Shown: positions 1 through 64,000, numbered from the stretch's first letter. The stretch: 64,000 bases of DNA from Yuukianura sp. NJ FZ-2021 (GCA_046563655.1 JAJCTO010000010.1:1-64000), one strand, 5' to 3'. The notes: generated by a model from the sequence alone, not told the origin. Translations and numbers: made by a program.

Positions 1-594
1 GTGTACGAAGAATATCAACTTCAAGGTCAATTCGAATATACAGCCACCTTCAGTGGCGGTGTTCTAGGTGAAATCATCTTTTTTTTACTTGTCACACTGC
101 TTTAACATCCCTTTAGTAAGTGTGACGTGAACTTCAAGCATTTTACTTGAACGTATGAAGACACGTCTTAACCTTAGAAAATGGAATGCAGCATAGAATG
201 TCTTTCGACGCCCACGAAGCCGTGTACGAAGAATATCAACTTCAAGGTCAATTCGAATATACAGCCACCTTCAGTGGCGGTGTTCTAGGTGAAACCATCT
301 TTTTTTACTTGTCACACTGCTTTAACATCCCTTTAGTAAGTGTGACGTGAACTTCAAGCATTTTACTTGAGCGTATGAAGACACGTCTTAACCTTAGAAA
401 ATGGAATCCAGCATAGAATGTCTTTCGACGCCCACGAATCCGTGTACGAAGAATATCAACTTCAAGGTCAATTCGAATATATAACCACTTTCAGTGCCGG
501 CGTTCTTGGTGAAATCATCTTTTTTTACTTGTCACACTGCTTTAACATCCCTTTAGTAAGTGTGACGTGAACTTCAAGCATTTTACTATTTTAC

Positions 595-3500
595 TTGAGC
601 GTATGGAGACACGTCTTAACTTTAGAAAATGGAATCCAGCATAGAATGTCTTTCGACGCACACGAATCCGTGTACGAAGAATATCAACTTCAAGGTCAAT
701 TCGAATATATAACCACTTTCAGTGCCGGCGTTCTTGGTGACCTCATCTTTTTTTCTTGTCACACTGCTTTAACATCCCTTTAGTAAGTGTGACGTGAACT
801 TCAAGCATTTTACTTGAGCGTACGGAGACACGTCTTAACCTTAGAAAATGGAATCCAGCATAGAATGTCTTTCGACGCCCACGAATCCGTGTACGAAGAG
901 TATCAACTTCAAGGTCAATTCGAATATATAACCACTTTCAGTGCCGGCGTTCTTGGTGAAATCAACTTTTTTTACTCGTGAGACTGCTTTAACATCCCTT
1001 TAGTAAGTGTGACGTGAACTTCAAGCATTTTACTTGAGCGTATGGAGACACGTCTTAACCTTAGAAAATGGAATCCAGCATAGAATGTCTTTCGACGCCC
1101 ACGAATTCGTGTACGAAGAATATCAACTTCAAGGTCAATTCGAATATATAACCACTTTCAGTGCCGGCGTTCTTCGTGAAATCATCTTTTTTTACTTGTC
1201 ACACTGCTTTAACATCCCTTTAGTAAGTGTGACGTGAACTTCAAGCATTTTACTATTTTACTTGAGCGTATGGAGACACGTCTTAACCTTAGAAAATGGA
1301 ATCCAGCATAGAACGTCTTTCGACGCCCACGAATCCGTGTACGAAGAATATCAACTTCAAGGTCAATTCGAATATATAACCACTTTCAGTGCCGGCGTTC
1401 TTGGTGAAATCATCTTTTTGTACTTGTCACACTGCTTTAACATCCCTTTAGTAAGTGTAACGTGAACTTCAAGCATTTTACTTGAGGGTATGAAGACACG
1501 TCTTAGCCTTAGAAAATGGAATGCAGCATAGAATGTCTTTCGACGCCCACGAATCCGTGTACGAAGAATATCAACTTCAAGGTCAATTCGAATATATAAC
1601 CACTTTCAGTGCCGGCGTTCTTGGTGAAATCATCTTTTTTTACTTGTCACACTGCTTTAACATCCCTTTAGTAAGTGTGACGTGAACTTCAAGCATTTTA
1701 CTATTTTACTTGAGCGTATGGAGACACGTCTTAACTTTAGAAAATGGAATCCAGCATAGAATGTCTTTCGACGCACACGAATCCGTGTACGAAGAATATC
1801 AACTTCAAGGTCAATTCGAATATATAACCACTTTCAGTGCCGGCGTTCTTGGTGACCTCATCTTTTTTTCTTGTCACACTGCTTTAACATCCCTTTAGTA
1901 AGTGTGACGTGAACTTCAAGCATTTTACTTGAGCGTACGGAGACACGTCTTAACCTTAGAAAATGGAATCCAGCATAGAATGTCTTTCGACGCCCACGAA
2001 TCCGTGTACGAAGAGTATCAACTTCAAGGTCAATTCGAATATATAACCACTTTCAGTGCCGGCGTTCTTGGTGAAATCAACTTTTTTTACTCGTCAGACT
2101 GCTTTAACATCCCTTTAGTAAGTGTGACGTGAACTTCAAGCATTTTACTTGAGCGTATGGAGACACGTCTTAACCTTAGAAAATGGAATCCAGCATAGAA
2201 TGTCTTTCGACGCCCACGAATTCGTGTACGAAGAATATCAACTTCAAGGTCAATTCGAATATATAACCACTTTCAGTGCCGGCGTTCTTCGTGAAATCAT
2301 CTTTTTTTACTTGTCACACTGCTTTAACATCCCTTTAGTAAGTGTGACGTGAACTTCAAGCATTTTACTATTTTACTTGAGCGTATGGAGACACGTCTTA
2401 ACCTTAGAAAATGGAATCCAGCATAGAACGTCTTTCGACGCCCACGAATCCGTGTACGAAGAATATCAACTTCAAGGTCAATTCGAATATATAACCACTT
2501 TCAGTGCCGGCGTTCTTGGTGAAATCATCTTTTTGTACTTGTCACACTGCTTTAACATCCCTTTAGTAAGTGTAACGTGAACTTCAAGCATTTTACTTGA
2601 GGGTATGAAGACACGTCTTAGCCTTAGAAAATGGAATGCAGCATAGAATGTCTTTCGACGCCCACGAATCCGTGTACGAAGAATATCAACTTCAAGGTCA
2701 ATTCGAATATATAACCACTTTCAGTGCCGGCGTTCTTGGTGAAATCATCTTTTTTACTTGTCACACTGCTTTAACATCCCTTTAGTAAGTGTGACGTGAA
2801 CTTCAAGCATTTTACTATTTTACTTGAGCGTATGGAGACACGTCTTAACTTTAGAAAATGGAATCCAGCATAGAATGTCTTTCGACGCACACGAATCCGT
2901 GTACGAAGAATATCAACTTCAAGGTCAATTCGAATATATAACCACTTTCAGTGCCGGCGTTCTTGGTGACCTCATCTTTTTTTCTTGTCACACTGCTTTA
3001 ACATCCCTTTAGTAAGTGTGACGTGAACTTCAAGCATTTTACTTGAGCGTACGGAGACACGTCTTAACCTTAGAAAATGGAATCCAGCATAGAATGTCTT
3101 TCGACGCCCACGAATCCGTGTACGAAGAGTATCAACTTCAAGGTCAATTCGAATATATAACCACTTTCAGTGCCGGCGTTCTTGGTGAAATCAACTTTTT
3201 TACTCGTCAGACTGCTTTAACATCCCTTTAGTAAGTGTGACGTGAACTTCAAGCATTTTACTTGAGCGTATGGAGACACGTCTTAACCTTAGAAAATGGA
3301 ATCCAGCATAGAATGTCTTTCGACGCCCACGAATTCGTGTACGAAGAATATCAACTTCAAGGTCAATTCGAATATATAACCACTTTCAGTGCCGGCGTTC
3401 TTCGTGAAATCATCTTTTTTTACTTGTCACACTGCTTTAACATCCCTTTAGTAAGTGTGACGTGAACTTCAAGCATTTTACTATTTTACTTGAGCGTATG

Positions 3501-5052
3501 GAGACACGTCTTAACCTTAGAAAATGGAATCCAGCATAGAACGTCTTTCGACGCCCACGAATCCGTGTACGAAGAATATCAACTTCAAGGTCAATTCGAA
3601 TATATAACCACTTTCAGTGCCGGCGTTCTTGGTGAAATCATCTTTTTGTACTTGTCACACTGCTTTAACATCCCTTTAGTAAGTGTAACGTGAACTTCAA
3701 GCATTTTACTTGAGGGTATGAAGACACGTCTTAGCCTTAGAAAATGGAATGCAGCATAGAATGTCTTTCGACGCCCACGAATCCGTGTACGAAGAATATC
3801 AACTTCAAGGTCAATTCGAATATATAACCACTTTCAGTGCCGGCGTTCTTGGTGAAATCATCTTTTTTTACTTGTCACACTGCTTTAACATCCCTTTAGT
3901 AAGTGTGACGTGAACTTCAAGCATTTTACTATTTTACTTGAGCGTATGGAGACACGTCTTAACTTTAGAAAATGGAATCCAGCATAGAATGTCTTTCGAC
4001 GCACACGAATCCGTGTACGAAGAATATCAACTTCAAGGTCAATTCGAATATATAACCACTTTCAGTGCCGGCGTTCTTGGTGACCTCATCTTTTTTTCTT
4101 GTCACACTGCTTTAACATCCCTTTAGTAAGTGTGACGTGAACTTCAAGCATTTTACTTGAGCGTACGGAGACACGTCTTAACCTTAGAAAATGGAATCCA
4201 GCATAGAATGTCTTTCGACGCCCACGAATCCGTGTACGAAGAGTATCAACTTCAAGGTCAATTCGAATATATAACCACTTTCAGTGCCGGCGTTCTTGGT
4301 GAAATCAACTTTTTTTACTCGTCAGACTGCTTTAACATCCCTTTAGTAAGTGTGACGTGAACTTCAAGCATTTTACTTGAGCGTATGGAGACACGTCTTA
4401 ACCTTAGAAAATGGAATCCAGCATAGAATGTCTTTCGACGCCCACGAATTCGTGTACGAAGAATATCAACTTCAAGGTCAATTCGAATATATAACCACTT
4501 TCAGTGCCGGCGTTCTTCGTGAAATCATCTTTTTTTACTTGTCACACTGCTTTAACATCCCTTTAGTAAGTGTGACGTGAACTTCAAGCATTTTACTATT
4601 TTACTTGAGCGTATGGAGACACGTCTTAACCTTAGAAAATGGAATCCAGCATAGAACGTCTTTCGACGCCCACGAATCCGTGTACGAAGAATATCAACTT
4701 CAAGGTCAATTCGAATATATAACCACTTTCAGTGCCGGCGTTCTTGGTGAAATCATCTTTTTGTACTTGTCACACTGCTTTAACATCCCTTTAGTAAGTG
4801 TAACGTGAACTTCAAGCATTTTACTTGAGGGTATGAATACACGTCTTAGCCTTAGAAAATGGAATGCAGCATAGAATGTCTTTCGACGCCCACGAATCCG
4901 TGTACGAAGAATATCAACTTCAAGGTCAATTCGAATATATAACCACTTTCAGTGCCGGCGTTCTTTGCGAAATCATCTTTTTTTACTTGTCACACTGCTT
5001 TAACATCCCTTTAGTAAGTGTGACGTGAACTTCAAGCATTTTACTATTTTAC
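595..5052. repeat. SatA higher-order repeat, 5-mer of ~1115 bp, 4 copies
   Basis: The diagnostic monomer (gacgcacac / ggtgacctcatc) starts at 595, 1710, 2824 and 3938. Each is followed by the same ordered variants (tacgg/gagtat/tcgtcaga; gaattcgtg; gaacgtc/tgtaac; gggtatga/atgcagc). Confidence 0.9.
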
Positions 5053-8000
5053 TTGAGCGTATGGAGACACGTCTTAACTTTAGAAAATGGAATCCAGCAT
5101 AGAATGTCTTTCGACGCACACGAATCCGTGTACGAAGAATATCAACTTCAAGGTCAATTCGAATATACAGCCACCTTCAGTGGCGGTGTTCTAGGTGAAA
5201 CCATCTTTTTTTACTTGTCACACTGCTTTAACATCCCTTTAGTAAGTGTGACGTGAACTTCAAGCATTTTACTTGAGCGTATGAAGACACGTCTTAACCT
5301 TAGAAAATGGAATCCAGCATAGAATGTCTTTCGACGCCCACGAATCCGTGTACGAAGAATATCAACTTCAAGGTCAATTCGAATATATAATCACTTTCAG
5401 TGCCGGCGTTCTTGGTGAAATCATCTTTTTTTACTTGTCACACTGCTTTAACATCCCTTAAGTAAGTGTGACGTGAAATTCAAGCATTTTACTTGAGGGT
5501 ATGGAGACACGTCTTAGCCTTAGAAAATGGAATCCAGCATAGAATGTCTTTCGACGCCCTCGAATCCGTGTACGAAGAATATCAACTTCAAGGTCAATTC
5601 GAATATATAACCACTTTCAGTGCCGGCGTTCTTTGCGAAATCATCTTTTTTTACTTGTCACACTGCTTTAACATCCCTTTAGTAAGTGTGACGTGAACTT
5701 CAAGCATTTTACTTGAGCGTATGGAGACACGTCTTAACCTTAGAAAATGGAATCCAGCATAGAATGTCTTTCGACGCCAACGAATCCGTGTACGAAGAAT
5801 ATCAACTTCAATGTCAATTCGAATATACAGCCACCTTCAGTGGCGGTGTTCTAGGTGAAATCATCTTTTTTTTACTTGTCACACTGCTTTAACATCCCTT
5901 TAGTAAGTGTGACGTGAACTTCAAGCATTTTACTTGAACGTATGAAGACACGTCTTAACCTTAGAAAATGGAATGCAGCATAGAATGTCTTTCGACGCCC
6001 ACGAAGCCGTGTACGAAGAATATCAACTTCAAGGTCAATTCGAATATACAGCCACCTTCAGTGGCGGTGTTCTAGGTGAAACCATCTTTTTTTACTTGTC
6101 ACACTGCTTTAACATCCCTTTAGTAAGTGTGACGTGAACTTCAAGCATTTTACTTGAGCGTATGAAGACACGTCTTAACCTTAGAAAATGGAATCCAGCA
6201 TAGAATGTCTTTCGACGCCCACGAATCCGTGTACGAAGAATATCAACTTCAAGGTCAATTCGAATATATAACCACTTTCAGTGCCGGCGTTCTTGGTGAA
6301 ATCATCTTTTTTTACTTGTCACACTGCTTTAACATCCCTTTAGTAAGTGTGACGTGAACTTCAAGCATTTTACTATTTTACTTGAGCGTATGGAGACACG
6401 TCTTAACTTTAGAAAATGGAATCCAGCATAGAATGTCTTTCGACGCACACGAATCCGTGTACGAAGAATATCAACTTCAAGGTCAATTCGAATATATAAC
6501 CACTTTCAGTGCCGGCGTTCTTGGTGACCTCATCTTTTTTTCTTGTCACACTGCTTTAACATCCCTTTAGTAAGTGTGACGTGAACTTCAAGCATTTTAC
6601 TTGAGCGTACGGAGACACGTCTTAACCTTAGAAAATGGAATCCAGCATAGAATGTCTTTCGACGCCCACGAATCCGTGTACGAAGAGTATCAACTTCAAG
6701 GTCAATTCGAATATATAACCACTTCCAGTGCCGGCGTTCTTGGTGAAATCATCTTTTTTTACTTGTCACACTGCTTTAACATCCCTTTAGTAAGTTTGAC
6801 GTGAACTTCAAGCATTTTACTTGAGCGTATGGAGACAGGTCTTAACCTTAGAAAATGGAATCCAGCATAGAATGACTTTCGACGCCCACCAATCCGTGTA
6901 CGAAGAATATCAACTTCAAGGTCAATTCGAATATATAACCACTTTCAGTGCCGGCGTTCTTGGTGAAATCATCTTTTTTTACTTGTCATACTGCTTTAAC
7001 ATCCCTTTAGTAAGTGTGACGTGAACTTCAAGCATTTTACTATTTTACTTTAGCGTGTGGAGACACGTCTTAACCTTAGAAAATGGAATCCAGCATAGAA
7101 TGTCTTTCGACGCCCACGAATCCGTGTACGAAGAATATCAACTTCAAGGTCAATTCGAATATATAACCACTTTCAGTGCCGGCGTTCTTCGTGAAATCAT
7201 CTTTTTTACTTGTCACACTGCTTTAACATCCCTTTAGTAAGTGTGACGTGAACTTCAAGCATTTTACTATTTTACTTGAGCGTATGGAGACACGTCTTAA
7301 CCTTAGAAAATGGAATCCAGCATAGAATGTCTTTCGACGCCCACGAATCCGTGTACGAAGAATATCAACTTCAAGGTCAATTCGAATATATAACCACTTT
7401 CAGTGCCGGCGTTCTTGGTGAAATCATCTTTTTTTACTTGTCACACTGCTTTAACATCCCTTTAGTAGTGTGACGTGAACTTCAAGCATTTTACTATTTT
7501 ACTTGAGCGTATGGAGACACGTCTTAACTTTAGAAAATGGAATCCAGCATAGAATGTCTTTCGACGCACACGAATCCGTGTACGAAGAATATCAACTTCA
7601 AGGTCAATTCGAATATATAACCACTTTCAGTGCCGGCGTTCTTGGTGACCTCATCTTTTTTTCTTGTCACACTGCTTTAACATCCCTTTAGTAAGTGTGA
7701 CGTGAACTTCAAGCATTTTACTTGAGCGTACGGAGACACGTTTTAACCTTAGAAAATGGAATCCAGCATAGAATGTCTTTCGACGCCCACGAATCCGTGT
7801 ACGAAGAGTATCAACTTCAAGGTCAATTCGAATATATAACCACTTTCAGTGCCGGCGTTCTTCGTGAAATCATCTTTTTTTACTTGTCACACTGCTTTAA
7901 CATCCCTTTAGTAAGTGTGACGTGAACTTCAAGCATTTTACTTGAGCGTATGGAGACAGGTCTTAACCTTAGAAAATGGAATCCAGCATAGAATGACTTT

Positions 8001-10400
8001 CGACGCCCACCAATCCGTGTACGAAGAATATCAACTTCAAGGTCAATTCGAATATATAACCACTTTCAGTGCCGGCGTTCTTGGTGAAATCATCTTTTTT
8101 TACTTGTCATACTGCTTTAACATCCCTTTAGTAAGTGTGACGTGAACTTCAAGCATTTTACTATTTTACTTTAGCGTGTGGAGACACGTCTTAACCTTAG
8201 AAAATGGAATCCAGCATAGAATGTCTTTCGACGCCCACGAATCCGTGTACGAAGAATATCAACTTCAAGGTCAATTCGAATATATAACCACTTTCAGTGC
8301 CGGCGTTCTTCGTGAAATCATCTTTTTTTACTTGTCACACTGCTTTAACATCCCTTTAGTAAGTGTGACGTGAACTTCAAGCATTTTACTATTTTACTTG
8401 AGCGTATGGAGACACGTCTTAACCTTAGAAAATGGAATCCAGCATAGAATGTCTTTCGACGCCCACGAATCCGTGTACGAAGAATATCAACTTCAAGGTC
8501 AATTCGAATATATAACCACTTTCAGTGCCGGCGTTCTTCGTGAAATCATCTTTTTTACTTGTCACACTGCTTTAACATCCCTTTAGTAAGTGTGACGTGA
8601 ACTTCAAGCATTTTACTATTTTACTTGAGCGTATGGAGACACGTCTTAACCTTAGAAAATGGAATCCAGCATAGAATGTCTTTCGACGCCCACGAATCCG
8701 TGTACGAAGAATATCAACTTCAAGGTCAATTCGAATATATAACCACTTCCAGTGCCGGCGTTCTTGGTGAAATCATCTTTTTTTACTTGTCACACTGCTT
8801 TAACATCCCTTTAGTAAGTTTGACGTGAACTTCAAGCATTTTACTTGAGCGTATGGAGACAGGTCTTAACCTTAGAAAATGGAATCCAGCATAGAATGAC
8901 TTTCGACGCCCACCAATCCGTGTACGAAGAATATCAACTTCAAGGTCAATTCGAATATATAACCACTTTCAGTGCCGGCGTTCTTGGTGAAATCATCTTT
9001 TTTTACTTGTCATACTGCTTTAACATCCCTTTAGTAAGTGTGACGTGAACTTCAAGCATTTTACTTGAGGGTATGGAGACACGTCTTAGCCTTAGAAAAT
9101 GGAATGCAGCATAGAATGTCTTTCGACGCCCACAAATCCGTGTACAAAGAATATCAACATCAAAGTCAATGCGAATATATAACCACTTTCAGTGCCGGCG
9201 TTCTTGGTGAAATCATCCTTTTTTACTTGTCACACTGCTTTAACATCTCTTTAGTAAGTGTGACGTGAACTTCAAGCATTTTACTATTTTACTTGAGCGT
9301 GTGGAGACACGTCTTAACCTTAGAAAATGGAATCCAGCATAGAATGTCTTTCGACGCCCACGAATCCGTGTACGAAGAATATCAACTTCAAGGTCAATTC
9401 GAATATATAACCACCTTCAGTGCCGGCGTTCTTGGTGAAATTAACTTTTTTTACTTGTCAGACTGCTTTAACATCCCTTTAGTAGGTGTGACGAGCACAT
9501 CAAGCATTTTACTTGAGCGTATAGAGACACGTCTTAACCTTAGAAAATGGAATCCAGCATAGAATGTCTTTCGACGCCCACGAATCCGTGTACGAAGAAT
9601 ATCAACTTCAAGGTCAATTCGAATATATAACCACTTTCAGTGCCGGCGTTCTTGGTGAAATCATCTTTTTGTACTTGTCACACTGCTTTAACATCCCTTT
9701 AGTAAGTGTAACGTGAACTTCAAGCATTTTACTTGAGGGTATGGAGACACGTCTTAGCCTTAGAAAATGGAATGCAGCATAGAATGTCTTTCGACGCCCA
9801 CGAATCCGTGTACGAAGAATATCAACTTCAAGGTCAATTCGAATATATAACCACTTTCAGTGCCGGCGTTCTTGGTGAAATCAACTTTTTTTACTCGTCA
9901 GACTGCTTTAACATCCCTTTAGTAAGTGTGACGTGAACTTCAAGCATTTTACTTGAGCGTATGGAGACAGGTCTTAACCTTAGAAAATGGAATCCAGCAT
10001 AGAATGACTTTCGACGCCCACCAATCCGTGTACGAAGAATATCAACTTCAAGGTCAATTCGAATATATAACCACTTTCAGTGCCGGCGTTCTTGGTGAAA
10101 TCATCTTTTTTTACTTGTCATACTGCTTTAACATCCCTTTAGTAAGTGTGACGTGAACTTCAAGCATTTTACTTGAGGGTATGGAGACACGTCTTAGCCT
10201 TAGAAAATGGAATGCAGCATAGAATGTCTTTCGACGCCCACAAATCCGTGTACAAAGAATATCAACATCAAAGTCAATGCGAATATATAACCACTTTCAG
10301 TGCCGGCGTTCCTGGTGAAATCATCTTTTTTTACTTGTCACACTGCTTTAACATCCCTTTAGTAAGTGTGACGTGAACTTCAAGCATTTTACTATTTTAC

Positions 10401-13400
10401 TTGAGCGTGTGGAGACACGTCTTAACCTTAGAAAATGGAATCCAGCATAGAATGTCTTTCGACGCCCACGAATCCGTGTACGAAGAATATCAACTTCAAG
10501 GTCAATTCGAATATATAACCACTTTCAGTGCCGGCGTTCTTGGTGAAACCATCTTTTTGTACTTGTCACACTGCTTTAACATCCCTTTAGTAAGTGTAAC
10601 GTGAACTTCAAGCATTTTACTTGAGGGTATGAAGACACGTCTTAGCCTTAGAAAATGGAATGCAGCATAGAATGTCTTTCGACGCCCACGAATCCGTGTA
10701 CGAAGAATATCAACTTCAAGGTCAATTCGAATATATAACCACTTTCAGTGCCGGCGTTCTTGGTGAAATCAACTTTTTTTACTCGTCAGACTGCTTTAAC
10801 ATCCCTTTAGTAAGTGTGACGTGAACTTCAAGCATTTTACTTGAGCGTATGGAGACAGGTCTTAACCTTAGAAAATGGAATCCAGCATAGAATGACTTTC
10901 GACGCCCACCAATCCGTGTACGAAGAATATCAACTTCAAGGTCAATTCGAATATATAACCACTTTCAGTGCCGGCGTTCTTGGTGAAATCATCTTTTTTA
11001 CTTGTCATACTGCTTTAACATCCCTTTACTAAGTGTGACGTGAACTTCAAGCATTTTACTTGAGGGTATGGAGACACGTCTTAGCCTTAGAAAATGGAAT
11101 GCAGCATAGAATGTCTTTCGACGCCTACAAATCCGTGTACAAAGAATATCAACATCAAAGTCAATGCGAATATATAACCACTTTCAGTGCCGGCGTTCCT
11201 GGTGAAATCATCTTTTTTACTTGTCACACTGCTTTAACATCCCTTTAGTAAGTGTGACGTGAACTTCAAGCATTTTACTATTTTACTTGAGCGTGTGGAG
11301 ACACGTCTTAACCTTAGAAAATGGAATCCAGCATAGAATGTCTTTCGACGCCCACGAATCCGTGTACGAAGAATATCAACTTCAAGGTCAATTCGAATAT
11401 ATAACCACTTTCAGTGCCGGCGTTCTTCGTGAAATCATCTTTTTTTACTTGTCACACTGCTTTAACATCCCTTTAGTAAGTGTGACGTGAACTTCAAGCA
11501 TTTTACTATTTTACTTGAGCGTATGGAGACACGTCTTAACCTTAGAAAATGGAATCCAGCATAGAATGTCTTTCGACGCCCACGAATCCGTGTACGAAGA
11601 ATATCAACTTCAAGGTCAATTCGAATATATAACCACCTTCAGTGCCGGCGTTCTTGGTGAAATTAACTTTTTTTACTTGTCAGACTGCTTTAACATCCCT
11701 TTAGTAGGTGTGACGAGCACATCCAGCATTTTACTTGAGCGTATAGAGACACGTCTTAACCTTAGAAAATGGAATCCAGCATAGAATGTCTTTCGACGCC
11801 CACGAATCCGTGTACGAAGAATATCAACTTCAAGGTCAATTCGAATATATAACCACTTTCAGTGCCGGCGTTCTTGGTGAAATCATCCTTTTTTACTTGT
11901 CACACTGCTTTAACATCTCTTTAGTAAGTGTGACGTGAACTTCAAGCATTTTACTATTTTACTTGAGCGTATGGAGACACGTCTTAACCTTAGAAAATGG
12001 AATCCAGCATAGAATGTCTTTCGACGCCCACGAATCCGTGTACGAAGAATATCAACTTCAAGGTCAATTCGAATATATAACCACTTTCAGTGCCGGCGTT
12101 CTTGGTGAAATCATCTTTTTGTACTTGTCACACTGCTTTAACATCCCTTTAGTAAGTGTAACGTGAACTTCAAGCATTTTACTTGAGGGTATGGAGACAC
12201 GTCTTAGCCTTAGAAAATGGAATGCAGCATAGAATGTCTTTCGACGCCCACGAATCCGTGTACGAAGAATATCAACTTCAAGGTCAATTCGAATATATAA
12301 CCACTTTCAGTGCCGGCGTTCTTGGTGAAATCAACTTTTTTTACTTGTCAGACTGCTTTAACATCCCTTTAGTAAGTGTGACGAGCACATCAAGCATTTT
12401 ACTTGAGCGTATAGAGACACGTCTTAACCTTAGAAAATGGAATCCAGCATAGAATGTCTTTCGACGCCCACGAATCCGTGTACGAAGAGTATCAACTTCA
12501 AGGTCAATTCGAATATATAACCACTTTCAGTGCCGGCGTTCTTGGTGAAATCATCTTTTTGTACTTGTCACACTGCTTTAACATCCCTTTAGTAAGTGTA
12601 ACGTGAACTTCAAGCATTTTACTTGAGGGTATGAAGACACGTCTTAGCCTTAGAAAATGGAATGCAGCATAGAATGTCTTTCGACGCCCACGAATCCGTG
12701 TACGAAGAATATCAACTTCAAGGTCAATTCGAATATATAACCACTTTCAGTGCCGGCGTTCTTGGTGAAATCAACTTTTTTTACTCGTCAGACTGCTTTA
12801 ACATCCCTTTAGTAAGTGTGACGTGAACTTCAAGCATTTTACTTGAGCGTATGGAGACAGGTCTTAACCTTAGAAAATGGAATCCAGCATAGAATGACTT
12901 TCGACGCCCACCAATCCGTGTACGAAGAATATCAACTTCAAGGTCAATTCGAATATATAACCACTTTCAGTGCCGGCGTTCTTGGTGAAATCATCTTTTT
13001 TTACTTGTCATACTGCTTTAACATCCCTTTAGTAAGTGTGACGTGAACTTCAAGCATTTTACTATTTTACTTGAGCGTGTGGAGACACGTCTTAACCTTA
13101 GAAAATGGAATCCAGCATAGAATGTCTTTCGACGCCCACGAATCCGTGTACGAAGAATATCAACTTCAAGGTCAATTCGAATATATAACCACTTTCAGTG
13201 CCGGCGTTCTTGGTGAAATCATCTTTTTTTACTTGTCACACTGCTTTAACATCCCTTTAGTAAGTGTGACGTGAACTTCAAGCATTTTACTATTTTACTT
13301 GAGCGTGTGGAGACACGTCTTAACCTTAGAAAATGGAATCCAGCATAGAATGTCTTTCGACGCCCACGAATCCGTGTACGAAGAATATCAACTTCAAGGT

Positions 13401-15520
13401 CAATTCGAATATATAACCACTTTCAGTGCCGGCGTTCTTGGTGAAACCATCTTTTTGTACTTGTCACACTGCTTTAACATCCCTTTAGTAAGTGTAACGT
13501 GAACTTCAAGCATTTTACTTGAGGGTATGAAGACACGTCTTAGCCTTAGAAAATGGAATGCAGCATAGAATGTCTTTCGACGCCCACGAATCCGTGTACG
13601 AAGAATATCAACTTCAAGGTCAATTCGAATATATAACCACTTTCAGTGCCGGCGTTCTTGGTGAAATCAACTTTTTTTACTCGTCAGACTGCTTTAACAT
13701 CCCTTTAGTAAGTGTGACGTGAACTTCAAGCATTTTACTTGAGCGTATGGAGACAGGTCTTAACCTTAGAAAATGGAATCCAGCATAGAATGACTTTCGA
13801 CGCCCACCAATCCGTGTACGAAGAATATCAACTTCAAGGTCAATTCGAATATATAACCACTTTCAGTGCCGGCGTTCTTGGTGAAATCATCTTTTTTTAC
13901 TTGTCATACTGCTTTAACATCCCTTTAGTAAGTGTGACGTGAACTTCAAGCATTTTACTTGAGGGTATGGAGACACGTCTTAGCCTTAGAAAATGGAATG
14001 CAGCATAGAATGTCTTTCGACGCCTACAAATCCGTGTACAAAGAATATCAACATCAAAGTCAATGCGAATATATAACCACTTTCAGTGCCGGCGTTCCTG
14101 GTGAAATCATCTTTTTTTACTTGTCACACTGCTTTAACATCCCTTTAGTAAGTGTGACGTGAACTTCAAGCATTTTACTATTTTACTTGAGCGTGTGGAG
14201 ACACGTCTTAACCTTAGAAAATGGAATCCAGCATAGAATGTCTTTCGACGCCCACGAATCCGTGTACGAAGAATATCAACTTCAAGGTCAATTCGAATAT
14301 ATAACCACTTTCAGTGCCGGCGTTCTTCGTGAAATCATCTTTTTTTACTTGTCACACTGCTTTAACATCCCTTTAGTAAGTGTGACGTGAACTTCAAGCA
14401 TTTTACTATTTTACTTGAGCGTATGGAGACACGTCTTAACCTTAGAAAATGGAATCCAGCATAGAATGTCTTTCGACGCCCACGAATCCGTGTACGAAGA
14501 ATATCAACTTCAAGGTCAATTCGAATATATAACCACCTTCAGTGCCGGCGTTCTTGGTGAAATTAACTTTTTTTACTTGTCAGACTGCTTTAACATCCCT
14601 TTAGTAGGTGTGACGAGCACATCAAGCATTTTACTTGAGCGTATAGAGACACGTCTTAACCTTAGAAAATGGAATCCAGCATAGAATGTCTTTCGACGCC
14701 CACGAATCCGTGTACGAAGAATATCAACTTCAAGGTCAATTCGAATATATAACCACTTTCAGTGCCGGCGTTCTTGGTGAAATCATCCTTTTTTACTTGT
14801 CACACTGCTTTAACATCTCTTTAGTAAGTGTGACGTGAACTTCAAGCATTTTACTATTTTACTTGAGCGTATGGAGACACGTCTTAACCTTAGAAAATGG
14901 AATCCAGCATAGAATGTCTTTCGACGCCCACGAATCCGTGTACGAAGAATATCAACTTCAAGGTCAATTCGAATATATAACCACTTTCAGTGCCGGCGTT
15001 CTTGGTGAAATCATCTTTTTGTACTTGTCACACTGCTTTAACATCCCTTTAGTAAGTGTAACGTGAACTTCAAGCATTTTACTTGAGGGTATGGAGACAC
15101 GTCTTAGCCTTAGAAAATGGAATGCAGCATAGAATGTCTTTCGACGCCCACGAATCCGTGTACGAAGAATATCAACTTCAAGGTCAATTCGAATATATAA
15201 CCACTTTCAGTGCCGGCGTTCTTGGTGAAATCAACTTTTTGTACTTGTCAGACTGCTTTAACATCCCTTTAGTAAGTGTGACGAGCACATCAAGCATTTT
15301 ACTTGAGCGTATAGAGACACGTCTTAACCTTAGAAAATGGAATCCAGCATAGAATGTCTTTCGACGCCCACGAATCCGTGTACGAAGAATATCAACTTCA
15401 AGGTCAATTCGAATATATAACCACTTTCAGTGCCGGCGTTCTTGGTGAAATCATCTTTTTGTACTTGTCACACTGCTTTAACATCCCTTTAGTAAGTGTG
15501 ACGTGAACTTCAAGCATTTT
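10401..15520. repeat. SatA ~2.9-kb (13-monomer) segmental duplication / HOR, ~1.8 copies
   Basis: Identical variant monomers are offset by 2898-2900 bp: 10401/13299, 10841/13739, 11060/13959, 11287/14187, 11515/14415, 11963/14863, 12183/15083. Confidence 0.85.
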
Positions 15521-16001
15521 ACTATTTTACTTGAGCGTATGGAGACACGTCTTAACCTTAGAAAATGGAATGCAGCATAGAATGTCTTTCGACGCCCACG
15601 AATCCGTGTACGAAGAATATCAACTTCAAGGTCAATTCGAATATATAACCACTTTCAGTGCCGGCGTTCTTGGTGAAATCATCTTTATTTACTTGTCACA
15701 CTGCTTTAATGCATGACTTTCCTACGCAGGGACGATTGCCACTAGCTTTTTTTCGCGCTGAATAAAAATCGCTGATTTTTAGAAAAAAAACAAATTTAAC
15801 CCCCAAAACTACAACTAGAACGTATTTTTTCGTATTTTGAGAAATATTTCGAAAAAAAAAATTTTTTCAGATTTTTTTGAATTTTCCCGCGTTTTTTCTG
15901 GCGGTAAAGGCCAGTTCACACCGGAGTAGAACGGGGAAAGTGATTGAATGCTAATTCACTTTCGGCGATGAGATTGGAAGTATTCGCATAAAACAATGGA
16001 C

Positions 16002-16781
16002 GATGGCCGCCATGTTGGTTTTCGACGACGTGAAATTTTCGCGGTTCGCGAAAATTCGCCATTCGCGAAAATTCGCGATTTTTTCACAAAATCGCGGCCA
16101 TAAAAGTATCGGGTGGCGGAGAGTTCTAATTCAGGTGTAACGCCGCCATTTTGAGTGCTACGCAAAATTTCACGGCGCGCCGCGAATATGGATAAAACGA
16201 CGTCTTTAGTTGCCTGAACTAAAATCGCATACAATGTCCAGTACTCAGAAGAATTTTACGTCGCCAAATTGCATTTTCGTCAATGTTACAGTTTTCGCGA
16301 GTCGCGACGTGAAATTTCGCGAAATAATGCAGAACATGCGTGAGTAACACACGGCGTCCTCTCGTATGTGAAAACCACAGCAGGTGCACACCAGATCATC
16401 GTTTCCCCGAAGTTTCACGGCGCGAACCGCGAAATTCTTCTGTACCATTTTAGACCGAAAAATGACGTTCAAAACCGCCGCAGGACGCCGGGTTGGGATT
16501 CTCTACTACCCTATACCCTTTAGGTGTGATTGTTATCAAGTATCGCAAATTTTTGCGAATTGCGATTTTACGCAAATTGTTCTTTTTTCGAATTACGATT
16601 TTTCGCGAAGCGATTCTTGGCGAATGAAAAATTTACGCGATTTGCGAATTTTCACGAGATGCGGTTTTCGCAATTTTCGAATTTTCGTCACATGCGTCTT
16701 ACACGATTTGCAAATTTTCGCGAATTGCAAATTCACGAATTCGTAAAATTCACGTCGTCCAAAACCAACACGGCGGCCATC
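16002..16781. repeat. Internal 33-bp inverted repeat bracketing a TTCGCGAA-rich low-complexity core
   Basis: gatggccgccatgttggttttcgacgacgtgaa (16002-16034) matches the reverse complement of 16749-16781 at 31/33. The interior is rich in short tcgcga/aatt palindromes. The same structure is present in copy 2. Confidence 0.85.
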
Positions 16782-16924
16782 TTCCACTTGGTTGGTGTCT
16801 TTGAGGAATTACCAAAAAAAAAAACACTTCTTCTTCTTCTTGTTAAAAAAAACGTTAGGCATCGACTGCCAAAAGGGCTGTGACTGATTTGGGATGTGGG
16901 GCATATACCGTAGGATATATGCAT

Positions 16925-16984
16925 GAGGTTGGACCTACGTAGGTCCAACCTCCTGCGTATGGTTGGACCTACATAGGTCCAACC
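16925..16984. repeat. Tandem pair of palindromes inside the TTAA element
   Basis: A perfect 28-bp palindrome gaggttggacctac|gtaggtccaacctc (16925-16952) is followed by a near-identical 24-bp one (16961-16984). Both are repeated in copy 2 (~20843-20902). Confidence 0.9.
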
Positions 16985-19708
16985 TCCACCAGCTGGCGGT
17001 TGAAGTGTCGCCTATATCTCACTACCTTAAACTTTGCGTAATTTCGTGTAGTTACGCGTAAAATCAAGCTCGCGCCTCGCAATTTTAGGCGGGAAACTTC
17101 GCCGAGCGAAGAGAGTGAGCAAAAGGCTGAAAGGGACGACCGTCCCTTCCTAGGTCCGCAAAGCAACTTGTGAAAAAAGCACCGATCGAGTGGCAATTGT
17201 CCCTTCGTTAAGGCGCAAGCCGTCTAAAAGTGACGGATCCTCAGGCGTTAACATCCCTTTAGTAAGTGTGACGTGAACTTCAAGCATTTTACTATTTTAC
17301 TTGAGCGTATGGAGACACGTCTTAACTTTAGAAAATGGAATCCAGCATAGAATGTCTTTCGACGCCCACGAATCCGTGTACGAAGAATATCAACTTCAAG
17401 GTCAATTCGAATATATAACCACTTTCAGTGCCGGCGTTCTTGGTGACCTCATATTTTTTTCTTGTCACACTGCTTTAACATCCCTTTAGTAAGTGTGACG
17501 TGAACTTCAAGCATTTTACTTGAGCGTACGGAGACACGTCTTAACCTTAGATAATGGAATCCAGCATAGAATGTCTTTCGACGCCCACAAATCCGTGTCC
17601 AAAGAATATCAACTTCAATGTCAATTGGAATATACAGCCACTTTCAGTGGCGGCGTTCTTGGTGAAATCACCTTTCTTACTTGTCACACTGCTTTAACAT
17701 CCCTTTAGTAAGTGTGACGTGAACTCCAAGCATTTTACTTGATCGTATGGAGACACGTCTTAACCTTAGAAAATGGAATCCAGCATAGAATGTCTTTCGA
17801 CGCCCACGAATCCGTGTACGAAGAATATCAACTTCAAGGTCAATTCGAATATATAACCACTTTCAGTGCCGGCGTTCTTGGTGAAATCATCTTTTTTTAC
17901 TTGTCACACTGCTTTAACATCCCTTTAGTAAGTGTGACGTGAACTTCAAGCATTTTACTATTTTACTTGAGCGTGTGGAGACACGTCTTAACCTTAGAAA
18001 ATGGAATCCAGCATAGAATGTCTTTCGACGCCCACGAATCCGTGTACGAAGAATATCAACTTCAAGGTCAATTCGAATATATAACCACTTTCAGTGCCGG
18101 CGTTCTTGGTGAAATCATCTTTTTTTACTTGTCACACTGCTTTAACATCCCTTTAGTAAGTGTGACGTGAACTTCAAGCATTTTACTATTTTACTTGAGC
18201 GTATGGAGACACGTCTTAACCTTAGAAAATGGAATCCAGCATAGAATGTCTTTCGACGCCCACGAATCCGTGTACGAAGAATATCAACTTCAAGGTCAAT
18301 TCGAATATATAACCACTTTCAGTGCCGGCGTTCTTGGTGAAACCATCTTTTTGTACTTGTCACACTGCTTTAACATCCCTTTAGTAAGTGTGACGTGAAC
18401 TTCAAGCATTTTACTTGAGCGTACGGAGACACGTCTTATCCTTAGAAAATGGAATGCAGCATAGAATGTCTTTCGACGCCCACGAATCCGTGTACGAAGA
18501 ATATCAACTTCAAGGTCAATTCGAATATATAACCACTTTCAGTGCCGGCGTTCTTGGTGAAATTAACTTTTTTACTTGTCAGACTGCTTTAACATCCCTT
18601 TAGTAAGTGTGACGTGAACTTCAAGCATTTTACTTGAGCGTATGGAGACAGGTCTTAACCTTAGAAAATGGAATCCAGCATAGAATGACTTTCGACGCCC
18701 ACCAATCCGTGTACGAAGAATATCAACTTCAAGGTCAATTCGAATATATAACCACTTTCAGTGCCGGCGTTCTTGGTGAAATCATCTTTTTTTACTTGTC
18801 ATACTGCTTTAACATCCCTTTAGTAAGTGTGACGTGAACTTCAAGCATTTTACTATTTTACTTGAGGGTATGGAGACACGTCTTAGCCTTAGAAAATGGA
18901 ATGCAGCATAGAATGTCTTTCGACGCCTACAAATCCGTGTACAAAGAATATCAACATCAAAGTCAATGCGAATATATAACCACTTTCAGTGCCGGCGTTC
19001 CTGGTGAAATCATCTTTTTTTACTTGTCACACTGCTTTAACATCCCTTTAGTAAGTGTGACGTGAACTTCAAGCATTTTACTTGAGGGTATGGAGACACG
19101 TCTTAGCCTTAGAAAATGGAATGCAGCATAGAATGTCTTTCGACGCCCACGAATCCGTGTACGAAGAATATCAACTTCAAGGTCAATTCGAATATATAAC
19201 CACTTTCAGTGCCGGCGTTCTTGGTGAAATCAACTTTTTGTACTTGTCAGACTGCTTTAACATCCCTTTAGTAAGTGTGACGAGCACATCAAGCATTTTA
19301 CTTGAGCGTGTGGAGACACGTCTTAACCTTAGAAAATGGAATCCAGCATAGAATGTCTTTCGACGCCCACGAATCCGTGTACGAAGAATATCAACTTCAA
19401 GGTCAATTCGAATATATAACCACTTTCAGTGCCGGCGTTCTTGGTGAAATCATCCTTTTTTACTTGTCACACTGCTTTAACATCTCTTTAGTAACTGTGA
19501 CGTGAACTTCAAGCATTTTACTATTTTACTTGAGCGTATGGAGACACGTCTTAACCTTAGAAAATGGAATGCAGCATAGAATGTCTTTCGACGCCCACGA
19601 ATCCGTGTACGAAGAGTATCAACTTCAAGGTCAATTCGAATATATAACCACTTTCAGTGCCGGCGTTCTTGGTGAAATCATCTTTATTTACTTGTCACAC
19701 TGCTTTAA

Positions 19709-21165
19709 TGCATGACTTTCCTACGCAGGGACGATTGCCACTAGCTTTTTTTCGCGCTGAATAAAAATCGCTGATTTTTAGAAAACAGATTTTTTTGAAT
19801 TTTCCCGCGTTTTTTCTGGCGGTAAAGGCCAGTTCACACCGGAGTAGAACGGGGAAAGTGATTGAATGCTAATTCACTTTCGGCGATGAGATTGGAAGTA
19901 TTCGCATAAAACAATGGACGATGGCCGCCATGTTGGTTTTCGACGACGTGAAATTTTCGCGGTTCGCGAAAATTCGCCATTCGCGAAAATTCGCGATTTT
20001 TTCACAAAATCGCGGCCATAAAAGTATCGGGTGGCGGAGAGTTCTAATTCAGGTGTAACTCCGCCATTTTGAATGTTACGCAAAATTTCACGGCGCGCCG
20101 CGAATATGGATAAAACGACGTTTTTAGTTGCCTGAACTAAAATCGCATACAATGTCCAGTACTCCGAAGAATTTTACGTCGCCAAATTGCATTTTCGTCA
20201 ATGTTACAGTTTTCGCGAGTCGCGCCGTGAAATTTCGCGAAATTACGCAGAACAGGCGTGAGTCATACACGGCGTCCTCTCGCACGTGAAAACCACAACA
20301 GGTGCACACCAGATCATCGTTTCCCCGAAATTTCACGGCGCGTACCGTGGAATTCTTCTGTACCATTTTAGACCGAAAAATGACGTTCAAAACCGCCGCA
20401 GGACGCCGGGTTGGGATTCTCTACTACCCTATACCCTTTAGGTGTGATTGTTATCAAGTATCGCAAATTTTTGCGAATTGCGATTTTACGCAAATTGTTC
20501 TTTTTTCGAATTACGATTTTTCGCGAAGCGATTCTTGGCGAATGAAAAATTTACGCGATTTGCGAATTTTCACGAGATGCGGTTTTCGCAATTTTCGAAT
20601 TTTCGTCACATGCGTCTTACACGATTTGCAAATTTTCGCGAATTGCAAATTCACGAATTCGTAAAATTCACGTCGTCCAAAACCAACACGGCGGCCATCT
20701 TCCACTTGGTTGGTGTCTTTGAGGAATTACCAAAAAAAAAACACTTCTTCTTCTTCTTGTTAAAAAAAAACGTTAGGCATCGACTGCCAAAAGGGCTGTG
20801 ACTGATTTGGGATGTGGGGCATATACCGTAGGATATATGCATGAGGTTGGACCTACGTAGGTCCAACCTCCTGCGTATGGTTGGACCTACATAGGTCCAA
20901 CCTCCACCAGCTGGCGGTTGAAGTGTCGCCTATATCTCACTACCTTAAACTTTGCGTAATTTCGTGTAGTTACGCGTAAAATCAAGCTCGCGCCTCGCAA
21001 TTTTAGGCGGGAAACTTCGCCGAGCGAAGAGAGTGAGCAAAAGGCTGAAAGGGACGACCGTCCCTTCCTAGGTCCGCAAAGCAACTTGTGAAAAAAGCAC
21101 CGATCGAGTGGCAATTGTCCCTTCGTTAAGGCGCAAGCCGTCTAAAAGTGACGGATCCTCAGGCG
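19709..21165. mobile_element. Non-autonomous TTAA-specific DNA transposon (copy 2, 1457 bp)
   Basis: Same ends, orientation and monomer position as copy 1, with TTAA at 19705-19708 and 21166-21169. It has an ~80-bp deletion near the left end relative to copy 1. Confidence 0.8.
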
Positions 21166-22854
21166 TTAACATCCCTTTAGTAAGTGTGACGTGAACTTCA
21201 AGCATTTTACTATTTTACTTGAGCGTATGGAGACACGTCTTAACCTTAGAAAATGGAATCCAGCATAGAATGTCTTTCGACGCCCACGAATCCGTGTACG
21301 AAGAATATCAACTTCAAGGTCAATTCGAATATATAACCACTTTCAGTGCCGGCGTTCTTGGTGAAATCATCTTTTTGTACTTGTCACACTGCTTTAACAT
21401 CCCTTTAGTAAGTGTAACGTGAACTTCAAGCATTTTACTTGAGCGTATGGAGACACGTCTTAACCATAGAAAATGGAATCCAGCATAGAATGTCTTTCGA
21501 CGCCCACAAATCCGTGTACGAAGAATATCAACTTCAAGGTCAATTCGAATATACAGCCACTTTCAGTGGCGGCGTTCTTGGTGAAATCAACTTTCTTACT
21601 TGTCAGACTGCTTTAACATCCCTTTAGTAAGTGTGACGAGCACATCAAGCATTTTACTTGAGCGTATAGAGACACGTCTTAACCTTAGAAAATGGAATCC
21701 AGCATAGAATGTCTTTCGACGCCCACGAATCCGTGTACGAAGAATATCAACTTCAAGGTCAATTCGAATATATAACCACTTTCAGTGCCGGCGTTCTTGG
21801 TGAAATCATCTTTTTTTACTTGTCACACTGCTTTAACATCTCTTTAGTAACTGTGACGTGAACTTCAAGCATTTTACTATTTTACTTGAGCGTATGGAGA
21901 CACGTCTTAACCTTAGAAAATGGAATGCAGCATAGAATGTCTTTCGACGCCCACGAATCCGTGTACGAAGAGTATCAACTTCAAGGTCAATTCGAATATA
22001 TAACCACTTTCAGTGCCGGCGTTCTTGGTGAAATCATCTTTATTTACTTGTCACACTGCTTTAACATCCCTTTAGTAAGTGTGACGTGAACTTCAAGCAT
22101 TTTACTATTTTACTTGAGCGTATGGAGACACGTCTTAACTTTAGAAAATGGAATCCAGCATAGAATGTCTTTCGACGCCCACGAATCCGTGTACGAAGAA
22201 TATCAACTTCAAGGTCAATTCGAATATATAACCACTTTCAGTGCCGGCGTTCTTGGTGACCTCATATTTTTTCTTGTCACACTGCTTTAACATCCCTTTA
22301 GTAAGTGTGACGTGAACTTCAAGCATTTTACTTGAGCGTACGGAGACACGTCTTAACCTTAGATAATGGAATCCAGCATAGAATGTCTTTCGACGCCCAC
22401 AAATCCGTGTACAAAGAATATCAACTTCAAGGTCAATTCGAATATACAGCCACTTTCAGTGGCGGCGTTCTTGGTGAAATCAACTTTTTTTACTTGTCAG
22501 ACTGCTTTAACATCTCTTTAGTAAGTGTGACGAGAACATCAAGCATTTTACTTGAGCGTATGGAGACACGTCTTAACCTTAGAAAATGGAATCCAGCATA
22601 AAATGTCTTTCGAAGCCCACAAATCCGTGTACAAAGAATATTAACATCAAAGTCAATTCGAATATACAGCCACTTTCAATGCTGGGTTTCTTGGTGAAAT
22701 CATCTTTTTTTACTTGTCACACTGCTTTAACATCCCTTTAGTAAGTGTGACGTGAACTTCAAGCATTTTACTATTTTACTTGAGCGTATGGAGGCACGTC
22801 TTAACCTTAGAAAATGGAATCCATCATAGAATGTCTTTCGACGCCCACGAATTC

Positions 22855-25800
22855 GATTTCTACTAAAAACAAAAAAGAGATGCCTGTAAAACAGACAGCT
22901 ACCTGACGTACATACTCAAACTTGTATAGGGTCAATTTATCCCTGAGTCGTACAAGCAAGCAAAATGTGACCCGTCAGCAATGCTGTTGATAAGGGTTGC
23001 TGCTTACATCAATACACGCTAACTTTGACCAAGCTTAGCAAAAATTTTCTGAGTAATGTTAACATACGTAAATAATAAGGACTGCGTGACGCCTGACAAC
23101 TTGTCTGTTTACTCAGGCGATTCATATTTAAAGTCACTTCTCTGGAAAAATATCATGGTTATGCTAGAATAAATTTGTCTACAGCGAAGCTAACCTGAAT
23201 GCAGACAGTTGTTGTTTGATTTCTACTAAAAACAAAAAAGAGATGCCTGTAAAACAGACAACCACCTGACGTACATGCTCAAACTGGTATAGGGTCAATT
23301 TATCCCTGAGTCGTACAAGCAAGCAAAATGTGACCCGTCAGCAATGTTGTTGATAAGGGTTGCTGCTTACATCAATACACGCTAACTTTGACCAAGCTTA
23401 GCAAAAATTTTCTGAGTAATGTTAACATACGTAAATAATAAGGACTGCGTGACGCCTGACAACTTGTCTGTTTACTCAGGCGATTCATATTTAAAGTCAC
23501 TTCTCTGGAAAAATATCATGGTTATGCTAGAATAAATTTGTCTACAGCGAGGCTAACCTGAATCCTGACAGTTGTTGTTTGATTTCTACTAAAAAGAAAA
23601 AACAGATGCCTGTAAAACAGACAGCCACCTGACGTACATACTCAAACTGGTATAGGGTGAATTTATCCCTGAGCCGTACAAGCAAGCAAAATGTGACCCG
23701 TCAGCAATGCTGTTGATAAGGGTTGCTGCTTACATCAATACACGCTAACTTTGACCAAGCTTAGCAAAAATTTTCTGAGTAATGTTAACATACGTAAATA
23801 ATAAGGACTGCGTGACGCCTGACAACTTGTCTGTTTACTCAGGCGATTCATATTTAAAGTCACTTCTCTGGAAAAATATCATGGTTATGCTAGAATAAAT
23901 TTGTCTACAGCGAAGCTAACCTGAATGCAGACAGTTGTTGTTTGATTTCTACTAAAAACAAAAAAGAGATGCCTGTAAAACAGACAACCACCTGACGTAC
24001 ATACTCAAACTGGTATAGGGTCAATTTATCCCTGAGTCGTACAACCAAGCAAAATGTGACCCGTCAGCAATGTTGTTGATAAGGGTTGCTGCTTACATCA
24101 ATACACGCTAACTTTGACCAAGCTTAGCAAAAATTTTCTGAGTAATGTTAACATACGTAAATAATAAGGACTGCGTGACGCCTGACAACTTGTCTGTTTA
24201 CTCAGGCGATTCATATTTAAAGTCACTTCTCTGGAAAAATATCATGGTTATGCTAGAATAAATTTGTCTACAGCGAGGCTAACCTGAATGCAGACAGTTG
24301 TTGTTTGATTTCTACTAAAAACAAAAAAGAGATGCCTGTAAAACAGACAGCCACCTGACGTACATACTCAAACTGGTATAGGGTGAATTTATCCCTGAGT
24401 CGTACAAGCAAGCAAAATTTGACCCGTCAGCAATGTTGTTGATAAGAGTTGCTGCTAACATCAATACACGCTAACTTTGACCAAGCTTAGCAAAAATTTT
24501 CTGATTAATGTTAACATACGTAAATAATAAGGACTGCGTGACGCCTGACAACTTGTCTGTTTACTCAGGCGATTCATAGTTAAAGTCACTTCTCTGGAAA
24601 AATATCATGGTTATGCTAGAATAAATTTGTCTACAGCGAGGCTAACCTGAATGCAGACAGTTGTTGTTTGATTTCTACTAAAAACAAAAAAGAGATGCCT
24701 GTAAAACAGACAACCACCTGACGTACATACTCAAACTGGTATAGGGTGAATTTATCCCTGAGCCGTACAAGCAAGCAAAATGTGACCCGTCAGCAATGCT
24801 GTTGATAAGGGTTGCTGCTTACATCAATACACGCTAACTTTGACCAAGCTTAGCAAAAATTTTCTGAGTAATGTTAACATACGTAAATAATAAGGACTGC
24901 GTGACGCCTGACAACTTGTCTGTTTACTCAGGCGATTCATATTTAAAGTCACTTCTCTGGAAAAATATCATGGTTATGCTAGAATAAATTTGTCTACAGC
25001 GAAGCTAACCTGAATGCAGACAGTTGTTGTTTGATTTCTACTAAAAACAAAAAAGAGATGCCTGTAAAACAGACAACCACCTGACGTACATACTCAAACT
25101 GGTATAGTGTCAATATATCCCTGAGTCGTACAACCAAGCAAAATGTGACCCGTCAGCAATGTTGTTGATAAGGGTTGCTGCTTTACATCAATACACGCTA
25201 ACTTTGACCAAGCTTAGCAAAAATTTTCTGAGTAATGTTAACATACGTAAATAATAAGGACTGCGTGACGCCTGACAACTTGTCTGTTTACTCAGGCGAT
25301 TCATATTTAAAGTCACTTCTCTGGAAAAATATCATGGTTATGCTAGAATAAATTTGTCTACAGCGAAGCTAACCTGAATGCAGACAGTTGTTGTTTGATT
25401 TCTACTAAAAACAAAAAAGAGATGCCTGTAAAACAGACAACCACCTGACGTACATACTCAAACTGGTATAGGGTCAATTTATCCCTGAGTCGTACAACCA
25501 AGCAAAATGTGACCCGTCAGCAATGTTGTTGATAAGGGTTGCTGCTTTACATCAATACACGCTAACTTTGACCAAGCTTAGCAAAAATTTTCTGAGTAAT
25601 GTTAACATACGTAAATAAAAAGGACTGCGTGACGCCTGACAACTTGTCTGTTTACTCAGGCGATTCATATTTAAAGTCACTTCTCTGGAAAAATATCATG
25701 GTTATGCTAGAATAAATTTGTCTACAGCGAGGCTAACCTGAATGCAGACAGTTGTTGTTTGATTTCTACTAAAAACAAAAAAGAGATGCCTGTAAAACAG

Positions 25801-28315
25801 ACAGCCACCTGACGTACATACTCAAACTGGTATAGGGTGAATTTATCCCTGAGCCGTACAAGCAAGCAAAATGTGACCCGTCAGCAATGCTGTTGATAAG
25901 GGTTGCTGCTTACATCAATACACGCTAACTTTGACCAAGCTTAGCAAAAAATTTTTGATTACTGTTAACATACGTAAGTAAAAAGGACTGCGTGACGCCT
26001 GACAACTTGTCTGTTTACTCAGGCGATTCATAGTTAAAGTCACTTCTCTGGAAAAATATCATGGTTATGCTAGAATAAATTTGTCTACAGCGAGGCTAAC
26101 CTGAATGCAGACAGTTGTTGTGTGATTTCTGCTAAAAACGAAAACAGATGCCTGAAAAACAGACAGACACCTGACGTTCATACTCAAACTGGTATAGTGT
26201 CAATATATCCCTGAGTCGTACAACCAAGCAAAATGTGAGCCGTCAGCAATGCTCTTGATAAGTGTTGCTGCTTACATCAATACACGCTAAATTTGACCAC
26301 GCTTAGCAAAAATATTCTGAACACTGATAACACACCTAGATAAAAAGGACTGCGTGACGCCTGACAACTTGTCTATTTAGTCAGGCGATTCATATTTCAA
26401 GCCACTTTTATTGACAAATATCATGGTTATGCTAGAATAAATTTGTCTACAGCGAGGCTAACCTGAATGCAGACAGTTGTTGTTTGATTTCTACTAAAAA
26501 CAAAAAAGAGATGCCTGTAAAACAGACAGCCACCTGAATACGCAAACTGGTTATAGGGTCAATTTATCCCTGAGTCGTACAACCAAGCAAAATGTGACCC
26601 GTCAGCAATGTTGTTGATAAGGGTTGCTGCTTTACATCAATACACGCTAACTTTGACCAAGCTTAGCAAAAATTTTCTGAGTAATGTTAACATACGTAAA
26701 TAAAAAGGACTGCGTGACGCCTGACAAGTTGTCTGTTTACTCAGGCGATTCATAGTTAAAGTCACTTCTCTGGAAAAATATCATGGTTATGCTAGAATAA
26801 ATTTGTCTACAGCGAGGCTAACCTGAATGCAGACAGTTGTTGTTTGATTTCTACTAAAAACAAAAAAGAGATGCCTGTAAAACAGACAGCCACCTGACGT
26901 ACATACTCAAACTGGTATAGGGTGAATTTATCCCTGAGCCGTACAAGCAAGCAAAATGTGACCCGTCAGCAATGCTGTTGATAAGGGTTGCTGCTTACAT
27001 CAATACACGCTAACTTTGACCACGCTTAGCAAAAATATTCTGAACACTGATAACATACCTAAATAAAAAGGACTGCGTGACGCCTGACAACTTGTCTGTT
27101 TACTCAGGCGATTCATAGTTAAAGTCACTTCTCTGGAAAAATATCATGGTTATGCTAGAATAAATTTGTCTACAGCGAGGCTAACCTGAATGCAGACAGT
27201 TGTTGTTTGATTTCTACTAAAAACAAAAAAGAGATGCCTGTAAAACAGACAACCACCTGACGTACATACTCAAACTGGTATAGGGTCAATTTATCCCTGA
27301 GTCGTACAACCAAGCAAAATGTGACCCGTCAGCAATGTTGTTGATAAGGGTTGCTGCTTACATCAATACACGCTAACTTTGACCAAGCTTAGCAAAAAAG
27401 TTCTGATTACTGTTAATATACGTAAGTAAAAAGGACTGCATGACGCCTGACAACTTGTCTGTTTACTCAGGCAATTCATATTTAAAGTCACTTCTCTGGA
27501 AAAATATCATGGTTATGCTAGAATAAATTTGTCTACAGCGAGGCTAACCTGAATGCAGACAGTTTTTGTTTGATTTCTACTAAAAACAAAAAAGAGATGC
27601 CTGTAAAACAGACAGCCACCTGAATACGCAAACTGGTTATAGGGTCAATTTATCCCTGAGTCGTACAAGCAAGCAAAATGTGACCCGTCAGCAATGCTGT
27701 TGATAAGGGTTGCTGCTTACATCAATACACGCTAACTTTGACCAAGCTTAGCAAAAAAGTTCTGATGACTGTTAACATACGTAAGTAAAAAGACTGCGTG
27801 ACGCCTGACAACTTGTCTGTTTACTCAAGCGATTCATATTTAAAGTCACTTCTCTGGGAAAATATCATGGTTATGCTAGAATAAATTTGTCTACAGCGAG
27901 GCTAATCTGAATGCAGACAGCTGTTGTGTGATTTCTGCTAAAAACGAAAACAGATGCCTGAAAAACAGACAGACACCTGACGTTCATACTCAAACTGGTA
28001 TAGTGTCAATATATCCCTGAGTCGTACAACCAAGCAAAATGTGAGCCGTCAGCAATGCTCTTGATAAGTGTTGCTGCTTACATCAATACACGCTAACTTT
28101 GACCAAGCTTAGCAAAAAAGTTCTGATTACTGTTAACATACGTAAGTAAAAAGGACTGCGTGCCGCCTGACAACTTGTCTGTTTACTCAGGCAATTCATA
28201 TTTAAAGTCACTTCTCTGGAAAAATATCATGGTTATGCTAGAATAAATTTGTCTACAGCGAGGCTAACCTGAATGCAGACAGTTGTTTGATTTCTACTAA
28301 AAAGAAAAAACAGAT
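22855..28315. repeat. Satellite B: 363-bp monomer, ~15 copies
   Basis: gatttctactaaaaa recurs at 22855, 23218, 23581, 23944, 24307 and onward (period 363). No similarity to SatA or SatC is visible and there are no long ORFs. Variant monomers increase toward the right end. Confidence 0.97.
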
Positions 28316-29124
28316 TCTATTAATCCTGCTTAATATGGTTGAAATTAAATAGACCTGCCAAATACACAACACCAAACGGTTTCAGGGATAACGTTTGAAT
28401 GCTGCAATATGGCACTTACAATATATCGCAATTCAGGCAGGCGAGAGCCCCATGATACATAGGTTTTTGGGTTCACAACTGCGATTAAAAAAACACGAGT
28501 TCTAGTTTGTGTTGGAAATTTGCCATATTTCACTGATTACATAACATGACGTTGCTTCTCACATAAGAATGAAACAGCACGAAAATCGACGCATTGATTC
28601 GCTTTCGAAGTACCACAAATGCTTTTAAAGACCTGTCAAACACACAACACCAAACTGTGTCAGGGATAACGTTTTGAATGCTGCAATGTGGCACTTGCAA
28701 TATATCGCAATTCAGGCAGGCGAGAGCCCCATGATACATAAGTTTTTGGGTTGACAACTGCGATTATCAATCAATCAATCAATCAATCAATTAGTTTATT
28801 TGACATTGGCAATTGCCCTATCAAGTTACACTGTTTCGAGCTGAACTTCGGTAGTAGTAGTAGTAAACGGTAATTGGTAAGGTAATACTAGTTGGAATTT
28901 AAAAACTTAGCGTAGAAAAACTGGGTTGCACGTACTGTATGAAGGGTTAAAATAGGTATTTTAATCGAGTGTGTTTTAGTTTTGGTTTCATCGGTTGATC
29001 AAGGAGGAGAAATATGGGAGATAGCACTAGTTATTTTAGCGGTGGAATTGGAATACCGTAGATTTGAGAGTTGATGAGTTTCGAGTGAGCTGGAAGCCGG
29101 AATAGCGTTTTGGAGGACGGAGGA

Positions 29125-29823
29125 TTACGGTATAGATGAGCTGTTCCTCCAGGAGCCAGAGGTTGATGTACCTGGTGGACGTGGGCGGGTTCTTAGGTCA
29201 TTCTCTCTTGCTTCACGTTTCTTCTGAATTTCCATTCTAGTTTCAGCAGTGAGGTCTCCTGTGATGGAGTAGATCTCTCGGTAGTTGATAAGCGTTTTTC
29301 TAAGTTGAAGAGCTTGCATTCTGTTAGAGAAGGTCGGGAAGCGTACTTTGATTGGCCGGGGCTTGTTGGACAACGAGTTTGGTTTCCCTATTCGGTATGC
29401 ATCTTCTATGTTCACCTGAACTTTGTAGTTTTCAAAGAACTCTTTTGCGACATTAACAGTGTTTTCAGCTGGAGCCTCCGGGTATCCATGGATTAGCAAG
29501 TTGTTTTTTCTTATTTCATCAGTGAGCCGGGAGTTTTGTTTCTTTAGGAAATCGATTTCGTTCTGTTGTCGTTTATTTTCTGCTTGTAGGTCCTGAATTT
29601 GTACATATCCAGCTTCAGTTCAATTGTGCCGAATCTGGAGTCAATTTTCGATCCAATTTTTGATTCGACCTGATGCAACAATTTTGTCATCATTTCCATT
29701 AAATCGCTATTTGAGACGTTTGATCTTTTGGGGTTTGGCGTTTCATCAAAGCTTGAGTCAGTTTCTGCGGCACGTTTGCTTGCCTTATTTTGTGGAATAA
29801 ACGGGTAGCTTGGTTTGTGACAT
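29125..29823 (-). pseudogene. LINE ORF1p-like protein (coiled coil + RRM/CTD, L1-ORF1/Transposase_22-like), two frameshifts
   Basis: Manual translation gives MSQTKL/PFIPQNKASKRAAETDSSFDETPNPKRS...LMEMMTKLLHQVESKIGSKIDSRFGTIELKLD/..QIQDLQAENKRQQNEIDFLKKQNSRLTDEIRKNNLLIHGYPE...IEDAYRIGK...KPRPIKVRF...ITGDLT. The NNLLIxGxPE, RIG, RPIxVRF and IxxDLT motifs are typical of this ORF1 class. Frameshifts fall near 29803 and 29603. Confidence 0.8.
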
Positions 29824-30258
29824 TTTTGTTGCTTTTTGATGCAAACGATCAGTTAGGGAGAGCAATTGAATTGATTTTATGACTTTGATTTTATTAATCA
29901 CTAATTTAAACTTAATCGTGAGAAGTTGCGAATTGAAAAAGTGCGAAGTTAAAATCTGACTTAATGAATGAATTGAAGTGTAAGTAAAGACTATGACTTG
30001 TATTCCTATACTAATGCTATTCTGTTCTTAGACTATTTCGATGTTGTGTTGATTTTTCTTTCTTTTTTACCGTTGAGACGCTTCCTATAGCTTAAGGATA
30101 AAAGTCAAAGCTAACCCTATCCTAAGGCTAAAAGTAGACGCTATTCTAAAGTCTATGTTTTTGTTATTTCAAAAAATGTACAAAGGAAAAGCCACAACAA
30201 TTTTCTGCGACTCGAGGGAGCGTGAGACTGGCATTAACTTTTGATGTGGTGGGGTTTT

Positions 30259-30647
30259 CAGGTTACACTGCTGAGTTACTTTTGACCCTAGGTTACCCTA
30301 CTGGGTTACCTTTGACCTTTGGTTATCCTGCTTGATTATCTCGGGTTACCCTACTGGGTTACCTCAGGTTACCCTACTGGGTTACCTCAGGTTACCCTAC
30401 TGGGTTACCTCAGGTTACCCTACTGGGTTACCTTAGGTTACCCTACTGGGTTACCTCAGGTTACCCTACTGGGTTACCTTTGACCTTTGGTTATCCTGCT
30501 TGATTATCTCGGGTTATCCTGCTTGATTATCTCGGGTTACCCTACTGGGTTACCTCAGGTTACCCTACTGGGTTACCTTAGGTTACCCTACTGGGTTACC
30601 TCAGGTTACCCTACTGGGTTACCTTAGGTTACTCTACTGTGTTACCT
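30259..30647. repeat. Minisatellite (23-bp unit ttaccctactgggttacctcagg) in the 5' UTR of the ORF1-only element
   Basis: Repeated GGTTACC-based 13+10-bp subunits, interspersed with a ggttatcctgcttgattatctc variant. Confidence 0.9.
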
Positions 30648-31624
30648 TTTGCAGCTGAGGAATGGTTGTCAGTGGATTAGATGCTAACCAGGTTTAAGAG
30701 TTCGGGGTGGATTGACTATTTCTCTGACACGGCAGATTCCGCAGGTTCGTACTTTTAACCGATTAATTAGCTGGTGAGAGGATCTTGGCAGTGGTTCTAG
30801 CAGATTACTAGTGTGGGGAGGTCGGTTTGTTGTGATAATCCGCTACTGGATTGATTTTAACAGTAGAAGTTCTAAATTCGGTAACGTCAGCTGATTCAGA
30901 GTAGTGGAAATTGGTTTTACCGTTAAGTGTCGTTAATCGTTTCCAGTCGGTGAGTGTTTGACTTCAGTCGATGCAGTAGTGAATTTTGAGTGTTTTGATG
31001 TATGACACTGGCAGGTAGGACGATTATTTCACTGCTAAAAAATCAATTTTGTCGGGAGCTACGTTTTATGTGTCAGCTCTCTTTTCTCCATCTCTAACAC
31101 TCACAACTGCGATTATAAAAACACGAGTTCTAGTTTGTGTTGGAAATTTGCCATATTTCACTGATTACATGACATGACGTTGCTTCTTACATAAGACTGA
31201 AACAGCACGAAAATCGACGCATTGATTCACTTTGAAGTACCACAAATGTTTTTAAAGACCTGCCAAATACACAACACCAAACGGTGTCAGGGATAACGTT
31301 TTGAATGCTGCAATGTGGCACTTACAATATATCGCAATTCAGGCAGGCGAGAGCCCCATGATACATAAGTTTTTGGGTTCACAACTGCGATTAAAAAAAC
31401 ACGAGTTCTAGTTTCTGTTGGAAATTTGCCATATTTCACTGATTACATGACATGACGTTGCTTCTTACATAAGACTGAAACAGCACGAAAATCGACGCAT
31501 TGATTCACTTTGAAGTACCACAAATGTTTTTAAAGACCTGCCAAATACACAACACCAAACGGTTTCAGGGATAACGTTTGAATGCTGCAATATGGCACTT
31601 ACAATATATCGCAATTCAGGCAGG

Positions 31625-32121
31625 TGTAGGATAAGTTGGTATTTCTATTTTTTAGTTAAGACTAACTTTAAGTTTCCCGCCCTTTGAAACGAAAGGTCCG
31701 TTTTTTATGAGACTTTGTGGGCCTATAGGTTTAAGTATTTAGAGTATTCCCTATAAGTTATAGCTTCGCCACAAGTCGCGTTTGTAAGTAGTGGGTGGAG
31801 ACAGGGTGCGTCGGTTAGCGTCTGGCGTCTGGCCTTCGGCTATTCTGTGTTTTCTCCTCTCCCTCTTTTTGTGTGTTCCCATAAGAATAAGTATAAAATA
31901 CGACAAAATTCAGACTTTGAAGAGACAACACGTAACATAAGTTTTCTAAGTTGTCAATAATTGGATTTAATTGGTAAAGAATATTAATAAACTAGTAAAA
32001 CTAACATCCACCACAGCCCGAACGATCAGTCCATTTAGCAGCGTTTGAGAGCCGGCCAAGTTACAGAACTCCCATTGATATAGCGTAATCGACGGGTAGT
32101 TGGTTAGCGCTATATTTTACA
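31625..32121 (+). repeat. 5' LTR (497 bp)
   Basis: TGTAGG...TTTACA; direct repeat of 37676-38171 with about 6 substitutions and 1 indel by eye. Confidence 0.95.
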
Positions 32122-32125
32122 TTTG

Positions 32126-32134
32126 TGGTGACCC
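32126..32134 (+). promoter_or_regulatory. Putative primer-binding site (TGGTGACCC, tRNA-Trp-like)
   Basis: A TGG-initiated motif 4 nt after the 5' LTR. It is complementary to the ...GGGUCACCA 3' end of eukaryotic tRNA-Trp over only 9 nt. Confidence 0.5.
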
Positions 32135-32332
32135 TCGGAGTAAACTTGGAGTTGTTCGATCCACGCCGCCTTGGAGGATCGTTCTGGAGGATCACTGCAT
32201 ATCACTGATAAACAACAGTATACGTAGAGGCAACCACTGCCGGAGTGTGGTTAAGCAAGGTGATTGTCGCTCTAGTGACGATTATTAGTATTCCTACTAA
32301 TTTCTGGTTTTCTTTGAATCTTATTTTGAGAC

Positions 32333-35300
32333 ATGGATCGTGCTAAGAAAGCAAGAGATCTACAGAGACTCGACGTCACGGACCTAATCGCGAATTTGGA
32401 GTCCGAATTGAAGAGAGAATTGGTTTCTGAAAATGACGTCATCGCGGCTGTTACCATGTTGGATGACGCAGTGGAGACATTGGCGGATCTCAACGAGCAG
32501 GTGCTGACTTTTCTTTTGGATGATGAATCCTCAACCCCAGAGACGTTGTACACGGAGCGTCGTGTCAACAATGACATCAAAAGGAAAGCAACGTTAGTGA
32601 AGATTGAAGCAAAGAAGATTCTCCATCCACCTGTCAAGTTACAGAATCGTTCGTCAAATGATGACGACGCATCTTCTACCAGCCGACACAGGAAGATGAA
32701 GTTACCAAAGACAGAGTTTCGCAAGTACTCTGGAGAACTGGTCGACTGGATTGGATGGTGGTCACAATTTAAGAAGATTGACGACGATGACGAAATACAC
32801 GTTGTGGACAAGTTTGGTTAACTCGTTCAATGTATGGTGCGGGGATCCAAAGCAGAGGAAGTAGTCAAGCGGTACCCAGAGTCGGCCGAGAACTACCCAA
32901 AGGCTTTGGAGGCACTAAAAGAGAGGTTCGGGAATCCGAAACTGCTAAAACAAGTGTATGTTCGAGAACTAATGAAGTTGATGTGGGACACTTGGGCGAA
33001 GGAAAAGAAGTCATTGGACATCCTGTACGGAAAATTAGAAGCTTCTCTTCAGTCTCTACAGTCCCTTGGCGTAAGTGTTGACAACATGGTTGAACTGTTG
33101 TTTCCTATGGTGGAATCCTGCTTGCCGGAGGACATTTTGGTTGCTTGGCAACGAAGTTCTGACTTTGGGCGTGATGGTTCCAAGGAGAACCCACCAAAGA
33201 GTGAACTTGATTTCCTACTGGCATTTCTGAAGAGAGAAGCGGGCAACAAGGAACAACGGGCACTTACTCAGATTGGTTTTGGACCTGGTCCTAGCCAAAA
33301 GAAGAAAAGCCACAGCAGTCCCAGAGAAGAAGAAGATGTGCCCACGGCGGGTGGACTGTTCAGTGGACAATTTGAAAACAAAGAGAGAAGCCTGTGCTTG
33401 TTCTGTGAGAAGCAACATCCCTCTAAAGAGTGCTTTAAGGCACAGAAGATGACATTAGAAGACAGAAAAGAGGTCATCAAGAAGAAGGGTGTTTGTTTTT
33501 CGTATTTAAAAGGCGGACATAGGGCTAATAAGTGTCGTAGTACTCCTCAGTGCCTTGTCTGCGGTAAGAAGCATTTGGTTCTACTCTGCCCCCAGATCTC
33601 ATCGTCATCCAAAGGCTCCAGTGATGGAAAAGACAAAGATGATGGGAAGAAAAATCAGACTGTGCTCTCAAGTCTAAGTGTACCAGCGAAGTCGTACTCC
33701 AGACGCTGATCGTGCAGTTGGAGAATCCAGTGAGCCACAAGAAGAAGAACGTTCGTGTTCTAGTCGACTGCGGGAGTCAGAAGTCTTACATCCTAGATTG
33801 TACGGCCAAGGAGCTGGATCTGGATCAGAAGGACACCGTGGTCATGAATCATTCATTGTTTGGAGGGACAACTGTCGCGGAATAAGCATTCAATCTACAA
33901 GGTTCTAATCGGCAGTGTTTCTTCTAAGTTTTCAGTTCCTCTCCTTCTCCTGGACCAGCATCAGATCTGCGGAGCAATTCCGAGAATTACGCCTGGCCCA
34001 TGGATGAAGATGCTCAGAGACAGAGGAATTACGTTGAACGACTTTGACCCGAAGAATCCCGTCGAAATTGAAGTTTTGTTGGGTGCAGACACCATTGGAC
34101 AATTTCTGACTGGGAAGATCTTTCGTCTTAAGAACGGGCTGACGGCAACAGAGACAAGATTGGGTTGGACGGTCATGGGAGCTACAGGAAGACAGAGCAA
34201 TTCTGAAGACGTAGCCATGACTGTGGTTTCCATGACTATCGCTAGTTCGACAGTCGCCCAGCTTTGGTCCTTGGATGTCCTTGGAATTCGTGACCCGTGG
34301 AGAAGAAGACGCAAGAAGACCGGGAGAGAGAAGCCATTGAAAATTTTCAGAAGACAGTCACTACAGATCCTGAGGGAAGATACACTGTCTCTCTACCTTG
34401 GATCAATGGCTCTCAATCTCTTCCTACAAATCGGGCAGTGGCTCAGAAGCGGTTGGAAAACACCACTCGGAAGTTAGTGTCTCTGAATCGGTTCTCAGAT
34501 TATGACAAAGTGTTTCAAGAATGGGAATCCGAGGGCATAATTTCAGTGGTAGAGGACTTAGGTGACAGTGAGAGTGTTCCGTGTCATTATGTTCCTCATC
34601 GCGAAGTCTTCAAGGCCAGCTTAACTACTCCAGTGCGTCCAGTGTTTGACGCTTCGTGCAAGGTCGGGAGGAATCAGTCACTTAATGAGTGCCTGGAGAA
34701 AGGACCGAATCTGCTTGAGCTTCTCCCATCAATTCTACTTCGTTTCCGGATGGGGAAGATCGGTGTCATAGCAGATATCCGTAAGGCCTTTCTAATGATC
34801 AATGCGAAAGAAAGTGATCGTGATTTCCTGCGATTCTTATGGTGGGAGGACAAGGAACGACAAAAAGTGAAAGTGTTTCGGCACAGCCGAGTCTTTTTTG
34901 TAATGAACTGTAGTCCATTCCTTTTAGGTGCAGTCGTCTTCCATCATCTGAACCAGCATCGGTGTGAAAATCCCGAGGTCGTAAGTTTAATTGAAAGGTC
35001 TCTTTACGTGGACAATGTAGCTCTTACAGTGAACAGTGATTCCGAGTATGAAAAAGTGAAATCAGTTTCTTCAGGCATTTTTTCACAGGCTACTATGGAC
35101 CTTAGACAGTGGGAAAGAACCGGTGTTTGGACTGATCAAATCATTACCAGTGTTCTAGGGATGAAGTGGGATAAGAAGGCGGACACGATTTTTTGTGATG
35201 TGGTTCCTACCATTATTCCACTAAAAGTTACACTAAAAGTTAGTAAAAGAGTTTTTTTTTTTTTTTTTTTTGAATGGGTACGAGAGGTAGTCCCCCCTAA

Positions 35301-37442
35301 GGGCCTTACACTACTTCGCGTTGTGAGTGGCTTACTATCTTCCATTCGGCTAGAGAAGGTGACTCTAGGTATTAGGAAAAACACATCGGGAAAAACGCTA
35401 ATACAAAGTTGATAAGCAAGACAACTCGGGACGTCACTTTACAGTTACGTTACATATGCTGATGAGAAAGGTAGGTCCACTGTTTGTTTTTACGGAGAGT
35501 TTACAGCTCTCCAACCTCATGGGAACAGACTCATCAGCATGGAATGAAATTGAAAGGGAATAAGGAAATTGCAAATTCCTTATGCTCATAGGCAATTTTT
35601 CATTCACTTTTTTTATTGCGAGTGACCGACAGGATTCGATCTCACAGACAGGCAAATGGATGAATAGAGACTCGTACCATGGTGCCAATTGATATAATAC
35701 CTATGCTAGCATGGCTCGCATAGGTATTATCTCAATTGCAGAAACTCTTTGACCCCCTAGGACTTTGGACTCCAGTTGTCACTCTACCGAAAGTACTTCT
35801 TCAACAAGCATGGAACGAGAACAAGACTTGGGATGAAGAAGTATCTACAGAAATGAAGACAGAATTCCTCAGTTGGTCAAAGGAATTCGCTGAAGTGAGT
35901 GACAAAGTTCAACTACCTCGAGACTGCACCAGTGGAACAACCAGAGACAACCGAAAGATGCAAATTCATGTGTTTGGTGATGCAAGTAAGAAGGCTTACG
36001 CTACGGTGGTGTTTCTTCGCATTGAAACTCAAGACGGTGTCAAAATCCGATTTATTCAGGCGAAATCAAGAGTAGCACCACTGAAACCAACCACAATCCC
36101 CAGATTGGAGCTTCTTTCGTGTGGCATTTCAGCAAGACTGGTGACAGCAATTAAGTCAGCATTAGACCTCGAAGACGACGTTCCGACTTTCCTTTGGACG
36201 GATTCCAGCACGGCCCTGTCGTGGCTTCGCCGAAGTGACGAGTGGGGGACGTTCGTGGGGAATAGGGTCAAGGAGATCCTGAAGCTGACGAAAGTAGAAA
36301 ACTGGAACCACATTCCGGGTTTGGAAAATCCGGCAGATCTGCCATCCAGGGGGACTTCTCCGACCAGGTTCGTGTTGGCGCGATGGTGGGAGGGACCTGA
36401 TTGGTTGAAATTGGAAAAGGAGATGTGGCCCAGATCAGAATCATCGGTGGACGAAGATGCAGTCAATCAGGAGCGTAAGAAGAGTATCGCGACACTCACG
36501 AACATAACTACTCCTGCGCCTGTCTCGTCACCATGGTATGTCAGAAAGAATTCGTTTCATCAGACTCTTCGTGTTTTTGCTTATGTCATCCGGTTTGTGA
36601 GTATTTTGAAGGAAGAGTCGACAGAGAAGTCCGAGATTCCTGCCATCACAGAACTGGAGGAGGCAGAACGAAGATTGATCAAGATCATTCAGGAGGAATC
36701 ATTAACCATGGACAAAAGTGTCATTCAGGGTTTGAGAGTGATAGTGGACTCAGATGGACCACTAAAAGTGAAAACCAAAGTGACCAATCGAGTTGACACA
36801 GACACTTTTAGGAAACCAATTTTACTTCCACATTCTCATCCCATTGTCAATCTCATCATCCGGGACACTCACATCTTCAACGCACACGGAGGAGCACAGC
36901 TGATGATGGCCAAGTTAAGAGAAAAGTACTGGATCATCCAGGGCAGAAGAGCCATCAAGAAAGTGATAACCAAGTGCATCGTGTGTAAGAGGTTTGATGG
37001 TAAGACAGTTGAAGTTGTGGCTAGTGCTCTACCGGAACCAAAGGAGCAGAAGACCAGGTCACATCGCATTCGAGAAATCGTGCTCATCGAAGTGGATAAT
37101 AAGAAGAGGATTTTCTGGCCAATGGGGAGGATTCTGGAGCTGCTTCTTGGGAAGGATGGAGAAATTCGGGTAGCCAGATTGAAGACGAAGAATGGAGAGC
37201 TACTACGTCCCATCCAACGACTCGTGCCATTGGAATTGAGACATGACGAGATACCGGAACCACCAGTCAAGACAGCCGAGAGCTCCAACGTCATCGAGAA
37301 CGAATCTGCAGTGGAAAGTGACAGCGACACTTACTGCGAGTGTCTGCCCTGCCAAGACAAAGACGAGGTCATCACTGCAGAACCAGAACAGACTACAAGA
37401 AGCGGACGGACCATTCGGAAACCGATTCGCTATGGTATTTGA
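32333..37442 (+). pseudogene. BEL/Pao gag-pol polyprotein, disrupted
   Basis: Gag DUF1759-like region (KLPKTEFRKYSGELVDWIGWWSQF; ENYPKALEALKERFG), three Cys/His knuckles (CLFCEKQHPSKEC, CFSYLKGGHRANKC, CLVCGKKHLVLLC), protease VLVDCGSQKSYI (~33757-33792), RT (RPVFDAS, ADIRKAFL, LYVDN), Pao RNase H (HVFGDASKKAY, TIPRLEL, WTDSS, NPADLPSRG), integrase HHCC and a DUF5641-like C-terminus (WPMGRI...GKDG..R). It has a stop at 32819-32821, several frameshifts, a nested insert at ~35252-35717, and the integrase DDE core is missing. Confidence 0.93.
35252..35717 (-). mobile_element. Poly(A)-tailed insert nested in BEL pol (probable 5'-truncated LINE/SINE fragment)
   Basis: The conserved Pao motif 'xxKR-x-(V)LS..QKLFDPLG' is split after AAA AGA G (35251) by 20 T plus ~450 bp of unrelated DNA. 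pol resumes at about 35724 (GTA TTA TCT CAA TTG CAG AAA CTC TTT GAC CCC). There is no clear TSD and the right boundary is approximate. Confidence 0.65.
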
Positions 37443-37653
37443 AATCATCGTTTTGGATAAGTGTTAATTTTAAGGATTGATTTCAGTTTTAATTTTATTT
37501 TAGAGTTTAAGTTTTGTTTTCATTGATTCATTTTAGGTTAAGTGTTTTAGTTAGTTTTTTTTTAACTTAAGGCACTTTCCCCTTTGTTTTTGGTGCTAAA
37601 CCATAACGTGCTATTTCAATTTTAATTTTGTGACTTTCCCTTTCGTTAGCACT

Positions 37654-37675
37654 GAAAGGAAAAGGTGGGAGTAAA
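37654..37675 (+). promoter_or_regulatory. Polypurine tract
   Basis: gaaaggaaaaggtgggagtaaa lies immediately upstream of the 3' LTR TG. Confidence 0.8.
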
Positions 37676-38171
37676 TGTAGGATAAGTGGTATTTCTATTT
37701 TTTAGTTAAGACTAACTTTAAGTTTCCCGCCCTTTGAAACGAAAGGTCAGTTTTTTATGAGACTTTGTGGGCCTATAGGGTTAAGTATTTAGAGTATTCC
37801 CTATAAGTTATAGCTTCGCCACAAGTCGCGTTTGTAAGTAGTGGGTGGAGATAGGGTGCGTCGGTTAGCGTCTGGCGTCTGGCCTTCGGCTATTCTGTGT
37901 TTTCTCCTCTCCCTCTTTTTGTGTGTTCCCATAAGAATAAGTATAAAATACGACAAAATTCAGACTTTGAAGAGACAACACGTAACATAAGTTTTTTAAG
38001 TTGTCAATAATTGGATTTAATTGGTAAAGAATATTAATAAACTAGTAAAGCTAACATCCACCACAGCGCGAACGATCAGTCCATTTAGCAGCGTTTGAGA
38101 GCCGGCCAAGTTACAGAACTCCCATTGATATAGCGTAATCGACGGGTAGTTGGTTAGCGCTATATTTTACA
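37676..38171 (+). repeat. 3' LTR (496 bp)
   Basis: Direct repeat of 31625-32121, TGT...ACA, followed by TSD GGCAGG. Confidence 0.95.
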
Positions 38172-40460
38172 GGCAGGCGAGAGCCCCATGATACATTTGA
38201 TAACGTTTTGAATGCTGCAATGTGGCACTTACAATATATCGCAAGTCAGGCAGGCGAGAGCCCCATGATACATGAAAAGTTTTTGGGTTCACAACTGCGA
38301 TTAAAAAAACACAAGTTCTAGTTTGTGTTGGAAATTTGCAATATTTCACGGATTACATGACATGACGTTGCTTCTTACATAAGACTGAAACAGCACGAAA
38401 ATCAACGCATTGATTCACTTTGAAGTACCACAAATGCTTTTAAAGACCTGTCAAACACACAACACCAAACGGTTTCAGGGATAACGTTTGAATGCTGCAA
38501 TGTGGCACTTACAATATATCGCAATTCAAGCAGGCGAGAGCCCCATGATACATAAGTTTTTGGGTTCACAACTGCGATTAAAAAAACACGAGTTCTAGTT
38601 TGTGTCGGAAATTTGCCATATTTCACTGATTACATAGCATGACGTTGCTTCTTACATAAGACTGTAACTGCCGGAAAATCGACGCATTGATTCGCTTTCG
38701 AAGTACCACAAATGCTTTTAAAGACCTGCCAAATACACAACACCAAACGGTTTCAGGGATAACGTTTGAATGCTGCAATGTGGCACTTACAATATATCGC
38801 AATTCAAGCAGGCGAGAGCCCCATGATACATAAGTTTTTGGGTTCACAACTGCGATTAAAAAACACGAGTTCTAGTTTGTGTTGGAAATTTGCCATATTT
38901 CACTGGTTACATAGCATGACGTTGCTTCTTACATAATACTGTAACTGCCGGAAAATCGACGCATTGATTCGCTTTCGAAGTACCACAAATGCTTTTAAAG
39001 ACCTGTCAAACACACAACACAAAACGGTGTCAGGGATAACGTTTTGAATGCTGCAATGTGGCACTTACAATATATCGCAATTCAGGCAGGCGAGAGCCCC
39101 ATAATACATAAGTTTTTGGGTTCACAACTGCGATTAAAAAAACACAAGTTCTAGTTTGTGTTGGAAATTTGCAATATTTCACGGATTACATGACATGACG
39201 TTGCTTCTTACATAAGACTGAAACAGCACGAAAATCAACGCATTGATTCACTTTGAAGTACCACAAATGCTTTTAAAGACCTGTCAAACACACAACACCA
39301 AACGGTTTCAGGGATAACGTTTGAATGCTGCAATGTGGCACTTACAATATATCGCAATTCAAGCAGGCGAGAGCCCCATGATACATAAGTTTTTGGGTTC
39401 ACAACTGCGATTAAAAAACACGAGTTCTAGTTTGTGTCGGAAATTTGCCATATTTCACTGATTACATAGCATGACGTTGCTTCTTACATAAGACTGTAAC
39501 TGCCGGAAAATCGACGCATTGATTCGCTTTCGAAGTACCACAAATGCTTTTAAAGACCTGCCAAATACACAACACCAAACGGTTTCAGGGATAACGTTTG
39601 AATGCTGCAATGTGGCACTTACAATATATCGCAATTCAAGCACGCGAGAGCCCCATGATACATAAGTTTTTGGGTTCACAACAGCGATTAAAAAAACACG
39701 AGTTCTAGTTTGTGTTGGAAATTTGCCATATTTCACTGATTACATAGCATGGCGTTGCTTTTTACATAAGACTGTAACTGCCGGAAAATCGACGCATTGA
39801 TTCGCTTTCGAAGTACCACAAATGCTTTTAAAGACCTATCAAACACACAACACAAAACGGTGTCAGGGATAACGTTTTGAATGCTGCAATGTGGCACTTA
39901 CAATATATCGCAATTCAAGCAGGCGAGAGCCCCATGATACATAAGTTTCTGGGTTCACAACTGCGATTAAAAAAACACGAGTTCTAGTTTGTGTTGTAAA
40001 TTTGCCATATTTCACTGGTTACATAGCATGACGTTGCTTCTTACATAATACTGTAACTGCCGGAAAATCGACGCATTGATTCGCTTTCGAAGTACCACAA
40101 ATGCTTTTAAAGACCTGTCAAACACACAACACAAAACGGTGTCAGGGATAACGTTTTGAATGCTGCAATGTGGCACTTACAATATATCGCAATTCAGGCA
40201 GGCGAGAGCCCCATAATACATAAGTTTTTGGGTTCACAACTGCGATTAAAAAACACAAGTTCTAGTTTGTGTTGGAAATTTGCAATATTTCACGGATTAC
40301 ATGACATGACGTTGCTTCTTACATAAGACTGAAACAGCACGAAAATCAACGCATTGATTCACTTTGAAGTACCACAAATGCTTTTAAAGACCTGTCAAAC
40401 ACACAACACCAAACGGTTTCAGGGATAACGTTTGAATGCTGCAATGTGGCACTTACAATA

Positions 40461-41469
40461 CAGGGTGTGGCAGCCAAAAGTAGACACCTAAATTATAAAT
40501 ATTTTGTTTATTTTCGTTGTTATGGGGGGAAACTTGCACCGAAGCGCAAAAAATCAAGAATCTGTGATACATGTGCTGATAAAATACAAGTACGTTATTT
40601 TAACTGAAATTAAACGAATTAGATTTGGTGCTCACAGTGACCGAAAATTAAATTTTAAAACACAGTTTACGTAATCGGAAGTAAAGCCTACTTTTAGAAA
40701 ACGCACCCGAACTAATGATGGTCCATTTTTTCATTTAGGAAAAATGTGGCTTCATCAGTGAAACAGATCCTGAAAGTCAAAGTAGGATCTCTGTCAGTGA
40801 CAATGCTGGATATGTGTGACAGGCTGTCACACATATCCAACATTTTTTCACAGAAATCCATCCTGTTCATAGGATTTCCATTTTGAAAAGCATGTATGCA
40901 TGCTTTACAATTTTCACCCTTACAAGATGAAGTTCGTATAGGAACTTCATCTTGTAAGGGTGTTCTTTCTTAATATTTCGTCAGAAATGTCCAGCATGAA
41001 CGCTCATTTTCCTCAGTGACGAGTGTGAATTCATATTCACAAAGGCTTAAATACTGCCAGCATTTTCATCGTTCGTTTCAGGCTTCGAGCCATTCCGCAC
41101 TTGGTTATTCAAATTTCACAACTGGACTTGATTTTTCTCTCACATTTCGAGTGTCCGAATCGCCGGAATTGACCGATTCAGATAAAGTGCCGCAAAATAA
41201 TCTCTGGCTTTTCTGTAGCTTCCTTGCTGAAAGCACATGGCAGACAATTCTGCTCTTTGAATGGTGGATAATTGCGGCATTTTAGATTTGTAGAAAGAAA
41301 TTGGAAGACGGAGCAGAAGCCGATAACTCAAAACGGATTTCAATTTTCGGTTTTTGCCTTTTGTCAATTTTTGAATTTGGACAAAATTCTTCCCCCATTA
41401 TTTACGACTTTTACGTCGGTTACCCATAACAACGAATTTAAGGTGTCTACTTTTGGCTGCCACACCCTG
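40461..41469 (-). mobile_element. Tc1/mariner-superfamily DNA transposon, internally deleted (1009 bp)
   Basis: Perfect 29-bp TIRs CAGGGTGTGGCAGCCAAAAGTAGACACCT lie at 40461-40489 and 41441-41469. TA is duplicated (40459-40460, 41470-41471) relative to the empty monomer acaaTAtatcgc. Transposase remnants are present. Confidence 0.95.
40712..41280 (-). pseudogene. Truncated Tc1/mariner-type transposase (N-terminal HTH, DUF4817-like, to first catalytic Asp)
   Basis: Minus-strand fragments read MPQLSTIQRAELSAMCFQQGSYRKARDYF..., KEHPYKMKFLYEL, NRMDFCEKML and DPTLTFRICFTDEATFFLN, then a stop. The second and third catalytic residues are absent. Confidence 0.85.
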
Positions 41470-41859
41470 TATATCGCAATTCAAGCAGGCGGGAGCCCCA
41501 TGATACATAAGTTTTTGGGTTCACAACTGCGATTAAAAAAACACGAGTTCTAGTTTGTGTCGGAAATTTGCCATATTTCACTGATTACATAGCATGACGT
41601 TGCTTCTTACATAAGACTGTAACTGCCGGAAAATCGACGCATTGATTCGCTTTCGAAGTACCACAAATGCTTTTAAAGACCTGCCAAATACACAACACCA
41701 AACGGTTTCAGGGATAACGTTTGAATGCTGCAATGTGGCACTTACAATATATCGCAATTCAAGCACGCGAGAGCCCCATGATACATAAGTTTTTGGGTTC
41801 ACAACAGCGATTAAAAAAACACGAGTTCTAGTTTGTGTTGGAAATTTGCCATATTTCAC

Positions 41860-44700
41860 TGGTTACATAGCATGACGTTGCTTCTTACGTAAGACTGAAA
41901 CAGCACGAAAATCGACGCATTGATTCACTTTGAAGTACCACAAATGTTTTTAAAGACCTGCCAAACACACAACACCAAACGGTTTCAGGGATAACGTTTG
42001 AATGCTGCAATGTGGCACTTACAATATATCGCAATTCAGGCAGGCGAGAGCCCCATGATACATAAGTTTTTGGGTTCACAACTGCGATTAAAAAAACACA
42101 AGTTCTAGTTTGTGTCGGAAATTTGCCATATTTCACTGATTACATAGCATGACGTTGCTTCTTACATAAGACTGAAACAGCACGAAAATCAACGCATTGA
42201 TTCACTTTGAAGTACCACAAATGCTTTTAAAGACCTGTCAAACACACAACACCAAAGGGTTTCAGGGATAACGTTTGAATGCTGCAATGTGGCACTTACA
42301 ATATATCGCAATTCAAGCAGGCGAGAGCCCCATGATACATAAGTTTTTGGGTTCACAACTGCGATTAAAAAAACACGAGTTCTAGTTTGTGTTGGAAATT
42401 TGCCATATTTCTCTGATTAAATGACATGACGTTGCTTCTTACATAAGACTGAAACAGCACGAGAATCGACGTATTGATTCGCTTTCGAAGTACCACAAAT
42501 GCTTTTAAAGACCTGTCAAACACACAACACCAAACGGTTTCAGGGATAACGTTTGAATGCTGCAATGTGGCACTTACAATATATCGCAATTCAGGCAGGC
42601 GAGAGCCCCATGATACATAAGTTTTTGGGTTCACAACTGCGATTAAAAAAACACAAGTTCTAGTTTGTGTCGGAAATTTGCCATATTTCACTGATTACAT
42701 AGCATGACGTTGCTTCTTACATAAGACTGAAACAGCACGAAAATCAACGCATTGATTCACTTTGAAGTACCACAAATGCTTTTAAAGACCTGTCAAACAC
42801 ACAACACCAAACGGTTTCAGGGATAACGTTTGAATGCTGCAATGTGGCACTTACAATATATCGCAATTCAAGCAGGCGAGAGCCCCATGATACATAAGTT
42901 TTTGGGTTCACAACTGCGATTAAAAAAACACGAGTTCTAGTTTGTGTCGGAAATTTGCCATATTTCACTGATTACATAGCATGACGTTGCTTCTTACATA
43001 AGACTGTAACTGCCGGAAAATCGACGCATTGATTCGCTTTCGAAGTACCACAAATGCTTTTAAAGACCTGTCAAACACACAACACCAAACGGTTTCAGGG
43101 ATAACGTTTGAATGCTGCAATGTGGCACTTACAATATATCGCAATTCAAGCAGGCGAGAGCCCCATGATACATAAGTTTTTGGGTTCACAACTGCGATTA
43201 AAAAACACGAGTTCTAGTTTGTGTCGGAAATTTGCCATATTTCACTGATTACATAGCATGACGTTGCTTCTTACATAAGACTGTAACTGCCGGAAAATCG
43301 ACGCATTGATTCGCTTTCGAAGTACCACAAATGCTTTTAAAGACCTGCCAAATACACAACACCAAACGGTTTCAGGGATAACGTTTGAATGCTGCAATGT
43401 GGCACTTACAATATATCGCAATTCAAGCAGGCGAGAGCCCCATGATACATAAGTTTTTGGGTTCACAACTGCGATTAAAAAACACGAGTTCTAGTTTGTG
43501 TTGGAAATTTGCCATATTTCACTGGTTACATAGCATGACGTTGCTTCTTACGTAAGACTGAAACAGCACGAAAATCGACGCATTGATTCACTTTGAAGTA
43601 CCACAAATGTTTTTAAAGACCTGCCAAACACACAACACCAAACGGTTTCAGGGATAACGTTTGAATGCTGCAATGTGGCACTTACAATATATCGCAATTC
43701 AGGCAGGCGAGAGCCCCATGATACATAAGTTTTTGGGTTCACAACTGCGATTAAAAAACACAAGTTCTAGTTTGTGTCGGAAATTTGCCATATTTCACTG
43801 ATTACATAGCATGACGTTGCTTCTTACATAAGACTGAAACAGCACGAAAATCAACGCATTGATTCACTTTGAAGTACCACAAATGCTTTTAAAGACCTGT
43901 CAAACACACAACACCAAAGGGTTTCAGGGATAACGTTTGAATGCTGCAATGTGGCACTTACAATATATCGCAATTCAAGCAGGCGAGAGCCCCATGATAC
44001 ATAAGTTTTTGGGTTCACAACTGCGATTAAAAAAACACGAGTTCTAGTTTGTGTTGGAAATTTGCCATATTTCTCTGATTAAATGACATGACGTTGCTTC
44101 TTACATAAGACTGAAACAGCACGAGAATCGACGTATTGATTCGCTTTCGAAGTACCACAAATGCTTTTAAAGACCTGTCAAACACACAACACCAAACGGT
44201 TTCAGGGATAACGTTTGAATGCTGCAATGTGGCACTTACAATATATCGCAATTCAGGCAGGCGAGAGCCCCATGATACATAAGTTTTTGGGTTCACAACT
44301 GCGATTAAAAAAACACAAGTTCTAGTTTGTGTCGGAAATTTGCCATATTTCACTGATTACATAGCATGATGTTGCTTCTTACATAAGACTGAAACAGCAC
44401 GAAAATCAACGCATTGATTCACTTTGAAGTACCACAAATGCTTTTAAAGACCTGTCAAACACACAACACCAAAGGGTTTCAGGGATAACGTTTGAATGCT
44501 GCAATGTGGCACTTACAATATATCGCAATTCAAGCAGGCGAGAGCCCCATGATACATAAGTTTTTGGGTTCACAACTGCGATTAAAAAAACACGAGTTCT
44601 AGTTTGTGTCGGAAATTTGCCATATTTCACTGATTACATAGCATGACGTTGCTTCTTACATAAGACTGTAACTGCCGGAAAATCGACGCATTGATTCGCT
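41860..44700. repeat. SatC 6-monomer (~1662-bp) duplication
   Basis: Rare variants (cttacgtaag; caaagggttt; ctctgattaaatgac/gagaatcgacgtatt) recur with a 1662-1663-bp offset: 41885/43548, 42365/44027, 42744/44406. Confidence 0.85.
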
Positions 44701-47700
44701 TTCGAAGTACCACAAATGCTTTTAAAGACCTGTCAAACACACAACACCAAACGGTGTCAGGGATAACGTTTTGAATGCTGCAATGTGGCACTTACAATAT
44801 ATCGCAATTCAGGCAGGCGAGAGCCCCATGATACATAAGTTTTTGGGTTCACAACTGCGATTAAAAAAACACAAGTTCTAGTTTGTGTTGGAAATTTGCA
44901 ATATTTCACGGATTACATGACATGACGTTGCTTCTTACATAAGACTGAAACAGCACGAAAATCGACGCATTGATTCACTTTGAAGTACCACAAATGCTTT
45001 TAAAGACCTGTCAAACACACAACACCAAACGGTTTCAGGGATAACGTTTGAATGCTGCAATGTGGCACTTACAATATATCGCAATTCAAGCAGGCGAGAG
45101 CCCCATGATACATAAGTTTTTGGGTTCACAACTGCGATTAAAAAAACACGAGTTCTAGTTTGTGTTGGAAATTTGCCATATTTCACTGATTACATAGCAT
45201 GACGTTGCTTCTTACATAAGACTGTAACTGCCGGAAAATCGACGCATTGATTCGCTTTCGAAGTACCACAAATGCTTTTAAAGACCTGTCAAATACACAA
45301 CACCAAACGGTTTCAGGGATAACGTTTGAATGCTGCAATGTGGCACTTACAATATATCGCAATTCAAGCAGGCGAGAGCCCCATGATACATAAGTTTTTG
45401 GGTTCACAACTGCGATTAAAAAAACACGAGTTCTAGTTTGTGTTGGAAATTTGCCATATTTCACTGATTACATAGCATGGCGTTGCTTTTTACATAAGAC
45501 TGTAACTGCCGGAAAATCGACGCATTGATTCGCTTTCGAAGTACCACAAATGCTTTTAAAGACCTATCAAACACACAACACCAAACGGTTTCAGGGATAA
45601 CGTTTGAATGCTGCAATGTGGCACTTACAATATATCGCAATTCAGGCAGGCGAGAGCCCCATGATACATAAGTTTTTGGGTTCACAACAGCGATTAAAAA
45701 AACACGAGTTCTAGTTTGTGTTGGAAATTTGCCATATTTCACTGATTACATAGCATGGCGTTGCTTTTTACATAAGACTGTAACTGCCGGAAAATCGACG
45801 CATTGATTCGCTTTCGAAGTACCACAAATGCTTTTAAAGACCTATCAAACACACAACACAAAACGGTGTCAGGGATAACGTTTTGAATGCTGCAATGTGG
45901 CACTTACAATATATCGCAATTCAAGCAGGCGAGAGCCCCATGATACATAAGTTTTTGGGTTCACAACTGCGATTAAAAAACCACGAGTTCTAGTTTGTGT
46001 TGGAAATTTGCCATATTTCACTGATTACATAGCATGACGTTGCTTCTTACATAAGACTGTAACTGCCGGAAAATCGACGCATTGATTCGCTTTCGAAGTA
46101 CCACAAATGCTTTTAAAGACCTGTCAAACACACAACACAAAACGGTGTCAGGGATAACGTTTTGAATGCTGCAATGTGGCACTTACAATATATCGCAATT
46201 CAGGCAGGCGAGAGCCCCATGATACATAAGTTTTTGGGTTCACAACTGCGATTAAAAAAACACGAGTTCTAGTTTGTGTTGGAAATTTGCCAATATTTCA
46301 CGGATTACATGACATGACGTTGCTTCTTACATAAGACTGAAACAGCACGAAAATCGACGCATTGATTCACTTTGAAGTACCACAAATGCTTTTAAAGACC
46401 TGTCAAACACACAACACCAAACGGTTTCAGGGATAACGTTTGAATGCTGCAATGTGGCACTTACAATATATCGCAATTCAGGCAGGCGAGAGCCCCATGA
46501 TACATAAGTTTTTGGGTTCACAACTGAGATTAAAAAAACACGAGTTCTAGTTTGTGTCGGAAATTTGCCATATTTCACTGATTACATAGCATGACGTTGC
46601 TTCTTACATAAGACTGAAACAGCACGAAAATCAACGCATTGATTCACTTTGAAGTTCCACAAATGCTTTTAAAGACATGTCAAACACACAACACCAAACG
46701 GTTTCAGGGATAACGTTTTGAATGCTGCAATGTGGCACTTACAATATATCGCAATTCAAGCAGGCGAGAGCCCCATGATACATAAGTTTTTGGGTTCACA
46801 ACTGCGATTAAAAAACACGAGTTCTAGTTTGTGTCGGAAATTTGCCATATTTCACTGATTACATAGCATGACGTTGCTTCTTACATAAGACTGTAACTGC
46901 CGGAAAATCGACGCATTGATTCGCTTTCGAAGTACCACAAATGCTTTTAAAGACCTGTCAAATACACAACACCAAACGGTTTCAGGGATAACGTTTGAAT
47001 GCTGCAATGTGGCACTTACAATATATCGCAATTCAAGCAGGCGAGAGCCCCATGATACATAAGTTTTTGGGTTCACAACTGCGATTAAAAAACACGAGTT
47101 CTAGTTTGTGTTGGAAATTTGCCATATTTCACTGATTACATAGCATGACGTTGCTTTTTACATAAGACTGTAACTGCCGGAAAATCGACGCATTGATTCG
47201 CTTTCGAAGTACCACAAATGCTTTTAAAGACCTGTCAAACACACAACACAAAACGGTGTCAGGGATAACGTTTTGAATGCTGCAATGTGGCACTTACAAT
47301 ATATCGCAATTCAAGCAGGCGAGAGCCCCATGATACATAAGTTTCTGGGTTCACAACAGCGATTAAAAAAACACGAGTCCTAGTTTGTGTTGGAAATTTG
47401 CCATATTTCACTGGTTACATAGCATGACGTTGCTTCTTACATAAGACTGTAACTGCCGGAAAATCGACGCATTGATTCGCTTTCGAAGTACCACAAATGC
47501 TTTTAAAGACCTGTCAAACACACAACACAAAACGGTGTCAGGGATAACGTTTTGAATGCTGCAATGTGGCACTTACAATATATCGCAATTCAGGCAGGCG
47601 AGAGCCCCATGATACATAAGTTTTTGGGTTCACAACTGCGATTAAAAAAACACGAGTTCTAGTTTGTGTTGGAAATTTGCCATATTTCACTGGTTACATA

Positions 47701-50700
47701 GCATGACGTTGCTTCTTACATAATACTGTAACTGCCGGAAAATCGACGCATTGATTCGCTTTCGAAGTACCACAAATGCTTTTAAAGACCTGTCAAACAC
47801 ACAACACCAAACGGTTTCAGTGATAACGTTTGAATGCTGCAATGTGGCACTTACAATATATCGCAATTCAGGCAGGCGAGAGCCCCATGATACATAAGTT
47901 TCTGGGTTCACAACAGCGATTAAAAAAACACGAGTTCTAGTTTGTGTTGGAAATTTGCCATATTTCACTGGTTACATAGCATGACGTTGCTTCTTACATA
48001 ATACTGTAACTGCCGGAAAATCGACGCATTGATTCGCTTTCGAAGTACCACAAATGCTTTTAAAGACCTGTCAAACACACAACACCAAAACGGTGTCAGG
48101 GATAACGTTTTGAATGCTGCAATAGGGCACTTACAATATATCGCAATTCAGGCAGGCGAGAGCCCCATGATACATAAGTTTTTGGGTTCACAACTGCAAT
48201 CAAAAAAACACGAGCTCTAGTTTGTGTTGGAAATTTGAAATATTTCACGGATTACATGGCATGACGTTGCTTCTTACATAAGACTGAAACAGCGGAAAAA
48301 TCGACGCATTGATTCACTTTGAAGTACCACAAATGCTTTTAAAGACCTGTCAAACACACAACACCAAACGGTTTCAGGGATAACGTTTGAATGCTGCAAT
48401 GTGGCACTTACAATATATCGCAATTCAAGCAGGCGAGAGCCCCATGATACATAAGTTTTTGGGTTCACAACTGCGATTAAAAAAACACGAGTTCTAGTTT
48501 GTGTCGGAAATTTGCCATATTTCACTGATTACATAGCATGACGTTGCTTCTTACATAAGACTGAAACAGCACGAAAATCGACGCATTGATTCACTTTGAA
48601 GTACCACAAATGCTTTTAAAGACCTGTCAAACACACAACACCAAACGGTTTCAGGGATAACGTTTGAATGCTGCAATGTGGCACTTACAATATATCGCAA
48701 TTCAAGCAGGCGAGAGCCCCATGATACATAAGTTTTTGGGTTCACAACTGCGATTAAAAAAACACGAGTTCTAGTTTGTGTTGGAAATTTGCCATATTTC
48801 ACTGGTTACATAGCATGACGTTGCTTCTTACATAATACTGTAACTGCCGGAAAATCGACGCATTGATTCGCTTTGAAGTTCCACAAATGCTTTTAAAGAC
48901 ATGTCAAACACACAACACCAAACGGTTTCAGGGATAACGTTTGAATGCTGCAATGTGGCACTTACAATATATCGCAATTCAAGCAGGCGAGAGCCCCATG
49001 ATACATAAGTTTTTGGGTTCACAACTGCGATTAAAAAAACACGAGTTCTAGTTTGTGTTGGAAATTTGCCATATTTCACTGGTTACATAGCATGACGTTG
49101 CTTCTTACATAATACTGTAACTGCCGGAAAATCGACGCATTGATTCGCTTTCGAAGTACCACAAATGCTTTTAAAGACCTGTCAAACACACAACACAAAA
49201 CGGTGTCAGGGATAACGTTTTGAATGCTGCAATGTGGCACTTACAATATATCGCAATTCAGGCAGGCGAGAGCCCCATGATACATAAGTTTTTGGGTTCA
49301 CAACTGCGATTAAAAAAACACGAGTTCTAGTTTGTGTTGGAAATTTGCCATATTTCACTGGTTACATAGCATGACGTTGCTTCTTACATAATACTGTAAC
49401 TGCCGGAAAATCGACGCATTGATTCGCTTTCGAAGTACCACAAATGCTTTTAAAGACCTGTCAAACACACAACACCAAACGGTTTCAGGGATAACGTTTG
49501 AATGCTGCAATGTGGCACTTACAATATATCGCAATTCAGGCAGGCGAGAGCCCCATGATACATAAGTTTTTGGGTTCACAACTGCGATTAAAAAAACACG
49601 AGTTCTAGTTTGTGTTGGAAATTTGCCATATTTCACTGGTTACATAGCATGACGTTGCTTCTTACATAATACTGTAACTGCCGGAAAATCGACGCATTGA
49701 TTCGCTTTCGAAGTACCACAAATGCTTTTAAAGACCTGTCAAACACACAACACAAAACGGTGTCAGGGATAACGTTTTGAATGCTGCAATGTGGCACTTA
49801 CAATATATCGCAATTCAGGCAGGCGAGAGCCCCATGATACATAAGTTTTTGGGTTCACAACTGCAATCAAAAAAACACGAGCTCTAGTTTGTGTTGGAAA
49901 TTTGAAATATTTCACGGATTACATGGCATGACGTTGCTTCTTACATAAGACTGAAACAGCGGAAAAATCGACGCATTGATTCACTTTGAAGTACCACAAA
50001 TGCTTTTAAAGACCTGTCAAACACACAACACCAAACGGTTTCAGGGATAACGTTTGAATGCTGCAATGTGGCACTTACAATATATCGCAATTCAAGCAGG
50101 CGAGAGCCCCATGATACATAAGTTTTTGGGTTCACAACTGCGATTAAAAAACACGAGTTCTAGTTTGTGTTGGAAATTTGCCATATTTCACTGATTACAT
50201 AGCATGACGTTGCTTCTTACATAAGACTGTAACTGCCGGAAAATCGACGCATTGATTCGCTTTCGAAGTACCACAAATGCTTTTAAAGACCTGCCAAATA
50301 CACAACACCAAACGGTTTCAGGGATAACGTTTGAATGCTGCAATGTGGCACTTACAATATATCGCAATTCAAGCACGCGAGAGCCCCATGATACATAAGT
50401 TTTTGGGTTCACAACAGCGATTAAAAAAACACGAGTTCTAGTTTGTGTTGGAAATTTGCCATATTTCACTGATTACATAGCATGACGTTGCTTCTTACAT
50501 AAGACTGTAACTGCCGGAAAATCGACGCATTGATTCGCTTTCGAAGTACCACAAATGCTTTTAAAGACCTGTCAAACACACAACACAAAACGGTGTCAGG
50601 GATAACGTTTTGAATGCTGCAATGTGGCACTTACAATATATCGCAATTCAGGCAGGCGAGAGCCCCATGATACATAAGTTTTTGGGTTCACAACTGCGAT

Positions 50701-53700
50701 TAAAAAACACGAGCTCTAGTTTGTGTTGGAAATTTGAAATATTTCACGGATTACATGGCATGACGTTGCTTCTTACATAAGACTGAAACAGCGGAAAAAT
50801 CGACGCATTGATTCACTTTGAAGTACCACAAATGCTTTTAAAGACCTGTCAAACACACAACACCAAACGGTTTCAGGGATAACGTTTGAATGCTGCAATG
50901 TGGCACTTACAATATATCGCAATTCAAGCAGGCGAGAGCCCCATGATACATAAGTTTTTGGGTTCACAACTGCGATTAAAAAACACGAGTTCTAGTTTGT
51001 GTTGGAAATTTGCCATATTTCACTGATTACATAGCATGACGTTGCTTCTTACATAAGACTGTAACTGCCGGAAAATCGACGCATTGATTCGCTTTCGAAG
51101 TACCACAAATGCTTTTAAAGACCTGCCAAATACACAACACCAAACGGTTTCAGGGATAACGTTTGAATGCTGCAATGTGGCACTTACAATATATCGCAAT
51201 TCAAGCAGGCGAGAGCCCCATGATACATAAGTTTTTGGGTTCACAACTGCGATTAAAAAACACGAGTTCTAGTTTGTGTTGGAAATTTGCCATATTTCAC
51301 TGATTACATAGCATGACGTTGCTTCTTACATAAGACTGTAACTGCCGGAAAATCGACGCATTGATTCGCTTTCGAAGTACCACAAATGCTTTTAAAGACC
51401 TGTCAAACACACCACACAAAACGGTGTCAGGGATAACGTTTTGAATGCTGCAATGTGGCACTTACAATATATCGCAATTCAAGCAGGCGAGAGCCCCATG
51501 ATACATAAGTTTTTGGGTTCACAACTGCGATTAAAAAAACACGAGTTCTAGTTTGTGTTGGAAATTTGCCATATTTCACTGGTTACATAGCATGACGTTG
51601 CTTCTTACATAAGACTGTAACTGCCGGAAAATCGACGCATTGATTCGCTTTCGAAGTACCACAAATGCTTTTAAAGACCTGCCAAATACACAACACCAAA
51701 CGGTTTCAGGGATAACGTTTGAATGCTGCAATGTGGCACTTACAATATATCGCAATTCAAGCAGGCGAGAGCCCCATGATACATAAGTTTTTGGGTTCAC
51801 AACTGCGATTAAAAAACACGAGTTCTAGTTTGTGTTGGAAATTTGCCATATTTCACTGATTACATAGCATGGCGTTGCTTCTTACATAAGACTGTAACTG
51901 CCGGAAAATCGACGCATTGATTCGCTTTCGAAGTACCACAAATGCTTTTAAAGACCTGTCAAACACACAACACCAAACGGTTTCAGGGATAACGTTTGAA
52001 TGCTGCAATGTGGCACTTACAATATATCGCAATTCAAGCACGCGAGAGCCCCATGATACATAAGTTTTTGGGTTCACAACTGCGATTAAAAAAACACGAG
52101 TTCTAGTTTGTGTTGGAAATTTGCCATATTTCACTGATTACATAGCATGACGTTGCTTCTTACATAAGACTGTAACTGCCGGAAAATCGACGCATTGATT
52201 CGCTTTCGAAGTACCACAAATGCTTTTAAAGACCTGTCAAACACACAACACAAAACGGTGTCAGGGATAACGTTTTGAATGCTGCAATGTGGCACTTACA
52301 ATATATCGCAATTCAGGCAGGCGAGAGCCCCATGATACATAAGTTTTTGGGTTCACAACTGCAATAAAAAAAACACGAGCTCTAGTTTGTGTTGGAAATT
52401 TGAAATATTTCACGGATTACATGGCATGACGTTGGTTCTTACATAAAACTGAAACAGCACGAAAATCGACGCATTGATTCACTTTGAAGTACCACAAATG
52501 CTTTTAAAGACCTGTCAAACACACAACACCAAACGGTTTCAGGGATAACGTTTGAATGCTGCAATGTGGCACTTACAATATATCGCAATTCAAGCAGGCG
52601 AGAGCCCCATGATACATAAGTTTTTGGGTTCACAACTGCGATTAAAAAACACAAGTTCTAGTTTGTGTTGGAAATTTGCCATATTTCACTGATTACATAG
52701 CATGACGTTGCTTCTTACATAAGACTGTAACTGCCGGAAAATCGACGCATTGATTCGCTTTCGAAGTACCACAAATGCTTTTAAAGACCTGCCAAATACA
52801 CAACACCAAACGGTTTCAGGGATAACGTTTGAATGCTGCAATGTGGCACTTACAATATATCGCAATTCAAGCACGCGAGAGCCCCATGATACATAAGTTT
52901 TTGGGTTCACAACTGCGATTAAAAAAACACGAGTTCTAGTTTGTGTTGGAAATTTGCCATATTTCACTGATTACATAGCATGACGTTGCTTCTTACATAA
53001 GACTGTAACTGCCGGAAAATCGACGCATTGATTCGCTTTCGAAGTACCACAAATGCTTTTAAAGACCTATCAAACACACAACACAAAACGGTGTCAGGGA
53101 TAACGTTTTGAATGCTGCAATGTGGCACTTACAATATATCGCAATTCAAGCAGGCGAGAGCCCCATGATACATAAGTTTTTGGGTTCACAACTGCGATTA
53201 AAAAACACGAGTTCTAGTTTGTGTTGTAAATTTGCCATATTTCACTGGTTACATAGCATGACGTTGCTTCTTACATAATACTGTAACTGCCGGAAAATCG
53301 ACGCATTGATTCGCTTTCGAAGTACCACAAATGCTTTTAAAGACCTGCCAAATACACAACACCAAACGGTTTCAGGGATAACGTTTGAATGCTGCAATGT
53401 GGCACTTACAATATATCGCAATTCAAGCAGGCGAGAGCCCCATGATACATAAGTTTTTGGGTTCACAACTGCGATTAAAAAAACACGAGTTCTAGTTTGT
53501 GTTGGAAATTTGCCATATTTCACTGGTTACATAGCATGACGTTGCTTCTTACATAAGACTGTAACTGCCGGAAAATCGACGCATTGATTCGCTTTCGAAG
53601 TACCACAAATGCTTTTAAAGACCTGTCAAACACACAACACCAAACGGTTTCAGGGATAACGTTTGAATGCTGCAATGTGGCACTTACAATATATCGCAAT

Positions 53701-56700
53701 TCAGGCAGGCGAGAGCCCCATGATACATAAGTTTTTGGGTTCACAACTGCGATTAAAAAAACACGAGTTCTAGTTTGTGTTGGAAATTTGCCATATTTCA
53801 CTGATTACATAGCATGACGTTGCTTCTTACATAAGACTGAAACAGCGGAAAAATCGACGCATTGATTCACTTTGAAGTACCACAAATGCTTTTAAAGACC
53901 TGTCAAACACACAACACCAAACGGTTTCAGGGATAACGTTTGAATGCTGCAATGTGGCACTTACAATATATCGCAATTCAAGCAGGCGAGAGCCCCATGA
54001 TACATAAGTTTTTGGGTTCACAACTGCGATTAAAAAAACACGAGTTCTAGTTTGTATTGGAAATTTGCCATATTTCACTGATTACATAGCATGACGTTGC
54101 TTCTTACATAAGACTGTAACTGCCGGAAAATCGACGCATTGATTCGCTTTCGAAGTACCACAAATGCTTTTAAAGACCTGTCAAATACACAACACCAAAC
54201 GGTTTCAGGGATAACGTTTGAATGCTGCAATGTGGCACTTACAATATATCGCAATTCAAGCAGGCGAGAGCCCCATGATACATAAGTTTTTGGGTTCACA
54301 ACTGCGATTAAAAAACACGAGTTCTAGTTTGTGTTGGAAATTTGCCATATTTCACTGGTTACATAGCATGACGTTGCTTCTTACATAAGACTGTAACTGC
54401 CGGAAAATCGACGCATTGATTCGCTTTCGAAGTACCACAAATGCTTTTAAAGACCTGTCAAACACACAACACAAAACGGTGTCAGGGATAACGTTTTGAA
54501 TGCTGCAATGTGGCACTTACAATATATCGCAATTCAGGCAGGCGAGAGCCCCATGATACATAAGTTTTTGGGTTCACAACTGCGATTAAAAAAACACGAG
54601 TTCTAGTTTGTGTTGGAAATTTGCCATATTTCACTGATTACATAGCATGACGTTGCTTCTTACATAAGACTGTAACTGCCGGAAAATCGACGCATTGATT
54701 CGCTTTCGAAGTACCACAAATGCTTTTAAAGACCTGTCAAACACACAACACCAAACGGTTTCAGGGATAACGTTTTGAATGCTGCAATGTGGCACTTACA
54801 ATATATCGCAATTCAAGCAGGCGAGAGCCCCATGATACATAAGTTTTTGGGTTCACAACTGCGATTAAAAAAACACGAGTTCTAGTTTGTGTTGGAAATT
54901 TGCCATATTTCACTGATTACATAGCATGACGTTGCTTCTTACATAAGACTGTAACTGCCGGAAAATCGACGCATTGATTCGCTTTCGAAGTACCACAAAT
55001 GCTTTTAAAGACCTGTCAAACACACAACACAAAACGGTGTCAGGGATAACGTTTTGAATGCTGCAATGTGGCACTTACAATATATCGCAATTCAGGCAGG
55101 CGAGAGCCCCATGATACATAAGTTTTTGGGTTCACAACTGCGATTAAAAAAACACGAGTTCTAGTTTGTATTGGAAATTTGCCATATTTCACTGATTACA
55201 TGACATGACGTTGCTTCTTACATAAGACTGAAACAGCACGAAAATCGACGCATTGATTCACTTTCGAAGTACCACAAATGCTTTTAAAGACCTGTCAAAC
55301 ACACAACACCAAACGGTGTCAGGGATAACGTTTGAATGCTGCAATGTGGCACTTACAATATATCGCAATTCAAGCAGGCGAGAGCCCCATGATACATAAG
55401 TTTTTGGGTTCACAACTGCGATTAAAAAAACACGAGTTCTAGTTTGTATTGGAAATTTGCCATATTTCACTGATTACATAGCATGACGTTGCTTCTTACA
55501 TAAGACTGTAACTGCCGGAAAATCGACGCATTGATTCGCTTTCGAAGTACCACAAATGCTTTTAAAGACCTGTCAAACACACAACACAAAACGGTGTCAG
55601 GGATAACGTTTTGAATGCTGCAATGTGGCACTTACAATATATCGCAATTCAGGCAGGCGAGAGCCCCATGATACATAAGTTTTTGGGTTCACAACTGCGA
55701 TTAAAAAAACACAAGTTCTAGTTTGTGTTGGAAATTTGCCATATTTCACTGATTACATAGCATGGCGTTGCTTCTTACATAAGACTGTAACTGCCGGAAA
55801 ATCGACGCATTGATTCGCTTTCGAAGTACCACAAATGCTTTTAAAGACCTGTCAAACACACAACACAAAACGGTGTCAGGGATAACGTTTTGAATGCTGC
55901 AATGTGGCACTTACAATATATCGCAATTCAGGCAGGCGAGAGCCCCATGATACATAAGTTTTTGGGTTCACAACTGCGATTAAAAAACACAAGTTCTAGT
56001 TTGTGTTGGAAATTTGAAATATTTCACGGATTACATGGCATGACGTTGCTTCTTACATAAGACTGAAACAGCGGAAAAATCGACGCATTGATTCACTTTG
56101 AAGTACCACAAATGCTTTTAAAGACCTGTCAAATACACAACACCAAACGGTTTCAGGGATAACGTTTGAATGCTGCAATGTGGCACTTACAATATATCGC
56201 AATTCAGGCAGGCGAGAGCCCCATGATACATAAGTTTTTGGGTTCACAACTGCGATTAAAAAACACGAGTTCTAGTTTGTGTTGGAAATTTGCCATATTT
56301 CACTGATTACATAGCATGGCGTTGCTTCTTACATAAGACTGTAACTGCCGGAAAATCGACGCATTGATTCGCTTTCGAAGTACCACAAATGCTTTTAAAG
56401 ACCTGTCAAACACACAACACCAAACGGTTTCAGGGATAACGTTTTGAATGCTGCAATGTGGCACTTACAATACATCGCAATTCAGGCAGGCGAGAGCCCC
56501 ATGATACATAAGTTTTTGGGTTCACAACTGCGATTAAAAAAACACGAGTTCTAGTTTGTGTTGGAAATTTGCCATATTTCACTGATTACATAGCATGACG
56601 TTGCTTCTTACATAAGACTGTAACTGCCGGAAAATCGACGCATTGATTCGCTTTCGAAGTACCACAAATGCTTTTAAAGACCTGTCAAACACACAACACA

Positions 56701-59700
56701 AAACGGTGTCAGGGATAACGTTTTGAATGCTGCAATGTGGCACTTACAATATATCGCAATTCAGGCAGGCGAGAGCCCCATGATACATAAGTTTTTGGGT
56801 TCACAACTGCGATTAAAAAAACACGAGTTCTAGTTTGTGTTGGAAATTTGCCATATTTCACTGATTACATAGCATGACGTTGCTTCTTACATAAGACTGT
56901 AACTGCCGGAAAATCGACGCATTGATTCGCTTTCGAAGTACCACAAATGCTTTTAAAGACCTGTCAAACACACAACACAAAACGGTGTCAGGGATAACGT
57001 TTTGAATGCTGCAATGTGGCACTTACAATATATCGCAATTCAGGCAGGCGAGAGCCCCATGATACATAAGTTTTTGGGTTCACAACTGCGATTAAAAAAA
57101 CACAAGTTCTAGTTTGTGTTGGAAATTTGCCATATTTCACTGATTACATAGCATGGCGTTGCTTCTTACATAAGACTGAAACAGCACGAAAATCGACGCA
57201 TTGATTCGCTTTCGAAGTACCACAAATGCTTTTAAAGACCTGTCAAACACACAACACCAAACGGTTTCAGGGATAACGTTTGAATGCTGCAATGTGGCAC
57301 TTACAATATATCGCAATTCAGGCAGGCGAGAGCCCCATGATACATAAGTTTTTGGGTTCACAACTGCGATTAAAAAACACGAGTTCTAGTTTGTGTTGGA
57401 AATTTGCCATATTTCACTGATTACATAGCATGACGTTGCTTCTTACATAAGACTGTAACTGCCGGAAAATCGACGCATTGATTCGCTTTCGAAGTACCAC
57501 AAATGCTTTTAAAGACCTGTCAAACACACAACACCAAAACGGTTTCAGGGATAACGTTTTGAATGCTGCAATGTGGCACTTACAATATATCGCAATTCAG
57601 GCAGGCGAGAGCCCCATGATACATAAGTTTTTGGGTTCACAACTGCGATTAAAAAAACACGAGTTCTAGTTTGTGTTGGAAATTTGCCATATTTCACTGA
57701 TTACATAGCATGACGTTGCTTCTTACATAAGACTGTAACTGCCGGAAAATCGACGCATTGATTCGCTTTCGAAGTACCACAAATGCTTTTAAAGACCTGT
57801 CAAACACACAACACAAAACGGTGTCAGGGATAACGTTTTGAATGCTGCAATGTGGCACTTACAATATATCGCAATTCAGGCAGGCGAGAGCCCCATGATA
57901 CATAAGTTTTTGGGTTCACAACTGCGATTAAAAAAACACGAGTTCTAGTTTGTGTTGGAAATTTGCCATATTTCACTGATTACATAGCATGACGTTGCTT
58001 CTTACATAAGACTGTAACTGCCGGAAAATCGACGCATTGATTCGCTTTCGAAGTACCACAAATGCTTTTAAAGACCTGTCAAACACACAACACCAAACGG
58101 TTTCAGGGATAACGTTTTGAATGCTGCAATGTGGCACTTACAATATATCGCAATTCAGGCAGGCGAGAGCCCCATGATACATAAGTTTTTGGGTTCACAA
58201 CTGCGATTAAAAAAACACGAGTTCTAGTTTGTGTTGGAAATTTGCCATATTTCACTGATTACATAGCATGACGTTGCTTCTTACATAAGACTGTAACTGC
58301 CGGAAAATCGACGCATTGATTCGCTTTCGAAGTACCACAAATGCTTTTAAAGACCTGTCAAACACACAACACAAAACGGTGTCAGGGATAACGTTTTGAA
58401 TGCTGCAATGTGGCACTTACAATATATCGCAATTCAGGCAGGCGAGAGCCCCATGATACATAAGTTTTTGGGTTCACAACTGCGATTAAAAAAACACGAG
58501 TTCTAGTTTGTGTTGGAAATTTGCCATATTTCACTGATTACATAGCATGACGTTGCTTCTTACATAAGACTGTAACTGCCGGAAAATCGACGCATTGATT
58601 CGCTTTCGAAGTACCACAAATGCTTTTAAAGACCTGTCAAACACACAACACCAAACGGTTTCAGGGATAACGTTTTGAATGCTGCAATGTGGCACTTACA
58701 ATATATCGCAATTCAGGCAGGCGAGAGCCCCATGATACATAAGTTTTTGGGTTCACAACTGCGATTAAAAAAACACGAGTTCTAGTTTGTGTTGGAAATT
58801 TGCCATATTTCACTGATTACATAGCATGACGTTGCTTCTTACATAAGACTGTAACTGCCGGAAAATCGACGCATTGATTCGCTTTCGAAGTACCACAAAT
58901 GCTTTTAAAGACCTGTCAAACACACAACACAAAACGGTTTCAGGGATAACGTTTTGAATGCTGCAATGTGGCACTTACAATATATCGCAATTCAGGCAGG
59001 CGAGAGCCCCATGATACATAAGTTTTTGGGTTCACAACTGCGATTAAAAAAACACAAGTTCTAGTTTGTGTTGGAAATTTGCAATATTTCACGGATTACA
59101 TGACATGACGTTGCTTCTTACATAAGACTGAAACAGCACGAAAATCGACGCATTGATTCGCTTTCGAAGTACCACAAATGCTTTTAAAGACCTGTCAAAC
59201 ACACAACACCAAACGGTTTCAGGGATAACGTTTGAATGCTGCAATGTGGCACTTACAATATATCGCAATTCAGGCAGGCGAGAGCCCCATGATACATAAG
59301 TTTTTGGGTTCACAACTGCGATTAAAAAAACACGAGTTCTAGTTTGTGTTGGAAATTTGCCATATTTCACTGATTACATAGCATGACGTTGCTTCTTACA
59401 TAAGACTGTAACTGCCGGAAAATCGACGCATTGATTCGCTTTCGAAGTACCACAAATGCTTTTAAAGACCTGTCAAACACACAACACAAAACGGTGTCAG
59501 GGATAACGTTTTGAATGCTGCAATGTGGCACTTACAATATATCGCAATTCAGGCAGGCGAGAGCCCCATGATACATAAGTTTTTGGGTTCACAACTGCGA
59601 TTAAAAAAACACGAGTTCTAGTTTGTGTTGGAAATTTGCCATATTTCACTGATTACATAGCATGACGTTGCTTCTTACATAAGACTGTAACTGCCGGAAA

Positions 59701-62700
59701 ATCGACGCATTGATTCGCTTTCGAAGTACCACAAATGCTTTTAAAGACCTGTCAAACACACAACACCAAACGGTTTCAGGGATAACGTTTTGAATGCTGC
59801 AATGTGGCACTTACAATACATCGCAATTCAGGCAGGCGAGAGCCCCATGATACATAAGTTTTTGGGTTCACAACTGCGATTAAAAAACACGAGTTCTAGT
59901 TTGTGTTGGAAATTTGCCATATTTCACTGATTACATAGCATGACGTTGCTTCTTACATAAGACTGTAACTGCCGGAAAATCGACGCATTGATTCGCTTTC
60001 GAAGTACCACAAATGCTTTTAAAGACCTGTCAAACACACAACACAAAACGGTGTCAGGGATAACGTTTTGAATGCTGCAATGTGGCACTTACAATATATC
60101 GCAATTCAGGCAGGCGAGAGCCCCATGATACATAAGTTTTTGGGTTCACAACTGCGATTAAAAAAACACGAGTTCTAGTTTGTGTTGGAAATTTGCCATA
60201 TTTCACTGATTACATAGCATGACGTTGCTTCTTACATAAGACTGTAACTGCCGGAAAATCGACGCATTGATTCGCTTTCGAAGTACCACAAATGCTTTTA
60301 AAGACCTGTCAAACACACAACACCAAACGGTTTCAGGGATAACGTTTTGAATGCTGCAATGTGGCACTTACAATACATCGCAATTCAGGCAGGCGAGAGC
60401 CCCATGATACATAAGTTTTTGGGTTCACAACTGCGAGTAAAAAAAGACAAGTTCTAGTTTGTGTTGGAAATTTGCCATATTTCACTGATTACATAGCATG
60501 ACGTTGCTTCTTACATAAGACTGTAACTGCCGGAAAATCGACGCATTGATTCGCTTTCGAAGTACCACAAATGCTTTTAAAGACCTGTCAAACACACAAC
60601 ACAAAACGGTGTCAGGGATAACGTTTTGAATGCTGCAATGTGGCACTTACAATATATCGCAATTCAGGCAGGCGAGAGCCCCATGATACATAAGTTTTTG
60701 GGTTCACAACTGCGATTAAAAAAACACGAGTTCTAGTTTGTGTTGGAAATTTGCCATATTTCACTGATTACATAGCATGACGTTGCTTCTTACATAAGAC
60801 TGTAACTGCCGGAAAATCGACGCATTGATTCGCTTTCGAAGTACCACAAATGCTTTTAAAGACCTGTCAAACACACAACACCAAACGGTTTCAGGGATAA
60901 CGTTTTGAATGCTGCAATGTGGCACTTACAATACATCGCAATTCAGGCAGGCGAGAGCCCCATGATACATAAGTTTTTGGGTTCACAACTGCGATTAAAA
61001 AACCACGAGTTCTAGTTTGTGTTGGAAATTTGCCATATTTCACTGATTACATAGCATGGCGTTGCTTCTTACATAAGACTGTAACTGCCGGAAAATCGAC
61101 GCATTGATTCGCTTTCGAAGTACCACAAATGCTTTTAAAGACCTGTCAAACACACAACACCAAACGGTTTCAGGGATAACGTTTTGAATGCTGCAATGTG
61201 GCACTTACAATATATCGCAATTCAGGCAGGCGAGAGCCCCATGATACATAAGTTTTTGGGTTCACAACTGCGATTAAAAAAACACGAGTTCTAGTTTGTG
61301 TTGGAAATTTGCCATATTTCACTGATTACATAGCATGACGTTGCTTCTTACATAAGACTGTAACTGCCGGAAAATCGACGCATTGATTCGCTTTCGAAGT
61401 ACCACAAATGCTTTTAAAGACCTGTCAAACACACAACACAAAACGGTGTCAGGGATAACGTTTTGAATGCTGCAATGTGGCACTTACAATATATCGCAAT
61501 TCAGGCAGGCGAGAGCCCCATGATACATAAGTTTTTGGGTTCACAACTGCGATTAAAAAACACGAGTTCTAGTTTGTGTTGGAAATTTGCCATATTTCAC
61601 TGATTACATAGCATGACGTTGCTTCTTACATAAGACTGTAACTGCCGGAAAATCGACGCATTGATTCGCTTTCGAAGTACCACAAATGCTTTTAAAGACC
61701 TGTCAAACACACAACACAAAACGGTGTCAGGGATAACGTTTTGAATGCTGCAATGTGGCACTTACAATATATCGCAATTCAGGCAGGCGAGAGCCCCATG
61801 ATACATAAGTTTTTGGGTTCACAACTGCGATTAAAAAAACACGAGTTCTAGTTTGTGTTGGAAATTTGCCATATTTCACTGATTACATAGCATGGCGTTG
61901 CGTCTTACATAAGACTGAAACAGCACGAAAATCGACGCATTGATTCACTTTGAAGTACCACAAATGCTTTTAAAGACCTGTCAAAAACACAACACCAAAC
62001 GGTGTCAGGGATAACGTTTTGAATGCTGCAATGTGGCACTTACAATATATCGCAATTCAGGCAGGCGAGAGCCCCATGATACATAAGTTTTTGGGTTCAC
62101 AACTGCGATTAAAAAAACACGAGTTCTAGTTTGTGTTGGAAATTTGCCATATTTCACTGATTACATAGCATGACGTTGCTTCTTACATAAGACTGTAACT
62201 GCCGGAAAATCGACGCATTGATTCGCTTTCGAAGTACCACAAATGCTTTTAAAGACCTGTCAAACACACAACACAAAACGGTGTCAGGGATAACGTTTTG
62301 AATGCTGCAATGTGGCACTTACAATATATCGCAATTCAGGCAGGCGAGAGCCCCATGATACATAAGTTTTTGGGTTCACAACTGCGATTAAAAAAACACG
62401 AGTTCTAGTTTGTGTTGGAAATTTGCCATATTTCACTGATTACATAGCATGACGTTGCTTCTTACATAAGACTGTAACTGCCGGAAAATCGACGCATTGA
62501 TTCGCTTTCGAAGTACCACAAATGCTTTTAAAGACCTATCACACACACAACACCAAACGGTGTCAGGGATAACGTTTTGAATGCTGCAATGTGGCACTTA
62601 CAATATATCGCAATTCAGGCAGGCGAGAGCCCCATGATACATAAGTTTTTGGGTTCACAACTGCGATTAAAAAAACACGAGTTCTAGTTTGTGTTGGAAA

Positions 62701-64000
62701 TTTGCCATATTTCACTGATTACATAGCATGACGTTGCTTCTTACATAAGACTGTAACTGCACGAAAATCGACGCATTGAGTCACTTTCGAAGTACCACAA
62801 ATGCTTTTAAAGACCTGTCAAACACACAACACCAAACGGTTTCAGGGATAACGTTTGAATGCTGCAATGTGGCACTTACAATATATCGCAATTCAGGCAG
62901 GCGAGAGCCCCATGATACATAAGTTTTTGGGTTCACAACTGCGATTAAAAAACACGAGCTCTAGTTTGTGTTGGAAATTTGAAATATTTCACGGATTACA
63001 TGGCATGACGTTGCTTCTTACATAAGACTGAAACAGCACGAAAATCGACGCATTGATTCACTTTGAAGTACCACAAATGCTTTTAAAGACCTGTCAAACA
63101 CACAACACAAAACGGTTTCAGGGATAACGTTTTGAATGCTGCAATGTGGCACTTACAATATATCGCAATTCAGGCAGGCGAGAGCCCCATGATACATAAG
63201 TTTTTGGGTTCACAACTGCGATTAAAAAAACACGAGTTCTAGTTTGTGTTGGAAATTTGCCATATTTCACTGATTACATAGCATGACGTTGCTTCTTACA
63301 TAAGACTGTAACTGCCGGAAAATCGACGCATTGATTCGCTTTCGAAGTACCACAAATGCTTTTAAAGACCTGTCAAACACACAACACAAAACGGTGTCAG
63401 GGATAACGTTTTGAATGCTGCAATGTGGCACTTACAATATATCGCAATTCAGGCAGGCGAGAGCCCCATGATACATAAGTTTTTGGGTTCACAACTGCGA
63501 TTAAAAAACACGAGTTCTAGTTTGTGTTGGAAATTTGCCATATTTCACTGATTACATAGCATGGCGTTGCTTCTTACATAAGACTGTAACTGCCGGAAAA
63601 TCGACGCATTGATTCGCTTTCGAAGTACCACAAATGCTTTTAAAGACCTGTCAAACACACAACACCAAACGGTTTCAGGGATAACGTTTTGAATGCTGCA
63701 ATGTGGCACTTACAATACATCGCAATTCAGGCAGGCGAGAGCCCCATGATACATAAGTTTTTGGGTTCACAACTGCGATTAAAAAACCACGAGTTCTAGT
63801 TTGTGTTGGAAATTTGCCATATTTCACTGATTACATAGCATGACGTTGCTTCTTACATAAGACTGTAACTGCCGGAAAATCGACGCATTGATTCGCTTTC
63901 GAAGTACCACAAATGCTTTTAAAGACCTGTCAAACACACAACACAAAACGGTGTCAGGGATAACGTTTTGAATGCTGCAATGTGGCACTTACAATATATC

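Follow-up and report, generated by a model that had tools for sequence, protein, structure and literature searches.

The window, by which we mean the whole 64-kb stretch of DNA that was analysed, is almost entirely satellite DNA by repeat analysis. Within it, a unit of 2,335 bp occupies 28768-31102 on the minus strand, with its 5' end at 31102 and its 3' end at 28768. The unit is placed in a short stretch of 279-bp satellite, with the same satellite on both flanks, and its insertion site lies inside one 279-bp monomer. Elsewhere in the satellite region we observed a rearrangement, a 3.9-kb duplication at 16038 and 19956. The features of the unit and its surroundings are as follows.

1-22852, satellite array, 220/228 bp
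22855-28315, satellite array, 363 bp
28754-28767, no strand assigned, copy of the target-site duplication (TSD) adjoining the element's 3' end, ACAACTGCGATTAT, identical to 31103-31116
28768-28791, minus strand, 3' tail (ATTG)6, period 4, 100% matches
28792-29124, minus strand, 3' UTR of 333 nt without coding signal (three fragments of 41-53 aa, no Pfam match)
28795-28800, minus strand, AATAAA signal, by direct reading
28800-28824, minus strand, small hairpin predicted by folding around the palindrome GGCAATTGCC
29125-29619, minus strand, C-terminal part of ORF1 (152 bits to a family HMM that excludes the window sequence)
29125-29127, minus strand, stop codon, preceded by the ORF1 C-terminal helix
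29257-29508, minus strand, ORF1 RRM
29512-29616, minus strand, end of the ORF1 coiled coil
29544-29852, minus strand, N-terminal and coiled-coil part of ORF1, readable only in a second frame, where 102 codons lie from stop to stop
29821-29823, minus strand, probable ancestral ATG, in frame with the RRM and its stop codon but interrupted by a stop after 12 codons
29824-31102, minus strand, 5' UTR, 1,278 nt
30321-30647, minus strand, 23-bp minisatellite in the 5' UTR, 13.9 copies, 87% matches, with a 168-bp higher-order unit
31103-31116, no strand assigned, TSD copy adjoining the element's 5' end, ACAACTGCGATTAT, identical to 28754-28767
38199-40460 and 41470-64000, satellite arrays, 277-279 bp

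The two TSD copies match at 14 of 14 positions, or at 15 of 16 when extended by two bases. An earlier interpretation made from the DNA alone, the sequence-only reading, had described a 2.33-kb unit with a 16-bp TSD; the size and the duplication were confirmed. In satellite DNA, a direct repeat could reflect nothing more than the periodicity of the array. However, the ACTGCGATTA site occurs 82 times in the window. In 80 cases it belongs to an uninterrupted monomer that reads GATTAAAAAA (also written as GGGTTCACAACTGCGATTAAAAAA(A)CAC), and the remaining two are the flanks of the element. Both flanks share a private T, reading GATTAT where all 80 other monomers read GATTAA. Therefore, the TSD is a true duplication of one monomer site and not a product of satellite periodicity.

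The remaining anatomy of the ends is that of a non-LTR element. The TSD surrounds the whole unit, the tail is a short tandem repeat, and comparison of the unit ends revealed no LTRs, no TIRs and no terminal direct or inverted repeats beyond the TSD. The run of ATTG repeats is confined to this locus within the window (a pattern search returned four overlapping matches, all of them here, with 0.93 expected by chance), and the 24-nt tail pattern had no match in prokaryotic genome contigs. The AT at the border between tail and TSD can be read as part of either, a 2-nt microhomology. About 15 bp of the target was duplicated at insertion, and the original proposal of a non-LTR retroelement insertion, flanked by a TSD and ending in a microsatellite, is upheld. 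The anatomy further suggests that the plus (primer) strand was nicked after GATTAT and that the new DNA began with the complement of the ATTG repeat, which argues for insertion by target-primed reverse transcription.

Between these ends, the unit begins with a long leader. A 5' UTR of about 1.28 kb containing a minisatellite had been anticipated, and both the 1,278-nt length and the 23-bp repeat agree with that description. Repeat arrays are present at the 5' ends of LINEs elsewhere, and by analogy with these the array is likely a promoter region. An Rfam search of positions 28000-32000 (E<=1) detected no tRNA-, 7SL- or 5S-like Pol III head, returning only four unrelated matches below threshold, a result that speaks against a SINE.

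At the opposite end, 357 nt follow ORF1, including the tail. The earlier interpretation had described approximately 350 bp of 3' sequence ending in a stem-loop, an AATAAA signal and ATTG repeats. The length, the signal and the (ATTG)6 tail are all present; the stem-loop fared less well. The terminal 60 nt fold with a predicted energy of -11.4 kcal/mol (z -1.4), a stability equalled or exceeded by 20 of 200 shuffled sequences, and a 132-nt fold gave z +0.26. The predicted 3' hairpin is weak and no better than chance.

What does the unit encode? The longest ORF in it that starts with ATG is 64 aa. Read from stop to stop, two overlapping frames are open, 29125-29619 (164 aa) and 29544-29852 (102 aa). 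The probable ancestral ATG and the RRM share one frame, both positions, 29823 and 29619, being multiples of 3, and the distance from the ATG at 29823 to the stop at 29125 is 699 nt, or 233 codons. This single frame is not open: the middle of the gene, approximately 29610-29790, can be read only in the other frame. An HMM built from 59 relatives, with the window sequence left out, scored the RRM frame at 152 bits and matched the N-terminal frame colinearly but weakly (E ~1, profile positions 5-57). Two compensating frameshifts are thus needed to read the 233 codons as one ORF, and the ORF of about 230 codons noted earlier is not an open one. Unless both frameshifts are assembly errors, which they may be, they render this copy dead. 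It follows that this copy of the element supplies no chaperone, and the proposal that the element provides its own RNA-chaperone ORF1p fails for the copy in the window. The intact ORF1, kept by purifying selection, that would be expected of a HAL1-type family is likewise replaced here by a gene with two frameshifts, in the one copy available.

Although broken, the gene has recognizable relatives. Pfam searches with both ORF pieces returned only coiled-coil families below threshold, with no Transposase_22 at E<=1 and no zinc knuckle, and so the link to ORF1p required a family profile. Five relatives were retrieved by a word-indexed protein search with the single ORF as query. An exhaustive comparison by phmmer with 1.84 billion representative sequences gave 300 relatives with E<=1e-3, of which 10 reach <=1e-10 and none reaches <=1e-30. 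The top match has an E-value of 1.3e-18 and 40% identity, and the highest identity of any relative is 44%. No near-identical intact sibling was present among these representatives, from which the source genome may itself be absent. Only one of 30 relatives scanned with Pfam matched Transposase_22, below the cut-off (19.3 versus 22.4 bits), and none of the 30 matched Baculo_FP at E<=0.01. A search for longer, fused forms yielded three carp Unc-13 annotations and no fusion to an RT, and a profile search for proteins of similar length gave 23 matches, all unnamed except for one hypothetical protein from Spodoptera exigua. Alignment A2 detected no relatives in prokaryotic genome contigs. In the ESM Atlas, we observed arthropod clusters automatically named 'Endonuclease-reverse transcriptase' as well as clusters of Baculo_FP type; these are leads only.

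The family profile A1, made from 60 sequences, matched human LINE-1 ORF1p across the coiled coil and the RRM (2ykp, E 8e-20; 2yko, 1.6e-19; 2ldy, 2.6e-12), and it also matched the isolated RRM 2w7a (E 5e-9). An AlphaFold2 model (pLDDT 93.1, pTM 0.79) predicts a long first helix (residues 2-36), a beta-alpha-beta-beta-alpha-beta core and a C-terminal helix, in that order. When this model was compared with known structures by Foldseek, the best 11 PDB chains were all L1 ORF1p, led by 2ykp_A (E 2e-6, TM 0.69, 23% identity), and generic RRMs ranked after them. Profile and predicted fold together show the ORF to be L1-ORF1p-like, with a coiled coil upstream of an L1-type RRM. The coiled-coil/RRM gene resembling ORF1 that had been reported is thus borne out, and the result that would have spoken against it, a failure of profile searches to find likeness to ORF1p, did not materialize, the AlphaFold prediction being in agreement.

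Modelling of three copies predicted a parallel, in-register trimer held together by helix residues 4-36 (score 0.62 versus 0.00 for the best control), with runs agreeing on at least 92% of contacts and a partner pLDDT of at least 78. The mark used to judge such models was reached by 21 of 30 solved one-chain pairs and by none of 23 solved single chains, a calibration on pairs and single chains that is unlike the present job with three copies. Because the human trimer (2ykp) is already solved, the passing score may reflect that known structure and shows likeness only.

In the human protein, as in the window ORF, a coiled coil precedes a non-canonical RRM, and the modelled parallel trimer adds to the resemblance. 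However, identity is only about 23%, and the last ~70 residues of the crystallized protein have no counterpart in the window ORF. Along 2ykp, the profile match extends only as far as residue 160 of the 229 in the chain. The window ORF ends 41 residues past the ..ITGDL (..DL) motif; in nine close relatives, eight of which belong to A2, 27-40 residues follow it. In alignment A2, 9 of the 10 closest relatives end level with the window ORF. We conclude from these endpoints that the window ORF and its closest relatives lack the L1 C-terminal domain (CTD). More broadly, among 155 proteins a regular expression located the motif in 49, with tails of 12-317 residues (median 51). A CTD encoded beyond the stop in a different frame was considered and rejected, since the closest relatives have their ends at that position too. 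A type II ORF1 is defined by a coiled coil, an RRM and a CTD in passages of PMC4120745. The window ORF has the first two of these, the RRM being of L1 type; it has no CTD, does not reach the Pfam gathering score and, unlike the type II family, is not detected by Transposase_22.

The second gene of a LINE is missing altogether. The 22 other stop-to-stop fragments of at least 40 aa in the unit, on both strands, contained no Pfam match to an RT or endonuclease at E<=0.1, in line with the earlier statement that no APE or RT trace is visible. Only 333 nt separate the ORF1 stop from the tail, and no LINE ORF2 was found anywhere in the 64-kb window. With no RT or APE match and so little space for one, an autonomous LINE was rejected as the identity of the unit. 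ORF1 present and ORF2 absent is the arrangement of a HAL1-type element, here in the window copy only.

Is the unit a LINE derivative at all? ORF1-derived host genes exist (PMC4161310), and the unit might be a retrocopy of such a domesticated gene, in the manner of L1TD1; the arrangement might also be due to chance. However, the tail is a LINE-type tandem repeat and not poly(A), a leader of 1.28 kb containing a repeat array is what LINE 5' UTRs typically look like, and the TSD is unambiguous. We therefore regard an origin other than from a LINE as highly improbable.

When, then, was ORF2 lost? One answer is that a full-length LINE with two ORFs inserted here and later lost ORF2 by one internal DNA deletion, a one-off event without a family behind it. 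Such a deletion would leave the TSDs in place. The copy has had time to gain two frameshifts, the satellite region around it is rearranged (the 3.9-kb duplication at 16038 and 19956), and a family is not supported by any second copy in the window. However, both breakpoints would have had to fall in narrow zones, one just past the ORF1 stop and the other just before the 3' UTR. Moreover, no recognizable fragment of ORF2 is left, and ORF1 ends at the natural C-terminus of its family. Since one random deletion would rarely leave a whole ORF1 and no scrap of ORF2, we infer that ORF2 was probably missing before insertion, and we consider a later deletion unlikely, though far from negligible.

These same two features, an ORF1 that extends to its natural end and the lack of any ORF2 scrap, favor an RNA that already lacked ORF2, and such an RNA could have arisen in either of two ways. 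It could have been an aberrant transcript of an autonomous LINE, whether spliced, internally deleted or template-switched, that was copied once in trans and founded no lineage. This would produce the same anatomy as a lineage without ORF2 and fits with there being no further copies in the window. However, no splice or switch junction is marked in the sequence, and without the parent element such an event is indistinguishable from the lineage; we consider it improbable. The other source, and our preferred reading, is a lineage of LINE derivatives without ORF2, a dead copy of which was inserted by target-primed reverse transcription into a 279-bp satellite monomer. We hold this reading with a confidence that falls somewhat short of even. 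We also counted in favor of an RNA without ORF2 the recurrent ORF1-only derivatives that are described elsewhere, in passages of PMC5753468 and of bioRxiv 10.1101/2025.06.09.658640.

Several observations count against the lineage. A second copy of the unit is absent from the window, where all nine blastn HSPs were self-matches, and neither a partner LINE nor a shared tail was found there. The candidate recognition hairpin is not better than chance, and the copy sits in satellite DNA, where deletions are common. The argument from a clean junction is weakened because this copy was picked for its clean look, and since the gene of the window copy is broken, it gives no evidence of an intact master. 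One copy cannot show membership in a family, and the central proposal of the sequence-only reading, a non-autonomous family that would borrow RT in trans through a shared 3' tail, is a hypothesis here.

If the unit does descend from such a lineage, its RNA would already have lacked ORF2 when it was copied, and would have consisted of the long 5' UTR with its 23-bp repeat array, one gene and the 333-nt 3' UTR. The intact gene would have encoded an L1-ORF1p-like protein of about 230 residues, in which a basic N-terminus and a trimerizing coiled coil precede one RRM; where L1 has its C-terminal domain, this protein would end in a short helical tail. This protein presumably coated the element RNA. 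A reverse transcriptase would have been provided in trans by a partner LINE, probably of the kind that ends in short tandem repeats, not poly(A), and recognizes its own 3' end. The two frameshifts would have been gained since insertion, leaving the copy inert.

How does such a unit compare with known elements? HAL1, an L1 derivative, has a poly(A) tail, whereas the window unit ends in (ATTG)6, has an ORF1p without a C-terminal domain and is known from a single copy. In mammals, L1 has given rise several times to HAL1 (half-L1), which keeps ORF1 alone and, like the window unit, has a 5' UTR, an L1-type ORF1 and a retained 3' end with no ORF2, so that both must be mobilized in trans (passages of PMC5753468). 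A different comparison is offered by HeT-A and its kin, which form head-to-tail arrays at telomeres, whereas the window unit is a single insertion in satellite DNA. In these Drosophila elements, which encode ORF1 only, the ORF1 is Gag-like, of type I, and has zinc knuckles; the window unit differs from HeT-A in its coiled-coil and RRM ORF1 and its tandem-repeat tail. With no zinc-knuckle Pfam match and a single satellite insertion, we rejected a HeT-A-type element. What the two share is an ORF1 without an ORF2 and a need for the ORF2 protein of another element. Passages of bioRxiv 10.1101/2025.06.09.658640 describe this repeated loss of ORF2 in telomeric elements of the Jockey clade, with ORF1-only forms arising in dozens of Drosophila lineages. 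Type I ORF1 is defined in passages of PMC4120745, which also report type II (L1-type) ORF1 in elements of the CR1, L2 and R1 clades besides L1.

The 3' end of the unit resembles that of stringent-type LINEs (the CR1/L2 group) and their SINEs, in which a short tandem repeat is preceded by a candidate hairpin. Recognition of a 3' stem-loop is given as the principle for such LINEs in the abstract of PMC5135761. Unlike these LINEs, the window unit has no RT that we could find, and its hairpin is not statistically supported. In the literature we searched, no report linked ATTG repeats to CR1 or other non-LTR elements, and the term 'HAL1-like' did not occur. We likewise found no description of an ORF1-only element that ends in a tandem repeat and encodes an ORF1p without a CTD, in a search that did not extend to Repbase or to most subscription journals.

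The term undescribed system, for which the sequence-only reading saw here its best candidate, is therefore too strong: ORF1-only LINE derivatives are already described, as HAL1 in passages of PMC5753468 and as Drosophila telomeric elements in passages of bioRxiv 10.1101/2025.06.09.658640. The kind is known; new would be a member that combines a tandem-repeat tail with an ORF1p lacking the CTD. A more specific interpretation takes the unit as the fossil of a real ORF1-only lineage, one belonging neither to mammals nor to fly telomeres. This lineage would be an analogue of HAL1 in a group of LINEs with tandem-repeat tails, with a CTD-less trimeric coiled-coil/RRM chaperone, and would have captured the RT of its partner by mimicking a hairpin-plus-(ATTG)n 3' end. 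We put this forward tentatively, as possible but rather doubtful.

As it stands, the locus holds one dead insertion, and its value is that of a clean example in which 80 paralogous satellite monomers document the empty site unusually well. If a family exists, the strategy of HAL1 and HeT-A, in which an RNA-binding ORF1 is kept and a reverse transcriptase is stolen, would extend to a group of LINEs with tandem-repeat tails. Such a family would also offer a natural case of an ORF1p able to function with no C-terminal domain, a domain that passages of PMC4120745 include in the definition of type II. Finally, if the more specific interpretation, that of a fossil lineage, is true, loss of ORF2 with retention of ORF1 would be a general and recurrent strategy of LINEs, including those that strictly recognize their own 3' ends.

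Tandem satellite makes up about nine-tenths of the window (1-64000) and falls into three unrelated unit types of 220/228, 363 and 277-279 bp. The sign of the GC skew flips at the borders of the arrays. The window looks heterochromatin-like or pericentromeric. The following features lie within or between the arrays:

15709-17248 and 19708-21166, strand not given: two near-identical non-satellite inserts of ~1.5 kb each
31637-37986, plus strand: BEL/Pao LTR retrotransposon, recognised by direct repeats and ORF domain matches
40461-41469, strand not given: 1,009-bp element with terminal inverted repeats (TIRs), read directly from the sequence

The paired inserts interrupt the 220/228-bp satellite at a spacing of 3,918 bp. 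Both contain CG-rich microrepeats of 16-17 bp and 33 bp, and they carry near-identical frames of 124 aa and 117 aa; one frame of the pair was scanned against Pfam and gave no match. The two inserts point to a segmental repeat of ~3.9 kb.

The TIR element is bounded by perfect 29-bp inverted repeats (40461-40489 and 41441-41469), is accompanied by a TA duplication and splits a single 279-bp satellite monomer. It contains no ORF of at least 110 aa, and it looks like a non-autonomous DNA transposon of the Tc1/mariner type.

The BEL/Pao element was inserted into the same 279-bp satellite that hosts the ORF1-only LINE copy. Its direct repeats (31637-31936 vs 37687-37986) extend over at least 300 nt at 99% identity. 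Its coding frame is broken up into several fragments, and the ORFs match DUF1759, Peptidase_A17, Integrase_H2C2 and DUF5641; the rve core is not among these domain matches.

Beyond the window, the profile of the LINE ORF1 matches three carp proteins (P0156-P0158) at about 1e-21. These proteins are annotated as Unc-13 homolog C, and the matches likely reflect an ORF1-like segment that was taken up into the gene models. In some other database relatives with the ORF1-like coiled coil and RRM (P0057, P0062 and P0164), a NADAR domain sits at the C-terminus (E 4e-29 and 1e-33; P0164 from precomputed PF08719), and PF01205 is found on two more, P0173 and P0174. Both NADAR and PF01205 are unusual domain additions for a LINE ORF1.
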